Positions 1 through 40,968 of a DNA stretch of 40,968 nt are shown here, in pieces; the first letter of the stretch is position 1, and each line of letters starts with the position of its first letter. Origin of the DNA: a virus. Lineage: Duplodnaviria > Heunggongvirae > Uroviricota > Caudoviricetes. The stretch lies in IMG/VR virus record IMGVR_UViG_2579778871_000004, positions 1 to 40,968 of that record. One strand, given 5' to 3'. The notes below the pieces were generated by a model that saw nothing but the letters and a program-made list of their open reading frames with translations, made no database searches and was not told where the DNA came from. Both the position numbers and the translations under genes were made by a program.

Positions 1-1284
1 TTACTTCTTCGCCTCTGCAACCACTTTACTACCCACGCCGCGGTTATTGTATTCCCACATGCGGTTGTAGTTAGTGTCATTCAGATTGCGCTGTATTTCG
101 TCGTTATCATCTACGCTGCCGGTATTACCCGCAAACGGACGATTAGAGATCACCGCATCGGCCCACGGTTTAGCCGTGTTAAAACCTTCGTTGATGGCGC
201 TATCACGGATCACCACCTGACCGTTGGTATTGGCATCAACATCCAGCGAGCGGCCCAGTTGCGCCACACCATCACCGAAAGCATTGAAACGGCTGTTTAC
301 GGCGAGGAAACCGTAGTAAATGTTGGACAGCGTAGCCGGTGCAAACACATACGCTTCTTGCTGAGTACGTGAGTTCACCACGCGGAATTCGGTGTTATCG
401 AACACCACTGCGCCGCGACCAGAAACGATATCCACATCCCCTTCAATGTAGCTGTTGGTCACCAGCGTACGCGGCTGACGGTTGGTTTCCAGACGGTTCT
501 GCACACCGCTGTTGGTGACAAAGAAGGTGTTCTGACGACCGAGAATGTTAACGTTGTTAATCTGTACCTGGTCACCATCAGTACGCAGTGCCACCGCCGG
601 ATGGTTACCTGCATCTACGCTATCGCCCAGCGTGTTTTCGATGGTCAGATTTTGCAGTTGCAGGCCATTGTTTTGTGACCAGAAGACCGCAGAGCAGAGA
701 ACACCGATACTGTCGCTGCGTTTGCTCTGGCAGCTATCGTACATATACCACGCTGGTTTACCTGGCATATATTTGCCGCGCGGGTTGACGTCGTGACGCC
801 AGTCGGCAGGGCTCATGCCACCATCAAGGGAAAGCCCAATCTTCACATCAATCGGTTTTTCACCTGTACCGTACAGAGTAATTCCACCCGGAGCGGCAGG
901 GACATATACCGTTCCCTGATACTCACCAGGCATCACGGCAATATACTGGCGCTTGTTGGTACGCTTGATAATTGCCGCATCTACCGCCGCCTGAATCGTG
1001 GTATGCGTTACACCTTGAGTGCCCGCCGGGCCGACAACAAAGTCAGGTTGCGCAGGCAGGGTAATCGGGGAAGGATTCCACGCTGCAGCACCTGGTGTCA
1101 GGGATGCAAAATAGTGTTGAGCATCGAAATTCTGCGCTTCTTTTGCCGACAGAATCGGGCGAGAAGAGGTACCAGGCGCGGTTTGATCAGAAGGACGTTG
1201 ATCGGGCGGGGTTGAGCTACAGGCGGTCAGCGTCACGCCAAAAGCCAATGCCAGCGCCAGACGGGAAACTGAAAATGTGTTCAC
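1..1284 (-). CDS. ybhC: Host outer-membrane lipoprotein YbhC (pectinesterase-family fold), flanking the lambda attachment site
   Basis: 427-aa ORF with lipoprotein signal peptide (..LTAC SS..); recognised as E. coli YbhC, which borders attB-lambda; sits immediately left of the att core. Confidence 0.7.
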   Translation of the reverse strand: MNTFSVSRLALALAFGVTLTACSSTPPDQRPSDQTAPGTSSRPILSAKEAQNFDAQHYFASLTPGAAAWNPSPITLPAQPDFVVGPAGTQGVTHTTIQAAVDAAIIKRTNKRQYIAVMPGEYQGTVYVPAAPGGITLYGTGEKPIDVKIGLSLDGGMSPADWRHDVNPRGKYMPGKPAWYMYDSCQSKRSDSIGVLCSAVFWSQNNGLQLQNLTIENTLGDSVDAGNHPAVALRTDGDQVQINNVNILGRQNTFFVTNSGVQNRLETNRQPRTLVTNSYIEGDVDIVSGRGAVVFDNTEFRVVNSRTQQEAYVFAPATLSNIYYGFLAVNSRFNAFGDGVAQLGRSLDVDANTNGQVVIRDSAINEGFNTAKPWADAVISNRPFAGNTGSVDDNDEIQRNLNDTNYNRMWEYNNRGVGSKVVAEAKK

Positions 1285-1309
1285 AGGTTGCTCCGGGCTA
1301 TGAAATAGA

Positions 1310-1420
1310 AAAATGAATCCGTTGAAGCCTGCTTTTTTATACTAAGTTGGCATTATAAAAAAGCATTGCTTATCAATTTCTTGCAACGAACAGGTCACTA
1401 TCAGTCAAAATAAAATCATT
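1310..1420. other. attL: attL: lambda att core GCTTTTTTATACTAA (1331-1345) plus phage P' arm with Int arm-type sites
   Basis: Exact lambda core sequence followed by GTTGGCATTATAAAAAAGCATTGCTTATCAATTT...CAGGTCACTATCAGTCAAAATAAAATCATTATTTGATTTCAATT, recognised as the lambda P' arm, directly upstream of int. Confidence 0.85.
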
Positions 1421-2489
1421 ATTTGATTTCAATTATGTCCCACTCCCTGCCTCTGTCATCACGATACTGTGATGCCATGGTGTCCGACTTATGCCCGAGA
1501 AGATGTTGAGCAAACTTATCGCTTATCTGCTTCTCATAGAGTCTTGCAGACAAACTGCGCAACTCGTGAAAGGTAGGCGGATCCCCTTCGAAGGAAAGAC
1601 CTGATGCTTTTCGTGCGCGCATAAAATACCTTGATACTGTGCCGGATGAAAGCGGTTCACGACGAGTAGATGCAATTATGGTTTCTCCGCCAAGAATCTC
1701 TTTGCATTTATCAAGTGTTTCCTTCATTGATATCCCGAGAGCATCAACATGCAATGTTGTAGGGATGGCAATTTTTACGCCTGTTTTGCTTTGCTCGACA
1801 TAAAGATATCCATCTACGATATCAGACCACTTCATTTCGCATAAATCACCAACTCGCTGCCCGGTAACAACAGCCAGTTCCATTGCAAGTCTGAGCCAAC
1901 ATGGTGATGATTCTGCTGCTTGATAAATTTTCAGGTATTCGTCAGCCGTAAGTCTTGATCTCCTTACCTCTGATTTTGCTGCGCGAGTGGCAGCGACAGG
2001 GTTTGTTGTTATATGGCCTTCAGCTATTGCCTCTCGGAATGCATCGCTCAGTGTTGATCTGATTAACTTGGCTGACGCAGCCTTGCCCTCGTCTATGTAT
2101 CCATTGAGCATTGCCGCAATTTCTTTTGTGGTGATGTCTTCAAGTGGAGCATCAGGCAGACCCCTCCTTATTGCTTTAATTTTGCTCATGTAATTTATGA
2201 GTGTCTTCTGCTTGATTCCTCTGCTGGCGAGGATTTTTTCGTAGCGATCAAGCCATGAATGTAACGTAACAGAATTATCACTGTTGATTCTCGCTGTCAG
2301 AGGCTTGTGTTTGTGTCCTGAAAATAACTCAATGTTGGCCTGTATAGCTTCAGTGATTGCTATCCTCCTGTCTCTGCCTAATCCGAACTCTTTACCCGTC
2401 CTTGGGTCCCTGTAGCAGTAATATCCATTGTTTCTTAAATAAAGGTTAGGGGGTAAATCCCGGCGCTCATGACTTCGCCTTCTTCCCAT
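1419..2489 (-). CDS. int: Tyrosine integrase, lambda Int type
   Basis: 356-aa ORF MGRRRSHERRDLPPNLYLRNNGYYCYRDPRTGKEFGLGRD... recognised as lambda Int; adjacent to attL. Confidence 0.95.
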   Translation of the reverse strand: MGRRRSHERRDLPPNLYLRNNGYYCYRDPRTGKEFGLGRDRRIAITEAIQANIELFSGHKHKPLTARINSDNSVTLHSWLDRYEKILASRGIKQKTLINYMSKIKAIRRGLPDAPLEDITTKEIAAMLNGYIDEGKAASAKLIRSTLSDAFREAIAEGHITTNPVAATRAAKSEVRRSRLTADEYLKIYQAAESSPCWLRLAMELAVVTGQRVGDLCEMKWSDIVDGYLYVEQSKTGVKIAIPTTLHVDALGISMKETLDKCKEILGGETIIASTRREPLSSGTVSRYFMRARKASGLSFEGDPPTFHELRSLSARLYEKQISDKFAQHLLGHKSDTMASQYRDDRGREWDIIEIK

Positions 2490-2685
2490 TTCTGATCCTC
2501 TTCAAAAGGCTACCTGTTACTGGTCGATTTAAGTCAACCTTTACCGCTGATTCGTGGAACAGATACTCTCTTCCATCCTTAACCGGAGGAGGGAATATCC
2601 TGCATTCGCGCACCCATCGACGAACTGTTTCAAGGCTTCTTGGGCGCCGCTGGCGTGCGTTCCACTCCTGAAGTGTTAAGTACAT
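2467..2685 (-). CDS. xis: Excisionase, lambda Xis type
   Basis: 72-aa ORF MYLTLQEWNARQRRPRSLETVRRWVRECRIFPPP..., overlaps int start as in lambda. Confidence 0.9.
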   Translation of the reverse strand: MYLTLQEWNARQRRPRSLETVRRWVRECRIFPPPVKDGREYLFHESAVKVDLNRPVTGSLLKRIRNGKKAKS

Positions 2686-2715
2686 CGCAAAGTCTCCGCA
2701 ATTACACGCAAGAAA

Positions 2716-2735
2716 AAACCGCCATCAGGCGGTTT
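2716..2735. terminator. Bidirectional stem-loop AAACCGCC-atca-GGCGGTTT flanked by A/T runs, between orf103 and xis
   Basis: Perfect 8-bp stem, T-run on plus side (GGTTTTCTTT) and on minus side (TTTTTTCTTG). Confidence 0.45.
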
Positions 2736-2775
2736 GGTTTTCTTTCAGTTCTTCAATTCGAATATTGGTTACGTC

Positions 2776-3087
2776 TTATTCGATGCGTACTCCTGGTATT
2801 TCGCCTTTTGATATTGCTAAGTCATAAATTTGCGCGGCACTATATCCATCCCGCATCCATGAATCTAAGGCGCGAACAGCCTCGCTACGCTTTTTATCTT
2901 CTCTCTCATTTTTGATATCAACGAGGACATCAACGCAATTAAGGCAAATGTGGATTTTGTCCTTACATTCGATCATGGCGGCTTTACCATGATTTCCGCC
3001 ACACAGTGAGCATAAATCTTCAGGGTCCGGCTGGTATTTCTGTAACGTTAGATGGTTGAATGTTGAACAGACCATAATCATCTCCAT
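2776..3087 (-). CDS. Cys-rich small protein (putative zinc ribbon), unknown function
   Basis: 103-aa ORF with CSLCGG...CLNC cysteine pairs; in the leftward early operon. Confidence 0.5.
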   Translation of the reverse strand: MEMIMVCSTFNHLTLQKYQPDPEDLCSLCGGNHGKAAMIECKDKIHICLNCVDVLVDIKNEREDKKRSEAVRALDSWMRDGYSAAQIYDLAISKGEIPGVRIE

Positions 3088-3146
3088 AAAACAAAACTCG
3101 CCGTAGCGAGTTCAGATAAAAGAAATCCCCGCGAGTGCGAGGATTG

Positions 3147-3431
3147 TTATTCATTGCCGATATTCACTTTTATCGCGAACACCTTTACCGGTTTATCACC
3201 GAAGTGCGGATGTGTGATTGTCTTGATTTCATATCCGTCATACGGGACGTTAATTCTGCGGCTGGAGTCGTCGCGCTTCGGGTATCCCTTTGTGATAATC
3301 AGGCGGTCATACTTACGGTTAACGAGGCGCTTTTTCCAGTAGTCATTACACAGTCGATGCTCTTCCGTTTTCTCCCCGCGAATCATGGCATCGAAGTATT
3401 CACCTTTGACGGCAAGTTGCAGGTTAGCCAC
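3147..3431 (-). CDS. ASCH/PUA-like small protein (DUF3850-like), unknown function
   Basis: 94-aa ORF; N-terminal LQLAVKGEYFDAMIRGEKTEEHR resembles the ASCH-domain signature (K.EYF.A...G.KT.E.R). Confidence 0.45.
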   Translation of the reverse strand: MANLQLAVKGEYFDAMIRGEKTEEHRLCNDYWKKRLVNRKYDRLIITKGYPKRDDSSRRINVPYDGYEIKTITHPHFGDKPVKVFAIKVNIGNE

Positions 3432-4104
3432 GGTTAACCTCCAGTTGTGGTGCTGCTTCTATAGCAGCCCTGTAACCAGCAGCATGACCGCGAAAGTTAG
3501 CAATCTCTGATAGCCACGCTTTAATCATGGCCTGAGTTGGTTCCTTCGGCACCATAACCCAACCATCCGGAGTTACCGGAGAGTTGCCAGCCAGTCTACG
3601 CAACACAGCCTTAACCGCCTCAATACGGTCATCATCAACTTTTTCTACAATATTGGAATTTAAATACTTCGAAGCCTTGCTATGCCAATCGCTGGTTTTA
3701 GGGTCTTGTCCATCCATCAAACGCCAAGCTTCAGCGATTAACTCATAGCCAGTAACAGTGGCTTCCTGCGCATCACCAATCAGTTGTGTGATCTCTCTTT
3801 CAAGCATACTTAGAGCGTTAGGCATTGGTTTTTCTTCAGGTACTACTGGCACTGGAGGGGCGGCATAAACAGGAATAACGTCCGATTGATCTTTATTGCT
3901 TTCATCCGTTAAAGCCCAGAATAATTTCCCGGCCGGATGTTTGAAAATATAAGCAACTGGTTCTGCTCCCAGTGATGCCAGTGCAATTTTTAATGCGGTA
4001 AGCATGTTGTTTTGATCTTCATCGAGTCCGAACGGTATTTCATCCCGTGCTGACTCAATGCTGGTAATCGTGTTCTGTAACCATTCTTTGGTAAGAGTAT
4101 TCAT
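3424..4104 (-). CDS. Hypothetical phage protein (226 aa)
   Basis: Long ORF, overlaps neighbours by a few nt on both sides (operon-like packing). Confidence 0.6.
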   Translation of the reverse strand: MNTLTKEWLQNTITSIESARDEIPFGLDEDQNNMLTALKIALASLGAEPVAYIFKHPAGKLFWALTDESNKDQSDVIPVYAAPPVPVVPEEKPMPNALSMLEREITQLIGDAQEATVTGYELIAEAWRLMDGQDPKTSDWHSKASKYLNSNIVEKVDDDRIEAVKAVLRRLAGNSPVTPDGWVMVPKEPTQAMIKAWLSEIANFRGHAAGYRAAIEAAPQLEVNRG

Positions 4105-4106
4105 AA

Positions 4107-4298
4107 CTATTTCACTTTAATCTCAATATTTCGCAGCTTTAGCTCTACTGGAAGGTCTGACTTTCCTGTTAATGCTAATGCGAGATTTTCAGGAGTAATG
4201 AGAGCAGTTATTGTTTTCCCCATCGCCAGACGAATAATCATTCGTATCTCGCAATCGTCACATGCTCCCGGTCGAACAATTGAGATTTGTCCGTTCAT
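4107..4298 (-). CDS. Hypothetical small protein (63 aa)
   Basis: ORF tightly packed between 3424-4104 and 4300-4878 on same strand. Confidence 0.45.
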   Translation of the reverse strand: MNGQISIVRPGACDDCEIRMIIRLAMGKTITALITPENLALALTGKSDLPVELKLRNIEIKVK

Positions 4299-4299
4299 C

Positions 4300-4878
4300 T
4301 CACTCCCCCTTCACACCAATGTTGGCGGCGGCGCGCTCGGCTTCACTTTGTTCCCAAAACCACTTGTGAAGCGCCATAAGCTTTTCGTCAATCGGTGCAT
4401 ATTTGCGATTAAAGTAGGCCTGAGCATCTTTCTCAGATTCGTCCGGTAATTCGCCAGGGCCAAACAGTGTGTTATAAATCCATGCCAGTCCGCTCTTAGC
4501 GTCGCCAGTTGCCTGCCATTCGATAATCGCAGCCTGCATGACCAGAATGTTTTTCCCGATTAATAGGTCCAGTTCTTTGTATCGGTTGCGGATGTATGCA
4601 TTCTCGCTTTGTAATTCAGCGTTGCGCTTCTCTGCGGCTTCCAGCTCAACACGCAGCTTCCCTACCGTTAGCGCAATATCTTCGTTCTCCTGGTCGCGGC
4701 GTTTGATGTATTGCTGGTTTCTTTCCCGTTCATCCAGCAGCGCCAGCACAATGTGTGGCGTTATCAAGGACTCAAATTCTGCAACAGCTTGCTCGCCTCG
4801 CTTGTAATTCTTAATCCCACCTAAATCTTTCGCGTTCTGTGCCGCCTCACGCAGTGCCTGATAGTCAATCTTGCTCAC
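4300..4878 (-). CDS. Ea22-like coiled-coil protein
   Basis: 192-aa ORF, GTG start preceded by AAAGGAGG; N-terminal QALREAAQ motif and central coiled coil typical of Ead/Ea22-like proteins; position matches lambda ea22 slot. Confidence 0.5.
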
Positions 4879-5042
4879 TGGCTGCCTCCTTTGCGCAACA
4901 TCGCATTCAGATATTTGTTGTCATTAACAGAACCGAAACTCTTTCTTTTAAGCAATTCCTCTCTCGATGGCATTGGCTTTACGCGTTGGCGAATAATCAT
5001 TTCTGCCGGAAGAATGCCGGGATTGTATGCAAGACCTCTCAT
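4875..5042 (-). CDS. Hypothetical small basic protein (55 aa), translationally coupled
   Basis: Hand-translated [58 protein letters not shown]; ATGA overlap with upstream gene stop, GTGA overlap with downstream start; below the 60-aa ORF-track cut-off. Confidence 0.4.
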
Positions 5043-5329
5043 GATTTACTCTCCACGAACTGGTCAACGGCCATGCTAAGTGACACACCTAAAGTCTCGA
5101 TATGCTGCTGAATATCCTGTAGCGTCTGCGCCTGAGATAACAGGATTTCACGGTTGCATAACTCTTTAACCAGATGCTCAAACTTGCTGTAATAACCGAT
5201 ACGGCTTAGTGTTTCTTTCCCTGCATTCTCGCCTTCTTTGATAATTCCTCTTTCGCTAAGAATCAGATCGTGTTTTGTTCCGGTAATAACGTATTTTCCG
5301 AGGTCGATGTTTAGCTTCATTGTTTTCAT
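5039..5329 (-). CDS. Hypothetical protein (96 aa from internal ATG)
   Basis: ATG at 5329 preceded by AGGAATTAACA; the upstream extension of the track ORF overlaps the neighbouring gene. Confidence 0.5.
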
Positions 5330-5339
5330 TGTTAATTCC

Positions 5340-5633
5340 TCAGTCATTACTGATAGCGCCATAGCGTGAGCGGTAATTACGCAGGCGCGGGTCGATTTCA
5401 GGGAAGTGGGTATATGTGGCTTTGCGGAATGGTCGGATTGATGTCTGGTAAATTCGCTCTCGTTCTTCTTTCTCTGCAAGCCATATGCAGTGGCGAAACT
5501 CCTTTTCCTCTTTCGTTTCCTGCGGTAGAGACATTATTCGATCGTAGTTTTTTCTGAATTTATCCAGCACCTCCGATACGGAATTGCCGGAACAGCGGCG
5601 CGCGTCGTCCGCACCATACAGAGGCGCTGGCAT
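5340..5633 (-). CDS. Hypothetical protein (97 aa)
   Basis: ORF in same leftward operon immediately downstream of ssb. Confidence 0.5.
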   Translation of the reverse strand: MPAPLYGADDARRCSGNSVSEVLDKFRKNYDRIMSLPQETKEEKEFRHCIWLAEKEERERIYQTSIRPFRKATYTHFPEIDPRLRNYRSRYGAISND

Positions 5634-5646
5634 GATTTTCTCCTGA

Positions 5647-6153
5647 TTAAATTGCGTGAATAGCGTGACGAGGGAAGGGGAGAGTTACTGGTGCAAAGGG
5701 TATATCGTCGTCAAAATCCATCGGAGGTTCGTTGTGTTGTGCTGGTGATGATTGCTGCTGTGGCTTCTGTGATTGCCTGCTGGCTGCTTGTTGTTTGCTG
5801 TCGCCAATGCCGCCAAGCATTTGCATCACGCCATTAATTCCGACATGAACCTCGGTTGTGTAACGGTCTTGCCCTGACTGGTCTTTCCACTTTCTGGTTC
5901 TCAGCATTCCCTCGAAATAAATCTGATCACCTTTTTTCACATACTGCCCCACGACCTCAGCCAGTTTCCCGGATACAGCAACACGATGCCATTCAGTCAA
6001 TTCCTTTTGCTCGCCAGTATTTTTATCTCGCCATTGTTCTGACGTGGCTATTGTCAGGTTAGCGAACGCTGTTCCTGATGGTGAGTATCGAACTTCCGGG
6101 TCTTGTCCTACCCGACCAAGGATAATCACCTTATTTACGCCTCTGCTTGCCAT
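5647..6153 (-). CDS. ssb: Single-stranded DNA-binding protein
   Basis: 168 aa; OB-fold N-terminus ([18 protein letters not shown]...), Gln/Pro-rich linker, acidic C-terminal tail DFDDDIPF. Confidence 0.85.
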
Positions 6154-6861
6154 TTATGCCGCCTGTTTTAGTTCGTTAACTCTGATGTTCATTACCTGAA
6201 CGCATTTAGCCTGCGCCTCCTCGTTGCCAGCCATTAATTGCCAGTCACGCTGATAACGCTCGATGAGTTTTTTCTTGTCAGTTTCTGTTGACGCATAATC
6301 GCTGAAGTCTTTCAGGATTTGTTCGCAGTCAACCGATGGTGATTTCTGGTTGGTATTTTCTGGTGATGGTTTGTTATCTGATGCTGGGATTGCCCATCCA
6401 GGCAGCGATGGAGGGAGCCAGTAAAATCCTGTTCCATCTTTCAGTTTTGCCCTGTGCCATCCCTGCTTTTTATCGAGAGATGTTTGTGCGAAACCTTCCT
6501 CAAGGTTATACAGATACCGACCGATTCCCCACTGAACGGCAGCGCGCTTCATTGCACCGGAACGACCACCTTTGACGGCTTCTACCTGCGTGTTTTCAGC
6601 AGCATCCCATTTGGTTACCCATTCGGAATCAATCTTTATTGATATGCCGCATTCAACGCCGCCGTTGTTGGGAATATCGCGGTATTCATTGCGCCATCCT
6701 GCTTTGCCGCAAACATCGTCCAGGCGTTTCATGATTGCCCGGTTCGTGACATAAGCCAGCACCATAGCCCACACTTTGCCATCGCGTGTTTTACCGCTTT
6801 GCTGTATTCGCCATTCGATATCTTCAGGGCTGAATGGCTCATCGAATTTATTCAAATCCAT
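6154..6861 (-). CDS. Rad52-like single-strand annealing protein (Sak-type recombinase)
   Basis: 235 aa; GGVECGISIKID...GGRSGAMKRAAVQWGIGRYLY resembles the Rad52/Sak annealing core; paired with ssb in place of lambda exo/bet. Confidence 0.55.
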   Translation of the reverse strand: MDLNKFDEPFSPEDIEWRIQQSGKTRDGKVWAMVLAYVTNRAIMKRLDDVCGKAGWRNEYRDIPNNGGVECGISIKIDSEWVTKWDAAENTQVEAVKGGRSGAMKRAAVQWGIGRYLYNLEEGFAQTSLDKKQGWHRAKLKDGTGFYWLPPSLPGWAIPASDNKPSPENTNQKSPSVDCEQILKDFSDYASTETDKKKLIERYQRDWQLMAGNEEAQAKCVQVMNIRVNELKQAA

Positions 6862-6948
6862 AATTCACCTCAGAATGGACACGGCCCAAGGAAATAACGC
6901 TGATTTAATACTTCAGTCTTTGCCGCATTTAAAAATACGCGAACACCT

Positions 6949-7119
6949 TCACGATCTCCCTTCTGGCGATACATTAACGCCTGCTGCGTGTACATGCGTC
7001 TCTGTAACTTGCTCTCCTTCACTGTGGTTGCAAGTGACATGAATATCTCCTTCGTTACCGATTAATTCTTTCATCTGACGAATGAATTCTTCGTCTGACC
7101 AGTTATCCGTAAAACTCAT
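6949..7119 (-). CDS. Hypothetical acidic small protein (56 aa), coupled to kil-like gene
   Basis: ATG at 7119 overlaps the kil-like stop (ATGA); MSFTDNWSDEEFIRQMKELIGNEGD... Confidence 0.35.
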   Translation of the reverse strand: MSFTDNWSDEEFIRQMKELIGNEGDIHVTCNHSEGEQVTETHVHAAGVNVSPEGRS

Positions 7120-7268
7120 TTCCTGCGATACCACGGAAGGTTGATAGCTGATTTCATCGCTTTATTTGCTTCAAGCCACATTTTGGAATCACCAATAAAT
7201 CGGGCTATTACTGCTTTGTTTTGTGCCGCACGAAGCATCTGGTGATTGATGGCTATTTCATTGCGCAT
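7116..7268 (-). CDS. Kil-like small protein (50 aa)
   Basis: Hand-translated MRNEIAINHQMLRAAQNKAVIARFIGDSKMWLEANKAMKSAINLPWYRRK; size and position (overlapping the cIII-like 3' end) match lambda kil; sequence resemblance recalled only approximately. Confidence 0.4.
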   Translation of the reverse strand: MRNEIAINHQMLRAAQNKAVIARFIGDSKMWLEANKAMKSAINLPWYRRK

Positions 7269-7387
7269 AACGCCTCCAGTTGTTTCTTTGCTGCTCTGAT
7301 TAATTGTTTAACTCGGCGTGATAATTCAGATTCGTGCGGGTAGAAAGCGGACATGACGCCGCTACCCGCGAGCTGAAAGTGCATCAT
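7253..7387 (-). CDS. cIII-like protease (FtsH/HflB) inhibitor
   Basis: 44 aa from MMHFQLAGSGVMSAFYPHESELSRRVKQLIRAAKKQLE; central amphipathic helix matches the cIII family; AAGGAG RBS 6 nt upstream. Confidence 0.55.
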   Translation of the reverse strand: MMHFQLAGSGVMSAFYPHESELSRRVKQLIRAAKKQLEALCAMK

Positions 7388-7462
7388 GGGTAACTCCTTA
7401 TATTTGATTGCATAACGAAAATGCCTCTCGTGAAGCATTATTGGTATGCGGTAAAGCCGCGC

Positions 7463-7831
7463 TCAGGCGGCTTTGATAGTCATATCATCTGAATCAAATA
7501 TTCCTGATGTATCGATATCGGTAATTCTTATTCCTTCACTACCATCCATTGGAGGCCATCCTTCCTGACCATTTCCATCATCCAAGTCGAACTCACAAAC
7601 AACACCATATGCACTTAAGTCTTTCGAAATTGCTATAAGCAGAGCATGTTGCGCCAGCATGATTAATACAGCATTTAATACAGCACCGTGTTTATTGAGT
7701 CGGTATTCAGAGTCTGACCAGAAATTATTAATCTGGTGAAGTTTTTCCTCTGTCATTACGTCATGGTCGATTTCAATTTCTATTGATGCTTTCCAGTCGT
7801 AATCAATGATGTATTTTTTGATGTTTGACAT
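7463..7831 (-). CDS. Ea10-position protein (122 aa), unknown function
   Basis: Same length and location (between cIII and the N-proximal accessory genes) as lambda ea10; acidic C-terminus. Confidence 0.45.
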   Translation of the reverse strand: MSNIKKYIIDYDWKASIEIEIDHDVMTEEKLHQINNFWSDSEYRLNKHGAVLNAVLIMLAQHALLIAISKDLSAYGVVCEFDLDDGNGQEGWPPMDGSEGIRITDIDTSGIFDSDDMTIKAA

Positions 7832-7849
7832 CTATTCATATCCTCATAG

Positions 7850-7877
7850 ATAAAAAATCGCCCTCACACTGGAGGGC
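7850..7877 (-). terminator. Rho-independent terminator (tL-like) between the 208-aa gene and the ea10-position gene
   Basis: Minus-strand hairpin GCCCTCCAGTGTGAGGGC followed by GATTTTTTATC. Confidence 0.5.
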
Positions 7878-7992
7878 AAAGAAGATTTCCAATAATCAGA
7901 ACAAGTCGGCTCCTGTTTAGTTACGAGCGACATTGCTCCGTGTATTCACTCGTTGGAATGAATACACAGTGCAGTGTTTATTCTGTTGTTAG

Positions 7993-8021
7993 TGCCAAAA
8001 ATAAAGGCCGACTATGCGGCC
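7993..8021 (-). terminator. Rho-independent terminator just downstream of the 208-aa gene
   Basis: Minus-strand hairpin GGCCGCATAGTCGGCC followed by TTTATTTTTGG; overlaps the gene stop codon. Confidence 0.5.
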
Positions 8022-8635
8022 TCGGAAGGAAGTCCAATCATCTTATTCAAATCTTCTACCCGTAAAGCAGGAAGTGCTGTACTTGCTTTATCTGCTTCTT
8101 TTGGTAGCAATTCTTTGCTTTCAGGCCAAACTTCAATAAGTCGCTTAACTGTTGTGACTGAGTTCAAAGCAGCCCATACATTTGATTCGATATCCTTTTT
8201 CAAGGCTTCAAGGTTTTGTTGCAATGCGCAGATTTCATCAAACCTTTTTGTTATTTCGTGTTCTGCGTCAAACATGCATTTATCTTTAGTCGGAGTAGGG
8301 AGCAATATATCTTCGCCGTTGCCGTCTTTCCCATATGAATGCCATCCAACCCTTCTGCCAGATACAGTCAGATAAATTGAAGTAGAACGAACATCGTATG
8401 AGTAAAATGAACATCCCATCTTTTCAAGTTCTTCACTTATAGCCATTAAGTTTGATGCCAGCTTGTCCACTTCCTCAGTTTTCTTTTTCCCGCCAAACGC
8501 AATAACTCTGGCGTCAAGTGCAAGCTGGTTCTTTAACTTTGTTACTTCTTCAAGTTCAGTGAAAACCCCAGACTTAATTAAAGCGTTACGAGCGATTTCC
8601 TCTTTCATTCTCGTAGTTAAGCGGATTGATGACAT
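8012..8635 (-). CDS. Hypothetical protein (207 aa from ATG at 8635), pL-operon accessory gene
   Basis: Strong RBS GAGAGGAATTAAT-ATG; no family recognised; flanked by terminators. Confidence 0.6.
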   Translation of the reverse strand: MSSIRLTTRMKEEIARNALIKSGVFTELEEVTKLKNQLALDARVIAFGGKKKTEEVDKLASNLMAISEELEKMGCSFYSYDVRSTSIYLTVSGRRVGWHSYGKDGNGEDILLPTPTKDKCMFDAEHEITKRFDEICALQQNLEALKKDIESNVWAALNSVTTVKRLIEVWPESKELLPKEADKASTALPALRVEDLNKMIGLPSEAA

Positions 8636-8646
8636 ATTAATTCCTC

Positions 8647-8757
8647 TCAAATAAGTGGTTTGCTGCCTAATTTCATTTTCTGGCGACCAACACAAGTCAC
8701 CCCCATTTCACTGCGTGGCTTGCGGTAGTAAAGATTGTGCCTGTCTTTTAACCACAT
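8647..8757 (-). pseudogene. Relic of a lambda-type N gene (C-terminal ~35 codons only)
   Basis: ...YYRKPRSEMGVTCVGRQKMKLGSKPLI closely resembles the lambda N C-terminus (...YSKPGERGITCSGRQKIKGKSIPLI); no N-terminal ARM in any frame upstream. Confidence 0.4.
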
Positions 8758-8842
8758 CAGGCTCGGTGGTTCTCGTGTACCCCTACAGCGAGAAATCGGA
8801 TAAACTCTATTCACCCCTACAGAGAGCAAAAGAGAAACGCCG

Positions 8843-9424
8843 ATGAACAACTCATGGTGGCAGGAACTAATGCATTTTTTCCTGCAAGGAATGACACTTA
8901 AACAGTTGATTCATATGCTAATCATCCTGATCATATTGATTATTGTTATGCCGGTAAGCGTAAAAGAATGGATAAACCTGCATAATCCAGAAATCCTTCC
9001 TCATTACTGGATGTATTACATCCTGTTGTTTTGCGTTAGCTATGTGCTTAACGGCGTTGTTAATTCTGCTTATCACGCTGTGACTGAAAGAATTGAGGTA
9101 TTCGCTGCTCAGAAGCGCAAATCTAAAGAAGAGAAATACGTGCAAGATTTGTTTGATTCGTTAACTCTTGGAGAAAGAGCGTATTTGGCACTCGCTGTAG
9201 TCGCTAATAACCAGCTACAAACGGAAAAGGGAAGCCCTGAAGCAATCTCATTGCTCGAAAAAGGGCTTCTTATTCGGATACCTTCTGCTACTGGATATCC
9301 TGAAATCGACCGTTTTGTTATCCCAGAACGCTATAGAAATGAGTGCTACATTAGGTTTGCTGGGAAGAAAGACAGTCTTATGGATGAACTTATCGCTCAG
9401 GATAAGCACGGCAAAAACAAGTAA
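8843..9424 (+). CDS. sieB: Superinfection exclusion protein B (SieB-like membrane protein)
   Basis: 193 aa, hydrophobic N-terminal segments; rightward gene embedded in the leftward pL operon beside N, as sieB is in lambda and P22. Confidence 0.6.
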   Translation: MNNSWWQELMHFFLQGMTLKQLIHMLIILIILIIVMPVSVKEWINLHNPEILPHYWMYYILLFCVSYVLNGVVNSAYHAVTERIEVFAAQKRKSKEEKYVQDLFDSLTLGERAYLALAVVANNQLQTEKGSPEAISLLEKGLLIRIPSATGYPEIDRFVIPERYRNECYIRFAGKKDSLMDELIAQDKHGKNK

Positions 9425-9440
9425 TTAGCAAATTAATTTA

Positions 9441-9713
9441 TCATCTCGCCGTCAGTTGTTTTGATTTCCGGTAGCCTGCCGCGTAAATGGCTACGTTTGG
9501 CAGGCAAATACTTCCACTGCATTCATCTGCCTTCTTGCAGCGAAGGCTTCCGAGTGATGCTGCTTTATCTGCCCTGACGCAACCAGAGAGCTTTAGCGCA
9601 ATCTTTCGCGCCAGTCGCTGTTCTTGCATTGCCTGTTCACGTTGAGCCTGTCTGCGTGCTCTGCGGCGATTTCTGGCGTTATCGTCAGCTAGATATGTAA
9701 TGACGACTGTCAT
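9441..9713 (-). CDS. N-type transcription antiterminator (P22 gene 24 type)
   Basis: 90 aa; N-terminal arginine-rich motif NARNRRRARRQAQ; C-terminus ..YAAGYRKSKQLTAR recalled as matching P22 gp24; first gene downstream of nutL. Confidence 0.7.
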   Translation of the reverse strand: MTVVITYLADDNARNRRRARRQAQREQAMQEQRLARKIALKLSGCVRADKAASLGSLRCKKADECSGSICLPNVAIYAAGYRKSKQLTAR

Positions 9714-9821
9714 GTTGACCTCCGATGATTGACTTTGGCGGTGACGCGCCGGGTGCTTATCTTCCGGTTGCCGTCGTGCAGCTGCACTTCACGTCACCCC
9801 AAAGCCAACTACTCTTTGGTT

Positions 9822-9861
9822 CCCGCATTTCGGCGGGACAATCCCATCAATGTTAAAGAGC
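9822..9861 (-). promoter_or_regulatory. nutL (boxA GCTCTTTAACA then boxB hairpin CCCGCCGAAATGCGGG on the leftward transcript)
   Basis: boxA matches the CGCTCTTTAACA consensus; boxB stem-loop is identical to the one downstream of cro (nutR). Confidence 0.6.
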
Positions 9862-9907
9862 CTGCCAATCTGTTCCGTTTGGCTACCAGCGTCCTGCTGA
9901 TGGCTAA

Positions 9908-9995
9908 AGAATACTGTAGGTATTTTATTGTGTAAATACCCAAGGTATTTATTTTTGGTGAAATAATGATAAGCAAATGAATACAAAGGATATTT
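9908..9995 (-). promoter_or_regulatory. OL/pL: three 17-bp operators (9909-9925, 9934-9950, 9979-9995) with pL -10 TATTCT and -35 TTTACA
   Basis: Operators fit AATAC-N5-GTATT palindromes shared with OR; promoter hexamers with 17-nt spacer read leftward toward nutL and N. Confidence 0.5.
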
Positions 9996-10080
9996 ATTTT
10001 TTCGGTGTCTGCTTGTTCAGTACTTTTTATGCGGGATATGTGAAGTGGATCCCGATAGCTATTGCTGCCGGGATTATGGA

Positions 10081-10449
10081 TTAGTCAGCGAAGGTTAAGA
10101 CGAGAATTACCTTAATGATGTCTGCTACAACAGACACGGCCATAGATAAACCAAAGACGATCCAAGCCATAGAGATGTCTTCACTACCATCGTATAGAGT
10201 TCCGTAATCACTGGTGTAAGGTGTAAATGTCGCGCCTTGATACAATAGGTATAAGCTTGATCCATAGAGGATAAATGCAGATATCCCTTGTATTGCTATG
10301 ACCACTAGAATCATGAAACGAGCTGTTCTATGCGCCCAAGCCTGGCTTATTTTTTCTGATAGAGATTTCGCAATAAAAGCATGCGCTAATCCGTAAATTG
10401 TCGAGATTGCCAACATCCCAAAAAAGCTTGCTATAGCGGTTCCAACCAT
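10081..10449 (-). CDS. Small integral membrane protein co-transcribed with the repressor (rex-position gene)
   Basis: About 122 aa from ATG at 10449 with RBS AAGGGG; three predicted TM helices; starts 17 nt after the cI stop. Confidence 0.55.
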   Translation of the reverse strand: MVGTAIASFFGMLAISTIYGLAHAFIAKSLSEKISQAWAHRTARFMILVVIAIQGISAFILYGSSLYLLYQGATFTPYTSDYGTLYDGSEDISMAWIVFGLSMAVSVVADIIKVILVLTFAD

Positions 10450-10466
10450 AAGCGCCCCTTGCGTGA

Positions 10467-11183
10467 TCAAACCAGCCTTAGTTTTGTCTCAATTGCAACG
10501 CCTATAATCTTGCAGTTTCCATTGATTGGCACGAGAGGCCATGCAGGGTTAAGTCCCTTGAGGTATTTATTTCCGCCGTCGATTATCAGCTTCTTGAATG
10601 TTGCTTCGTTAGAGTCAGAAAGTTTTGCTATGACCAAGCTGCCGTTGATCGCCTCCCTTCCGGTATCGAAAAGAACGAATGTTCCCTCTGGAATGCTTAA
10701 CCCAACCGGTGCCGTCATTGAATCACCTTCCACTTTAAGCCAGAACGCATTACCTTGAATATGCGCGTCAGACTCAAGCCAAACATCTATGTCTTTAATG
10801 GTGTATGGTTCGCATGCTTCACACCACGAGCCAGCCTGGATACTGCTTAACACCGGATACCTCTTTCCTGCTCTGTATTCCCCTGCATACCTTACGTTGG
10901 CATCGCTCTTAAGGCTTTCTGCCTGTTCTGCAACCTTGGCAGAAATTGACTGGCTAAAATCAGCAATTGAGACTTGCAACAATCGTGCAAAACCAGATGC
11001 AACCTCAACGTTTAGCGCGTTTCTGCCATTAAGATAATGCCCTACCGCTCCTTGGGTGATACCCAGTTCATCAGCGATTGAGTATTGGGTTATTCCCAAT
11101 TCTTTCTTTTTTGACTCATACAAAGCCTTAAGCCGCTTAGCGTCTTCGAGCTGTTCTGTCGTCAGTGATTTTTTATTTTCCAT
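10467..11183 (-). CDS. cI: CI-type prophage repressor (HTH plus LexA-like S24 autopeptidase domain)
   Basis: 238 aa; N-terminus resembles lambda cI (LTQEQLEDARRLKA..), C-terminus has FWLKVEGDSMTAP and ATFKKLI..NPAWP motifs as in lambda cI and P22 c2. Confidence 0.9.
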   Translation of the reverse strand: MENKKSLTTEQLEDAKRLKALYESKKKELGITQYSIADELGITQGAVGHYLNGRNALNVEVASGFARLLQVSIADFSQSISAKVAEQAESLKSDANVRYAGEYRAGKRYPVLSSIQAGSWCEACEPYTIKDIDVWLESDAHIQGNAFWLKVEGDSMTAPVGLSIPEGTFVLFDTGREAINGSLVIAKLSDSNEATFKKLIIDGGNKYLKGLNPAWPLVPINGNCKIIGVAIETKLRLV

Positions 11184-11217
11184 AGCTTAATTCTAATAGC
11201 TAAGGTACTTAAACTAA

Positions 11218-11260
11218 AAATACCCTGAGTATTGATTGCTTTGAATACCTGTAGTATTCT
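11218..11260. promoter_or_regulatory. OR/pR: operators AAATACCCTGAGTATTG (11218-11234) and GAATACCTGTAGTATTC (11243-11259); pR -35 TTGATT, -10 TATTCT
   Basis: 17-bp palindromes of the same consensus as OL, between the divergent cI and cro starts. Confidence 0.55.
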
Positions 11261-11289
11261 TTGTTCATGGTTAATAACGGAGAGTGCAT

Positions 11290-11484
11290 ATGATTCGAAT
11301 GACACTTGCCGATTACGCCAAAATCCATGGACAGGCTAAAGCAGCCAGTGACTTTGGTGTAATCCAGTGCGCTATCAGCAAGGCCATTCTGGCAGGCCGT
11401 AACATCATGGTTACGGTAAAGCCTGATGGCAGTGTGATTGGAGAGGAAGTTCGTCCTTTCCCAAGCAACAAGAAAAACAAATAG
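11290..11484 (+). CDS. cro: Cro repressor (lambda Cro family)
   Basis: [49 protein letters not shown] resembles lambda Cro throughout; GGAG RBS. Confidence 0.8.
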
Positions 11485-11490
11485 TAACAC

Positions 11491-11533
11491 CGCTCTTTAA
11501 CAGTCATGGTCCTCATTCCCGCCGAAATGCGGG
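11491..11533 (+). promoter_or_regulatory. nutR (boxA CGCTCTTTAACA, boxB CCCGCCGAAATGCGGG)
   Basis: Consensus boxA immediately after the cro stop, followed by the same boxB hairpin as nutL. Confidence 0.65.
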
Positions 11534-11592
11534 AATACAACGCGCATAAGTTGATGCGCATAACTTCTTATTTGTTAAGGAAATACTTACAT

Positions 11593-11871
11593 ATGGAACT
11601 TACAAGTACTCGCAAGAAAGCGAATGCAATTACAAGCAACATCCTGAATCGAATTGCTGTACGTGGTCAGCGAAAGGTTGCCGACGCGTTAGGGATTAAT
11701 GAATCGCAAATTTCGCGATGGAAAGACAGCTTCATCCCAAAAATGGGAATGCTTCTGGCTGTTCTTGAATGGGGTGTTGAAGACGAGGAGTTGGCGGAAC
11801 TGGCTAAGAAAGTAGCCAGAATGCTGACAAAAGAAAAAGCCCCGAAAAACGGCGAATTCTTCGAGGCCTGA
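11593..11871 (+). CDS. cII: CII transcriptional activator
   Basis: 92 aa; ISRWKDSFIPKMGMLLAVLEWGVEDEE matches the lambda cII core; leader TTGTTAAGGAAATACTTACATATG as in lambda. Confidence 0.8.
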   Translation: MELTSTRKKANAITSNILNRIAVRGQRKVADALGINESQISRWKDSFIPKMGMLLAVLEWGVEDEELAELAKKVARMLTKEKAPKNGEFFEA

Positions 11872-11905
11872 TGTAGAAAGACTGGATCAATCCACAGGAG
11901 TAATT

Positions 11906-12067
11906 ATGACAAAACGTCGTAAGAAATACCAGGAAAAAGAAGAGATTCGACACCCTGATTCACCTGAGGGATTAGTGGTAGCCGCAGCAAATAACAGGGC
12001 GTTCGCAGAGCGCCTTGTTGGTGTTTACAGACTAGCCAAAGCAGGAGTGAAACATGGGCGTCGTTAA
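11906..12067 (+). CDS. Hypothetical small basic protein (53 aa)
   Basis: Hand-translated MTKRRKKYQEKEEIRHPDSPEG...; CAGGAG RBS; below track cut-off. Confidence 0.35.
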   Translation: MTKRRKKYQEKEEIRHPDSPEGLVVAAANNRAFAERLVGVYRLAKAGVKHGRR

Positions 12068-12116
12068 GTTAGCTGATTACAGGCATAACCCTGTACAACA
12101 TCAGGAGGCATCCAGT

Positions 12117-12944
12117 ATGGGGTATGTCTCTATACACCGCCAGTTTATGGACAGCAGGCTCTATAAGGACTCTCAGGCAGTACATCTTTGGCTTCACTTA
12201 ATCCTCAAGGCTAATCACGAATCTACTGTCGTCAATACGGATATCGGTCCGATAACTGTTGATCGCGGTCAGATGATAACTGGACGCCCGTCGCTGGTCA
12301 GAGAAACATTCATCCCCGACAACAAAGTTCGGAGCTTATTACGGACTTTTGAGTCGAAAGGGATGATTAATATTTGCTCGATGGGGAAGAAATTTAGCCT
12401 TTTTACAATCGTTAAATATGACGATTTTCAGGCAAAAAATTGTCCAACGGTTGTCCAACGGTTGTCCAACGCAAACACCAGTAATGGCGCGTCTCTCAGC
12501 GGGGATTGTCCAACGGTTGTCCAACGGTTGTCCATAAACAATAATATAAATAATATCTCTAATACTGACGTATTAGAGAGTGCCACAGCAGACAAAAAGT
12601 CTGACAAGAAAAAACCTTCCGTTAGCTGTCAGGATGTTGTCGATGCTTACCACGAAATCCTTCCTGAAGCGCCAAGAATCCGCGCACTGAATGACAAGCG
12701 TAAAAACCAGATCCGAACGTTCTGGCGCAAAGCCGGAGTGATAACCCGCCAACTTGACGGGCATGGGTTCACGATGCAGGACTGGAGAAATTATTTGAGC
12801 TACGTTGGCGAAAATTGCCGATGGATGTTCGAAGAGCGCCCAAACCATCAGCGCGGAACCGTCTGGCACAAAAAGGGATTTGATTTCCTGCTTAACGATA
12901 ATACCTACCTGAAAGTTCGTGAGGGTGAACACGATGACCGATAA
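12117..12944 (+). CDS. Replication initiator, O-like (iteron-binding), P22 gene 18 type
   Basis: AGGAGG RBS before ATG at 12117; the gene contains the ori iterons; followed by a DnaB-type helicase. Confidence 0.7.
   Translation: MGYVSIHRQFMDSRLYKDSQAVHLWLHLILKANHESTVVNTDIGPITVDRGQMITGRPSLVRETFIPDNKVRSLLRTFESKGMINICSMGKKFSLFTIVKYDDFQAKNCPTVVQRLSNANTSNGASLSGDCPTVVQRLSINNNINNISNTDVLESATADKKSDKKKPSVSCQDVVDAYHEILPEAPRIRALNDKRKNQIRTFWRKAGVITRQLDGHGFTMQDWRNYLSYVGENCRWMFEERPNHQRGTVWHKKGFDFLLNDNTYLKVREGEHDDR
12440..12538. repeat. Origin iterons: 6 x 11-bp TTGTCCAACGG in two triplets (12440-12472, 12506-12538), followed by an AT-rich tract
   Basis: Direct repeats seen in sequence inside the initiator gene; AT-rich stretch AACAATAATATAAATAATATCTCTAATA follows. 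Confidence 0.75.
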
Positions 12945-14370
12945 TTTTTATGCGCCGCCACATAGCATCGAGGCAGAGCAGGCGGTGATTGGTGGATTGC
13001 TTCTGGATGATGACAGCAGTGAGCGCGTCCAGAAAGTTCTGGCGATGCTGAAGCCTGATTCATTTTACAGCCGACCACACAAAATCCTTTTCGAAGAAAT
13101 AACCAGAATGCACCGGGAGCAAAAGCCAGTAGATGGCCTGACGCTTTTCGATGAACTGGAGCGTAAATCGTTAACGGCGTCTGTTGGCGGTTTTGCTTAT
13201 ATCGCTGAGATCGCAAAGAACACGCCAAGCGCAGCAAACATCGTTGCCTATGCAATGCAGGTTCGTGAAACCGCAATGGAACGCTACGCCATCAACCGCA
13301 TGACTGAAGCGACGGAATTGCTCTATTCCCGCAACGGAATGACTGCAACGCAGAAGTACGAAGCTATTCAGGCGATTTTCACGCAACTGACAGACCATGC
13401 AAAAACCGGATCGCGTCGCGGACTTCGCTCATTTGGTGAGGTCATGGAAGACTGGGTTAGCGACCTTGAGAAGCGTTTTGACCCGTCAGGCGAACAACGA
13501 GGAATGAGCACAGGGATCCCATCGCTGGACAGGATGCTGTCACCGAAAGGTCTGGTGAAAGGCTCTCTGTTTGTCATTGGCGCTCGCCCTAAGATGGGGA
13601 AAACGACGCTATACAGCCAGATGGCAATCAACTGCGCAGTGCATGAGAAAAAGCCAGCTCTGATGTTCAGCCTTGAAATGCCAGGTGACCAGATACTGGA
13701 AAAACTGGTAGGGCAGAAGTCTGGTGTTAACCCGAATATTTTTTACCTTCCGGCGACAAATGACGCCGATGACGGCTATCAGGGTGATTACGATGGTGAC
13801 TTCAACAGGGCGATCGAAACAGCTAATCGTTTGAGTGAAATCGACCGGCTTTACATCGACGACACGCCGGGATTATCTCTGGCTCAAATCGTTAGCGAAA
13901 GCCGTCGAATCAAGCGAGAAAAAGGATGTGTTGGCATGATTCTGGTCGATTACCTGACACTAATGACCGCTGAGAAGGCCGATCGCAACGACCTTGCTTA
14001 CGGCATGATCACAAAAGGACTGAAGAACCTTGCCAAAGAGCTTGATTGTGTTGTTGTGCTTCTGACACAGCTTAATCGCGCACTGGAAAGCCGAACCAAT
14101 AAACGCCCATTACCAAGTGACTCCCGAGATACAGGGCAGATTGAACAGGATTGCGATTATTGGGTTGGGATCCATCGTGAAGGTGCTTTTGATGACAGTG
14201 TTCCACCTGGTGAAACCGAACTAATCCTTCGTCTCAATCGTCATGGCAATACCGGCACGGTGTATTGCATTCAGGCAAATGGCGCTATTTATGACACAGA
14301 CCAACAGTCTGCTGAAATGCGCCGCCGTGAACGCGAGGAACCGCAGTCCAAGAAGAAAGGAGGATTCTGA
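12934..14370 (+). CDS. DnaB-family replicative helicase (P22 gene 12 type)
   Basis: 478 aa; Walker A GARPKMGKTT and DnaB-like C-terminal RecA-fold motifs. Confidence 0.85.
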   Translation: MTDNFYAPPHSIEAEQAVIGGLLLDDDSSERVQKVLAMLKPDSFYSRPHKILFEEITRMHREQKPVDGLTLFDELERKSLTASVGGFAYIAEIAKNTPSAANIVAYAMQVRETAMERYAINRMTEATELLYSRNGMTATQKYEAIQAIFTQLTDHAKTGSRRGLRSFGEVMEDWVSDLEKRFDPSGEQRGMSTGIPSLDRMLSPKGLVKGSLFVIGARPKMGKTTLYSQMAINCAVHEKKPALMFSLEMPGDQILEKLVGQKSGVNPNIFYLPATNDADDGYQGDYDGDFNRAIETANRLSEIDRLYIDDTPGLSLAQIVSESRRIKREKGCVGMILVDYLTLMTAEKADRNDLAYGMITKGLKNLAKELDCVVVLLTQLNRALESRTNKRPLPSDSRDTGQIEQDCDYWVGIHREGAFDDSVPPGETELILRLNRHGNTGTVYCIQANGAIYDTDQQSAEMRRREREEPQSKKKGGF

Positions 14371-14397
14371 TGACCATCTACATCACTGAGCTAATAA

Positions 14398-14430
14398 CAG
14401 GCCTGCTGGTAATCGCAGGCCTTTTTATTT
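14398..14430 (+). terminator. Rho-independent terminator after the replication genes
   Basis: AGGCCTGC-tggtaatc-GCAGGCCT followed by TTTTTATTT. Confidence 0.6.
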
Positions 14431-14445
14431 GGGGGAGAGGGAAGT

Positions 14446-14772
14446 GTGGCTGACTGGCAAATTCCAATCATCATTCTTGCCGGAGCTTCGCTGGTTGCTG
14501 GCTTTATCCTGCTGAAAAAGCATAAAGACCGTGATCAAAAAGTCGAAGTTCTCTATGGGTATCCAGCGAACTGCACAACATGGCTGACCATTTACCACTA
14601 CCGAAAATCAGGCCGCTGGGTATTCGAATGGGATGATCTGTTTGCTGAAAAGCGACCAAAGTCATGGGGAGACATCAGCGAATGCATGATGTTTGAAGAA
14701 AGAAAATCCGGCGCAACTCGAGAAGAGTTTAACGAAGCGTGGAGGCGATTAAGTGAGAGAGGGTATCAATGA
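14446..14772 (+). CDS. Hypothetical protein with N-terminal TM segment (108 aa)
   Basis: GTG start after GGGAGAGGGAA; hydrophobic N-terminus IPIIILAGASLVAGFILL. Confidence 0.45.
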   Translation: MADWQIPIIILAGASLVAGFILLKKHKDRDQKVEVLYGYPANCTTWLTIYHYRKSGRWVFEWDDLFAEKRPKSWGDISECMMFEERKSGATREEFNEAWRRLSERGYQ

Positions 14773-15005
14773 GCAGAATTAAATCTGGTTATCCAGGAAA
14801 TGGGGAATACCCGAAGCCATATTTACCTGTAACAGTGACCACTCAATCTAAGCATCCACATCATTTCAAGCAAAGTGGTACAGCTTATTGGAGTGGCAAG
14901 CGGTGGATAGGTATTGATGGGTTCAAAATTGGGTATGCAAAGGTAATTAAATGGGAATTTAACATCACACACTGGAGTTCATCCCATGAGGAAACTAACG
15001 TTTGA
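14769..15005 (+). CDS. Hypothetical nin-region protein (78 aa)
   Basis: ORF overlapping neighbours by a few nt. Confidence 0.4.
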   Translation: MSRIKSGYPGNGEYPKPYLPVTVTTQSKHPHHFKQSGTAYWSGKRWIGIDGFKIGYAKVIKWEFNITHWSSSHEETNV

Positions 15006-15426
15006 ACTAAGAAGCCCCATCCATCAGCAGAACGCCATTCAAGCCATCCAGCAAATCCTTCCAGACCCAACCAAACCAATCGTAGTAACCATTCAGGAGC
15101 GCAACCGCAGCTTAGACCAAAATCGGAAGCTTTGGGCTTGCCTTGGTGACGTTTCGCGTCAGGTTGAATGGCATGGTCGCTGGCTGGATGCAGGAAGCTG
15201 GAAGTGTGTGTTTACCGCAGCATTAAAGCAGCAGGACGTTGTTCCTAACCTTGCCGGGAATGGCTTTGTGGTAATAGGACAGTCAACCAGCAGGATGCGT
15301 GTAAGCGAATTTGCGGAGCTATTAGAGCTTATACAGGCATTCGGTACAGAACATGGCGTTAAGTGGTCAGACGAAGCGCGACTGGCTCTGGAGTGGAAAG
15401 CGAGATGGGGAGATAAAACTGAATGA
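14986..15426 (+). CDS. ninB: NinB (Orf-family recombination mediator)
   Basis: 146 aa, recognised as near-identical to lambda NinB (..ILPDPTKPIVVTIQERNRSLDQNRKLWACLGDVS..). Confidence 0.85.
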   Translation: MRKLTFELRSPIHQQNAIQAIQQILPDPTKPIVVTIQERNRSLDQNRKLWACLGDVSRQVEWHGRWLDAGSWKCVFTAALKQQDVVPNLAGNGFVVIGQSTSRMRVSEFAELLELIQAFGTEHGVKWSDEARLALEWKARWGDKTE

Positions 15427-16013
15427 ACAAATACCGACTTATTTACGCAGATCCGCCTTGGCAATATCGCGACAAAGCCAACGATGGCAATCGCGGTGCT
15501 GGACATAAATACGATGTTATGAATGTTCAGGACATTTGCCGACTGCCAGTATGGGATTTAGCGGATCCAGAATCTTGCTTGTTAGCGATGTGGTGGGTGC
15601 CGACACAGCCAGCCGAAGCGCTAAAGGTAGTTGAGGCGTGGGGATTCAGGTTGATGACTATGAAAGGCTTTACCTGGCATAAAACCAATAAGCACAAAGG
15701 AAACAGTGCGATCGGAATGGGGCATATGACCAGGGCAAATAGCGAGGATTGCTTGTTTGCTGTTCGAGGGCGGTTGCCTGAGAGAATGGACGCTTCCATA
15801 TGCCAGCACTTTACCGCACCGAGAATGGAGCACAGTGCAAAACCACCGATCGTAAGAGACATGTTAGCTAAGTTGCTTGGCGACGTGCCGCGCTGTGAGT
15901 TATTTAGCCGCGACAAAGTGACCGGGTGGGATATGTGGGGCAATCAGTGCGACTCCGATTTTGAACTGGCTACCGGCATGGCGATTAAACCATGCAAAAT
16001 GGTGATCGCATGA
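15423..16013 (+). CDS. Orphan DNA N6-adenine methyltransferase (DPPW motif)
   Basis: 196 aa; catalytic motif IYADPPW near N-terminus; no adjacent restriction gene. Confidence 0.75.
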
Positions 16014-16183
16014 AGCACTGTTATCGATGTGGAGAGCGAAAGGAAGGCGATCGCTTTCGACCCGGGCAACCTTACTGGAATCGATGGTGTCTCCGGTGTG
16101 AAAGAACACCAACAGGGGTGTTACCACTACCGCAGGAAAAGGAGGACGTGTGGCGAGACAGCGACGAAGTATCACCGACATAA
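16010..16183 (+). CDS. NinD-like small zinc-ribbon protein
   Basis: 57 aa from MKHCYRCGE...; CxxC pairs; ATGA overlap with methyltransferase stop. Confidence 0.4.
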
Positions 16184-16326
16184 TCTGTGAAAACTGCAAA
16201 TACCTTCCAACGAAACGCTCCAGAAATAAACGCAAGCCAATCCCAAAAGAATCTGACGTAAAAACCTTCAACTACACGGCTCACCTGTGGGATATCCGGT
16301 GGCTAAGACATCGTGCGAGGAAATGA
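16150..16326 (+). CDS. ninE: NinE-like protein
   Basis: Hand-translated (GTG start) [57 protein letters not shown]; coordinates approximate. Confidence 0.5.
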
Positions 16327-16730
16327 CAATGCTTTTAATTCAACCTGGATTTGGACTTAGCATCAAAAAAGGCCACATGTTTGGCGAGAAAGAGTCACAA
16401 CGAAAAATGGTGTCTATCCGGTTGCCATTTATCAGTATTTATTGGCTAAACAGGGAGGCAACAAATTATTGGTATACATGCGCCAGAGCAGCATTTAACG
16501 ACCCTGACTGGTTTGTGAAAAACCACCACGCAGTTCGTCAGGCAAAGAGAAAGGCCAACATGACATACATGAAGGCGTATCAAAAAGCATGGAAAGAACA
16601 CCGCGATCGATACCAGCAAGACATGGAAAAGCTTGAATCAGAAAACATGGAATTAAGACGAAAGCTTGGTGAAGCAAAACGAGACATTGATGCTTACAAG
16701 CGACTTTTTAATGGTGAAAGCCATGCTTAG
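16323..16730 (+). CDS. Hypothetical nin-region protein (135 aa)
   Basis: ATG overlapping ninE stop (ATGA), RBS GAGGAAA. Confidence 0.5.
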
Positions 16731-16899
16731 CCCATCCCAATCCCTTCAATACCAGAAAGAAAGCGTCGAGCGGGCTTTAACGTGCGCTAACTGCGGTCAG
16801 AAGCTGCATGTGCTGGAAGTTCACGTGTGTGAGCACTGCTGCGCAGAACTGATGAGCGATCCGAATAGCTCAATGTACGAGGAAGAAGACGATGGCTAA
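16723..16899 (+). CDS. ninF: NinF
   Basis: [29 protein letters not shown]... recognised as lambda NinF. Confidence 0.6.
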
Positions 16900-17503
16900 A
16901 CCAGCGCGAAGACGATGTAAAAACGATGAATGTCAGGAATGGTTTCACCCTGCATTCGCTAATCAGTGGTGGTGCTCTCCAGAGTGTGGAACCAAGATAG
17001 CACTAGAACGACGAAGTAAAGAACGCGAAAAAGCGGAAAAAGCAGCAGAGAAGAAACGACGACGAGAGGAGCAGAAACAGAAAGATAAACTGAAGATTCG
17101 AAAACTCGCCTTAAAGCCCCGCAGTTACTGGATTAAACAAGCCCAACAAGCCGTAAACGCCTTCATCAGAGAAAGAGACCGCGACTTACCATGTATCTCG
17201 TGCGGAACGCTCACGTCTGCTCAGTGGGATGCCGGACATTACCGGACAACTGCTGCGGCACCTCAACTCCGATTTGATGAACGCAATATTCACAAGCAAT
17301 GCGTGGTGTGCAACCAACACAAAAGCGGAAATCTCGTTCCGTATCGCGTCGAACTGATTAACCGAATCGGGCAGGAAGCAGTAGACGAAATCGAATCAAA
17401 CCATAACCGCCATCGCTGGACTATCGAAGAGTGCAAGGCGATCAAGGCAGAGTACCAACAGAAACTCAAAGACCTGCGAAATAGCAGAAGTGAGGCCGCA
17501 TGA
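16892..17503 (+). CDS. ninG: NinG / Rap recombination-promoting endonuclease
   Basis: 203 aa, Cys-rich N-terminus plus basic region; recognised as lambda NinG. Confidence 0.85.
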
Positions 17504-17706
17504 CGTTCTCAGTAAAAACCATTCCAGACATGCTCGTTGAAGCATACGGAAACCAGACAGAAGTAGCACGCAGACTGAAATGTAGTCGCGGCACGGTCAG
17601 AAAATACGTTGATGATAAAGACGGGAAAATGCACGCCATCGTCAACGACGTTCTCATGGTTCATCGCGGATGGAGTGAAAGAGATGCGCTATTACGAAAG
17701 AATTGA
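17500..17706 (+). CDS. ninH: NinH
   Basis: 68 aa [37 protein letters not shown] (HTH-like), lambda NinH. Confidence 0.75.
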
Positions 17707-18349
17707 TGGCAGCAAATACCGAAATATTTGGGTAGTTGGCGATCTGCACGGATGCTACACGAACCTGATGAAAAAACTGGAGACGATAGGATTCGACACC
17801 AAAAAAGACCTGCTTATCTCGGTTGGCGATTTGGTCGATCGCGGTACAGAGAACGTCGAATGCCTGGAATTAATCACATTCCCCTGGTTCAGAGCTGTAC
17901 GTGGAAACCATGAGCAAATGATGATTGATGGCTTATCAGAGCGTGGAAACGTTAATCACTGGCTGCTTAATGGCGGTGGCTGGTTCTTTAATCTCGATTA
18001 CGACAAAGAAATTCTGGCTAAAGCTCTTGCCCATAAAGCAGATGAACTTCCGTTAATCATCGAACTGGTGAGCAAAGATAAAAAATATGTCATCTGCCAC
18101 GCCGATTATCCTTGTGACGAATACGAGTTTGGAAAGCCAGTTGATCATCAGCAGGCAATCTGGAACCGCGAACGAATCAGCAACTCACAAGACGGGATCG
18201 TAAAAGAAATCAAAGGAGCGGACACGTTCATCTTTGGTCATACGCCAGCAGTGAAACCACTCAAGTTTGCCAACCAGATGTATATCGATACCGGCGCAGT
18301 GTTCTGCGGAAACCTCACATTGATTCAGGTACAGGGAGAAGGCGCATGA
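17684..18349 (+). CDS. Ser/Thr protein phosphatase (lambda PPase, NinI)
   Basis: 221 aa from MRYYERIDG; metallophosphatase motifs GDLHG, GDLVDRG, GNHE. Confidence 0.85.
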
Positions 18350-18969
18350 GACTCGAAAGCGTAGCTAAATTTCATTCGCCAAAAAGCCAGATGATGAGCA
18401 ACTCACCACGGGCTACGGCTTCTGACTCTCTTTCCGGTACTGATGTGATGGCTGCTATGGGGATGGCGCAATCACAAGCCGGATTCGGAATGGCTGCATT
18501 CTGTGGTAAACATGAACTCAGCCAGAACGACAAACAAAAGGCTATCAACTATCTGATGCAATTTGCACACAAGGTATCGGGGAAATACCGTGGTGTGGCA
18601 AAGCTTGAAGGAAATACTAAGGCAAAGGTACTGCAAGTGCTCGCAACATTCGCTTATGCGGATTATTGCCGTAGTGCCGCGACGCCGGGCGCAAGATGCA
18701 GAGATTGCCACGGTACAGGTCGGGCGGTTGATATAGCCAAAACGGAGCAGTGGGGGAGAGTTGTTGAGAAAGAGTGCGGAAGATGCAAAGGTGTCGGCTA
18801 TTCAAGAATGCCAGCAAGCGCCGCATATCGCGCTGTAACGATGCTAATCCCAAACCTTACTCAACCCACCTGGTCACGCACTGTTAAGCCGCTGTATGAC
18901 GCTCTGGTGGTGCAATGCCACAAAGAAGAGTCAATCGCAGACAACATTTTGAATGCGGTCACACGTTAG
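18346..18969 (+). CDS. Q: Late-gene antiterminator Q (lambda type)
   Basis: 207 aa, recognised as near-identical to lambda Q. Confidence 0.9.
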
Positions 18970-19012
18970 CAGCATGATTGCCACGGATGGCAACATATTA
19001 ACGGCATAATAT

Positions 19013-19047
19013 TGACTTTTTGAATAAAGTTGGGTAAATTTGACTCA
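19013..19047 (+). promoter_or_regulatory. Late promoter pR' with qut region
   Basis: TTGACTTTTTGAATAAAGTTGGGTAAATTTGACTCAACGATGG matches the lambda pR' region with few substitutions. Confidence 0.55.
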
Positions 19048-19075
19048 ACGATGGATAAATGCACTCGTTAAATAA

Positions 19076-19111
19076 AGCCCTGAGTTAATAGCTCGGGGCT
19101 TTTTGCGTTTT
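19076..19111 (+). terminator. Rho-independent terminator about 30-60 nt downstream of pR' (tR'-like)
   Basis: AGCCCTGAG-ttaata-GCTCGGGGCT followed by TTTTGCGTTTT. Confidence 0.5.
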
Positions 19112-19247
19112 AAGCACGACCTTTCTGAAAGCGCATCAAACCAAATACCAGACAGACAAAAATAATCACCTTATCCGCTGTGGCTACGGTGCGGTGTGCT
19201 TTGCATAAAAGAAAACCAGCGCAATGGCTGGCTTCGTGAAAGCGGGC

Positions 19248-19285
19248 GGCATGAGGTTGCGCTAACAACCTCCTGCCGTTTTGCC
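19248..19285 (+). terminator. Second hairpin terminator upstream of S
   Basis: GGCATGAGGTT-gcgctaac-AACCTCCTGCC followed by GTTTTGCC. Confidence 0.45.
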
Positions 19286-19402
19286 CGTGCATATCGGTCA
19301 CGAACAAATCTGATTACTAAACACAGTAGCCTGGATTTGTTCTATCAGTAATCGACCTTATTCCTAATTAAATAGAGCAAATCCCCTTATTGGGGGTAAG
19401 AC

Positions 19403-19726
19403 ATGAAGATGCCAGAAAAACATGACCTGTTAGCCGCCATTCTCGCGGCAAAGGAACAAGGCATCGGGGCAATCCTTGCGTTTGCAATGGCGTACCTTCG
19501 CGGCAGATATAATGGCGGTGCGTTTACAAAAACAGTAATCGACGCAACGATGTGCGCCATTATCGCCTGGTTCATTCGTGACCTTCTCGACTTCGCCGGA
19601 CTAAGTAGCAATCTCGCTTATATAACGAGCGTGTTCATCGGCTACATCGGTACTGACTCGATTGGTTCGCTTATCAAACGCTTCGCTGCTAAAAAAGCCG
19701 GAGTAGAAGATGGTGGAAATCAATAA
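19403..19726 (+). CDS. S: Holin S (dual-start S107/S105)
   Basis: [39 protein letters not shown]... recognised as lambda S. Confidence 0.9.
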
Positions 19727-20186
19727 TCAACGTAAGGCGTTCCTCGATATGCTGGCGTGGTCAGAGGGAACTGATAACGGACGGCAGAAAACCAGAAATC
19801 ATGGTTATGACGTCATTGTAGGCGGAGAGCTATTCACTGATTACTCCGATCATCCTCGCAAACTTGTCACGCTAAACCCAAAACTCAAATCAACAGCCGC
19901 CGGACGTTACCAGCTTCTTTCCCGTTGGTGGGATGCCTATCGTAAGCAGCTTGGCCTGAAAGATTTTTCTCCAGAAAGTCAGGATGCTGTAGCGCTGCAG
20001 CAGATTAAAGAGCGTGGCGCTTTGCCGATGATTGATCGCGGTGATATCCGTCAGGCTATCGACCGTTGCAGCAATATATGGGCTTCACTGCCGGGCGCTG
20101 GTTATGGTCAGTTCGAGCATAAGGCTGACAGTCTGATTGCAAAATTCAAAGAAGCGGGTGGAACGGTCAGAGAGATTGAGGTATGA
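19710..20186 (+). CDS. R: Endolysin R (lytic transglycosylase)
   Basis: 158 aa, recognised as lambda R. Confidence 0.9.
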
Positions 20187-20650
20187 GCAGAGTAACCGCG
20201 ATTATCTCCGCTCTGGTTATCTGCATCATCGTCTGCCTGTCATGGGCTGTTAATCATTACCGTGATAACGCCATCGCCTACAAAGAACAGCGTGATAAAA
20301 AAGTCAGTGAGCTGAAGCAGGCGACCGCCACCATTACTGACATGCAGCAACGCCAGCGTGCTGCTGATGCACTCGATGCTAAATACACGAAGGAGTTAGC
20401 TGATGCGAAAGCTGAAAATGATGCTCTTCGGCGCAAGCTTGATAATGGTGGCAGGGTGCTCGTCAAAGGAAAATGCCCTGTGCCATCCTCAGCCGAAACC
20501 TCCCGCACCTCCGGCATGGGCAATGATGCCACCGTCGAACTCTCTCCAGTTGCTGGACGAAACGTTCTCAGTATCAGATCCGGAATCATCAGCGACCAAA
20601 CATCACTGAGAGCGCTGCAGGAATACATCAACACGCAGTGCCTGAAATGA
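20183..20650 (+). CDS. Rz: i-spanin Rz
   Basis: 155 aa, N-terminal TM then periplasmic coiled coil; lambda Rz-like. Confidence 0.85.
20403..20609 (+). CDS. Rz1: o-spanin Rz1 (lipoprotein embedded in the +1 frame of Rz)
   Basis: [21 protein letters not shown] lipobox, Pro-rich mature region. Confidence 0.75.
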
Positions 20651-20658
20651 ACAATCAT

Positions 20659-20683
20659 AGCCTCGTAATAGCGAGGCTTTTTA
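20659..20683 (+). terminator. Rho-independent terminator after the lysis cassette
   Basis: AGCCTCG-taatag-CGAGGCT followed by TTTT. Confidence 0.5.
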
Positions 20684-20700
20684 CTAACCGAGGGTAAATA

Positions 20701-20889
20701 ATGTCATCTCCAATCATGAAGTATTTCGCTTATCAACACCTCCCTGCGCATCTGCAGGAAATAAGTAAGCCAATCGGTGACCTTGCGACACTGATGGATG
20801 AATCACTGCCGGACAGTGCTGAAAAGTCAGCAGGTCTCCGCAAGCTGCTCGAAGCTAAAGATGCGCTGGTGCGAGCAAAGCTGGGGTAA
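20701..20889 (+). CDS. Hypothetical small protein (62 aa)
   Basis: ORF immediately after the terminator. Confidence 0.4.
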   Translation: MSSPIMKYFAYQHLPAHLQEISKPIGDLATLMDESLPDSAEKSAGLRKLLEAKDALVRAKLG

Positions 20890-21174
20890 GTCATTACAAA
20901 GCCTATCTACGGGTGGGCTTGATAATGAAACCGGAATTTATTCTGGGCCACCAGTTAACGGCAGTACCACGAAACAACCCAAGCTAGTAAGTGGGGAAAT
21001 AACACTGGCAGTCACTGAAAGATGAACCTCCAGCCTTATGGCAAAAAAGATTCTTTGTGGTGGCGGACTGATGGAAAGACATCGGATAGAATCAAGCAGT
21101 GGCTAGGGTAGCTCCCGAAAAGCGGACTCGTCACCGCCTGCCACTGAATCTATGGCGAACAACAAGACGAGGTT

Positions 21175-21393
21175 GTGATGGATGATAACGGAAACCAATG
21201 GGTAAATGTTGAACACCGGCTACCAGAAAGCAAAGAAGGGATGTGGTCTAAAGAGGTTATAGCTCTTACTGATACTGGTGACGTGTTCAAACTATCATGT
21301 ATGGGCTCTTACTGGCAGAGAACCAAGGCATTCATCGATTCAGGAGCAAGCAAGGTTACACACTGGATGCCGCTTAATTACCCAGATGATTAA
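21175..21393 (+). CDS. DUF551-like small phage protein
   Basis: 72 aa with C-terminal ..THWMPLNYPDD, resembling the DUF551 HWMPLP motif. Confidence 0.5.
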   Translation: MMDDNGNQWVNVEHRLPESKEGMWSKEVIALTDTGDVFKLSCMGSYWQRTKAFIDSGASKVTHWMPLNYPDD

Positions 21394-21410
21394 AACGGAT
21401 GAAAAATGAA

Positions 21411-21434
21411 AGGTCGCTCAGGCGGCCTTTTTTA
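21411..21434 (+). terminator. Rho-independent terminator
   Basis: AGGTCGC-tcag-GCGGCCT followed by TTTTTT. Confidence 0.5.
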
Positions 21435-21528
21435 TTGCCATCACAAAAGCCATTCCCTACAGAGTGGCTTTGATAATGGCTTATACCCTACACGGGATAA
21501 CTTAACTGATATCCCTTTTAACGGATAA

Positions 21529-21783
21529 ATGGAGCCAACAATGGCAGAGATTATTCCCATGACTGAAGAACAGAAATTCCAGTTAGAGATTTACAAACTG
21601 GTCATGAACCAGAACGCAGCCGCAGAAGAAGCATTTCAGTTCATTGGCACTGACGAGTTGAAGCTTGAGCTATTCAAAATTCACTTCCAGTCAGGCGGCG
21701 CTAATTCAGATATCACGACCCGCACTATCGAAGCGGTGCGTAAATCGAAGGAAGCGTTAGACCTGTTCACTACCGGAGTGTAA
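21529..21783 (+). CDS. Hypothetical protein (84 aa; start may be ATG at 21541)
   Basis: ORF upstream of the packaging genes. Confidence 0.45.
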   Translation: MEPTMAEIIPMTEEQKFQLEIYKLVMNQNAAAEEAFQFIGTDELKLELFKIHFQSGGANSDITTRTIEAVRKSKEALDLFTTGV

Positions 21784-21786
21784 GAG

Positions 21787-22074
21787 ATGACTGAACAAGA
21801 AATGCCGAGATACCAGTGCCACAAAAAAGTTCGCGCCCTGAAGATTGGCTCTATAGAACATAAGCCAAACCCAGATCGGTCTGGTAAGACTGGCTCTTCT
21901 AGTTATGGGGCAATTATTCATCCGGATGATAAGAAATACGCAGCATTTGATGTTAGCGCGGAATATATCTGTAAGCACCGACCAATGTCTGGAGGCTATT
22001 ACGTTGTCTATGAGGATGGATATGAATCATATTCTCCTGCTGAGGTATTTGAGTCTGGATATTCAAAATTATAG
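21787..22074 (+). CDS. Hypothetical protein (95 aa)
   Basis: ORF, tightly spaced after the previous gene. Confidence 0.45.
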   Translation: MTEQEMPRYQCHKKVRALKIGSIEHKPNPDRSGKTGSSSYGAIIHPDDKKYAAFDVSAEYICKHRPMSGGYYVVYEDGYESYSPAEVFESGYSKL

Positions 22075-22083
22075 GAATCCTCT

Positions 22084-22263
22084 ATGACAAGCGTCGTTGA
22101 TCTTGGTAAGGAGAAGAAATTCCCAATTACTCAAGAGCTATACGAGAGGCTGGAAAGCGTCATCCATGATTACGATGGTGAAATCAGTTTATGCGAGGCG
22201 ATTGGCACACTCGAATTGCTGAAGCAGTCACTGATTGAAGGCGCGAAAGAGTCCTTAGCCTGA
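22084..22263 (+). CDS. Hypothetical small protein (59 aa)
   Basis: Hand-translated MTSVVDLGKEKKFPITQELYERLESVIHDYDGEISLCEAIGTLELLKQSLIEGAKESLA. Confidence 0.35.
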   Translation: MTSVVDLGKEKKFPITQELYERLESVIHDYDGEISLCEAIGTLELLKQSLIEGAKESLA

Positions 22264-22286
22264 AATAACAACTAAGTGAGATGAAT

Positions 22287-22775
22287 ATGGCAGCACCAAA
22301 GGGCAACCGATTTTGGGAGGCCCGCAGTAGTCATGGGCGAAATCCTAAATTCGAATCGCCTGAGGCGCTGTGGGCTGCTTGTTGTGAATACTTCGAGTGG
22401 GTAGAAGCTAACCCGCTATGGGAGATGAAGGCGTTCTCGTATCAGGGTGAAGTGATACAAGAGCCTATCGCCAAGATGCGAGCGATGACCATTACCGGCC
22501 TCACTCTGTTCATTGATGTGACGCTTGAAACATGGCGCACATATCGCCTGCGAGAAGATTTATCTGAAGTCGTTACGCGAGCAGAACAGGTCATCTACGA
22601 CCAGAAATTCTCTGGCGCAGCCGCTGACCTTCTCAACGCTAACATCATCGCCCGTGATTTGGGCCTCAAAGAGCAGTCGCAAGTTGAAGACGTGACACCT
22701 GATAAGGGAGATCGCGATAAGCGACGCTCTCGTATCAAGGAGCTATTCAACCGTGGAACTGGACGCGATTCTTGA
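22287..22775 (+). CDS. Terminase small subunit (P22 gp3 type)
   Basis: 162 aa from [22 protein letters not shown].., recognised as P22 gp3-like; gene contains a pac-like sequence. Confidence 0.8.
22555..22579. other. Putative pac site for headful packaging
   Basis: AAGATTTATCTGAAGTCGTTACGCG inside the small terminase gene resembles the P22 pac site as recalled. Confidence 0.4.
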
Positions 22776-24252
22776 TAACCTGAGCGACGAAGAGCAAATC
22801 GAATTGCTCGAGCTACTCGAAGAAGAAGAGAACTACCGTAACACACACCTGCTATATGAATTTACGCCATACAGCAAACAGCGTGAGTTCATCGACGCCG
22901 GGCATGACTATCCAGAGCGATGTTTTATGGCTGGTAACCAGCTTGGTAAGTCATTTACTGGTGCTGCTGAAGTCGCGTTTCACCTTACCGGGCGTTATCC
23001 GGGCACAAAAGGCTATCCGGCTGATGGTAAATATGGTGGGGAGTGGAAAGGTAAGCGTTTCTATGAGCCTGTTGTCTTCTGGATTGGCGGCGAGACAAAC
23101 GAGACTGTAACCAAAACGACTCAACGCATCCTGTGTGGTCGTATCGAAGAGAATGATGAGCCAGGCTACGGTTCCATACCTAAAGAAGACATCATTAGCT
23201 GGAAGAAGTCTCCTTTCTTTCCGAACCTTGTTGATCATCTTCTGGTTAAGCATCACACGGCTGATGGCGTTGAAGATGGCATTTCAATCTGCTACTTCAA
23301 ACCATACTCGCAAGGCCGCGCTCGCTGGCAGGGTGACACAATCCACGGCGTGTGGTTTGACGAAGAGCCACCATACAGCATTTATGGCGAAGGCCTTACC
23401 CGTACCAACAAATACGGGCAATTCTCAATTCTGACGTTTACCCCGCTGATGGGGATGTCTGACGTTGTTACCAAGTTCCTGAAGAATCCAAGCAAGTCGC
23501 AGAAAGTGGTCAACATGACCATCTACGACGCTGAGCACTACACAGACGAACAGAAAGAGCAAATCATCGCATCTTATCCTGAGCATGAGAGAGAGGCGCG
23601 TGCTCGCGGTATTCCTACGATGGGTAGTGGTCGAATCTTCCAGATACCGGAAGAGACGATTAAGTGTCAGCCGTTCGAGTGTCCTGATCACTTCTACGTA
23701 ATTGGCGGGATGGATTTCGGATGGGATCACCCGCAGGCGCAGGTTCAGCTTTGGTGGGATAAGGACGCAGACACAATCTACGTTTCACGCGTGTGGAAGG
23801 CGAAAGAAAAAACAGCGGTTCAGGCATGGGGAGCTGTTAAATCATGGGCGCATAAAGTGCCAACCGCATGGCCTCATGACGGAAACCAGCATGAGAAGGG
23901 CGGCGGTGAGCAGCTCAAAGGGCAGTATGCCGACGCTGGTTTTATGATGTTGCAGGAGCATGCGACATGGCCTGATGGCGGTAACGCTGTGGAGCCTGGC
24001 ATCACTGAATTGCGCGACATGATGCTCGATGGTCGCTTCAAAGTATTCAACACCTGTGAGCCATTCTTTGAGGAGTTCCGCCTCTATCACCGTGATGAAA
24101 ACGGGAAAATCGTCAAGCTTAACGACGACGTTCTCTCAGCCGTTCGCTATGCATACATGATGCGCCGCTTCGCAAAAATGATGCGCGACATCAAAAAACC
24201 AAAAGAGAAAAAGATACCAGCCCCAATCAGGCCCATCGCACGGAGAACTTAA
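22753..24252 (+). CDS. Terminase large subunit (P22 gp2 type)
   Basis: 499 aa, ATPase and nuclease domains; overlaps small subunit end. Confidence 0.9.
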
Positions 24253-26418
24253 ATGGCCGACGAAAACAGACTCAATTCCATTCTGTGTAAGTTTGACGCA
24301 GACTGGATGGCGAGCGATGAAGCCAGAACCGAGGCGACAAATGACCTGTATTTTAGCCGAGTGTCGCAATGGGATGACTGGCTATCAAACTACACTACCC
24401 TGCAATATCGCGGACAATTCGATGTTGTTCGCCCGGTGGTCAGGAAACTGGTCGCAGAGATGCGCAGGAACCCTATCGACGTTCTCTTCCGACCCAAAGA
24501 CGGCGCTAATCCTGATGCTGCCGATGTGTTGATGGGGATGTATCGTACTGATATGCGCCATAACACGGCAAAAATTGCCGTTAACGTTGGCGTTCGTGAG
24601 CAGATAGAGTCCGGCGTTGGTGCATGGCGTCTGGTCACGCAGTACGAAGACAACGACCCAACAAGCAACAATCAGGTAATCCGACGCCTGCCAATCCATG
24701 AAGCTTGCTCACACGTTATATGGGACGCCAACAGCAAGCAGATGGATAAGAGCGACGCTAAGCATTGCACGGTGATTAACGCCTTGTCGCGCAATGGCTG
24801 GAAAGAGTTCGCAGAGGATTACGGTATTGACCCGGATACCTTGCCATCTTTCCAGAATCCTAACGATACATGGCTATTCCCGTGGGTGTCGAATGATGTC
24901 ATCTACGTCGCTGAGTATTACGAGGTAGAAGAGAAGAAGGAGAAGGTCTTCATCTACCGCGACCCGCTGACAGGTGATCCGGTCAGCTATTACCAGCAGG
25001 ATATCAAAGACGTCATCGACGACCTGGCTAATCGTGGATTCATTAAGGTGGCAGAGCGCAAGGTGAAGCGTCGGCGTGTGTATAAGTCGATCATCACCTG
25101 CACGCAGATACTGAAAGACCGCGAGAAGATAGCTGGAGAGCATATCCCAATCGTTCCAGTGTATGGCGAATGGTCATTCGCTGGTGACAAGGAGTGCTAC
25201 GAAGGAGTGGTAAGGCTGACGAAAGACGGTCAGCGCCTTCGTAACATGATTATGTCGTTCAACGCCGATATTGTTGCTCGTTCACCGAAGAAGAAACCTA
25301 CCTTCTTCCCTGAGCAAATCGAAGGCTACGAATATATGTACGGTGGAAATGATGACTATCCGTACTATCTGCAGAACAAGACCGATGAAAACGGTAACGA
25401 CCTGCCGATTGGTCCAATCTCCTACATGGAAAACCCTGAAGTGCCGCAAGCCAACGCTTACATGCTTGAGGCTGCCACCAACGCAGTGAAAGAGGTGGCT
25501 AGTCTTGGCGTGGATGCGCAGGCGGCAAATGGTCAGGTCGCTTTCGATACCGTCAATCAACTGAACATGCGGGCAGACCTTGAGACATACGTGTTTCAGG
25601 ATAACCTGGCTACCGCAATGCGACGTGATGGCGAGATTTATGCCTCAATGGTCAACGATATTTATGACGTTCCTCGTCATGTAACGCTGACACTTGAAGA
25701 TGGAAGCGAGAAAGACGTTCAACTCTATGTGCAAGTTGTCGATTACCAGTCCGGCAATGTGGTCACACTCAACGACATTCGCGGTCGCTATGAGTGCTAT
25801 ACAGACGTCGGACCATCCTTCCAGAGTATGAAGGAACAGAACCGCGCAGAGATTCAGGAGTTACTCACCAAGGTTCCACAAGGTACTCCAGAGTTCCAGA
25901 TGCTGATGCTGCAATACTTCACGCTGCTTGATGGTAAAGGCGTCGAGATGATGCGAGAGTACGCGAACAAGCAACTGGTGATGATGGGGCTGAAGAAACC
26001 AGAAACACCTGAAGAGATGGAGATGGTACAGCAGGCTCAACAGCAGCCGCAGCAGCCATCAGCAGAGCAAATTCAGGCGCATGGTATCCTTCTGCAAGGT
26101 CAGGCTGAATTGCTCAAGGCAGAGAACCAACAGGCGCAGATTCAGGTTGAAGCCGCCAAGGTTGAAGCCCAAAACCAACTCAACGCCGCGAAGATTGCGG
26201 AAATCTTCAACAATATGGACCTCGACAAGCAGGCAGAACTGCGTGAGTACCTCAAGCTCGTAGGTCAATTCCAGCAACAGCGCAGCAAAGATGCTCGTGC
26301 TAACGCTGAGCTGCTTCTTAAAGATGCAGACCAGACTCATTCACAACGCATGGATTTCGCGAATCTTATGCGTCAAGTTCAAATCCCCTCCGGCGGAGTA
26401 GCCGAGACACCTCAATAA
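24253..26418 (+). CDS. Portal protein (P22 gp1 type)
   Basis: 721 aa with Gln-rich coiled-coil C-terminal barrel region. Confidence 0.9.
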
Positions 26419-26431
26419 GAGAGAGTTAACC

Positions 26432-27343
26432 ATGGACCAAACCACCGACATTCAGGCTTCTGAAGAATTAACCCTGCCCGGCAATCATGCAGCGGCATCT
26501 GCTGATGGCTTAGTTGTCGATAATGCCAACGACAACGCAAGTCAGGAAGAAGGCTTCGAGATTGTCCTGAAAGACGATGAGAAACCAAAACAAGACCCGG
26601 CAACTAATGCTGAATTTGCCCGTCGCCGCATCGAACGCAAACGCCAGCGTGAGCTTGAGCAGCAGATGGAAGCGGTTAAGCGTGGAGAGTTGCCGGAGCA
26701 CCTGCGGGTGAACCCTGAGTTACCAAAACAACCAGACCCTAACGATTATCTTTCCGAAGATGCACTGGCTAAGTACGGCTATGACCAGAGCCGCGCACTG
26801 GCTGCCTTCCAGCAGGCAAACAGTGAATGGCAGATCAAGGCTATGGACGCACGAAGCCAGGCTGTAGCCGAGCAGGGCCGCAAAACTCAGGAGTTCACCC
26901 AGCAATCAGCGCAATACGTCGAGGCAGCCCGTAAGCACTACGACGCAGCGGAAAAGCTCAACATCCCTGACTATCAGGAGAAAGAGGATGCATTCATGCA
27001 ACTGGTGCCGCCAGCAGTCGGTGCCGACATCATGCGCCTCTTCCCGGAGAAATCCGCTGCTCTCATGTATCACCTTGGTGCTAATCCTGAGAAAACACGC
27101 CAGTTGCTGGCGATGGACGGGCAATCCGCGCTGATTGAACTCACTCGACTGTCAGAACGTTTAACTCTCAAGCCTCGAGCCAAACCTGTTTCAGAAGCCC
27201 CGTTACCTGATGAACCCATTCAGGGACACGCTGTTGCTGCAAATATCTCTGCGATTGAAAAGCAGATGGAAGCAGCAGCAAACAAAGGGGATGTAGAGAC
27301 ATACCGCAAGCTCAAGGCGCAACTGAATAAAGGAATTCGATAA
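26432..27343 (+). CDS. Scaffolding protein (P22 gp8 type)
   Basis: 303 aa, helical, C-terminal coat-binding helix-turn-helix ...[13 protein letters not shown]. Confidence 0.85.
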
Positions 27344-28638
27344 TGGCATTAAATGAAGGTCAACTGGTCACGTATGCTCTGGATGAAATCATCGAAACCG
27401 TCCAGAACCTGACGCCAATGGCGTCCAAAGTGACAAAATACACCCCTCCGGCAGAATCCATGCAACGTTCAAGCAACACCGTGTGGATGCCTGTTGAGCA
27501 GGAAGCGCCAACTCAGACTGGCTGGGATTTAACTGGCAACGCAACCGGGATTCTGGAACTCTCCGTGAAGTGCAACATGGGCGATCCGGATAACGATTTC
27601 TTCGAGCTTCGTGCAGATGACCTGCGTGATGAGCGTTCTTACCGTCGCCGCATCCAGGCATCCGCCAAAAAACTGGCGAATAACATTGAGTCAGCGATTG
27701 CCAAACAGGCAACTGAAATGGGCTCGCTTGTTGTTCACGATACCCGCGCAATTGGTCCATCTACTGGCCTGTCTGGCTGGGATTTTGTGTCTGATGCAGA
27801 GCGCCTGATGTTCTCCCGTGAGCTAAACCGCGATATGGGCATCAGTTACTTCCTGAACCCGGACGATTACCGCAAAGCAGGCCGCAACCTGGTAGATGGT
27901 GACATCTTTGGGCGCGTTCCTGAAGACGCGTATCGCAACGGTACTATTCAGCGTCAGATTGCTGGCTTTGATGAAATTCTTCGCTCACCGAAACTTCCGG
28001 CAGTTACCAAGTCAACCGCTACTGGTGTAACTGTTTCTGGTGCGCAGAAGTTTAAGCCGCAGGCATACACCCTTGATACCGATGGTAACAAAGAGAACGT
28101 CGATAACCGTGTTGCAACGGTGACCGTATCCTCCACCACCGGATTTAAGCGCGGCGACAAAATCAGCTTCACTGGTGTGAAATTCCTGTCTCAGATGGCG
28201 AAGAACGTGCTGACTGATGATGCGACTTTCTCAATCACCCGTGTGATCGATGGTACTCACATCGAAATCACGCCGAAGCCGATTGCGCTTGATGACGCTT
28301 CACTGACAAAAGAAGAGAAGGCTTACGCTAACGTAAACACCTCTCTTGCTGATGCCACTCCGGTAAACGTTCTGAACGTGGCAACAACCACCGCTAACGT
28401 GTTCTGGGCTGATGACTCAATCCGCCTGCTGTCTCAGCCGATCCCGGTAACCCATGAACTGTTTGCTGGCATGAAAACGTCTTCCTTCAGCATTCCTGGC
28501 ATTGGTGTTAACGGCATCTTCGCAACGCAGGGTGATATCAACACTCTGTCTGGTAAGTGCCGTATTGCTGTGTGGTATTCAGCATGTGCTGTACGACCAG
28601 AGGCAATTGGTGTTGGTCTGCCTAACCAGACCGCGTGA
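27343..28638 (+). CDS. Major capsid (coat) protein (P22 gp5 type)
   Basis: 431-codon ORF recognised as P22 coat-like. Confidence 0.9.
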
Positions 28639-28645
28639 TAACCAC

Positions 28646-28670
28646 AGGGAGCTTAGGCTCCCTTTTCTAT
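28646..28670 (+). terminator. Strong hairpin terminator immediately after the coat gene
   Basis: AGGGAGC-ttag-GCTCCCT followed by TTTT. Confidence 0.6.
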
Positions 28671-28681
28671 TGGAGATACCA

Positions 28682-29275
28682 ATGAGCGTAATGATTTTTC
28701 AGGCTGGCGGAGATACCAAAATCTGGGGGCGCAAGCTGAAAACGAAAACCGTTGATCCTGATGATGTAGCTGTGCACTTAGCAAATGGCTGGTATAAGCA
28801 CCCTGACGATGTTCCTGATGATCATCTTGTTGGTGATCAAATTGGGAGTGTTGGCGGAGGTGAAACTTCCCCAGTTGATATGGGCGAAGTGTCCGACGGT
28901 TATCACACTTTTAACGAGCTTTACGCTCACCGAGTGCGCCTCTTCTCATCGCTGATGCATGCTTACGCTGAGCTTTCGTGGTGGTCTCGCAAACACAGTG
29001 ACGGTGAAGAGTGGGATGGCTGGATTATTGCTGGTATCACCACTCCAGAAGGCGAAATCACTTATCACCTACCTGTTGAAGAAATCGAGTTCCTTCCTGA
29101 AGGTACTGAGCTTGAGTTCGGGAAAGAGTGGGATGGTCATGAAGCAAATGATGTTCTTGGACGACTCCTGAGTTTGCGTCCGGCCATTGCAGAGCCAGAG
29201 CCAGAAAAAAAACAGCGTAAAAAGCCTAGTCGAAAACCTAAGGCGGCAGCAGATGAACCTGACAACGAAGGGTGA
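28682..29275 (+). CDS. Hypothetical acidic protein with Lys/Pro-rich tail (197 aa), between coat and gp4
   Basis: ATG at 28682 with RBS GGAGATACC; no family recognised. Confidence 0.5.
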
Positions 29276-29753
29276 TTTAGTCCTTGCGGCATTACGTAAG
29301 CTCGGTGTGGCATCAAATGCCACGTTAACCGATGTCGAACCGCAGTCTATGGAAGACGGCGTCAACGACCTTGAAATGATGATGGCTGAATGGCTTGGCG
29401 GTGATGTGTCACCTGGTATCAACGTTGGCTACATTTTCGCTGATGCAGATGTCGCTCCAGAACCGGGCGATGAGCACGGTTTATCAAATAACGCTATCAA
29501 TGCCGTCATTTTCAACCTTGCCTGCCGAATTGCTCCAGATTATGCGCTGGAAGCATCTGCAAAACTTATAACCACTGCCAGATACGGGAAAGAGCGACTC
29601 GTCAAACTGTCTGCAATGGACAGAGCAAAAGCCGCTAAATGTAAGTCCGGTTATCCAAACCGTATGCCTGTTGGTAGCGGTAATCAGTTGGCGAAGTGGA
29701 ATGGTTGGAATTACTTCCACCGAAAGGAACCTTGCGATAACGGGAGCGAATAA
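29253..29753 (+). CDS. Head-to-tail adaptor (P22 gp4 type)
   Basis: 166 aa from [33 protein letters not shown].., recognised as P22 gp4-like. Confidence 0.8.
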
Positions 29754-31171
29754 TGCCGATTCAGCAACTTCCGCTTATGAAAGGTGTCGGCAAAGACTTT
29801 CGAAACGCCGACTATATCGACTATCTGCCAGTGAATATGCTGGCTACACCCAAAGAAATCCTGAACAGCAGCGGATATCTTCGCTCATTCCCGGGCATTG
29901 CAAAACGTTCTGATGTGAACGGTATATCGCGCGGCGTCGAGTACAACATGGCGCAGAGTGCTGTTTATCGCGTGTGTGGTGGGAAGCTCTACAAAGGCGA
30001 AAGCGAAGTCGGTGACGTTGCCGGAAGTGGTCGTGTATCAATGGCGCATGGTCGGACATCTCAGGCTGTAGGCGTTAATGGTCAACTGGTAGAGTATCGC
30101 TATGATGGCACGGTTAAAACCGTCTCAAACTGGCCTGCAGATAGCGGATTCACTCAGTATGAGTTAGGTTCTGTTCGTGACATTACGCGCTTACGCGGGC
30201 GTTATGCGTGGTCAAAAGACGGTACTGATTCATGGTTTATCACTGATCTTGAAGACGAATCGCATCCTGACCGTTACAGCGCACAATATCGTGCCGAGTC
30301 TCAGCCGGACGGTATCATCGGTATCGGGACATGGCGAGACTTCATCGTCTGCTTTGGTTCATCGACGATTGAATATTTTTCCCTGACAGGTGCAACCACC
30401 GTTGGTGCCGCTTTGTATGTCGCACAGCCATCACTGATGGTGCAAAAAGGCATCGCCGGGACTTACTGCAAAACGCCATTCGCTGATTCTTATGCGTTCA
30501 TCAGCAATCCGGCAACAGGTGCTCCGTCTGTATACATCATCGGCTCCGGTCAGGTATCACCAATCGCCAGCGCGAGCATTGAGAAAATTCTCCGCTCCTA
30601 CACTGCTGATGAACTGGCTGATGGTGTGATGGAGTCTCTGCGATTTGATGCGCATGAGCTGCTGATTATCCATCTTCCGCGCCATGTTCTCGTGTACGAC
30701 GCATCTTCAAGCGCCAATGGTCCGCAATGGTGTGTACTGAAAACAGGCCTGTATGACGATGTGTACCGGGCTATCGACTTCATTTACGAAGGCAATCAGA
30801 TAACGTGTGGCGATAAGCTGGAGTCCGTGACCGGGAAATTGCAATTCGATATCAGCAGTCAGTATGGTCTTCAACAGGAACACCTGCTGTTTACTCCGTT
30901 GTTCAAAGCGGATAACGCCAGATGCTTTGATCTGGAGGTGGAATCATCGACGGGTGTCGCTCAGTACGCAGACCGCCTGTTCCTCTCTGCAACCACTGAC
31001 GGCATCAATTACGGGCGTGAGCAGATGATTGAGCAGAATGAACCGTTCGTTTACGACAAGCGCGTTTTGTGGAAGCGAGTAGGGCGCATCAGGAAAAATG
31101 TCGGCTTCAAATTGCGAGTTATCACGAAGTCACCTGTCACTCTGTCTGGCTGCCAGATAAGGATTGAGTAA
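29753..31171 (+). CDS. Tail hub protein (P22 gp10 type)
   Basis: 472 aa, same length and order as P22 gp10. Confidence 0.85.
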
Positions 31172-32019
31172 TGGCTGATTCGAATCTCAACACCCCTGTT
31201 ATTGTGCAGGCGACGCGGCTCGATACATCAATACTTCCACGTAATATCTTCTCGCAGTCGTATCTGCTGTACGTTATCGCACAGGGTACTGATGTTGGTA
31301 ACGTGGCTAACAAGGCCAACGAGGCCGGACAGGGCGCTTATGACGCACAAGTCAGGAACGATGAGCAGGATGTGATTCTCGCTAACCATGAGCAGCGAAT
31401 TTCTGCTGCGGAAGCAACGCTTGTTAATCATGAGGAGCGAATCAGTCAGGCAGAATCAACTCTTCAGGACCATGAAACACGAATAGCTCAGAATGAAAGC
31501 GATATTGCGTCGCTTGATACCAGAGTTCAGTCGCTGGAGTCGCAGGTTTCAGACCATGAAACGCGCATTGATGCTCTGGAGTATGCAACCACGCGCAAGA
31601 AGTCAGAGGTTGTTTACTCTGGCGTATCTGTAACCATCCCGACAGCGCCGACCAACCTTGTTAGCCTGCTGAAAACGCTCACGCCGTCATCAGGCACGTT
31701 GGCACCATTCTTCGACACCGTTAACAACAAGATGGTTGTGTTCAACGAGAACAAAACCTTGTTCTTCAAGCTGTCGATCGTCGGGACGTGGCCCAGCGGA
31801 ACCGCCAACAGGTCAATGCAGCTAACCTTTTCCGGCTCTGTTCCTGACACTCTGGTAAGCAGTCGCAACTCGGCGACAACAACCGATAACATCTTGTTAG
31901 CTACGTTCTTCAGTGTGGATAAAGACGGATTTCTTGCCACAAATGGCAGTACGTTAACCATTCAGTCTAATGGTGCGGCTTTTACTGCCACAACCATCAA
32001 GATAATCGCGGAGCAGTGA
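31171..32019 (+). CDS. Tail needle (P22 gp26 type) with C-terminal knob domain
   Basis: N-terminus [43 protein letters not shown] matches gp26; heptad-repeat coiled coil; extra C-terminal globular domain as in Sf6-type needles. Confidence 0.8.
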
Positions 32020-32474
32020 TGATTCAGTTCAAACCAACGCGAAACATCGACCTGATAGAAGCAGTCGGAAATCACCCTGACATTATCGCCGGGAGCAACA
32101 ACGGCGATGGATACGACTACAAGCCGGAATGCCGTTACTTCGAGGTGAACGTGCACGGGCAGTTCGGCGGAATTGTTTACTATCAGGAGATTCAGCCGCT
32201 GACCTTTGATTGCCACGCCATGTACCTGCCAGAGATTCGCGGATTCAGCAAGGAAATAGGGATGGCGTTCTGGCGATACATTTTGACCAATACCACCGTT
32301 CAGTGCGTCACATCGTTCGCCGCACGCAAATTCCGCCACGGGCAGATTTACTGCGCAATGATTGGCCTTAAGCGTGTCGGAACCATCAAGAAATACTTTA
32401 AAGGCGTGGATGACGTGACTTTTTACAGCGCCACACGCGAAGAACTAATCGACTTCCTGAATCACGGGAGATAG
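32016..32474 (+). CDS. gp14-position protein (152 aa)
   Basis: Assigned by position between the tail needle and ejection proteins. Confidence 0.45.
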
Positions 32475-32476
32475 CC

Positions 32477-33169
32477 ATGTTATATGCATTTAAGCTTGGC
32501 AGAAAACTGCGCGGCGAGGAACCTTATTGCCCTGAAAAAGGCGGGAAAGGTGGTAGCTCTGATAAAAGCGCAAAGTATGCAGCAGAAGCCCAGAAGTATG
32601 CTGCAGACCTGCAAAATCAGCAGTGGCAGACGATCATGAAAAACCTTGCTCCGTTCACGCCGCTTGCGGAGCAGTATGTTAACCAGCTTCAGAATCTTTC
32701 CAGTTTAGAAGGTCAGGGGCAGGCACTTAATCAGTATTACGATTCTCAGCAGTATAAAGACCTTGCAGGTCAGGCGCGTTACCAGAGTCTTGCTGCTGCG
32801 GAGGCTACGGGAGGACTTGGTTCGACAGCCACAAGCAATCAACTGGCTACGATCGCGCCGACTCTCGGTCAGTCTTGGTTATCAAACCAGATGAGCAATT
32901 ACAACAATCTGGCAAACGTTGGGCTTGGTGCGCTGCAAGGTCAGGCAAACGCTGGGCAGACATACGCCAACAACATGAGCAGCATTGCACAGCAAAGTGC
33001 AGCACTTGCCGCTGCTAATGCCAATAAACCATCAAGTCTTCAGACTGCAATTAGCGGTGGCACGTCTGGTGCGATTGCCGGTGCAGGTCTTGCCAGCCTT
33101 TTGGGAACATCAACACCTTGGGGCGCTGGCATTGGTGCTGGTATCGGATTGCTTGGCTCGTTGTTTTAA
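32477..33169 (+). CDS. Ejection protein (P22 gp7 type)
   Basis: 230 aa, Gln/Ala/Gly-rich with hydrophobic C-terminus. Confidence 0.75.
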   Translation: MLYAFKLGRKLRGEEPYCPEKGGKGGSSDKSAKYAAEAQKYAADLQNQQWQTIMKNLAPFTPLAEQYVNQLQNLSSLEGQGQALNQYYDSQQYKDLAGQARYQSLAAAEATGGLGSTATSNQLATIAPTLGQSWLSNQMSNYNNLANVGLGALQGQANAGQTYANNMSSIAQQSAALAAANANKPSSLQTAISGGTSGAIAGAGLASLLGTSTPWGAGIGAGIGLLGSLF

Positions 33170-33178
33170 GGGGTAATC

Positions 33179-34585
33179 ATGGCTACTTGGCAAGGAACAA
33201 ACGGCGGATTGTTGGCTGGTATCGGTGGCGTCAACTCAAACGCTCCGAGCGTAAATGACATCGGCAATACGCTTCAGCTTATCAGGCAGAACAATGATAT
33301 TGAGCGTTCAGGCGCTAACAATGTTGGGCTGACTGCTTTGCAAGGCCTTTCAGGTATTGCGGGGGTGTTTCAGCAGGAAAAGCAGGCTCAGCAGCAGAAA
33401 GAATTTCAGCAGGCATACGCTAATGCTTATGCGTCTGGTGATCGCGGTGCTTTGCGTCAGTTGGCTACTCAATATCCAGACCAGATTGAATCCGTTCGTA
33501 AAGGCATGGGATTCATTGATGAAGAGCAGCGTAATTCTATCGGCACCTTAGCAGCTGGCGCACGCCTTGCGGCCTCGTCTCCAGAAGCAATGCAATCATG
33601 GCTGCAAAACAACGCCAAGGAACTGGCGCGCGTCGGCGTTGACCCTAACAACGTTGCTCAGATGTATCAGCAGAATCCTTCAGGATTTGGTGAGTTTGTT
33701 GATCACCTCGGAATGGCTGCTCTTGGTCCGATTGATTACTTCAATGTTCAGGACAAGATGGCTGGTCGTGAGATTGACAGAGGCAGACTGGCAGAGACAA
33801 TCCGCAGCAATCAGGCTGGAGAAGCACTTCAGGCGAGAGGGCAAAACCTTTCCTATCAGTCAGCAATGACTGGGCACAATATCGCAGCACAACGCTTGGC
33901 TCTGGATCAGCAAGAGTTCGGGTTTAAGATGCAGCAAGCGCAGGAAAAGGCTCAGCAGTTGATTAGCGAAGCACCTAAGCTGTCAGTAAACATGGAAAAA
34001 GGCATCGAGACGGCTGTAAACAATGCTACAGCATCATCAAACTCAGCCAATTCTATGAGTGCGCTTGCTCAACAGTTCAGAGCAGAAAAACCAACGACAG
34101 GTTTGTTCGGTAACGCACAGAACATGTTCGCAAAACTTACCGGAAGCGATACAACATTGCGTGATTTGCGCATTCGCCAAAATGCCCTTGTTAACAGTCA
34201 GGTTCTTAAATTCCTACCTCCCGGCCCAGCAACGGATAAAGACGTTGAGATCGTTCGACAGGGTGCGCCAACTGACATGGATAACCCTGAGACGGTCGCA
34301 AGATGGCTTGATGCAATGGCAAACCTTGAGCGACGAAACGCGCAGTTTAATGAGTTTAAAGCCGAGTGGATGAGCGCGAATGGCAACCCTGGACAATCGC
34401 GTAATGGCGGTCAGATATTGGGGTTGGATGTTAAAAAAGGTGAATCATTGGGGAGTGCCGTTAAGCGGTATATGTCAATGAATACTGACGCAGCGCCAGC
34501 ACAAGATTCGACACCTTCAGGAGAACCACGGAATCAGGTTGGATCATATACCTCAAAATCAGGCATTCAATTTACGGTGGAATGA
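33179..34585 (+). CDS. Ejection protein (P22 gp20 type)
   Basis: 468 aa, order and size as P22 gp20. Confidence 0.8.
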
Positions 34586-36423
34586 TGAAAGTAACTGCAA
34601 ACGGTAAGACATTTACCTTTCCTGATGGTACGAGCACCGAAGATATTGGCACCGCCATTGATGAGTATTTTGCTGGTCAGGCTGTTCAGCAACAAACAGT
34701 TAATCAGGCCAATAATGCACCAACACGGGACGAACCATCATTGATGCAACAAGCTGGCGATTGGCTCACTGGTGGTCAAAGTGCAGGGCAAATTGCAGAA
34801 CAGGCTGGTCGTGGTCTGGTAAACATACCATTTGACGTATTGCAGGGTGGCGCAAGTCTGATTAATGCAATCAGTCAGGGGCTTGGTGGGCCAAAAGTTT
34901 TGGATGATGTTTATCGTCCAGTAGACAAACCGACAGACCCATACGCACAAGCCGGTGAAACAATTGGTGGGTATTTAGTTCCAGGAGTTGGAACGGCAGG
35001 AAGCATGGCTATTGGCTCACTGGCAGAGGCAGCAAATCAGAAAGGCGATTTCGCACAAAATGCAGCTAAAAATGCCGGAGTTAACCTTGCCGCTCAGGGT
35101 GTTCTTTCCGCAGCAGCAAAGGGAATAGGGCGTGGAATAACGGCTATAAAAGGTGATATTGCGCCAGAAGTGGCGAAGAAAATTGCCACATCAGAATCGA
35201 TGGGCGTGACACCAATGACATCTGATGTTATCCCGCCGAAAAATGCTTTCACTCGCGGCCTTACTCAGGATGCCGAGGGGGCTTTGCTCGGGACGGGCTC
35301 AAAGCGAGCAGAGCAATATGCAACGCGTAGTAAGCTGGTAAGCAATTATTTTGACCGTTTTGGTGAGTACAACCCTGATGATGTGGTGAAATCTCTGACC
35401 ACCACGTTAAGGGGGCGGAAGGATGCCGCTGGCGCTGTTATCAATGACGTCACCAATAAAATGGGTAATGCCGCAGTTGATACCACAAATACCATGAATG
35501 CTCTGAATACAGCGATCGCAAGACAGGAACGGCTTGGGACTTCTGCCAATCAAAGCCTGCTTACATCCTTGCGTAACCTACGTGAAGAATTAGCAAACCC
35601 TGCAACTGATTTGGATGTTACGTTTGATCTCTTGCGTCAGCACAGAACAGCATTTAGATCTAATGTTCAGGGAGATGCTATGGTCTTCCCCAACCAGGCA
35701 AAAGCAGCTACCAATATGGTAGAGAATGCAATGTCAAAAGACCTTCGTAACGCAGTTGCTAAAAACCTCGGTGCATCAGACGCAGCAAAATACCTTAAAG
35801 CAAATTCCGATTATGCAAACGTTTATAATAAGGTGCTTAATAAAAACATTGCTAACAAGCTCAACAAGGCAAGCAGTGAAGCCAGTCCTGAACTTATAAA
35901 TACCGTTGTATTAAGCAGAAAACCATCTGACGTGAAACGAATCTGGAGCGCACTGGATGATAAAGGGAAAGATGCTATGCGTGCAGCTTACGTCAGCAAA
36001 ATAGCGGAAAAGGCCGGTGACTCTCCAGCCAAGTTCATCACTGAAGTTAATAAGCTGAAATCTCAGTCAGGCGGTGAAATTTACAACACTATTTTTTCTG
36101 GAAAGCACATGAAAGAGCTTGATTCTCTTCATGAAGTTCTACAGCAAACAGCAAGGTCAGACACCGCAAATGTAGTAACTCAGACGGGGCAATCGCAAGC
36201 CAACAGGATAAGGACGATTGGCGCAACTGCGACTCTTGGCATATCAATGGGTCTTGAGGCTGGTTTCGGTGCAATGATGCGCTTGTATGAGTCTAAAGCA
36301 GCAAGAAACATGCTTCTCCGCCTTGCAAACGTTAAGCCCGGAACTCCGGCATATGAGCGAGCGTTAAATCAGGCTGCTAACGCCGTTCGCCCTCTCCTAA
36401 CTAACGAAGCTACCAGGCAGTAG
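34582..36423 (+). CDS. Ejection protein (P22 gp16 type)
   Basis: 613 aa, order and size as P22 gp16. Confidence 0.8.
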
Positions 36424-36442
36424 AAATGAACGCCAAGGAAGG

Positions 36443-36772
36443 CTATTTAATTCTCTTTTCAATGGCTGCAATTATTGCTTTTCCTGATGTTTCAGGAGAT
36501 TTTGTAGCCATATAAGACGAAAAAATCATGTCGGTCATTCTTTCATAACTTACTATTTCCCACTTAGCCAATGCATGGGACAGTTTGTAGTTGTCATCAG
36601 TTAGTGCCCTTATGGAATTTTTTAAGTGTTTATTCTCTTCTGTTAATCGCGCAATTTTTGTATCAATTTCATGTGAGCGATCTAATTCCTTAACCTGTTT
36701 CTTGAGGGCAGCTAACCCTGCATATAGTACGCAACAGGATATCCCAAGAGCGAGTACGACTATTTCTAACAC
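36443..36772 (-). CDS. Bitopic inner-membrane protein with coiled coil (109 aa), unknown function
   Basis: N-terminal TM LEIVVLALGISCCVLYAGLAAL followed by heptad-repeat region; opposite strand to the structural operon. Confidence 0.5.
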   Translation of the reverse strand: MLEIVVLALGISCCVLYAGLAALKKQVKELDRSHEIDTKIARLTEENKHLKNSIRALTDDNYKLSHALAKWEIVSYERMTDMIFSSYMATKSPETSGKAIIAAIEKRIK

Positions 36773-36890
36773 ACCAACCTCCTTAGTTTTTCGCAGGATA
36801 CCATGAAAAAAGTAAACATCTTTTGCCTACTTCACATTTGAATGGTTTGTCATTAGGATGTTTCCGGTTTTTTCAAATATGGAAATTGAT

Positions 36891-37310
36891 ATGAAGAGGA
36901 TTATCGGCGTTGTTGCTGGCGCTATATTGTTATCTGGGTGCGCAACTATTGTTGGTGACGAAACACAGCTCGTGCAAGTGAACAGCAATCCTTCCGGTGC
37001 GAGCTTTAAAGTAAAAGACGAATCAGGCGTGATTGTTGCGCAAGGCAAGACCCCGCAAGGAGTAACTCTTGCCAAGTCAGATGGGAGTTATTTTGGCAAA
37101 AAGAGCTACCAGATCACTATGGAAAAGGATGGGTACGAACCAGTTACCCTGCCAATCAAAGCCAATGCTAATGGTTGGTATATTGGTGGAAACCTTGTGT
37201 TTGGTGGGTTAATTGGTTGGCTTGCTGTAGATCCTTTTAATGGTGGGATGTATACCTTGAAGCCAAAAGAGGCAAACGCATCTCTTATACCATCAACAAA
37301 GCAAGACTAA
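36891..37310 (+). CDS. Outer-membrane-type lipoprotein, possible PEGA-like beta-sandwich domain (139 aa)
   Basis: Signal peptide with lipobox LLSGC; VQVNSNPSGASFKVKDESGVIVAQGKTP..DGYEP resembles a PEGA domain. Confidence 0.55.
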   Translation: MKRIIGVVAGAILLSGCATIVGDETQLVQVNSNPSGASFKVKDESGVIVAQGKTPQGVTLAKSDGSYFGKKSYQITMEKDGYEPVTLPIKANANGWYIGGNLVFGGLIGWLAVDPFNGGMYTLKPKEANASLIPSTKQD

Positions 37311-37318
37311 TAAATAGG

Positions 37319-37342
37319 ACCCACCTTCAGGTGGGTTTTTTG
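37319..37342. terminator. Bidirectional hairpin terminator between the lipoprotein gene and mnt
   Basis: ACCCACC-ttca-GGTGGGT followed by TTTTTT on plus strand; mnt stop codon lies in the loop. Confidence 0.55.
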
Positions 37343-37578
37343 TACAAATCCTTCAGCGTATCAAACACCATCTTCTTAACAAGCTCTGACTGCTCATCAG
37401 CGAGTCGTTCTGCATCGTCGCGATATCCAGTCACAGGCGATGGTTTTGATAGAGCATCTTGGACGATTTGTAACAACTCGGAGTTCATTGATCTCCCATT
37501 CGCCTCCGCCCTGAATTTTAATTTCTCCCTTACTCCCATAGGCATACGGAAGTTAAAGTGCGGATCATCTCTAGCCAT
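37327..37578 (-). CDS. mnt: Mnt repressor (ribbon-helix-helix), P22 immI
   Basis: 83 aa MARDDPHFNFRMPMGVREKLKFRAEANGRSMNSELLQIV.. recognised as P22 Mnt. Confidence 0.85.
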   Translation of the reverse strand: MARDDPHFNFRMPMGVREKLKFRAEANGRSMNSELLQIVQDALSKPSPVTGYRDDAERLADEQSELVKKMVFDTLKDLYKKPT

Positions 37579-37600
37579 GCCATCACTCCAAGTTAGTGTA

Positions 37601-37652
37601 TTGACATGATAGAAGCACTCTACTATATTCTCAATAGGTCCACGGTGGACCT
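37601..37652. promoter_or_regulatory. immI control region: Pant with Arc operator (37606-37626) and Mnt operator AGGTCCACGGTGGACCT (37636-37652)
   Basis: TTGACA...ATGATAGAAGCACTCTACTATATTC and the 17-bp perfect palindrome are the P22 Oarc/Omnt sequences as recalled. Confidence 0.65.
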
Positions 37653-37668
37653 ATGTTGTGAGGTGAAT

Positions 37669-37830
37669 ATGAAAGGAATGAGCAAGATGCCGCAGTTCAA
37701 TTTGCGGTGGCCTAAAGAAGTATTGGATTTGGTACGCAAGGTGGCGGAAGAGAATGGTCGGTCTGTTAACTCTGAGATTTATCAGAGAGTAATGGAAAGC
37801 TTTAAGAAGGAAGGGCGCATTGGCGCGTAA
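37669..37830 (+). CDS. arc: Arc repressor (ribbon-helix-helix), P22 immI
   Basis: 53 aa [53 protein letters not shown], recognised as P22 Arc. Confidence 0.85.
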
Positions 37831-37834
37831 AGTT

Positions 37835-37905
37835 GAAGCCCCAACTGCGGGAACAGTCAGGGCTTCGGTTGTCAGTAAATCCGTGGAGAAAAACCAACAT
37901 GAATA
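37835..37905 (-). ncRNA. Possible sar antisense RNA locus (antisense to the ant ribosome-binding region)
   Basis: By analogy to P22 immI; inverted repeat GAAGCCC...GGGCTTC in the arc-ant spacer; boundaries not determined. Confidence 0.3.
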
Positions 37906-38801
37906 GTATAGCAATTTTAGAAGCAGTGAACACCTCTTACGTACCATTCAACGGTCAGCAAATTATCACCGCCATGGCTGCCGGAGTTGCATACGTTGCG
38001 ATGAAGCCAATCGTTGAAAACCTTGGAATGAGTTGGGGTACTCAGCAACAAAAACTTATGAAACAACTAGATAAGTTCAACTGTATTCATATGAATATGG
38101 TTGCCGCTGATGGGAAGCTTCGTAAGCTACTCTGCCTTCCTTTGAAGAAGTTAAATGGATGGCTGTTCAGCATCAACCCTGAGAAAGTTCGAGCTGACAT
38201 CCGCGATAAACTGATTCAGTACCAGGAAGAATGCTTTACTGTACTGCATGACTACTGGACAAAGGGAAAGGCAGAAAATGCACGTAAGAAAACATCTGTT
38301 GATGACAGGACTCCGCTTCGTGATGCTGTAAATATGCTAGTCAGCAAAAAGCATCTAATGTACCCAGAAGCTTATGCAATGATTCATCAGCGTTTCAATG
38401 TGGAAAGTATTGAAGAGCTTGATGCATCTCAGATACCGCAAGCCGTAGAGTACATCCACAGGGTAGTGCTTGAAGGTGAGTTCATTGGCAAACAAGAGAA
38501 GAAAACCAACGAGCTTTCTGCAAAAGAAGCAAACAGCCTTGTATGGTTATGGGATTATGCCAACCGCTCACAGGCATTATTCCGCGAACTGTATCTGGCG
38601 CTAAAACAAATTCAATCGAACTATTCCGGCAGATGCTACGACTATGGCCATGAGTTCTCGTATGTTATCGGAATGGCGAGAGACGTTTTAATCAATCACA
38701 CACGAGATGTTGATATTAATGAGCCAGACGGACCAACGAATCTTTCCGCATGGATGAGACTTAAGAATAAAGAATTACCTCCTTCAGTACATAACTACTG
38801 A
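37899..38801 (+). CDS. ant: Antirepressor Ant
   Basis: 300 aa from [22 protein letters not shown].., recognised as P22 Ant-like; follows arc. Confidence 0.8.
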
Positions 38802-38819
38802 CAGATAACCAACGCAACG

Positions 38820-38844
38820 ACCCAGCTTCGGCTGGGTTTTTTTA
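38820..38844 (+). terminator. Rho-independent terminator upstream of the tailspike gene
   Basis: ACCCAGC-ttcg-GCTGGGT followed by TTTTTT. Confidence 0.6.
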
Positions 38845-38901
38845 TGCCCAAAATTCATCGTAGCCATGCTTCGGTGATTCCTTGTATCTGGAGCAAATTA
38901 A

Positions 38902-40968
38902 ATGACAGACATTACAGCCAATGTGATCGTATCGATGCCTTCGCAACTCTTCACTATGGCGCGTTCTTTTAAAGCGGTTGCCAATGGCAAAATTTATATC
39001 GGTAAAATTGACACTGACCCGGTAAATCCTGAAAACCAGATTCAGGTTTATGTAGAGAACGAAGACGGCTCTCACGTTCCTGTTTCGCAACCAATCATCA
39101 TTAACGCTGCCGGTTACCCAGTATATAACGGACAGATTGCCAAATTCGTTACCGTGCAAGGTCATTCGATGGCTGTTTATGATGCATATGGTGCGCAGCA
39201 GTTCTATTTTCCTAATGTGTTGAAGTATGACCCTGACCAGTTAAGAGTATACGTCAATGAAATGCGTGACGAAATATTGCCAGGGGTTGTATTCCCTAAT
39301 GATGTAAGAGCTACGGCAAAGGTTGGAGATATTATTCCTGTTGGTACAACAGATATTCACACTGAATTTGGATTATTTTATATATCACCTCCAGCAAGCG
39401 GAACAATATCGTCATTGAGTCAAAACTCCGCAGTGATTGGCGGGGTAACTTGTTATCTTGAAAAAAGAACACGGTCTAGAAGCACAAAAATTAGCGACTG
39501 GACATCACCTGACAGTGATATAACATCACTAATCAGTATGTTGTTAATATATTTTGATGAGATTTACATAGATATAAATGTAAAAATAACAAATAACGTA
39601 ATATCAAGCCTTGACAATAAAAAAATATTAGCCATCAATCAGGCTAGAATAACTTTGACAGGATCATTGTTTAATAAGAGCTTTGGTGCAATAGAATTAA
39701 CAGGGAATAATATAGAAGTAAGAGATCTGTATTTCAATGGTGATTCAGATGTGACGCCATTAAGAATGGGAAATACTTCTTACGGATCTGCTGATTCAAC
39801 TAGACGATCAAAGATAAGGGCCATTAGATGCACCTTTGATGGAACCGGTCATAAGGGAGCTAACCATGGTAACTTTGTCGTTATCGGCGCTATTGACCCT
39901 GAGATAACCATGCCAAGGTTTATAGGACAATCTAAGGCCGGTGGTAACATGGAGATACTTGGAGTTAAGGGTGGGTTTGTTCAGGGAGGATACGCAGAAA
40001 ACGGGCTGCTTGTTAATTATCATGCTACTTCTGCTGACGGTATTGGATTTCCTACTACTGATTTTCAGTTCATAAACTGTGAAGGAATTCATAATTCATC
40101 AGTTCTTGGGAATGTCGATGGCGCTATAGGTGGTAACAATAACATTAAGTTCTCACGCGGATGCACTAACTGCAAGATTGTTGGCGGTAAATTTACCAGT
40201 ATCGCAAATGGTGCTTTTAATGGTAATGATAGCGTGATAGCTATTCAAGGTTGTAGTAACAATCTCATAGAAGATGTTTTAATCTTCATGAATAATAATG
40301 GTGATTTTAAAAGAGCGTATGATTTATACGACCATAGCGAATCATTAACAGACTGTCTTGACAACAAGATAAGAGGTGGATTTGTACAAATAAACACTCC
40401 AGGGCAGTACAACAGAATCTGCAACGTTAGATCTGACTCAGGAAAGTCAGTGAGAAGGAATAAGTTAGAGAACGTTTCATTCAACTGCTTTAATGGGTCA
40501 AATACCGTTGATGCAATTATGGAGCAATTTAGTTCAACTTCAGGAATGGTATCAGATCAGCAAGTAACTAATTGCTCAGGGCTTGGAGTTTCAACTGTTT
40601 TAAGGAACAGGTCTGGATTGTCAGCAACAGCAGTTACATACCTAAATGGCAACAGAATAGGTAAAGTGTTTGATACATACATACTTGATACAGGTGTTGT
40701 TAAGATTATAAACTCACCATGTGTTGTAAATATAAATAGCTCAGGAGTTCTGTTATCAGCAGTTGGATGCTTAGCATCCAAAACATCACCTGGTGTTTGG
40801 GTGATAACATTTCCGACAGACATGTCGACTGCAGGATATACATTTACGTCACCAGGAACTGGGAGATACATGGTCGTAAACAAGGTATCTGCAACCTCAT
40901 GGACTATTGTAACGTACAGCAATACAGGGTCACCAACTGAACTTGAGTGCAGTATTTCATTCCAATAA
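38902..40968 (+). CDS. Tailspike: P22 gp9-type N-terminal head-binding domain fused to a distinct beta-helix receptor-binding/depolymerase domain
   Basis: First ~110 aa ([11 protein letters not shown]...[21 protein letters not shown]...[13 protein letters not shown]) match the gp9 head-binding domain; remainder is Gly/Asn-rich with beta-helix-like repeats and is AT-rich. Confidence 0.85.

Follow-up and report, generated by a model that had tools for sequence, protein, structure and literature searches.

The six leftward genes between ssb and an ASCH-like gene in a hybrid P22/lambda-type prophage: very probably accessory cassettes of the early-left operon, with abc2 as the last recombination gene

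What kind of genes fill the stretch between ssb and an ASCH-like gene in this prophage of E. coli CHS 77, and do they contain anything new? The prophage combines P22-like virion genes with the int, xis and att of lambda, its attB lies beside ybhC, and the window (the whole 40,968-nt stretch of DNA analysed) ends within the tailspike gene; the prophage may be defective. A sequence-only reading had described a densely packed cargo block of six leftward ORFs, in which only one Ea22-like protein was tentatively assignable. We consider it very probable that the block consists of accessory cassettes of the PL operon in a prophage of hybrid P22/lambda type, with abc2 completing the recombination (Rec) module.

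The region 3424-5633 was filled by six ORFs on the minus strand, encoding 97, 96, 55, 192, 63 and 226 aa in the order of reading; these are the same six ORFs and lengths that had been listed between the ASCH-like gene and ssb, and the public gene calls for the CHS 77 assembly (KK736485.1) give the same six genes. Non-coding bases amount to 13, found in a 10-nt gap at 5330-5339 (between the 97-aa and 96-aa ORFs), a 1-nt gap at 4299 (192-aa and 63-aa) and a 2-nt gap at 4105-4106 (63-aa and 226-aa). The start/stop overlaps ATGA (5039-5042) and GTGA (4875-4878), already noticed in the sequence-only reading, were read directly from the sequence, and the 226-aa ORF overlaps the downstream ASCH-like gene by 8 nt (GTGGCTAA, 3424-3431). 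Shine-Dalgarno-like motifs (GGAG, GAGGA, AAGGAGG) are located 4-8 nt 5' of five of the six starts, and only the 226-aa ORF has no such motif. Overlaps of 4 nt and dense packing are usual in phage early operons, and equally tight junctions were found nearby at cIII/kil, Rad52-like/ssb and 226-aa/ASCH. Rfam, tRNA, repeat and composition scans of the block found nothing.

The gene order is N (9441-9713), cIII, kil, a Rad52-like annealing protein gene, ssb, the block, xis (2467-2685) and int, with sieB, Nmad5 and DUF2528 genes also upstream in the operon and the att core at 1331-1345 beyond int. Directly downstream of the block is the ASCH-like gene (94 aa, 3147..3431, minus strand; PHROG 625 at 7e-50), whose product is 87-91% identical to proteins annotated with an ASCH domain (dN/dS 0.18), and a 103-aa gene (2776-3087) equals Sf6 gp19 (97%). 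No promoter-like site was found by scanning 3424-5633, and the single candidate of the terminator scan there, a weak site of 5 pairs, is not convincing. Past the block, convincing leftward terminator-like hairpins first appear at 3094..3145 on the minus strand, both beyond the ASCH-like gene (3145-3124 with 9 pairs and 3113-3094 with 8 pairs). From this gene layout and from lambda and P22, a single delayed-early transcript with translational coupling is a reasonable inference: the block would be the promoter-distal portion of the early-left (PL) operon, transcribed from PL under N antitermination, and the stop/start overlaps would couple translation; the 226-aa ORF is the most plausible case, since its own ribosome-binding site is lacking.

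The sequence-only reading had also called the block the equivalent of the lambda b/ea region. The ea half of this comparison stands, for small, co-oriented and variable genes, an ea22/ead gene included, lie between the Rec module and xis, as in the lambda exo-xis or P22 ea interval. The b half falls: the lambda b region extends from the tail genes to att, past int and outside the PL recombination-to-xis interval, so a block between xis and the Rec module does not belong to a region beyond att.

The first gene of the block (5340..5633, minus strand) is abc2, encoding anti-RecBCD protein 2. Its 97-aa product matched PF11043 over the full length (5.6e-63; bit score 209.6, cut-off 25; positions 1-97 of 97), belongs to PHROG 656, is 92.8% identical to P22 Abc2, and was the sole block protein matched in the PDB sequence search (8B1T/8B1U, 2.8e-57). 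A marginal PADLOC match to PtuA (0.015) was also obtained on it, the sole PADLOC hit in the eight proteins scanned apart from one on the Ea22-like protein. The modulation of RecBCD by P22 Abc2 has been described mechanistically, Pro68 being the residue engaged by host PpiB (PMC9836394), and this proline is kept here (…SIRPFRK…). By homology with P22, the product would therefore bind the RecC subunit, alter the Chi response of RecBCD and so re-tune the enzyme, with host PpiB engaging Pro68. The gene is under strong constraint (dN/dS 0.04, 76 variants). It starts 13 nt after the end of ssb (5647-6153, minus strand; PF00436 at 1.6e-36), which is preceded by a gene for a Rad52/Rad22-family annealing protein (6154-6861, minus strand; PF04098 at 5e-26). 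Thus abc2 is the last gene of a recombination module composed of the Rad52-like annealing protein, SSB and Abc2, and the cargo label is wrong for this ORF. No Chi site occurs in the window; phages carrying anti-RecBCD functions have few Chi sites (PMC12315714).

Profile searches for each ORF, proposed in the sequence-only reading, gave Pfam or PHROG families for the block ORFs, so that, besides the Ea22-like protein, Abc2 (97 aa), a DUF5405 protein (96 aa), a DUF2737 protein (55 aa) and an EaA-like protein (226 aa) could be assigned; an NCBIfam scan of the block proteins gave no match. The DUF5405 gene (5039..5329, minus strand; PF17399, bit score 25.4, cut-off 21.6) corresponds to Sf6 gp24. 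Its 96 aa are counted from the first ATG, and a TTG-extended reading of 146 aa is also possible. The structure model (pLDDT 90) superposes on DUF5405 proteins of BFVD with TM 0.75-0.85. The DUF2737 gene (4875..5042, minus strand; PF10930 at 1.9e-30, bit score 104.9, cut-off 25; positions 1-51 of 53) equals P22 Orf56 (75% identity), Sf6 gp23 and HK97 gp38.

The 192-aa ORF (4300..4878, minus strand, GTG start behind AAGGAGG) encodes an Ead/Ea22-like protein, as the sequence-only reading had supposed: PF13935 matched residues 2-93 at 4.1e-21 (bit score 76.5, cut-off 27). Residues 1-78 of lambda Ea22 and 1-79 of P22 EaD are 63% and 53% identical to it, and E. coli homologues of 190-192 aa with 93-95% identity are named ead/Ea22-like. 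A C-terminal domain of lambda Ea22 type was absent (the BLASTP alignment ends at residue 85, with no PDB match). As judged from these alignments, the protein is a conserved N-terminal part joined to a C-terminal domain unrelated to lambda's. The Ea22 family has interchangeable C-terminal domains (PMC10834534, PMC7093339), so this mismatch is compatible with family membership. Ea22 of lambda and Stx phages is tetrameric and favours lysogeny (PMC7093339, PMC10834534), and an oligomer of the protein here would likewise bias the lysis-lysogeny decision by analogy with lambda and P22; this pro-lysogenic role may not transfer because the C-terminal domain is not that of lambda Ea22.

The 63-aa gene (4107..4298, minus strand) belongs to PHROG 1222 (2e-40) and had no Pfam match; a RefSeq hypothetical protein at the same position is 97% identical. 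It occupies the position of P22 eaI, but its product has no similarity to EaI and this name was rejected. Only 48 representative clusters in 1.8 billion matched the protein, and matches to surface-protein repeats (Flg_new, cadherin-like) look like compositional noise. The 226-aa gene (3424..4104, minus strand) encodes an EaA-type mosaic protein (PHROG 60 at 3e-37; no Pfam match with E up to 0.1). The 'EaA' of HF4s is 71% identical over residues 1-183, P22 EaA 33% over residues 1-86 (E 9e-8), and the LAGNSPVxPxGW linker of EaA type was matched at residues 145-183. In the alignment, the protein has a variable N-terminal part, a middle module that spans approximately residues 80-180, and a short module at the C-terminal end; the DUF551 domain (PF04448) usual at the C-terminus of its relatives is absent and a different, shorter module takes its place. 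A resemblance of this C-terminus to lambda orf60a was not significant (E 0.27 in a 9-sequence database). No experimentally known relatives were found for the DUF5405, DUF2737, 63-aa and 226-aa proteins.

Compared with the P22 ea region (abc2-orf56-eaE-orf45-eaF-eaD-eaI-eaA-eaG-eaC-xis-int), the block has the same early-left position and orientation, orf56 (DUF2737) as the gene that follows abc2 in P22, and then an Ead-type gene, a gene of roughly 63 aa and an EaA-type gene in that order. Unlike P22, it is without eaE, eaF, eaG, eaC and orf45, a DUF5405 cassette follows abc2, and the likeness to EaD and EaA is confined to N-terminal modules. The recombination genes also differ, Rad52-like protein and SSB here against Erf, Abc1 and Arf in P22, and int and xis are those of lambda. 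Shigella phage Sf6 carries gp25 (Abc2), gp24 (DUF5405, 96%) and gp23 (DUF2737, 91%) in the same order, but gp22, a different Ead-type gp21 and a Lar-like gp20 stand where the 192-aa, 63-aa, 226-aa and ASCH-like genes are located here, and Sf6 DNA matches only 50% of 3100-6900. The cassette junctions of Sf6 genes 19-25 and of the HK620 hka genes carry published 'boundary sequences'.

The lambda exo-xis region (orf60a, orf63, orf61, ea22, ea8.5) is likewise an interval from the Rec genes to xis with an Ea22-family gene and early transcription from PL; it is variable and affects lysogenisation and induction (PMC10834534, PMC7093339). The case that all ORFs map to lambda ea genes without variation, named in the sequence-only reading as counter-evidence, did not arise, since orf60a, orf61, orf63 and ea8.5 have no counterpart in the block; the Rec genes are Gam, Bet and Exo in lambda and Abc2, SSB and the Rad52-like protein here. 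Contiguous genes for an anti-RecBCD protein (Abc2), SSB and a Rad52-like annealing protein agree with the HK75 type of PMC12315714, and HK75 DNA covers 46% of 3100-6900 at 98.6% identity. Of the block, this module takes in abc2 alone, the five downstream genes being outside it.

Through the pan-genome comparison that had been proposed, the block proved to be a variable site with extreme turnover. Among 166 related loci (86 anchored on Abc2 and 80 on DUF2737, a sample biased towards E. coli), none shared more than 58% of the block, the value of the best Abc2-anchored locus, and no phage and no complete E. coli genome had at least 80% of 3100-6900 in one place. The N-terminal part of the Ea22-like protein was found in 46 of the 86 Abc2-anchored loci and its C-terminal part in seven, the 63-aa gene in 14, parts of EaA in 3-16, and DUF5405, an optional cassette in exactly one slot between the Rec module and DUF2737, in 17 (about a fifth). 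DUF2737, present in 86/86, was the sole constant gene of the interval, and starts 14 nt after the abc2 match ends, or past the DUF5405 insert. Homology ends cluster at gene boundaries (5320-5340, 5040, 4880 and 5620-5640) and also inside the Ea22-like gene (about 4620-4640, 4740 and 4840-4860). We suggest that recombination put the cassettes together, joining them at gene boundaries and, within the two multi-domain genes, where one domain meets the next.

The same turnover is also what would be seen if the five uncharacterised genes were an anti-defence or host-takeover set in which at least one member inhibits, through a new mechanism, one particular immune system of bacteria, which we regard as possible but unlikely. 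These small proteins are under purifying selection, and their genes adjoin abc2, a known counter-defence gene, within an early operon, and abc2 surroundings have been handled as an accessory region and mined for counter-defence candidates (bioRxiv 10.1101/2023.04.06.535777). However, this is guilt by association only: no known anti-defence family was matched in Pfam, PHROG or NCBIfam, which are general libraries and not dedicated to anti-defence, structural matches point to no target, and the lambda and Stx exo-xis genes that have been studied act on lysogenisation and induction, not on immunity (PMC10834534, PMC7093339). Slightly less likely again is that at least one uncharacterised cassette has a specific activity not described so far, with DUF2737 as the leading candidate. 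It might be a small adaptor that connects the recombination machinery of the phage, or the control of RecBCD, to the host; the other candidates are the 63-aa and 226-aa proteins, which are rarer and could inhibit a host defence system.

Whether DUF2737 is an accessory component of the recombination/anti-RecBCD module rather than an 'ea' gene was considered next in weight, and we think this improbable. Besides following abc2 in all 86 Abc2-anchored loci, it comes after RecT+Sipho_Gp157 modules in 10 loci and also after a RecT+exonuclease module; it stands at the Rec-module/ea junction in at least four unrelated recombination-module types and is the constant neighbour of each type sampled in temperate enterobacterial phages. 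One contig has an in-frame ERF::DUF2737 fusion ORF (L107:2545-3168), but the contig is metagenomic and the only such case, and a deletion could have produced it. Against membership in the module, DUF2737 occurs without Abc2 in 11 of the 80 DUF2737-anchored loci, the alleles of the two assort independently (in Stx2a phages DUF2737 is 94% and Abc2 61% identical), virulent Guernseyvirinae carry it among small genes that separate the lysis from the terminase genes, apart from any Rec gene, and lambda has no copy. By the first three of these observations we rejected an obligate Abc2-DUF2737 pair, which the constant co-occurrence had first suggested. One section of a survey of Rec modules in 325 phages (PMC12315714) reports very few unassigned genes in canonical modules and names no such factor.

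It is very improbable that the block includes spurious frames, or frames in decay, of a defective prophage. In favour of this, the exact 226-aa sequence turned up only in CHS 77 and in a single sequencing-run assembly, and this ORF is without a ribosome-binding site and has an unusable AlphaFold model (pLDDT 48). However, 99.9% of the coding strand of the block lies under ORFs of at least 55 aa, above all 1000 shuffles (mean 20%, maximum 71%), and 38 relatives show no variation in the central 100 residues of the 226-aa protein. All six frames are intact here. Disrupted frames in homologues, which the sequence-only reading had named as counter-evidence, were not found except in six DUF2737 matches containing a stop, which are probably alignments overrunning the stop of a shorter allele; none of 24 homologues of the 63-aa gene was disrupted. 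Every block frame with enough variants is under purifying selection, with dN/dS well under 1 wherever measurable: 0.04-0.26 across the four genes having full-length variants, including 0.26 for DUF2737 (108 variants) and 0.11 for the 63-aa gene (18 variants), 0.07-0.22 by segment of the Ea22-like gene, and 0.21-0.42 on two segments of the 226-aa gene, which is weak evidence because variants are few.

That the Ea22-like gene belongs to a prophage-borne defence system (Dpd) is hardly credible, for although PADLOC profile PDLC02890 ('DpdH') matched residues 80-181 at 2.2e-37, the profile has only 127 positions and most likely derives from a mislabelled prophage protein, so that we rejected this identity of the C-terminal domain, no other dpd component was found in the eight proteins scanned, the neighbours are ordinary phage genes, PF13935 was present in 120/120 relatives and 61 of 68 source-named relatives were called ead/Ea22-like (both among the matches listed), and a literature search gave no support for the DpdH reading.

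Returning to the accessory cassettes of the PL operon, the five genes after abc2 would form an 'ea'/exo-xis string of DUF5405, DUF2737, Ead/Ea22-type, 63-aa and EaA-type cassettes, and, as judged from lambda and P22, the remaining small proteins may be dispensable modulators directed at the host or at competitors. The block is ordinary and not new, because it is the usual shuffled ea/exo-xis stretch and its first gene is the well-studied Abc2; the six-gene combination is new, and the cassettes themselves are known. Its annotation is corrected in that the first gene encodes Abc2, a known RecBCD modulator. Alone the block is of little importance, and the constancy of DUF2737 is one observation possibly worth an experiment. 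For this group of phages, it shows a lambdoid/P22-like early accessory region rebuilt from interchangeable cassettes.

The window starts in ybhC and contained the lambda att core (1331-1345), with int and xis 98.6% identical to those of lambda. Rightward of xis, the (-) strand encoded a 103-aa equivalent of Sf6 gp19, the ASCH-like gene and the block (3424-5633), followed by ssb, a Rad52/Rad22-family annealing protein, a small gene, kil and cIII, and then DUF2528, an Nmad5 protein and N. The cI-type repressor gene was located further right, and sieB on the strand opposite to the early-left genes. The late genes were P22-like, including the head-binding tailspike, the P22 antirepressor (Pfam) and sar RNA, the antisense RNA of the P22 ant region (37831-37898 (-), Rfam 95.6 bits, above the gathering score). 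Considering the lambda att, int and xis, the early-left gene order and these late genes, the block represents the promoter-distal stretch of an early-left operon carried by a lambda/P22 hybrid prophage.

The hybrid character of this prophage, which is integrated next to ybhC, was also visible in the division between lambda-type att core, int and xis (1331-2685) and P22-type features in 22753-40968, where ORF sizes, by size alone, agreed with P22 terminase, portal, scaffold and coat genes. An int-alpA RNA was detected at 21096-21158 (+) (Rfam 45.1 bits, above the gathering score). The Nmad5-family protein ("nucleotide modification associated domain 5"; 8012-8635 (-), PF18757, 1e-70) lies between sieB and DUF2528 in the early-left operon. 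A 129-aa gene of PHROG 6534 without Pfam match (10081-10470 (-)) was found directly downstream of and overlapping the cI-type repressor gene, the position occupied by rexA/rexB in lambda.

Scanning revealed no promoter-like site within 3424-5633 and one weak terminator-like site in the block. The first convincing leftward terminators (3145-3124 and 3113-3094 (-)) were found just past the ASCH gene; several others lie upstream of the block (8023-6938), and reading through them would need antitermination. From this layout we can soundly infer that the block is transcribed from PL under N control. Between xis and the 103-aa gene, a perfect 8-bp GC-rich hairpin (2716-2735, both strands) is followed by T-runs on each strand, forming a bidirectional terminator-like site.

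The block comprises six leftward ORFs of, in transcription order, 97, 96, 55, 192, 63 and 226 aa. The public gene calls for the same DNA in E. coli CHS 77 (GCA_000692735.1, scaffold KK736485.1) contained the same six genes, confirming, with the ORF lengths, what the sequence-only reading had observed; its ATGA (5039-5042) and GTGA (4875-4878) junctions on the (-) strand were also correct. The remaining ORFs are separated by 10 nt (5330-5339), 1 nt (4299) and 2 nt (4105-4106), and the block overlaps the next gene by 8 nt (3424-3431), all on the (-) strand. A GGAG-type motif precedes five of the six starts by 4-8 nt, the 226-aa ORF being the sole exception. ORFs of at least 55 aa covered 99.9% of the block strand; across 1000 shuffles such coverage averaged 20% and never exceeded 71%.

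With the window allele as reference, dN/dS was 0.04 for abc2, 0.07 for DUF5405, 0.11 for the 63-aa gene, 0.18 for ASCH, 0.26 for DUF2737, 0.07-0.22 for Ea22-like segments and 0.21-0.42 for two segments of the 226-aa gene, the last with few variants. No disrupted frames were found among block homologues except six stop-containing DUF2737 matches, which, on an unchecked reading, are alignments past the stop of a shorter allele. These low ratios and intact frames indicate that the ORFs are conserved as coding sequences.

The Ea22-like protein had been considered the only assignable product, but Abc2 and three further families were also assigned. The 97-aa ORF is Abc2: it matched PF11043 over its full length (5.6e-63, Pfam) and the RecBCD-Abc2 complex structures 8B1T/8B1U (2.8e-57, PDB sequence search), showed 92.8% identity with P22 Abc2, and kept Pro68, the residue engaging host PpiB (PMC9836394). 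Together, abc2, ssb and the Rad52-like gene make up a recombination module that fits the "HK75 functional type" of PMC12315714. The Chi site (GCTGGTGG) was absent from both strands of the 41-kb window, where about one was expected, consistent with the scarcity of Chi in phages encoding an anti-RecBCD protein described in PMC12315714.

The 96-aa ORF was identified as DUF5405 (Pfam; 96% identical to Sf6 gp24), and the 55-aa ORF (4875-5042 (-)) as DUF2737 (Pfam; 75% identity with P22 Orf56), corresponding to Sf6 gp23 and HK97 gp38. The 192-aa ORF is Ead/Ea22-like (PF13935 over residues 2-93, Pfam), with 63% identity to lambda Ea22 residues 1-78 and 53% to P22 EaD residues 1-79, whereas its C-terminal half differs from theirs. 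This is the known Ea22 family architecture, in which the N-terminus and coiled coil are shared and C-terminal domains are interchangeable (PMC10834534); E. coli homologues (190-192 aa, 93-95% identity) were common. The PADLOC profile PDLC02890 "DpdH" (127 positions) matched the C-terminal domain (4300-4640 (-), residues 80-181; 2e-37), but dpd genes were absent nearby; we rejected this assignment, and a mislabelled prophage protein is the probable source of the profile. The 63-aa ORF belongs to PHROG 1222, without Pfam match, in a small family (48 representative clusters); it takes the position of P22 eaI, yet the two share no similarity. The 226-aa ORF is an EaA-type mosaic, with a variable N-terminus, a middle module (about residues 80-180) invariant among relatives and a short C-terminal module in place of the DUF551 carried by most of them; its structure model was unusable (pLDDT 48). 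PADLOC and NCBIfam scans gave no credible functional match for the block proteins.

The comparison used two sets of loci, 86 with Abc2 as anchor and 80 with DUF2737. Any Abc2-anchored locus shared at most 58% of the block DNA, and neither phage records nor complete E. coli genomes held as much as 80% of 3100-6900 in one place. DUF2737 was present in all 86, the Ea22 N-terminal part in 46, DUF5405 in 17, ASCH in 16, the 63-aa gene in 14, the Ea22 C-terminal part in 7 and EaA parts in 3-16. Homology ends piled up at gene boundaries (5320-5340, 5040, 4880, 5620-5640, 4300, 4080, 3440 and 3140) and inside the Ea22-like gene (about 4620-4640, 4740 and 4840-4860), the pattern of classical cassette exchange at "boundary sequences", as annotated in Sf6. 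The sequence-only reading was right about a variable accessory region within an early operon and about the Ea22-like 192-aa gene, but the region is equivalent to the exo-xis/ea region instead of the lambda b region. The genes do not all map to lambda ea genes without variation; among lambda exo-xis genes, ea22 alone has a counterpart.

The presence of DUF2737 in every Abc2-anchored locus suggested an Abc2 partner. Its match began 14 nt past the abc2 match end in 69 of the 86 loci, DUF5405 was inserted ahead of it in the other 17, and no further arrangement occurred. The counts, alleles and other contexts weakened this suggestion. Only 69 of the 80 DUF2737-anchored loci had abc2 upstream; in ten, DUF2737, with or without DUF5405, followed a module of RecT, Sipho_Gp157 and a small HTH-like gene, and in one, a metagenomic contig, it was fused in frame to an ERF domain within a 207-aa ERF::DUF2737 ORF (L107:2545-3168). 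DUF2737 comes after RecT and an exonuclease in Cronobacter phage ENT47670, and in virulent Guernseyvirinae it sits between lysis and terminase genes. The alleles assort independently: in Stx2a phages, identity is 94% for DUF2737 but 61% for Abc2. DUF2737 is therefore not Abc2-specific. Loci cited with DUF2737 next to a Rec module are the window (4875-5042 (-)) and the fetched comparison loci L107 (2545-3168), L127 (1527-3168) and L177.

A recombination-related role for DUF2737 is possible but unsupported; the section consulted of the Rec-module survey (PMC12315714) does not mention it, and full-text literature searching retrieved no study of the function of either DUF2737 or DUF5405. Temperate lambdoid phages constantly carry DUF2737 directly left of the Rec module, at the Rec/ea junction, whether the module is of an Abc2 type, RecT with Sipho_Gp157, or RecT with Exo. 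Taken as a whole, the block joins known cassettes in a new combination and is of a well-described kind; its only mildly novel features are that DUF2737 stays constant at the border with the Rec module and that DUF5405 uses a single slot.

Follow-up and report, generated by a model that had tools for sequence, protein, structure and literature searches.

The window, by which we mean the whole stretch of 40,968 nucleotides analysed here (IMG/VR record IMGVR_UViG_2579778871_000004, a virus of the Caudoviricetes), is a P22-like/lambdoid mosaic genome whose best partial matches are IME10, mEpX2, HK630 and Sf6. In its immunity region, an open reading frame on the minus strand at 10081-10449, encoding 122 amino acids according to the ORF list and its translation, lies directly after the cI repressor gene. 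This frame is the gene hkaS of coliphage HK620 (record AF335538, protein AAK28867.1, product 'unknown'; ~96% identical by tblastn), which in the HK620 record is flanked by the annotated cI, OL1-3, pL and a putative terminator, tIMM. Read from the right operators towards N, the features of the region are:

11194-11259, plus strand: operators OR3-OR2-OR1 with pRM/pR, upstream of cI, from the HK620 annotation; the operators are sequence-identical in the window.
10467-11183, minus strand: cI repressor, 238 aa, with HTH_3 and Peptidase_S24 domains (Pfam).
10455-10460, minus strand: Shine-Dalgarno sequence AAGGGG, 5 nt ahead of the hkaS ATG, read from the sequence.
10081-10449, minus strand: hkaS coding sequence, ATG at 10449-10447 and TAA at 10083-10081; predicted inner-membrane protein with three transmembrane (TM) helices.
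10049-10074, minus strand: stem-loop ATCCCGGCAGCAATAGCTATCGGGAT, 7 nt past the hkaS stop, without a U-run.
9979-9995, minus strand: third operator-like 17-mer, AAATATCCTTTGTATTC, fitting the OL1/OL2 pattern AAATAC-N5-GTATTY.
9934-9950, minus strand: OL2, HK620 annotation transferred by coordinates.
9909-9925, minus strand: OL1, HK620 annotation transferred by coordinates.
9901-9936, minus strand: pL, HK620 annotation, with a promoter scan match at 9936-9908.
9441-9713, minus strand: antiterminator N, first gene of the pL operon (Pfam N_peptide, E=1e-15; PHROG 271) and distal edge of the slot.

The cI stop codon (TGA, 10469-10467) is separated from the hkaS ATG by 17 nt (TCACGC AAGGGG CGCTT). 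A preliminary description of this DNA had already placed a frame of about 122 aa on the cI strand, starting 17 nt after the cI stop with its own AAGGGG ribosome-binding site, and the translation and coordinates agree with it. This Shine-Dalgarno sequence, as AAGGA or AAGGGG, is kept in the homologues from Salmonella, Hafnia and metagenomes, in which the rest of the spacer has diverged. An alternative TTG start at 10470, giving 129 aa, was rejected because the diverged homologues lack the extension and all have AAGGA ahead of the ATG. With a GC content of 41.5%, hkaS is below cI (45.5%) and the window as a whole (47.2%), in the manner of a cargo gene. Its conservation without indels, its dN/dS and its intact state in viral loci, all given below, show that hkaS is a genuine gene and not a chance ORF.

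A scan of positions 9400-11400 found no minus-strand terminator-like site between cI and hkaS, and an Rfam scan of 8500-12500 returned nothing relevant. As both genes lie on the same strand, 17 nt apart, with a separate Shine-Dalgarno sequence for hkaS and no intervening terminator-like site, co-transcription from pRM/pRE is the natural expectation; hkaS is thus probably co-transcribed with cI, on a maintenance transcript whose origin is presumably the pRM within 11194-11259. A canonical intrinsic terminator after hkaS was sought with a terminator scan and RNA folding and none was found, the only candidate structure being the hairpin without a U-run at 10049-10074. The terminator scan did not call this hairpin, and folding of the 166-nt region that holds it gave a z of -2.4. 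Hairpins of differing sequence occur at the matching place just after the hkaS stop in two related loci (L007 and L003), which suggests a conserved 3' structure of the cI-hkaS message that could act as a stabiliser or as a weak, non-canonical terminator.

Sites of the AAATAC-N5-GTATTY type downstream of hkaS are conserved in the loci L003 (Salmonella), L007 and L009 (Hafnia-type), and relatives from Salmonella, Hafnia and metagenomes have AAATATCCTTTGTATTC conserved in position. In the GenBank record of HK620, OL3 is instead put at the counterpart of 9956-9972, and the 'tIMM' terminator spans 9969-9999, where we found no convincing hairpin plus U-run. The third operator may therefore have been mis-annotated in that record.

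The gene sits between cI and OL/pL/N on the cI strand, that is, in the position that characterizes the accessory genes of repressor operons. In lambda the corresponding cI-to-OL interval is filled by rexA and rexB, with rexA between cI and rexB, so that the location in the rexAB position given in the preliminary description holds. By its position, hkaS belongs to a familiar and well-known class of prophage cargo.

The association of hkaS with its repressor is perfect in the material covered. At every homologue locus that we examined, be it from E. coli, Salmonella, Hafnia or a metagenome, the gene stands directly after an HK620-type cI and before the OL operators, with a cI-to-hkaS gap of 17-20 nt across the fetched loci and a cI that is 80-95% identical over its full length. 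Beyond the operators, these fetched loci carry an N gene, and in one lineage this N is of a different family. Among the IMG/VR loci that could be assessed, cI lies upstream of hkaS in 79 out of 79. The window cI itself shares 99.2-99.6% identity with that of HK620, mEpX2, HK140 and HK630, and when 393 phage records with a cI homologue were compared, the 16 with a cI at least 99% identical were exactly the 16 carriers of hkaS. The next-nearest repressors, 58-71% identical to the window cI, are followed by other contents. Behind the 65% identical cI of Erwinia phage vB_EhrS_49 there is an unrelated soluble hypothetical protein of 200 aa (L014, 2230-2832), which is another uncharacterised repressor-linked cargo gene, and no ORF with TM segments occupies the slot in Serratia OS31 or Cronobacter ENT39118. 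Phage 434, with a cI 53% identical, holds Hex there. The slot therefore carries variable cargo among related repressors, as repressor-operon accessory genes do.

With cI on one side of hkaS and, on the other, the OL operators to which this repressor has to bind, the whole interval is inherited as one block that recombination cannot easily separate, and this accounts for the perfect linkage. We considered the linkage as a sign of functional coupling to cI and rejected it on account of this location; it argues for no function in particular.

The 1.9-kb immunity region is 98-99% identical in HK140, HK620, HK630, mEpX2, HF4s, HZ41, phi296/phi367, 611R6 and two Stx2c-converting phages. A tblastn search against all phage records, 434 included, retrieved hkaS in 16 of them, and its carriers span virion types, from the podovirus HK620 to the Hendrixvirinae member HK140 (according to their taxonomy lines), and also include HK630 and the Stx2c phages. 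Among 5426 complete E. coli genomes the gene is present in 146 (2.7%), always on the chromosome and 95-99% identical, and these genomes come from many hosts; the RefSeq label is 'hypothetical protein' (WP_000233128 in one genome). More distant homologues are 82% identical (Hafnia and metagenomes) or 60, 56 and 52% identical (Salmonella and others), with zero indels. The GTDB species-representative genomes contained no HkaS relative. A word-indexed search of 5.8 billion proteins gave 12 clusters, all of them hkaS itself, and a full HMMER profile search of 1.84 billion representative proteins gave two, both of the HkaS family.

HkaS matches PHROG 6534, a family of unknown function, from end to end (E=2e-78), and this was its sole PHROG match. 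Pfam gave no significant match, NCBIfam none at E<=10 and PADLOC none. The Pfam family TssN was rejected, as its score (E=0.04, 13.7 bits) is far from the cut-off of 30.3 and is most likely a compositional effect of the hydrophobic segments. A sequence profile search of the PDB returned nothing at E<=10, and the structural model (pLDDT 92) found no informative or specific structural match. By its sequence, HkaS is thus an orphan family with a tiny taxonomic range. The preliminary description could assign the protein to no family, which stands as far as function is concerned; the ORF itself had already been named, as hkaS of HK620. A literature search retrieved no paper on an hkaS transcript or phenotype, the name matching only fungal herbarium codes, and the accession numbers retrieved none; publications on HK620, mEpX2 and the rex slot provided context only, and the DefensePredictor supplements list neither HkaS nor its cI.

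The protein is predicted to be almost entirely membrane-embedded. A Kyte-Doolittle scan with a 19-residue window shows hydrophobic segments at about 1-27, 43-70 and 93-121. The AlphaFold2 model (mean pLDDT 92.4, pTM 0.79, from an alignment of seven sequences only) has helices at 2-29, 31-38, 41-73 and 89-121, that is, three long helices and one 8-residue surface helix (31-38), together with a small beta-hairpin in 78-86. Both methods bear out the three TM helices predicted earlier. The loop 28-44 is basic (K28, K33, R41 and R44), and the loop 71-92 is acidic (D81, D87, E90 and D91), has zero basic residues and contains many Tyr. According to the positive-inside rule, these two loops point to an N-out/C-in topology.

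In the homologue alignment 43 of the 122 columns are invariant. Their share reaches 53% in the loop 28-44 and 77% in 110-122, which includes D110, K113 and the C-terminal ILVLT.A, and drops to 18% both in the loop 71-92 and in 93-109, the first part of TM3. If the predicted topology is right, the cytoplasmic side is the most conserved and the periplasmic side the most variable, and variable parts facing the periplasm would fit a surface that meets changing partners. On TM1, small residues (G3, A5, S8, G11 and S16) make up a conserved face. Neither the family searches (Pfam, NCBIfam and PADLOC) nor the hydropathy scan and the AlphaFold2 model revealed a recognisable enzymatic or soluble domain, and HkaS is accordingly predicted to be a small protein integral to the inner membrane and to have no catalytic domain.

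In the comparisons with unsaturated dS, the dN/dS of hkaS is 0.15-0.2: the window gene and its 82% identical homologue give a dS of 0.63 and a dN/dS of 0.16, and the Salmonella (L003) and Hafnia-type (L009) genes a dN/dS of 0.2. For cI, the comparison of the window with Hafnia gives a dS of 0.75 and a dN/dS of 0.03. At equal dS, hkaS therefore has a dN 4-5 times as high as cI has, and the matching dS values indicate that the two genes diverged together. The ORF is intact in all of the 80 IMG/VR viral loci, among which there are 21 synonymous and 22 nonsynonymous variants; in the close E. coli alleles the nonsynonymous variants are spread along the protein and not concentrated in the periplasmic loop. 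A few copies elsewhere appear broken: three proteins (P0006, P0007 and P0009) seem to derive from hkaS copies frameshifted near the 5' end, and in phage HF4s (MT833387, 28106-28464) tblastn finds the gene as two pieces. Thus hkaS is occasionally lost or mis-sequenced, despite the 80 intact IMG/VR copies. The dN/dS values show that hkaS is under purifying selection.

A SieB-family superinfection-exclusion protein of 193 aa (PF14163, PHROG 1301) is encoded on the plus strand at 8843-9424, convergent with N, so the prophage already has one membrane-associated exclusion gene besides hkaS; hhalign of HkaS against this SieB gave a probability of 0.1%. In the pL operon, a 227-aa protein (8012-8695, minus strand) has a full-length Nmad5 domain ('nucleotide modification associated domain 5', E=2e-70), and adjoining it (7463-7831, minus strand) is an acidic 122-aa ORF with no match in PADLOC, the sole library scanned with it. 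The lysis cassette (19403-20650, plus strand), whose roles were read from translations and gene order alone, comprises a P22 gp13-like class I holin of 107 aa (19403-19726), an endolysin of 158 aa, and an i-spanin in which an o-spanin of 68 aa, with a lipobox-like LIMVAGC, is embedded.

The preliminary description had stated that repressor-linked genes are typically exclusion or abortive-infection factors, and published precedents support it, including repressor protectors: rexAB, the tyrosine kinase gene stk of 933W and hex of 434 are on pRM transcripts (PMC3564112), and bstA lies downstream of the BTP1 repressor, in a cI-N interval that is a hotspot of mosaic diversity (PMC8585504). BstA of the Salmonella prophage BTP1 and Stk of 933W resemble HkaS in being cargo after a prophage repressor, with a presumed shared promoter, and they defend against other phages (PMC8585504, PMC3564112), as HkaS may do. 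However, both are reported to act in the cytoplasm, BstA localising to phage DNA replication sites and Stk being a tyrosine kinase, whereas HkaS has no recognisable domain.

The closest parallel in position is lambda RexB, which shares with HkaS the slot bounded by cI and OL/pL, in the orientation of cI, and which is a small polytopic inner-membrane protein expressed in the lysogen, as HkaS probably is. The comparison proposed in the preliminary description was run with hhalign and showed no homology, the HkaS alignment giving a probability of 0.7% over 20 aligned columns. Furthermore, HkaS has three predicted TM helices and 122 aa, compared to four helices and 144 aa in RexB, and in contrast to the lambda rexAB arrangement no RexA-like gene is present, since the hkaS ATG comes just 17 nt after the cI stop.

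Hex of 434 (annotated as 'repressor protection protein'; L016, 2109-2513) is likewise encoded directly after a related cI, on the pRM transcript, as is probable for hkaS. The two sequences are unrelated (hhalign probability of 0.1%, and tblastn finds only the 16 hkaS carriers), the hex gene overlaps the cI stop, and Hex is not polytopic, having only a signal-peptide-like N-terminus. This N-terminus, MIRIAALLSILLTTSANSEC, is odd, because Hex reportedly acts in the cytoplasm, where it is said to block the RecA-stimulated cleavage of the repressor; the active fragment is said to be an internal piece. Hex excludes P22 and stabilises the lysogen (PMC3564112).

HkaS also has a general likeness to small inner-membrane proteins that lack enzymatic domains, as is predicted for HkaS. 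T4 Imm and HK97 gp15 are proteins of this kind that block genome entry, and the inner-membrane protein SieA of P22 blocks genome entry as well (PMC10883804). Unlike these three proteins, HkaS has no family match in Pfam, PHROGs or PADLOC to connect it with them, and they are encoded elsewhere in their genomes, P22 sieA for instance not beside c2.

Taken together, the gene structure, the position, the predicted membrane architecture, the orphan status, the purifying selection and the linkage to cI are established, and the reading that we favour, if tentatively and as falling a little short of probable, is that HkaS is a superinfection-exclusion factor of the inner membrane expressed in the lysogen. 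Only its position and architecture lead us to infer the exclusion function. Being almost wholly membrane-embedded and without a sensor partner, the protein best fits the class of inner-membrane exclusion proteins directed at the entering phage, to which P22 SieA belongs (PMC10883804). HkaS would be translated from the cI message, made from pRM in lysogens and from pRE during establishment, and would be inserted in the inner membrane as a three-helix bundle whose cytoplasmic loop is short and basic and whose periplasmic hairpin is acidic and rich in tyrosine. Having no enzymatic or soluble domain, it would have to act through contacts within or at the surface of the membrane, and the lysogen could be protected from other phages by a disturbance of genome delivery or of a host inner-membrane factor needed by them, in the way of T4 Imm, P22 SieA and HK97 gp15. 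Against exclusion, neither Pfam, PHROG and PADLOC nor the hhalign comparisons relate HkaS to an exclusion or defence protein, the nonsynonymous variants of the close E. coli alleles are not concentrated in the periplasmic loop, and the window already carries the SieB-family gene.

The same membrane architecture would suit an abortive effector similar to RexB or a holin, in which an oligomeric channel or lesion depolarises or prematurely lyses the infected cell and so spares the clone, the trigger being a superinfecting phage that perturbs the membrane. We consider this unlikely. HkaS shares the slot of rexB, is small and polytopic, has conserved polar or charged residues (Q54, S65, S106, D110 and K113) in its predicted TM helices, and presents on TM1 the small-residue face described above, a type that packs helices in oligomers. 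Its predicted N-out/C-in topology with three TM helices is that of the class I holins (lambda S105 and P22 gp13), which have ~105-120 aa. However, hhalign detects homology neither to RexB nor to the class I holin of the window itself (probability of 0.2%), there is no Pfam holin match, hkaS lies outside the lysis cassette, and HkaS lacks the basic C-terminal tail and is expected in lysogens, whereas holins appear late in infection. Moreover, an infection-sensing cytoplasmic domain is missing as well as a RexA-like sensor gene, hkaS following cI directly, and a pore-former made constitutively from pRM would be costly. A benefit unrelated to phages, through an envelope change that helps the host, such as immunity to a pore-forming colicin or toxin or stress tolerance, seems to us quite unlikely. 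The size and the three-TM architecture would suit such a lysogenic-conversion factor, as E1-type colicin immunity proteins have about 110-120 aa and three TM helices, and so would its probable expression with the repressor in every lysogen and its presence in 2.7% of the complete E. coli genomes, in many hosts and in Stx2c phages. Against it, Pfam and NCBIfam gave no match to immunity or resistance families, no toxin gene is nearby, and the targets of those slot genes whose function is known are phages or the repressor (PMC3564112, PMC8585504).

The Hex precedent, in which a gene of the pRM transcript protects the repressor (PMC3564112), would allow HkaS to tune the lysis-lysogeny switch of its own phage, by stabilising the lysogen or biasing establishment. 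The strict one-to-one pairing of hkaS with one cI lineage (16 of the 393 phage records), the co-inheritance indicated by a synonymous divergence equal to that of cI, and the higher conservation of the predicted cytoplasmic face are consistent with this, but the location between cI and OL accounts for the linkage, HkaS is not similar to Hex, it has hardly any cytoplasmic mass with which to bind a soluble repressor or RecA, and related cI lineages do without hkaS. We regard such a role as very doubtful, whether it were exerted for instance on the control of cII/cIII by a membrane protease (FtsH/HflKC, say) or on repressor cleavage. The least probable explanation, in our opinion, is that hkaS is a passenger with little or no present function, trapped between cI and OL, where deletions would rarely be neutral for immunity. 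An orphan family of tiny taxonomic range that evolves 4-5 times faster than cI and has occasional frameshifted copies (P0006, P0007 and P0009, and the two pieces in HF4s) could be so explained; the dN/dS of 0.15-0.2, the lack of indels across homologues that are 52-82% identical, the 43 invariant columns, the Shine-Dalgarno sequence conserved within diverged spacers and the 80 intact ORFs out of 80 all argue for function.

The lack of a homologue of known function, the confident fold without a specific match and the purifying selection would also allow a bolder reading, to which we give only a small if appreciable chance. In it, HkaS is the first of a new family of membrane immunity proteins that work alone, as one 122-aa three-helix protein without a separate sensor. 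The protein would gate the inner membrane against incoming phage genomes or trip a depolarising response, and would have been built into a cro-cI-hkaS-OL module retained across E. coli, Salmonella and Hafnia.

Whatever its function, the cargo of the rex slot is already a well-known kind of element, and hkaS would be one more case of it and not a new principle. If HkaS tunes induction instead of excluding phages, it would be relevant to the induction of Shiga-toxin phages. If it excludes phages, it would represent a new and very small family among prophage-borne defences and a minimal single-gene system for the recognition of infection by a membrane protein without soluble domains. As roughly one complete E. 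coli genome in 37 carries it, Stx2c-converting prophages among its carriers, it would then bear on host-range prediction and phage therapy.

What the first reader, a model, noticed from the sequence alone, without database searches (positions are those of the whole stretch)
28646..29275. Unknown 197-aa gene inserted between the coat terminator and gp4
Right after the strong post-coat terminator, a gene with its own RBS encodes an acidic protein with a Lys/Pro-rich C-terminal tail (..[25 protein letters not shown]). Its 3' end overlaps the gp4 start. Candidates are a capsid decoration or accessory protein, or a moron carried in the structural operon. I do not recognise the family.
Basis: partly seen in the sequence, partly recalled or inferred. 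Interest (0 to 1): 0.45.

Follow-up and report, generated by a model that had tools for sequence, protein, structure and literature searches.

The report
WDGH domain inserted in P22 orf69-like gene
The 197-aa gene is real and is the counterpart of phage L Orf186: the small gene that P22-like phages keep between coat and gp4, here carrying an inserted 'WDGH' domain of unknown function that elsewhere is fused to known phage anti-immunity proteins.

Summary
An intact ORF (28682-29275, 197 aa, pI 4.8) follows the coat terminator hairpin, has a GGAG ribosome-binding site, and overlaps the gp4 ATG by 23 nt.

It is not an unknown inserted gene. P22-like phages normally carry a small gene in this slot (P22 orf69, CUS-3, IME10-type; phrog_1175). 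The window protein has that gene's N-terminal ~46-aa domain and its basic C-terminal tail. A Pfam WDGH domain (PF25311, E=1e-39) sits between them.

Orthologues with this architecture occupy the same slot in phage L (Orf186), ST104, g341c and BTP1, in 71 of 71 full-length IMG/VR loci, and in 42 of 5426 complete E. coli genomes. All are annotated "function unknown".

WDGH is a large, highly modular phage domain family with a confident predicted fold and no solved relative. Outside P22-like phages it lies in early or accessory regions. Some members are fused to Tad2, Sequestin, Acb2/Tad1-hairpin or Lar domains.

A capsid-decoration role is not supported. The best guess is a late-expressed accessory counter-defence module, and this is inference only. 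The finding is a new member of a known but uncharacterised kind, of moderate interest.

The parts
27343..28638 (+). Coat protein gene (P22 gp5 homologue), upstream neighbour
   Evidence: 431-aa ORF. About 97% nt identity to the coat genes of IME10, Louie and APC_JM3.2. RefSeq copies are annotated 'P22 phage major capsid protein family protein'.
28646..28673 (+). Post-coat terminator-like hairpin (7-bp stem, loop TTAG) plus U-rich tract
   Evidence: Found by the terminator scan. RNA fold -17.5 kcal/mol, z = -2.8. The same element is annotated in P22 (stem_loop), Sf6 (t coat), HK620 (tGP5) and phage L.
28672..28675 (+). GGAG ribosome-binding site, 6 nt upstream of the ATG
   Evidence: Read directly from the sequence.
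28682..29275 (+). ORF197 (197 aa plus stop): orf69-like N-domain, WDGH domain and basic tail
   Evidence: phrog_3769 full length, E = 6.5e-100. 62% identical to phage L Orf186 over aa 1-167. Intact in four E. coli prophage copies.
28682..28822 (+). N-terminal ~46-aa domain (aa 1-47) shared with P22 orf69, the CUS-3 62-aa protein and the IME10-type 88-aa protein
   Evidence: Matches phrog_1175 at aa 1-47, E = 6e-13. P22 orf69 matches phrog_1175 at E = 4.5e-31 and phrog_3769 at 6e-9. Alignments A3 and A5. The AF2 model shows a beta-hairpin plus helix, block pLDDT 81-91.
28823..28873 (+). Variable Gly/Ser/acidic linker (aa 48-64), predicted disordered
   Evidence: pLDDT below 50 for residues 48-61. 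Length varies among orthologues.
28874..29179 (+). WDGH domain (aa 65-166; Pfam PF25311 match at aa 68-165)
   Evidence: Pfam 134.8 bits against a cutoff of 27. Block pLDDT 92-98 for residues 71-160. Absent from the otherwise near-identical APC_JM3.2/IME10 locus.
29180..29272 (+). (Glu-Pro)n linker and Lys/Arg/Pro-rich tail (aa 167-197); includes the hexamer repeat at 29190-29205 and an A8 run at 29205-29212
   Evidence: TRF finds period 6 x 2.7 copies. The tail DNA is nearly identical to that of the short APC_JM3.2 gene. Predicted disordered. Tail pI 8.7.
29253..29753 (+). gp4 (head-to-tail adaptor) homologue; its ATG lies 23 nt inside ORF197
   Evidence: Translation [10 protein letters not shown].... 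RefSeq copies are annotated 'packaged DNA stabilization gp4 family protein'.

Best explanation
ORF197 is the E. coli-prophage version of phage L Orf186. It is a three-part chimeric accessory protein built on the small gene that many P22-like phages keep between the coat gene and gene 4 (P22 orf69 family).

The ~46-aa N-terminal domain and the (EP)n plus basic C-terminal tail belong to that small gene. A ~100-aa WDGH domain (PF25311) has been spliced into the disordered region between them.

The gene has no promoter of its own. It should be made late, from the Q-antiterminated late transcript reading through the post-coat hairpin, and its overlap with gp4 suggests translational coupling.

Proposed function (inferred, not shown): the WDGH module is a portable phage accessory domain with a dense set of invariant His, Asp, Arg, Tyr and Trp residues. 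It would bind or hydrolyse a small nucleotide-type ligand, most likely as a counter-defence against nucleotide-signalling immunity (Thoeris- or CBASS-type). It would act at the time capsid proteins appear.

Confidence differs by claim:
- identity and architecture: about 0.95
- accessory rather than structural role: about 0.75
- counter-defence role: about 0.4
- a nucleotide immune signal as the specific target: about 0.25

The overall confidence given (0.4) is that of the counter-defence mechanism.
For: **Architecture.**
- Pfam WDGH at aa 68-165, E = 1.3e-39.
- phrog_3769 over the full length and phrog_1175 over aa 1-47.
- P22 orf69, the CUS-3 62-aa protein and the APC_JM3.2 88-aa protein all belong to phrog_1175. 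They align to the N-domain and to the tail.
- The DNA alignment shows window and APC_JM3.2 nearly identical up to the terminator and again from the (GAGCCA)n repeat onward, with the WDGH segment absent from APC_JM3.2.

**Fixed position.**
- The same slot is used in phage L, ST104, g341c and BTP1 and in Xenorhabdus.
- 71 of 71 full-length IMG/VR loci lie between coat and gp4 homologues.

**Functional constraint.** pN/pS is about 0.09, and there are no non-synonymous changes in WDGH among 5 alleles.

**Optional for the virion.** Phages with ~97%-identical coat and gp4 lack the domain. Only 42 of the 217 E. coli genomes that match the region carry it.

**Portable accessory domain.**
- 3636 clusters at 50% identity, with protein lengths of 116-570 aa among the 150 best hits.
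- 149 unrelated flank clusters among 251 proteins.
- It lies in early or accessory regions of Streptococcus, Klebsiella, Bacillus and Staphylococcus phages.

**Link to counter-defence.**
- Among 150 representatives, 6 are fused to PF21825, 1 to Tad2-like, 1 to the Acb2/Tad1 hairpin and 3 to Lar.
- PF21825 is Sequestin, a 3'cADPR sponge that was itself discovered through fusions to Tad2 and Acb4 (bioRxiv 10.1101/2025.07.12.664507).
- A Tad2-WDGH-Sequestin triple fusion lies in the late region of a Serratia prophage with a P22-type portal.
- A WDGH-Sequestin gene is adjacent to a Tad2-like gene.

**Ligand or active site suggested.** Nearly invariant across the family are S71, D72, H75, T76, E79, Y81, H83, R84, S102, H105, D107, Y128, H129, W150, D151, H153 and R161.

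**No own promoter**.
Against: - There is no experimental datum for any WDGH protein in the searchable literature.
- The ORF itself matches no known anti-defence family and no PADLOC model.
- Fusions to known sponges are a minority, roughly 5% of representatives (8 of 150 for Sequestin, Tad2 and Acb2/Tad1-hairpin; about 7%, 11 of 150, if the 3 Lar fusions are counted). Lar-type zinc ribbons are promiscuous partners.
- A small neighbour census in five other viral contigs found replication and sugar-metabolism genes, and only one Lar hit.
- Known sponges usually have basic pockets and loose sequence conservation. WDGH is acidic (pI 4.5) and very strongly conserved, which fits an enzyme as well as or better than a sponge.
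- Late expression is atypical for counter-defence, although the Serratia fusion shows it does occur.
- The fold has no solved relative, so structure gives no functional pointer.
Confidence: 0.4

Rival explanations
1. The WDGH domain is a small enzyme or ligand-binding module for phage nucleotide or nucleic-acid metabolism, or for another host-takeover task. Under this reading it has nothing to do with immune signalling, and the fusions to sponges are incidental domain shuffling among accessory genes.
For: - The many invariant His and Asp residues look catalytic.
- One member is fused to an RNase_T/DEDD exonuclease.
- Neighbours include dUTPase, primase, DnaB, UvsX, SSB, a nucleotidyltransferase and a NADAR protein.
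Against: - No similarity to any known enzyme fold.
- Recurrent fusions involve three independent families of immune-signal sponges.
- A metabolic enzyme would not be expected inside the morphogenetic operon.
Confidence: 0.25
2. The protein is virion-associated. It could be a minor capsid, decoration or internal protein. The orf69-like N-domain or the basic tail might target it to the head or the DNA, as the leader of T4 internal proteins does, and it might then be ejected into the next host.
For: - Its position is fixed between coat and the portal-binding adaptor gp4 in 71 of 71 loci.
- It is co-expressed with head genes.
- The basic Lys/Arg/Pro tail resembles an AT-hook in some orthologues (KKRGRPTK).
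- T4 Ip1-3 are a precedent for packaged anti-defence proteins (PMC12373910).
Against: - WDGH occurs mostly outside structural modules.
- The domain is dispensable among phages with near-identical coat and gp4.
- For phage L, which carries Orf186, the decoration protein described is Dec and no other auxiliary protein is mentioned (PMC6449081).
- No similarity to any decoration or internal protein.
Confidence: 0.12
3. The functional unit is the orf69-like frame. It would be a small nucleic-acid-binding or assembly/translation-coupling factor for gp4, and WDGH would be a tolerated passenger with little function of its own in this context.
For: - The short form is far more common: 587 hits, mostly 74-98 aa.
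- The tail and the gp4 start are one conserved DNA block.
- The (EP)n repeat is a plausible hotspot for illegitimate recombination.
Against: - WDGH is under purifying selection in this context.
- The fusion persists, diverged to about 52-60% identity, across annotated Escherichia, Salmonella, Pantoea, Cronobacter, Serratia, Xenorhabdus, Hafnia, Erwinia and Klebsiella sequences.
- All family-invariant residues are retained.
Confidence: 0.1

Closest known systems
Phage L Orf186 and its orthologues (ST64T, ST104 ORF54, g341c gp6, SE1 orf56, ST160, BTP1, Emek); phrog_3769
   Same: Same slot (coat terminator, then this gene, then gp4). Same three-part architecture. 62% identity over aa 1-167. Full-length HMM match at E = 6.5e-100.
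   Different: This is an E. coli lineage with a diverged allele. The linker is different, the (EP) repeat is longer, and the tail is of the IME10 type. No member has a known function; the phage L genome paper says 'detailed function unknown'.
P22 orf69, the CUS-3 62-aa protein and the IME10/APC_JM3.2 88-aa protein (phrog_1175)
   Same: Same slot. Homologous N-terminal domain (invariant Gly, Gly-Trp and Pro). Same basic tail that overlaps the gp4 start.
   Different: These lack the WDGH domain entirely and are 62-98 aa long. They are also uncharacterised.
Pfam PF25311 WDGH domain family
   Same: Scores 134.8 bits against a 27-bit gathering cutoff. All family-invariant residues are present.
   Different: Only this subfamily combines WDGH with the orf69 N-domain and tail, and only this subfamily sits in a morphogenetic operon. 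Other members have more than 100 unrelated partner segments.
Multi-domain immune-signal sponge proteins (Tad2, Sequestin/PF21825, Acb2/Tad1, Acb4 fusions; Tal et al., bioRxiv 10.1101/2025.07.12.664507)
   Same: WDGH occurs in the same polypeptides as Tad2-like, Sequestin and Acb2/Tad1-hairpin domains, and next to a Tad2-like gene. Like them it is a small, phage-restricted, modular domain.
   Different: ORF197 contains none of those domains. No ligand binding has been shown. WDGH is acidic and far more conserved than typical sponges. WDGH is not mentioned in that paper.
Phage L Dec (capsid decoration protein)
   Same: Both are extra, non-essential genes of P22-like phages.
   Different: There is no sequence or fold similarity. 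Dec is the decoration protein described for phage L. The WDGH fold matched nothing among solved structures.
Sf6 gene 6 / HK620 hkbT (phrog_3251)
   Same: A small ORF in the same slot after the coat terminator that overlaps the gp4 homologue.
   Different: Not detectably homologous: hhalign probability 3%, and it falls in a different PHROG.

Membership tests
Pfam PF25311 (WDGH domain) | HMM score above the curated gathering threshold | tested here: met
   134.8 bits against a cutoff of 27; E = 1.3e-39; profile positions 1-97 of 97.
Pfam PF25311 (WDGH domain) | Signature residues (SDGYHTFxELYxHR ... YHLP ... WDGH) | tested here: met
   All nearly invariant columns of the 86- and 150-sequence alignments are present in the window protein.
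Orf186 / phrog_3769 orthologous group of P22-like phages | Full-length similarity | tested here: met
   phrog_3769 E = 6.5e-100 over aa 1-195. 62% identity to the phage L, ST104 and g341c proteins.
Orf186 / phrog_3769 orthologous group of P22-like phages | Synteny: immediately after the coat gene and terminator, overlapping gene 4 | tested here: met
   Seen in the window, phage L and Xenorhabdus, and in 71 of 71 IMG/VR loci.
P22 orf69 family (phrog_1175) | N-terminal domain and basic C-terminal tail | tested here: met
   phrog_1175 E = 6.1e-13 at aa 1-47. P22 orf69 reciprocally hits phrog_3769 at 6e-9. The tail aligns and is nearly identical in DNA to the APC_JM3.2 short gene.
Moron (independently expressed insertion in a phage operon) | Own promoter, and usually its own terminator | tested here: not met
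   No sigma-70-like site lies between the coat stop and the ATG. The only hairpin is the conserved post-coat one upstream. The 3' end overlaps gp4. This is a consensus scan only, so weak promoters cannot be excluded.
Moron (independently expressed insertion in a phage operon) | Present or absent among otherwise syntenic relatives | tested here: met
   The WDGH segment is absent from IME10, Louie, APC_JM3.2 and P22, while the flanks are conserved.
Capsid decoration / cementing proteins (Dec, gpD, Soc, Hoc types) | Sequence or fold similarity to a known decoration protein | tested here: not met
Capsid decoration / cementing proteins (Dec, gpD, Soc, Hoc types) | Presence in purified virions | not testable with these tools
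   Needs virion mass spectrometry or immunoblotting.
Immune-signal sponges (Tad1, Tad2, Acb2, Acb4, Sequestin, Lockin) | Sequence membership of one of these families | tested here: not met
   The only Pfam match above the curated cutoff in ORF197 is WDGH; the other listed match, DUF7302, is far below it (E = 0.56, 11.1 bits against 24.9). Lockin is reported absent from INPHARED phage genomes, whereas WDGH is present in 198 records of that INPHARED-derived collection.
Immune-signal sponges (Tad1, Tad2, Acb2, Acb4, Sequestin, Lockin) | Binds and sequesters a signalling nucleotide; oligomer with an interface pocket | not testable with these tools
   Only a monomer model could be made. There is no ligand or multimer modelling and no biochemistry.
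AT-hook DNA-binding motif | Arg-Gly-Arg-Pro core flanked by basic residues | tested here: not met
   The window tail reads KKPSRKPK. Some orthologues have KKRGRPTK or KKRGRPAK, and most have KKPGRKPK or KKPGPKPK. There is no Pfam AT_hook hit.

The most novel reading that the evidence does not exclude
WDGH (PF25311) is an unrecognised family of phage counter-defence domains that bind or cleave a nucleotide-derived immune signal. P22-like phages have hidden it inside a conserved small morphogenetic-operon gene, so it is made together with the capsid proteins that trigger such systems. Alternatively it is packaged through the orf69-like N-domain or the basic tail and delivered with the DNA.
Probability: 0.3. 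Interest if true: 0.65.

Novelty: new member of a known kind. Interest (0 to 1): 0.35.

Why it matters
If WDGH is a counter-defence module, a family of more than 3600 sequence clusters would gain a function. It is present in Listeria A511-type, Bacillus, Streptococcus, Staphylococcus, Lactococcus, Klebsiella and P22-like phages.

The window prophage and its WDGH-less IME10-type relatives would then form a natural near-isogenic pair in which to test it.

The finding also shows that the P22 morphogenetic cluster does carry variable accessory cargo. That cluster was described as free of morons apart from the ant region (PMC2629481). Here the cargo is disguised as a domain insertion in the orf69 gene.

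If WDGH has no such role, this is simply one more conserved hypothetical phage protein.

Tried and rejected
- **NCBIfam:** no hit.
- **PADLOC:** no hit for the ORF or for eight long WDGH proteins.
- **PDB sequence searches:** nothing significant with the single sequence or with a 150-sequence profile. The weak PARG and H-NOX lines have E of about 1 and were discarded.
- **Fold searches with a confident AF2 model:**
  - Foldseek against the PDB gave nothing at E <= 0.001.
  - BFVD returned only other WDGH or uncharacterised phage proteins.
  - The afdb50 library was unavailable.
- **Literature:** searches for 'WDGH', 'WDGH domain' and 'PF25311' found nothing relevant. 'orf69' plus P22 found only unrelated ORF69s. 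The Gilcrease 2005 and Casjens & Thuman-Commike 2011 papers are not held.
- **Candidate identities from Tal et al.:** Lockin was rejected because it is reported absent from INPHARED genomes. Acb5 was considered unlikely only from the abstract, which places it in T2, T4 and T6; its section was not read and the T-even genomes were not searched. WDGH is not mentioned in that paper.
- **Sf6 gp6 / HkbT homology to orf69:** rejected, hhalign probability 3%.
- **Neighbour census in five non-P22 viral contigs:** it gave replication and sugar-metabolism genes and is neutral for the counter-defence idea.
- **tblastn with the 88-aa short form:** it returned only eight close phages.
- **2H-phosphoesterase, HIT, Nudix or HD motifs in WDGH:** none is present by inspection.

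Full report
**1. The observation**

The coat gene (27343-28638) is followed by a 7-bp GC-rich hairpin at 28646-28663 and a U-rich tract. As RNA the hairpin folds at -17.5 kcal/mol, z = -2.8 against shuffles.

GGAG at 28672-28675 lies 6 nt before the ATG at 28682. The ORF ends at 29275 and encodes 197 aa (22.0 kDa, pI 4.83). Its tail is Glu-Pro rich and then Lys/Arg/Pro rich, with a tail pI of 8.7.

The gp4 homologue starts at 29253 ([10 protein letters not shown]...), 23 nt inside the ORF. No sigma-70-like site precedes the ORF. The window holds a single copy of each domain. The description is therefore correct.

The gene is real. It matches Pfam WDGH at E = 1.3e-39 and phrog_3769 at E = 6.5e-100. 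Five close alleles differ at 6 synonymous and 2 non-synonymous codons, the latter at positions 42 and 48, outside the WDGH domain. That gives pN/pS of about 0.09.

**2. What occupies this slot in relatives**

The post-coat hairpin and a small downstream ORF are standard in P22-like phages:

- P22 has orf69.
- CUS-3 has a 62-aa ORF.
- IME10/APC_JM3.2 has an 88-aa ORF.
- Sf6 gene 6 and HK620 hkbT are 61 aa.
- Phage L has Orf186.

P22 orf69, the CUS-3 ORF and the APC_JM3.2 ORF all belong to phrog_1175. That profile also matches aa 1-47 of the window protein and of Orf186.

Alignments show a shared N-terminal domain (M..M.y..G......G.....v...e....l..GW..hP) and a shared tail (KKPGRKPKA..D..NEG).

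At the DNA level, window and APC_JM3.2 are nearly identical through the coat end and terminator. They carry different alleles of the N-domain. They become nearly identical again from the (GAGCCA)n repeat through the tail into gp4. The ~300-nt WDGH segment is simply missing from APC_JM3.2.

So the window gene is an orf69-type gene with a WDGH domain inserted between its folded N-domain and its disordered tail. Sf6 gp6/HkbT is not detectably related: hhalign probability is 3%.

**3. Distribution**

- *Long form in characterised phages.* tblastn finds it at the same genome position in phage L, ST104, g341c, SE1, ST160, BTP1 and Emek, at about 62% identity.
- *Protein database.* The search returns diverged full-length relatives (52-81% identity). 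The named ones come from Pantoea, Cronobacter, Serratia, Xenorhabdus, Hafnia, Erwinia and Klebsiella. The Xenorhabdus copy lies between P22_CoatProtein and P22_Tail-4.
- *IMG/VR.* All 71 full-length matches lie between coat and gp4 homologues. The 8 WDGH-only matches have neither gene nearby.
- *Complete E. coli genomes.* 217 of 5426 match part of the region, but only 42 carry the whole ORF.
- *Closest sequenced coliphages.* IME10, Louie, CurroJimenez, Dewey, HZ41 and APC_JM3.2 share coat and gp4 at about 97% identity but lack WDGH.
- *Short form.* It is much more common: 587 hits, mostly 74-98 aa, differing in the number of (EP) repeats.

The phage L genome paper lists orf186 as 'detailed function unknown', interrupting the synteny between genes 5 and 4 (PMC8022706).

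**4. The WDGH domain**

An AF2 model built on 86 sequences gives these results:

- a confident N-domain (beta-hairpin plus helix, block pLDDT 81-91);
- a disordered linker (residues 48-61);
- a very confident alpha/beta WDGH domain (block pLDDT 92-98 for residues 71-160);
- a disordered tail.

The family is large, with 3636 clusters at 50% identity, and the 150 best hits are 116-570 aa long. Seventeen polar or aromatic positions are nearly invariant: S71, D72, H75, T76, E79, Y81, H83, R84, S102, H105, D107, Y128, H129, W150, D151, H153 and R161. That pattern is typical of a precise ligand, metal or active site.

The domain is extremely modular. Among 251 WDGH proteins, the flanking segments fall into 149 unrelated clusters.

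Outside P22-like phages the gene lies in accessory positions:

- between portal and minor head protein in a pneumococcal phage;
- in early regions of Klebsiella SopranoGao and Staphylococcus phiSP15-1, the latter next to dUTPase;
- next to a NADAR protein in Bacillus phage Nate;
- just upstream of terminase in one contig;
- among replication and sugar-metabolism genes in five metagenomic viral contigs.

**5. Clue to function**

Among 150 representatives, Pfam finds the following partner domains:

| Partner domain | Members |
|---|---|
| PF21825 (Sequestin) | 6 |
| Lar | 3 |
| Tad2-like | 1 |
| Acb2/Tad1 hairpin | 1 |
| RNase_T-type DEDD exonuclease | 1 |
| YodL | 1 |
| DUF551 | 1 |

Individual examples:

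- Tad2-WDGH-Sequestin in Serratia (P0101). It lies between the lysis genes and the terminase and P22-type portal, in the late region.
- X-WDGH-Sequestin (P0075), directly downstream of a 297-aa Tad2-like gene.

PF21825 was recently shown to be Sequestin, a sponge for the Thoeris signal 3'cADPR. It was found precisely because it is fused to Tad2 and Acb4 (Tal et al., bioRxiv 10.1101/2025.07.12.664507). WDGH is not mentioned in that paper. It cannot be Lockin, which is reported absent from INPHARED genomes.

By the same guilt-by-fusion logic, WDGH is a candidate counter-defence module. This is inference only. The ORF contains no known anti-defence domain, only a minority of members carry such fusions, and nothing experimental exists in the held literature.

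**6. Most likely mechanism**

*Shown.* The architecture, the synteny, the purifying selection, the dispensability of WDGH for the virion genes, and the portability of the domain.

*Inferred.*
- The protein is made late, by read-through of the post-coat hairpin.
- Its translation is coupled to that of gp4.
- WDGH binds or hydrolyses a small nucleotide-type molecule.
- This blunts a host immune pathway that fires when late structural proteins accumulate.

I put the counter-defence reading at about 0.4.

*Rivals.*
- A non-immune nucleotide or nucleic-acid enzyme: 0.25. Support comes from the exonuclease fusion, replication-module neighbours and the catalytic-looking invariants.
- A virion-associated or packaged protein: 0.12. 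The position and the basic tail support it. Against it, the domain is optional for the virion genes, and Dec is the decoration protein described for phage L (PMC6449081).
- A passenger in an orf69 gene whose real job concerns gp4 or DNA: 0.1. Purifying selection and long-term retention argue against this.

**7. Comparison with what is known, and novelty**

The protein is a member of Pfam WDGH and of the Orf186/phrog_3769 group. It contains the P22 orf69 module. All tested defining features of these three groups are met.

It is not a classical moron, because it has no promoter of its own. It is not a decoration protein, and it is not a member of any known sponge family.

Two points appear not to be described in the literature I could search. 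One is that Orf186-type genes are orf69 plus an inserted WDGH domain. The other is that WDGH is linked by fusion to Tad2, Sequestin and Acb2/Tad1 domains. Even so, the gene itself is a catalogued conserved hypothetical.

An earlier comparative paper stated that P22-like morphogenetic clusters carry no morons other than the ant region (PMC2629481). This domain insertion is a quiet exception.

**Verdict:** a new member of a known but uncharacterised kind, interest about 0.35. The upside is the testable hypothesis that WDGH is a new counter-defence family.

Noticed in passing
L014-L017 (E. coli RefSeq chromosomes NZ_CP020048, NZ_CP080139, NZ_CP034738, NZ_CM169495), orthologues of window 28682-29275: PGAP annotates this gene inconsistently. 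It appears as a 5'-truncated 'hypothetical protein' or as two pseudogene fragments labelled 'WDGH domain-containing protein'. The ORF is nevertheless intact (195-199 aa) in all four copies.
   Followed up: yes
window 29190-29212; L002 2330-2380: A (GAGCCA)n hexamer repeat encodes (Glu-Pro)n, and in the window it is followed by an A8 run. Repeat number varies widely among alleles: short forms are 74-98 aa and long forms 195-199 aa. The repeat coincides with the 3' junction of the WDGH insertion, so it may be a recombination or slippage hotspot.
   Followed up: partly
L001 255-782 (-), Escherichia phage Louie: An HNH endonuclease gene lies on the opposite strand between the scaffold and coat genes. 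It is absent from the window and from APC_JM3.2, where scaffold and coat abut. This is another variable insertion in the morphogenetic cluster.
   Followed up: no
L013 5001-5798 (Serratia prophage contig ERR3566460_90): A single 265-aa protein combines Tad2-like, WDGH and Sequestin domains. It is encoded between the lysis cassette and the terminase and P22-type portal. Known immune-signal sponges can therefore sit in late-operon slots of P22-related prophages.
   Followed up: partly
window 37831-37898 (-) and 21096-21158 (+): Rfam matches above the gathering score. sar antisense RNA (95.6 bits) lies in the immI/ant region upstream of the tailspike. An int-alpA sRNA (45.1 bits) lies between the lysis genes and the terminase genes.
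   Followed up: no
L003 1856-2041 (Sf6 gene 6); L004 1856-2041 (HK620 hkbT): Sf6 and HK620 fill the same coat-to-gp4 slot with a 61-aa ORF of a different PHROG (phrog_3251). It is not detectably homologous to the orf69 family (hhalign probability 3%), although its tail is vaguely similar (KRGRKA..D..DKG).
   Followed up: yes
P0237 (304 aa), P0143, P0155, P0177: One WDGH protein is fused to an RNase_T/DEDD 3'-5' exonuclease domain. Three proteins contain two WDGH-like stretches in tandem.
   Followed up: partly
P0252 (93 aa, E. coli short orf69-type protein): The segment DAGWFSHPDDLLKD is duplicated internally at the end of the N-domain. This is further evidence of instability around the linker of this gene.
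   Followed up: no

Follow-up and report, generated by a model that had tools for sequence, protein, structure and literature searches.

Two envelope genes in the sieA slot of a P22-like prophage are probably separately exchangeable morons rather than one paired system

INTRODUCTION

P22-like phages are known to concentrate prophage-expressed genes between genes 16 and 9, a hot spot in which, to our knowledge, studies have dealt with sieA and immI alone. Morons, in the definition of Juhala and Hendrix, carry their own promoter and terminator and are present or absent among related phages. A spanin pair combines a type II inner-membrane protein (N-in/C-out), the i-spanin, whose coiled coil lies in the periplasm, with a very small lipoprotein of the outer membrane, the o-spanin; both are encoded in the lysis cassette in one orientation, with the two genes embedded, overlapped, or adjacent.

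In P22, the 85 bp upstream of sieA (putative PsieA) suffice for its function, exclusion (PMC10883804), and gene 15 of epsilon34 was already recognized in 2008 to resemble many bacterial genes, with no function assigned (PMC2629481). Here we describe the corresponding locus in a window of 40,968 nucleotides, the whole stretch of viral DNA analyzed (Caudoviricetes; IMG/VR record IMGVR_UViG_2579778871_000004). A first-pass annotation, made from the letters of the DNA, had placed an inner-membrane coiled-coil protein and an outer-membrane lipoprotein in the sieA slot and had proposed that they form one envelope system. Our analysis leads us to favor, with a probability of about 0.7, the reading that the two genes are separately exchangeable prophage morons that adjoin in one recombinant P22-like E. 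coli prophage lineage, and not a two-component system.

RESULTS

The variable "ant moron" region is bordered on its left by the homologue of gene 16 (34582..36423, plus strand; phrog_770 DNA transfer protein, E 2e-278), which encodes the last ejection (DNA transfer) protein and is named a P22-gp16 family ejection protein by PGAP in near-identical prophages. The right border is formed by the immI control genes (37327..37898), namely mnt (37327-37578, minus strand; Pfam Arc and Repressor_Mnt, E 7.8e-30 and 7.3e-19), arc (plus strand, ending at 37830; Pfam Arc, E 2.7e-30), and the antisense RNA sar (37831-37898, minus strand; Rfam sar, 95.6 bits), with ant also on this flank. Between these borders we found the two divergent open reading frames (ORFs) described earlier, one of 109 amino acids (36443..36772, minus strand) and one encoding a 139-amino-acid lipoprotein (36891..37310, plus strand), separated by an intergenic gap of 118 bp (36773-36890). 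Both are real genes rather than chance ORFs, since they match phrog_8100 (E 1.4e-69) and phrog_6823 (E 8.1e-86), respectively, very strongly; both families are already catalogued as PHROGs and are uncharacterized. Similarity to P22 picks up again exactly at a strong rho-independent terminator hairpin (ACCCACC-TTCA-GGTGGGT followed by a T run; 37319..37342), seen in the sequence and in a minus-strand scan.

The assignment to the sieA slot proved correct to the nucleotide for the minus-strand gene. Its ORF replaces the sieA ORF exactly, in the slot and on the strand of P22 sieA, directly after gene 16 and antisense to the late operon, and translation would begin at a GTG codon 5 nt past a strong Shine-Dalgarno sequence, AAGGAGG (36778-36784). 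Alignment of upstream sequences delimits a conserved 5' untranslated region (UTR; 36773..36820, minus strand), which we call the adaptor: 44 of its 48 nucleotides match the proximal part of the P22 sieA upstream region, the Shine-Dalgarno sequence and GTG are shared, and beyond these 48 nucleotides the rest of the 85-bp P22 region is not. Over the proximal 33 nt, almost no variation is seen among the sequences that precede P22 sieA, the 109-amino-acid genes of ST160, SI8, and EC11, hkcB of epsilon34, and the gene for a 122-amino-acid protein in O111. A possible extended -10 element, TGgTATCCT (36795-36803), lies within the adaptor. Judged by this alignment, the gene has taken the place of the sieA ORF as an alternative allele behind a shared 5' UTR, Shine-Dalgarno sequence, and GTG. 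By analogy with SieA it is probably made in the lysogen, which is plausible given that its upstream sequence corresponds to the proximal portion of that of sieA. The gene also has the location of the SieA family, which in P22-like prophages is found between genes 16 and 9; as a SieA homologue the protein was rejected (hhalign probability, 0.3%; a single transmembrane helix; FxRYPxEAxxFNK absent), and the two proteins fall into different PHROGs, P22 SieA into phrog_7745 and the 109-amino-acid protein into phrog_8100. GC content is 37% in the region of the gene versus 45 to 50% around it.

The first-pass description of an N-terminal transmembrane helix plus coiled coil was borne out. There is one hydrophobic segment (residues 4 to 22; Kyte-Doolittle score, 2.43); heptads with L43, L50, L57, and L64 at position d and I40, N47, I54, and N61 at position a form a four-heptad leucine zipper at about residues 36 to 68; and the AlphaFold model of the monomer is one long helix (residues 2 to 90) followed by a short one (residues 97 to 108; pLDDT, 85). 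A profile search of the PDB matched leucine zippers only. The C-terminal domain of about 45 amino acids is strongly conserved, with an invariant C terminus in the homologue alignment, and dN/dS is 0.17 to 0.26 there versus 0.6 to 2.1 in the transmembrane and zipper part, both from small counts. In 12 of 12 homologues the transmembrane helix has no lysine or arginine before it and two to five after it, and because of these flanking charges (positive-inside rule) the protein is predicted to be N-out/C-in with a cytoplasmic zipper, although simple charge counts are ambiguous even for Rz, a known N-in/C-out protein.

Scans against Pfam, NCBIfam, PHROG, and PADLOC returned for this protein only the PHROG of unknown function and coiled-coil noise, and HMMER with its C-terminal 50 amino acids against 1.84 billion representatives gave six matches, of which about four are real, with no fusions and no other architectures. 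The gene is found only in P22-like prophages of Salmonella, E. coli, and Klebsiella. Subthreshold matches to proteins with a transmembrane helix plus zipper (DivIC, 17.5 bits; ZapB) might point to some other membrane-anchored prophage protein, such as a toxin-like effector, one that acts in abortive infection, or a protein that modulates division or another inner-membrane process of the host, and the fast-evolving transmembrane and zipper half beside a constrained C-terminal domain, as well as the lack of similarity to SieA, would fit this. However, the DivIC matches, like those to Rz-like PHROGs (E 0.015 and 0.064, far behind the top match, phrog_8100), are below all cutoffs and reflect only a transmembrane helix and a coiled coil; the predicted topology is opposite to that of FtsB/DivIC; and the exact replacement of sieA behind the same expression signals and the confinement to P22-like prophages also argue against such a role, which we consider unlikely. 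We instead favor a role in exclusion, in which the product would be anchored in the inner membrane by its single N-terminal helix and, as flanking charges and heptad pattern predict, present a parallel dimeric zipper and the conserved 45-amino-acid domain on the cytoplasmic face. From its position and architecture, the protein would most likely hinder incoming P22-like phage at the inner membrane, either by blocking, in the manner of SieA, the delivery of DNA through the gp7/gp20/gp16 conduit or by sensing that conduit.

The lipoprotein begins MKRIIGVVAGAILLSGC, with a signal peptide that carries the lipobox LLSGC and the features of a signal peptidase II substrate: MKR as a positively charged n-region, IIGVVAGAIL as hydrophobic core, and LSGC, which agrees with the lipobox consensus L-[AS]-[GA]-C. 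Both elements that had been recognized at first sight, the lipobox and a PEGA-like domain, were recovered: 33 homologues all retain Cys17 and the ATIxG that follows it, and residues 25 to 93 form a transthyretin/PEGA-like beta-sandwich, which is followed by an invariant Gly-rich hydrophobic segment (residues 94 to 121; NGWYIGGN..FGGLIGW..VDPFNGGMY). Sorting to the outer membrane is predicted because of the alanine at position +2 (E. coli Lol avoidance rule). The mature protein has about 122 amino acids, and its folded domain starts only about 7 residues past the lipid anchor, a tether that therefore does not reach across the periplasm. Three names were tried and rejected: the match to the PEGA domain (PF08308) is below Pfam's gathering threshold; that to Cor (phrog_1119; E 0.0039) covers the signal peptide only, residues 12 to 31 of the 150-amino-acid ORF; and YceK/DUF1375, the name given by JGI to two homologues, aligns over 15 columns around the lipobox in hhalign (probability, 41%), with a YceK query that itself matched DUF1375 in Pfam at 33 bits. 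A profile search of the PDB gave no matches for the lipoprotein, PADLOC had none for either protein, and a literature search by accession numbers and locus tags found no mention. Apart from these weak matches, Pfam, NCBIfam, and PHROG yielded for the lipoprotein its PHROG of unknown function only.

Homologues 68 to 71% identical to the lipoprotein stand alone between tail chaperone and tape measure genes in E. coli and Proteus siphophage prophages, others adjoin tail genes K/I/J in further enterobacterial prophages, and nonphage chromosomal copies (51 to 60% identity) occur in Halomonas, Pasteurellaceae, Gallionellaceae, and others, with the same invariant residues in phage and chromosomal copies. 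Judged by sequence relationships, the lipoprotein is shown to have been captured from a widespread proteobacterial chromosomal family, and phages have made this capture at least three times, in different slots. Across 207 species-level loci in Proteobacteria we found no conserved neighbor and in none a homologue of the 109-amino-acid protein or HkcB; an operon partner sought in 80 bacterial loci was likewise not conserved.

A promoter-like site, TTCACA-17 nt-TAGGAT (36831..36859, plus strand; 9 of 12 consensus matches in a scan), precedes the lipoprotein gene, and the terminator at 37319-37342, which overlaps the 3' end of mnt and is annotated as a terminator in epsilon34, closes the cassette. 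Siphophage copies each have their own hairpin and T run at the same place. The lipoprotein gene is variably present and has promoter-like hexamers, and a terminator in every context, as expected of a moron; the 109-amino-acid gene has its conserved upstream adaptor and a slot with alternative ORFs. Insulation from the late operon, which had been claimed on grounds of strand or terminator, holds in part: the terminator follows the lipoprotein gene, but our scan showed no convincing one between gene 16 and this co-oriented gene, with only a weak hairpin at 36480-36499.

An identical lipoprotein (GALLYPH_14; 100% identity) is encoded by Gally, a prophage of E. coli LF82, which keeps both promoter hexamers (TTCACG/TAAGAT) and their 17-nt spacing, with a diverged spacer and an upstream sequence that differs from that of the window. 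In published RNA-seq data, GALLYPH_14 reaches log2 fpkm values of 9.4 to 11.0 in DMEM and macrophages and 4.8 to 6.2 in overnight LB, compared with 2.3 to 4.2 for the Gally injection genes and 8.9 to 12.0 for the C2 repressor (PMC9928086, S1 Table). These data show that the identical lipoprotein is transcribed from a repressed prophage at about the level of the repressor while the injection genes are silent, which supports the earlier suggestion of lysogen expression for the lipoprotein. The authors of that study did not score GALLYPH_14 as a moron, as it lay 3.3-fold over background in overnight LB, against a cutoff of 5-fold (PMC9928086).

Expression from the Gally prophage and predicted outer-membrane sorting, together with its presence in the two best-known exclusion-moron slots, the sieA/ant-moron region and the slot of HK97 gp15 between tail chaperone and tape measure, raise the possibility that the lipoprotein is a specific outer-membrane superinfection-exclusion factor, Cor/Llp-like, that masks or inactivates a component needed by incoming phages. 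We regard this idea as tentative, as the similarity to Cor is confined to the signal peptide, PADLOC gave no match, and a protein that is 68 to 80% identical across podophages and siphophages of different hosts and 51 to 60% identical to chromosomal copies is more readily explained by a general role in the envelope than by one tied to a particular receptor. We rather propose a self-contained promoter-gene-terminator cassette whose product probably resides in the inner leaflet of the outer membrane, where the 7-residue tether would hold the beta-sandwich against the membrane and the Gly-rich segment may dip into the bilayer or mediate oligomerization. Because the invariant residues are common to phage and chromosomal copies, the ancestral outer-membrane function may be retained, and we therefore propose that the lipoprotein is a lysogenic-conversion factor that alters the host envelope, with phage exclusion or host fitness as the possible benefit.

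The distribution of the two genes bears directly on whether they form a pair. Among sequenced phages, 13 records have the 109-amino-acid protein, 4 have the lipoprotein, and none has both. Among 5,426 complete E. coli genomes, the 109-amino-acid gene is present in 17 and the lipoprotein gene in 126, and the two stand side by side in 10, all of which belong to one near-identical prophage lineage (at least 99.4% identity over 1.4 kb). As 10 of 17 compares with a rough independence estimate of about 6, a mild association in E. coli is conceivable. Elsewhere the lipoprotein gene neighbors hkcB (epsilon34), a gene for another lipoprotein (Gally, 720R6), or that for the 122-amino-acid protein (O111), and the 109-amino-acid gene neighbors a gene for a P63C protein, orf64, or nothing.

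One lysogen-expressed system spanning the envelope and blocking DNA entry or a receptor would be in line with two adjacent, divergent genes that share a 118-bp control region and both encode envelope proteins, with the mild E. coli association, and with the two divergent genes at the Gally site, which rise and fall together in RNA-seq. However, the minus-strand partner in Gally encodes an unrelated lipoprotein, the 17 phage records show no co-occurrence, the 109-amino-acid gene is missing from 116 of the 126 E. coli genomes that have the lipoprotein, each gene has several alternative partners, and siphophage slots and chromosomes hold the lipoprotein by itself; moreover, the zipper is predicted to be cytoplasmic, and the tether of the lipoprotein has only 7 residues. 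We therefore consider a paired system very improbable.

A second spanin pair or accessory lysis pair, which the first-pass annotation had already argued against, is less probable still and can practically be dismissed. A transmembrane helix and coiled coil alongside a lipoprotein, and the weak Rz-like matches, are reminiscent of spanins, but the phage has a bona fide Rz (20183-20650) with embedded Rz1 (20403-20609) in its lysis cassette, and the two genes lie 16 kb away from it and are divergent. In addition, the mature lipoprotein is too large and contains a folded domain, the predicted topology of the 109-amino-acid protein is opposite to that of an i-spanin, and the lipoprotein gene is transcribed in the repressed Gally prophage.

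DISCUSSION

Our results favor two separately exchangeable morons and do not support the two-component system that had chiefly drawn attention to this locus. What emerges instead is an invariant adaptor behind which several ORFs, that of sieA among them, can alternate, and the slot thereby supplies candidate exclusion genes (those for the 109-amino-acid protein, HkcB, and the Gally lipoprotein) that can be assayed directly as in Leavitt et al. 2024. The lipoprotein belongs to a conserved proteobacterial family, and in an E. coli lysogen associated with Crohn's disease it is strongly transcribed, both in cell-culture medium and within macrophages. A phenotype of either gene, if any, would hold moderate interest for the biology of prophages and their hosts.

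Our results also lead us to speculate, more doubtfully, that unrelated inner-membrane proteins (SieA, HkcB, and the 109-amino-acid protein) serve as a series of "alleles" for the sieA slot, all behind one adaptor. The 109-amino-acid protein would then be a new exclusion protein that stops P22-like DNA delivery from the cytoplasmic face by means of a dimeric zipper and a 45-amino-acid effector domain, and the lipoprotein would represent a widespread proteobacterial outer-membrane family, repeatedly recruited by podophages and siphophages for lysogenic conversion or exclusion and induced in host-like conditions.

Among described systems, Cor, Llp, and Bor resemble the lipoprotein in being small, prophage-expressed lipoproteins encoded by morons in late or tail regions, and they modify the outer membrane of the lysogen; they have no sequence relation to it and differ in fold. 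HK97 gp15 (Cumby et al. 2012; PMC3594210) derives from YebO, and the lipoprotein likewise appears to have been captured from a bacterial chromosomal family and is prophage expressed, with lipoprotein homologues also occupying the gp15 slot between tail chaperone and tape measure. In contrast to the predicted outer-membrane beta-sandwich of the lipoprotein, gp15 is a small inner-membrane protein, and the sequences are unrelated.

P22 SieA and the 109-amino-acid protein share slot, strand, proximal upstream region, Shine-Dalgarno sequence, and GTG; both are encoded by a P22-like prophage and are small proteins of the inner membrane, and in both the conserved part is predicted on the cytoplasmic side. 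SieA has three or four transmembrane helices and the FxRYPxEAxxFNK motif, whereas the 109-amino-acid protein has one helix and a leucine zipper and lacks the motif. HkcB (HK620/epsilon34 gp14; phrog_5962; 107 amino acids) has the same slot, the same adaptor, about the same size, and an equal charge distribution around the transmembrane helix, and its transmembrane and zipper half aligns with that of the 109-amino-acid family (hhalign probability, 93.9%; E 1.6e-7; 50 columns; 42% identity, in low-complexity sequence), in line with a PHROG match to the HkcB family at E 0.011. The C-terminal halves are unrelated and cannot be aligned. Homology between the two is probable but not certain, because the alignment consists of low-complexity transmembrane and coiled-coil sequence. 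Epsilon34 gene 15 (97.8% identity) and GALLYPH_14, both members of phrog_6823, encode the same lipoprotein as the window in the same place upstream of mnt, and only the minus-strand neighbor differs.

Results

The window is an E. coli prophage that is P22-like (Lederbergvirus-type), and ten complete E. coli genomes harbor prophages that are 99.4 to 99.6% identical to it over this region, integrated beside yfdC and a tRNA-Arg gene. Behind three ejection genes (phrog_598, phrog_917, and phrog_770) lie, in this order, a 109-aa ORF (36443-36772, minus strand), a 118-bp gap, a 139-aa lipoprotein ORF (36891-37310, plus strand), a hairpin terminator, and then mnt, arc, the sar RNA, ant, and the tailspike gene. 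The anatomy given by the first-pass annotation, two divergent envelope ORFs 118 bp apart between these flanking genes, is correct. Each ORF has a full-length match to a PHROG family of unknown function (phrog_8100, 1.4e-69, for the 109-aa ORF and phrog_6823, 8.1e-86, for the lipoprotein), and the exact sequence of each is found on at least 1,000 public contigs, always labeled hypothetical or "lipoprotein." The 109-aa gene and the intergenic region (36450-36900) have a G+C content of 37%, compared with 45 to 50% in gene 16 and in the lipoprotein and immI genes, a composition that fits a foreign origin. Elsewhere in the window, between the lysis cassette and the terminase genes, an int-alpA RNA (Rfam RF02996) matches at 21096-21158 on the plus strand (45.1 bits; gathering score, 35.8).

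The earlier placement of the 109-aa gene in the sieA slot is borne out by P22, where sieA lies directly after gene 16 on the same strand. The minus-strand sequence immediately 5' of the 109-aa start, TCATGGTATCCTGC..CAAAACTAAGGAGGTTGGtGTG, also precedes P22 sieA, the 109-aa family members in ST160, SI8, and E. coli EC11, epsilon34 hkcB, and a 122-aa ORF of E. coli O111 that is unrelated, so this slot takes different ORFs behind one conserved adaptor. P22 and the window agree at 44 of the 48 proximal nucleotides, and ST160 matches nearly all of the 85-bp stretch upstream of P22 sieA that includes the putative PsieA and is enough for exclusion in P22 (PMC10883804). The invariant block of 33 to 48 nt (5' UTR, Shine-Dalgarno sequence, and start codon; 36773-36820, minus strand) recurs in comparison loci, numbered here in their own coordinates (L005, 2821-2851; L001, 2506-2535; L002, 2473-2502; L003, 2966-2995; L018 and L020, 2832-2861; L019, 2886-2915). 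It contains TGgTATCCT, a possible extended -10 element, and looks like a fixed recombination joint combined with an expression adaptor.

The 109-aa gene starts with GTG, 5 nt downstream of AAGGAGG, and its product has a single hydrophobic helix (residues 4 to 22), which in the AlphaFold model (pLDDT 85) is part of a continuous helix from residue 2 to residue 90, followed by a short C-terminal helix. Its matches among solved structures are leucine zippers only, and the family keeps a heptad register with L43, L50, L57, and L64 at position d and I40, N47, I54, and N61 at position a. According to the GCN4 rule, Asn at position a points to a parallel dimer, which suggests that this zipper is one. 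Across 12 homologues the transmembrane helix and zipper vary, and the last 45 residues are near-invariant (KWEIxSYExMTDMIFxSYxATxSPETSG..II..IE.R); dN/dS against Salmonella alleles is 0.17 to 0.26 in the C-terminal domain and 0.6 to 2.1 upstream, from small counts. Since all 12 have no K/R before the transmembrane helix and two to five just after it, the positive-inside rule predicts that the zipper and conserved domain are cytoplasmic. The family is tiny, with 14 clusters among 5.8 billion proteins and, with the C-terminal domain alone as the query, about four real representatives among 1.84 billion, and all of its members come from Salmonella, E. coli, or Klebsiella.

The lipoprotein signal peptide ends in LLSGC, with Cys17 and the following ATIxG residues invariant; the Ala at +2 predicts an outer-membrane destination. 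Its beta-sandwich begins about 7 residues past the lipid anchor, and the domain must therefore sit against the membrane. The most conserved part of the family, residues 94 to 121 (NGWYIGGN, GGLIGW, and VDPFNGGMY), is hydrophobic, glycine-rich, and of low confidence in the structure model, and no curated family covers it. A mechanical ORF list gives a 150-aa product from an ATG at 36858. Because this ATG falls within the predicted -10 hexamer of an upstream promoter-like sequence (TTCACA-17-TAGGAT, 36831-36859) and every homologue begins at the MK[KR] position, translation probably starts at 36891. Two homologues are labeled YceK by JGI, a name that was rejected, as it rests on the lipobox region only. 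Chromosomal homologues outside the Enterobacterales (P0107, P0109, P0115, P0119, and P0120 in alignment A1; loci L059, L065, and L090) are about 170 aa long and have an additional conserved C-terminal tail, I[VM]LLQDVPxxLxxxM, absent from phage-borne forms.

A rho-independent terminator follows the lipoprotein gene in every context examined, with hairpins of different sequence in the siphophage copies. Homologues that are 68 to 71% identical occupy, on their own, the slot between tail chaperone and tape measure genes in HK97-like E. coli and Proteus prophages, the same slot in which HK97 gene 15 resides, which was the first moron to be described and acts in superinfection exclusion (PMC3594210), and 77%-identical homologues lie between tail genes K/I and J of other enterobacterial prophages. 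The HK97-like E. coli prophages with the lipoprotein in this slot (L007 and L009 to L011) have a second outer-membrane moron in the same tail operon, a porin gene (Porin_1/Porin_4; 10261-11424) inserted between M and L. A one-genome-per-species scan yielded 207 loci, 51 to 80% identical, in Enterobacterales, Pasteurellaceae, Halomonadaceae, Shewanella, Nitrosomonas, Gallionellaceae, Mariprofundus, and a Syntrophaceae genome; many of the 80 loci kept have ordinary chromosomal surroundings, and no neighbor is conserved across these 80. Given such homologues across the Proteobacteria, the phage gene seems to have been acquired from a conserved family of bacterial lipoproteins, and with a detectable copy in only 126 of 5,426 complete genomes, it appears to be phage-borne in E. 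coli.

Expression in the lysogen, which the first-pass annotation had proposed, is upheld by published RNA-seq for an identical lipoprotein in another prophage, Gally (log2 fpkm; Table S1 in Misson et al. 2023, PMC9928086). GALLYPH_14 of prophage Gally in E. coli LF82, whose product is 100% identical to the window's lipoprotein, reaches 6.2 and 4.8 in overnight LB, 9.8 to 10.5 in DMEM, and 11.0 and 9.4 to 9.5 after 1 h and 6 h in macrophages, while the three injection genes just upstream stay at 2.3 to 4.2 and the C2 repressor ranges from 8.9 to 12.0. GALLYPH_14 is thus active in the repressed prophage, with transcription that does not depend on the late operon and runs at about the level of the repressor. 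Gally keeps both promoter hexamers and their spacing, with a diverged spacer. That Gally was said to carry no morons stems from a cut-off applied to the LB sample only, where GALLYPH_14 stood 3.3-fold above background (PMC9928086). Its divergent neighbor is an unrelated lipoprotein (phrog_6067) with the same expression pattern; at this site (L016, 1881-2920; LF82_138/LF82_139) both genes reach 8 to 11 in DMEM and macrophages, with the flanking injection genes at background, and Gally mnt rises about 40-fold in macrophages (PMC9928086).

Discussion

Both genes are best read as prophage morons, candidate exclusion or conversion genes, and not as a new two-component system. The first-pass annotation had joined them into one envelope system, and the two do lie side by side in 10 complete E. 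coli genomes (the 109-aa gene is present in 17 and the lipoprotein in 126), but these 10 share at least 99.4% identity over 1.4 kb and are hence one prophage lineage. In the phage collection the 109-aa protein is found in 13 records, all Salmonella P22-like and no others, the lipoprotein in 4, and both in none. Elsewhere, what follows the 109-aa gene is a P63C-domain gene (EC11 and MB50), orf64 (ST160), or the tailspike gene directly (SI8), the lipoprotein gene comes after hkcB (epsilon34), the phrog_6067 lipoprotein (Gally and 720R6), or the 122-aa ORF (O111), and about 90 siphophage-prophage and bacterial loci carrying the lipoprotein contain no homologue of the 109-aa protein or HkcB. This separate occurrence, together with the predicted cytoplasmic zipper and the short lipoprotein tether, argues against an envelope-spanning complex of the two proteins. 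The P63C-domain protein (322 to 349 aa) fills the plus-strand slot in two E. coli prophages (L018, 2948-3997; L020, 2987-3955), and MB50 also has an HNH endonuclease gene in place of arc/ant.

The region behaves as two cassette slots with fixed joints between them: on the minus strand, a slot bounded by the gene 16 end and the adaptor (36773-36820), and on the plus strand, a slot bounded by the adaptor and the mnt terminator at 37319. A 2008 paper described the "ant moron" variable region and epsilon34 gene 15 (PMC2629481), and SieA diversity was described in 2024. In the available literature we found no recognition of sieA, hkcB, and the 109-aa ORF as alternatives behind one adaptor, no description of the lipoprotein's recurrence in three phage slots and across the Proteobacteria, and no statement that published RNA-seq already shows it to be prophage-expressed.

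We propose that the lipoprotein is a prophage-expressed outer-membrane lipoprotein that would keep the function of its chromosomal relatives and alter the lysogen envelope. The slots in which it is found point to phage exclusion; that it is conserved outside phage contexts points to a general role in the envelope, which we rate slightly higher. [quoted passage not shown] Its predicted orientation is opposite to that of an i-spanin. The HkcB family aligns with the 109-aa family over the transmembrane-plus-zipper half (probability 93.9%, 50 columns) but has an unrelated C-terminal domain. SieA is without sequence similarity to the 109-aa family, and the 109-aa protein would be its functional analogue, not its homologue.

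Follow-up and report, generated by a model that had tools for sequence, protein, structure and literature searches.

A modular tailspike in an Escherichia coli P22-like prophage, with a receptor-binding domain of the AV101 TSP1 family on an exchangeable cassette

The tailspike gene and its prophage

The window, i.e. the whole stretch of 40,968 nucleotides analysed here (IMG/VR record IMGVR_UViG_2579778871_000004), holds a P22-like (Lederbergvirus) prophage at the lambda attachment site, between ybhC and ybhB-bioA, of E. coli CHS 77 (assembly GCA_000692735.1). YbhC is encoded at 4-1284, the lambda att core lies at 1331-1345 with a second copy 3' of the tailspike (in L002), and the prophage flank is 99% E. 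coli. The backbone is ~96% identical in nucleotides to the Lederbergviruses APC_JM3.2 and IME10 (~61% of a 24.9-kb query). The tailspike is the final prophage gene ahead of attR, and its stop codon forms the last bases of the window (Table 1). The protein matches exactly WP_050483967.1 / KDG58944.1 of E. coli CHS 77.

The gene follows a complete P22-type virion module, with homologues of P22 gp4, 10, 26, 14, 7, 20 and 16, and the arc-mnt-ant immI region; the upstream neighbours carry the domains P22_Tail-4, Phage_stabilise, P22_gp7, Inj_translocase, P22_gp16, Arc/Mnt and P22_AR, and a sar RNA lies at 37831-37898. This is the place of a P22-like tailspike, at the end of the virion module and past the ejection proteins and immI. 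A terminator-like hairpin separates the antirepressor gene from the start of the tailspike, and a fragment of a foreign integrase gene lies directly 3' of the tailspike.

Table 1. Features of the tailspike locus
Feature	Coordinates	Strand	Extent	Basis
Terminator-like GC hairpin, then T run	38819..38838	+		consensus scan (L002 9918-9937); sequence reading
Tailspike gene, complete	38902..40968	+	688 aa + stop	ORF list; exact-sequence look-up
Head-binding (virion anchor) domain, P22/Sf6/HK620 type	38902..39246	+	aa 1-115	Pfam PF09008; 7sg7 alignment; nucleotide identity
Left crossover interval	39196..39252	+	ORF nt 295-351	comparison with prophages L013/L014
Neck/linker sub-module, N-terminal helix + small beta domain	39247..39495	+	aa 116-198	alignment; sliding identity; tblastn; model secondary structure
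Right-handed parallel beta-helix (approximate boundaries)	39496..40671	+	about aa 199-590	structure prediction; fold search
C-terminal all-beta domain	40672..40965	+	about aa 591-688	model strands; sliding identity

The protein belongs to the P22-like tailspikes (gp9 family) by its head-binding domain. Its one Pfam match is PF09008 (Head_binding) at aa 1-113 (E 5.6e-67, bit score 223 with the cut-off at 24). The tailspikes of known structure, among them Sf6 (7sg7) and P22 (8tvr, 2xc1), align over aa 1-118 only (E 4e-65 to Sf6, 1e-50 to P22), the Sf6 gp14 structure aligning to aa 1-115. The sequence-only reading had restricted the likeness to P22 gp9 to the first ~110 residues, and these alignments bear it out. 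Megablast gave the same limit: matches cover the ORF from nt 1 to ~345 in 31 of 50,697 phage records and in 1,131 of 5,426 complete E. coli genomes, where the DNA is 90-96% identical and matches stop at nt 339-348. The domain ends with a conserved ...LKYDPDQ motif, which puts the junction at 39246/39247; in Lederbergvirus, anchor and receptor-binding domain (RBD) are delineated at aa 123-126 (Pas et al. 2023, PMC10408124). Position 39250, where the feature had been said to start, is thus 4 nt past the domain junction; the gene itself starts at 38902. The first 115 residues would dock the tailspike to the tail hub of the virion.

A receptor-binding domain of the AV101 TSP1 family

The remainder of the protein has the same fold class as the tailspikes P22 gp9, Sf6 gp14 and HK620 gp9, whose genes likewise close the late operon beyond immI and which share its head-binding domain. 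Structure prediction and fold search agree on a right-handed beta-helix of the pectin-lyase-like superfamily, as expected of the RBD body of a P22-like tailspike and as had been suspected from the letters, followed by a C-terminal domain with model strands at residues 483-577, i.e. aa 593-687. The model is that of a monomer; the tailspike would form trimers. P22-like gp9 proteins are homotrimers present in six copies per virion and endowed with receptor-destroying activity. The likeness does not extend to sequence. The RBDs of P22, Sf6 and HK620 show no detectable sequence similarity to this one, structural alignments with P22-like RBDs give 9-13% identity, and P22 gp9 residues ~125-666 have no homology to it (the P22 chains reach aa 1-118 only), so that the domain is not the P22 endorhamnosidase, in agreement with the sequence-only reading. 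There is no match to the RBD family in Pfam, NCBIfam or PHROGs; against PDB sequences, a single-sequence search gave nothing significant and a profile of the RBD alignment gave nothing below E 0.5.

The closest characterised protein is AV101 TSP1, homologous over aa 118-688 with neck, beta-helix and C-terminal domain in the same order (66% identity, 100% coverage, E 1e-249; tblastn 66.1% over RBD aa 3-573). The two differ in anchor and in carrier. AV101 (Agtrevirus, Ackermannviridae) is a lytic 157-kb myovirus with a PF18668 anchor, and Ackermannviridae TSP1 genes occupy a four-gene tsp cluster, whereas PF18668 has no match in our protein, which is anchored by PF09008 and encoded in the prophage of a temperate podovirus. 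Divergence is uneven. The stretch aa 300-450 is the most conserved, with 80-90% identity to the AV101 group; the C-terminal domain shows 60-80%, aa 116-330 only 35-58% to AV101 TSP1 itself, and the neck, the part most divergent from the AV101 group, 32-48%. The neck is absent in the homologue P0009, mostly absent in P0010 and replaced in P0012, and it occurs alone in Vibrio phage tail proteins (tblastn matches over query aa 3-88 only; also P0051). The RBD is itself mosaic, as aa 231-330 are 78-80% identical to P0012 and 50-68% to the AV101 group.

This family is small, rare and structurally uncharacterised, AV101 TSP1 being its one tested member. Eight related clusters are all that an exhaustive HMMER search retrieved, and every carrier sampled resembles an enterobacterial phage. 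The nearest relatives outside the protein's own 90% cluster show 46-68% protein identity and no more than 72% DNA identity. BFVD holds a single close match, a protein of 653 aa (54% identity) of the same length as the CBA6 tailspike. The RBD part has no megablast match in 50,697 phage records, and neither megablast nor blastn matched the RBD in 5,426 complete E. coli genomes. The homologues are anchored by PF18668 or PF03906 domains, and overall the module sits on at least six N-terminal anchors: P22-type head-binding, Ackermannviridae TSP1, two or three siphovirus anchors, T7-type tail fibre and epsilon15-like. The module is thus common to temperate P22-like prophages and to lytic Ackermannviridae, T7-like phages and siphoviruses. 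The tailspikes of CUS-3 and K1 endosialidase type also combine a P22 head-binding domain with an RBD found on unrelated anchors, but their RBD is of another family. The 'O8 subtype' of Pas et al. (G7C gp66, MK-13 RBP1, fGh-Ecl02 RBP1; PMC10408124) was considered as the same family and rejected: tblastn of the phage collection missed G7C, MK-13 and fGh-Ecl02, and it is apparently a different one.

Base composition of the module

The DNA of the RBD (39232-40968) has 38.2% GC against 47.7% in window positions 1-38901, a deficit of 9.5 points. The striking AT-richness proposed by the sequence-only reading is thus real: the lowest other window of 1737 nt has 40.4% GC (mean 47.7, sd 2.7), and the maximum-likelihood change-point falls at 39329. 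It is also patchy, with a trough of 28-33% at 39400-39800, within the beta-helix segment, and a local maximum of 46-47% at 39800-40010. One might attribute the shift to the amino acids of beta-helices (Asn, Ile, Ser, Thr, Lys, Gly), as a by-product devoid of historical signal. N, I, S, T and G do abound in the RBD, whose predicted richness in Gly, Asn and Ser is confirmed (29.7% together vs 18.3% in the head-binding domain); moreover, HK620, Sf6 and CUS-3 too have beta-helix RBDs of somewhat lower GC than their genomes, by 1.1-3.3 points. Yet, re-encoding the RBD with the codon usage of the prophage raises it to 45.9% GC. Hence, synonymous codon choice accounts for ~7.8 of the 9.5 points and amino-acid composition for ~1.8, in line with a GC3 of 30% in the RBD, 44% in the head-binding part and 48% on average over 21 long prophage ORFs. 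Amino-acid composition is largely refuted by this result and very unlikely to be the cause.

The same codon signal might be taken as favouring the lower-GC donor of the sequence-only reading, i.e. an RBD of recent arrival, taken directly from a bacterium or phage of markedly lower GC and not yet ameliorated. The deficit is mostly synonymous, it is three to nine times that of the P22-like tailspikes compared, and it is therefore unusual in this group. Yet, no candidate donor was found, the nearest relatives being as distant as given above and carried by what look like enterobacterial phages. The flanks of the module have 43-53% GC in eight of eight sampled carriers, none being as low as 38%; the module is poorer in GC than its carrier in every one sampled, AV101 included (by 2.8-11.4 points in eight of nine), and the GC profile along the module is similarly shaped in the homologues. 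Low GC is thus a long-standing trait of the family rather than a mark of this event, and a recent arrival from an AT-rich lineage is improbable. We favour instead that 38% GC would be a synonymous-codon signature of the whole module family in any genome, strongest in the two prophage-borne lineages. Hence, a strong AT shift in an RBD module need not mean a recent low-GC arrival, because here the module shows it throughout the family, whichever the carrier.

A cassette exchanged among P22-like prophages

A recent event can nevertheless be seen at this locus. Compared with two other P22-like prophages (L013 and L014), the gene differs at 30 positions of nt 24-294 and at seven of nt 352-2067, with no difference over nt 295-351, and the 87 nt 3' of the stop are identical (Fisher p = 4e-20 for the step in differences within the tailspike region). 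A cassette 99.6% identical thus adjoins head-binding DNA that is ~10% different (30 of 271 positions), which places the left crossover in the interval of Table 1, where the conserved head-binding DNA ends and the domain junction lies. The backbones of L013 and L014 are 66-95% identical to this one or unrelated, with another integrase and another site. The comparison of three prophages resolves the left end of the cassette to about 60 nt and the right end to about 100 nt, which distinguishes this case from published exchanges.

These observations suggest that in P22-like phages a cassette of ~1.86 kb moves by homologous recombination, crossing over on the left in the conserved 3' part of the head-binding sequence and on the right in conserved DNA just past the stop codon. 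They support a recent exchange between E. coli Lederbergvirus prophages, and, on these sequences, the two lineages would fit either direction, and either piece, cassette or head-binding segment, as the one replaced. The recent horizontal acquisition advanced by the sequence-only reading thus holds as regards the cassette shared across backbones; the exchange that we see took place among these prophages and involves no outside lineage of low GC. Exchange of RBDs from one phage genus to another has been published (Pas et al. 2023, PMC10408124), and horizontal transfer of such modules between lytic phages and temperate ones is described in the same paper and in PMC10791037. The tailspike is a clean though textbook example of host-range swapping in phages, with well-delimited joints where the head-binding DNA ends and past the stop. 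The novelty of its receptor specificity is relative: the RBD is not that of P22, but the chimera was already in public databases (WP_050483967.1 and its cluster).

Probable function and target

The evidence very probably points to a functional modular tailspike with a swapped RBD of the AV101 TSP1 family that moves as a cassette. [quoted passage not shown] This is hardly credible: the 688 codons are intact, the virion module upstream is complete, most family-invariant residues are kept in the alignment, and the cluster of WP_050483967.1 has 46 members, all from different E. coli, on at least three backbones and at two integration sites. Their distance of 3-9 residues from the window protein led us to set a pseudogene aside.

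AV101 TSP1 (WJJ54142.1) is specific for the O8 polymannose O-antigen of E. coli in spot and inhibition assays (Sorensen et al. 2023, PMC10791037), and pre-treatment of host cells with it abolished infection by AV101 (PMC10791037). This homology fits a depolymerase of a polysaccharide, most probably of an O-antigen, putatively acting as a hydrolase. The invariant acidic residues D206, D224, E265, E351, E366, D443, D477, D487, D537 and E541 are candidates for its active site. As judged from sequence, 66% identity to an O8-specific tailspike would leave the specificity of our protein unfixed. A capsular (K) or other exopolysaccharide as target, a lyase instead of a glycoside hydrolase, or both, are unlikely given that the sole tested member acts on an O-antigen; fold similarity at 9-15% identity says nothing on chemistry. 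Furthermore, O8 is a neutral mannan, which a beta-eliminating lyase is not known to cleave. Coliphage Omega8 may have an endo-mannosidase; the literature searched on the mannosidase of classical O8 coliphages gave nothing usable.

O8 is a common E. coli serogroup, yet neither this RBD nor that of the P0012 lineage has a match in the 5,426 complete E. coli genomes, where a control P0012 gene was matched by its anchor only. This argues for a rarer receptor and weighs mildly against plain O8 specificity. One might tentatively speculate that the module represents a family of O-antigen depolymerases as yet undescribed in structure and enzymology, lacking a Pfam, PHROG or solved-structure relative, e.g. 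a beta-helix endo-mannanase on O8/O9-type polymannose, and that its prophage branch (our protein and the P0012 lineage, E. coli and Citrobacter) may have diverged towards a different, rare glycan common to few E. coli and Citrobacter strains. Tailspike RBDs decide which strains a phage infects and are also serotyping reagents and parts for engineered phages. Current understanding is unchanged by this locus; its practical value would lie in the receptor and structure of an uncharacterised family.

The P0012 lineage (e.g. WP_236263331.1) is a fibre or spike of epsilon15-like prophages of E. coli and Citrobacter braakii/werkmanii. Its beta-helix core is 59% identical overall to that of the window protein, 78-88% over aa 231-350, and follows the same low-GC profile; the two proteins differ in anchor, neck and C-terminal domain, and the P0012 gene is followed by one for an acyltransferase. 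In at least one E. coli isolate (locus-tag prefix ACP60Z) a P0012-type protein and a window-type tailspike occur together.

The tailspike gene and its prophage

The sequence-only reading had singled out positions 39250-40968, which cover all but the first sixth of one ORF. Its view of the feature stands, namely a P22-type head-binding start joined to a swapped, AT-rich domain, but the gene begins at 38902 and its AT-richness is uneven. The protein is identical to WP_050483967.1/KDG58944.1 of E. coli CHS 77, annotated as 'bifunctional tail protein' or 'phage head-binding domain-containing protein'. Its 90%-identity cluster holds 46 sequences, E. coli throughout, which differ from it by 3-9 residues.

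Features of the tailspike gene and its prophage (window positions)
Feature	Position	Strand	Remarks
Host gene ybhC	4-1284	-	NCBIfam equivalog PRK10531; window begins inside it
Lambda att core GCTTTTTTATACTAA	1331-1345		adjoins integrase ORF
Tyrosine integrase ORF	1419-2489	-	356 aa
int-alpA RNA	21096-21158	+	Rfam RF02996, 45.1 bits (gathering score 35.8); between lysis genes and terminase region
150-aa ORF	36858-37310	+	between gp16 homologue and immI
sar RNA	37831-37898	-	full-length Rfam match RF00262, 95.6 bits; beside arc/mnt/ant, upstream of tailspike
Terminator-like hairpin	38819-38838		upstream of tailspike
Tailspike ORF	38902-40968	+	688 aa; stop codon is the window's last triplet
Neck of the tailspike	39247-39495		aa 116-198

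The att core GCTTTTTTATACTAA is repeated about 395 nt 3' of the tailspike stop codon (about 12460 of L002, the piece of the source scaffold with the tailspike and its downstream flank). In this scaffold about 500 bp, containing the second core, separate the tailspike from ybhB-bioABFCD-uvrB downstream, a flank 99% identical to E. coli. The att cores and the flanking genes thus place a P22-like virion module at attB-lambda, between ybhC and ybhB-bioA. The remainder of the window is made of a lambdoid early region and a P22-type virion module, and the Lederbergviruses APC_JM3.2 and IME10 show about 96% identity over about 61% of a 24.9-kb window query. The arc/mnt/ant immI region precedes the tailspike; sar RNA is an antisense regulator of this region in P22 (Rfam RF00262). 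The 150-aa ORF, which has a lipoprotein-like signal (…AILLSGCATIV…) and lies in a 39% GC patch, could be a moron or superinfection-exclusion gene.

The domain junction and a probable exchange between P22-like prophages

Only the first ~110 residues had been assigned to the P22 gp9 head-binding domain, and this holds. Head_binding is the sole Pfam match in the tailspike (aa 1-113, E 5.6e-67), and alignment to the solved tailspikes of Sf6, P22 and their relatives is confined to aa 1-118. The DNA of ORF nt 1 to ~345 matches 31 phage records and 1,131 of 5,426 complete E. coli genomes at 84-96% identity; past nt ~345 the same search found no match in these phage records or in the 5,426 genomes. 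The junction thus lies at 39246/39247, directly after the conserved LKYDPDQ motif, and separates the anchor from the receptor-binding part (RBD, aa 116-688).

P0001, the cluster representative, is encoded in two further P22-like prophages, L013 and L014. Their tail-needle, gp20, gp16 and immI genes differ from those of the window, an IntS-type integrase lies immediately 3' of the tailspike, and they occupy a different chromosomal site, beside yfdC-type, mlaA and fadL genes. Of their backbone segments, some have no counterpart in the window and the others are 66-95% identical to it. The 37 nucleotide differences within the tailspike are unevenly distributed (Fisher p = 4e-20), with 30 in ORF nt 24-294 (11%), none in nt 295-351 and 7 in nt 352-2067 (0.4%). 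Past the stop codon the first 87 nt are identical to these IntS-type prophages and the next ~100 nt, corresponding to the last ~84 nt of the L013 IntS gene, are about 91-95% identical; similarity to L013 ends 190 nt past the stop (L002 12068-12257, L013 12068-12260). A segment of ~1.86 kb that begins at the end of the head-binding DNA and runs a little beyond the stop codon is far closer between the prophages than its surroundings.

Given the step in differences at both ends, the simplest reading is that this segment was exchanged recently by homologous recombination, with either lineage as the recipient. The left crossover would fall within 39196-39252 and the right one at most about 100 nt past the stop; the ends of the cassette are unusually well resolved. 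Of the recent horizontal acquisition proposed earlier, the swap and its recency are thus supported. Since the prophage's own lambda-type integrase lies at its other end, the IntS-type remnant is probably the scar of an earlier integration-module swap. All that it shows is descent of the prophage's right end from an IntS-type phage.

Base composition and the question of a low-GC donor

The 1,737 nt 3' of the junction are strikingly AT-rich, as had been described: they have 38.2% GC against 47.7% in the rest of the window, below every equal-sized window elsewhere (minimum 40.4%). Composition is clearly non-uniform, with a maximum-likelihood GC change-point at 39329 and a GC3 of 30% in the RBD versus an average of 48% for the 21 long prophage ORFs. 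Re-encoding the RBD with the prophage codon usage brings it to 45.9% GC, so synonymous choice makes up about 7.8 of the 9.5 points and amino-acid composition accounts for little. Gly, Asn and Ser make up 29.7% of RBD residues, in line with the reported richness. The AT-richness is patchy, with a trough of 28-33% GC at 39400-39800 and a peak of 46-47% at 39800-40010. In HK620, Sf6 and CUS-3 the RBD is only 1.1-3.3 points under the phage's own genome, and the shift in the window is therefore unusually large for the P22-like group. A second low-GC stretch is found in the early region (7400-9500, 39-42%) and holds the lowest 1.7-kb window outside the tailspike (start about 7401).

Acquisition from a lower-GC donor had been proposed and is possible. 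Yet in each of the nine carriers compared, RBD GC was lower than flank GC, in eight cases by 2.8-11.4 points, and no carrier was as AT-rich as the window's RBD. With flanks at 43.0-53.4% GC, and relatives outside the cluster at most 72% identical in DNA, no low-GC donor can be named among them. The carriers share the shape of the GC curve along the module (peak at aa 301-370, trough at aa 451-530), and the window follows P0012, the other prophage-borne lineage, closely over aa 234-600. A deficit in all nine carriers and a common profile indicate that low GC is family-wide and old. It reflects a long-standing trait of the module family, strongest in its temperate-phage branch.

GC content of the RBD module and its flanks in nine carriers
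Carrier	Type or anchor	RBD GC (%)	Flank GC (%)
Window	P22-like prophage	38.2	47.7
AV101 (L001)	Ackermannviridae tsp cluster	42.3	45.8
P0012 prophage (L003)	epsilon15-like prophage, E. coli and Citrobacter; beside ppk/ppx	39.1	48.1
L004	T7-like phage, PF03906 anchor	43.8	50.5
L005	siphovirus; tail tube and tape-measure genes	43.5	50.0
L006	metagenomic phage contig	42.1	44.9
L007	siphovirus; tail tube and tape-measure genes	42.0	53.4
L008	phage	47.6	47.9
L009	siphovirus; tail tube and tape-measure genes	38.5	43.0

Fold, relatives and receptor of the RBD

The RBD had no match in Pfam, NCBIfam or PHROGs, nor among PDB sequences, profile search included. Among 1.84 billion cluster representatives, scanned exhaustively with HMMER, only 8 related clusters turned up, and a word-indexed search of 5.8 billion proteins gave 13 matches, which outside the protein's own cluster have 46-68% identity across 50-100% of the RBD. 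By tblastn, the Salmonella phages vB_SentM_sal1 and SeF3a, whose genomes are 157 kb long, have copies at 59% identity, and Escherichia phage CBA6 has one at 55%. The family is thus very small, and it is structurally uncharacterised. An AlphaFold2 model of aa 111-688, with ten family members as input (mean pLDDT 85, pTM 0.75), has an N-terminal helix, a small beta domain, a long series of short evenly spaced strands and a C-terminal beta domain. Its top Foldseek matches in the PDB are phage tailspikes and depolymerases (Det7 gp208, K1 lyase, Sf6, HK620, CBA120 TSP2/4) at 9-13% identity. By model and matches, the domain is a tailspike-type right-handed parallel beta-helix, as the beta-helix-like description had anticipated, distinct from the P22 endorhamnosidase.

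By its fold and its homology to the TSP1 tailspike of Escherichia phage AV101, the window protein is predicted to form the virion's trimeric tailspike, whose beta-helix would bind surface polysaccharide along its length and then cleave it. Acidic residues invariant across the family (D206, D224, E265, E351, E366, D443, D477, D487, D537 and E541; alignment A1 of homologues) are candidate catalytic residues. On an O8-like neutral mannan the enzyme would be expected to act as a glycoside hydrolase, since lyases require uronic acids. AV101 TSP1 (WJJ54142.1; PMC10791037) is the sole named protein among the 13 matches, with 66% identity over the entire RBD. Purified TSP1 gave translucent zones on O8 strains only, and O8 host cells pre-treated with it could no longer be infected by AV101; it had no action on the O8 strains ECOR7 and ECOR72 (PMC10791037).

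Exchange of RBDs behind conserved anchors, across unrelated genera as well as between lytic and temperate phages, is amply documented, including in Lederbergviruses, Kuttervirus and Agtrevirus phages (PMC10408124; PMC10791037). The window protein is thus an uncharacterised addition to a known kind of system. CUS-3, with an endosialidase RBD on the same P22-type anchor, is one such case, and the AV101 authors noted that the TSP1 RBD resembles proteins from prophage-carrying E. coli genome sequences (PMC10791037). The 'O8 subtype' of Pas et al. comprises G7C gp66, MK-13 RBP1 and fGh-Ecl02 RBP1 (PMC10408124). It seems to be another family, since tblastn of the phage collection with the RBD did not match G7C, MK-13 or fGh-Ecl02.

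Homologues of the RBD carry differing N-terminal anchors, as seen in A1 and in the carrier genomes, and homology sets in a few residues from the window protein's junction (...D-x-x-L/V-R-x-x-V-N-x-M-R). The RBD is in turn composite. Its neck has 32-48% identity to the AV101 group, and is absent in the homologue P0009, mostly absent in P0010 and substituted in P0012. On its own, at ~37% identity, the neck recurs in 'tail-collar fibre' or 'tail tubular' proteins of the Vibrio phages vB_VpaM_R20L, R19R and XM1, and in the protein P0051, so it seems to be shuffled independently. Residues 231-330 are 78-80% identical to P0012 versus 50-68% to the AV101 group, whereas residues 450-688 are 60-90% identical to the AV101 group versus 25-52% to P0012. 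In L003 (10001-13354), the 769-aa tail protein of the P0012 type has a beta-helix core 78-88% identical to window aa 231-350. Its gene precedes a split Acyl_transf_3 gene, which may encode an O-antigen acetylase.

The P0012 type and the window-type tailspike are found together in at least one E. coli isolate (locus-tag prefix ACP60Z) and probably in a second, judging by neighbouring WP accession numbers; Citrobacter braakii and C. werkmanii have the P0012 type as well. Neither RBD was found in any of the 5,426 complete E. coli genomes, which is surprising, O8 being a common serogroup. The 66% identity to TSP1 and the mosaic N-terminal third also leave room for a specificity other than O8. Together, these observations suggest a shared, perhaps uncommon, glycan, and O8 or a closely related polymannose antigen is rated somewhat less likely than not to be the receptor.
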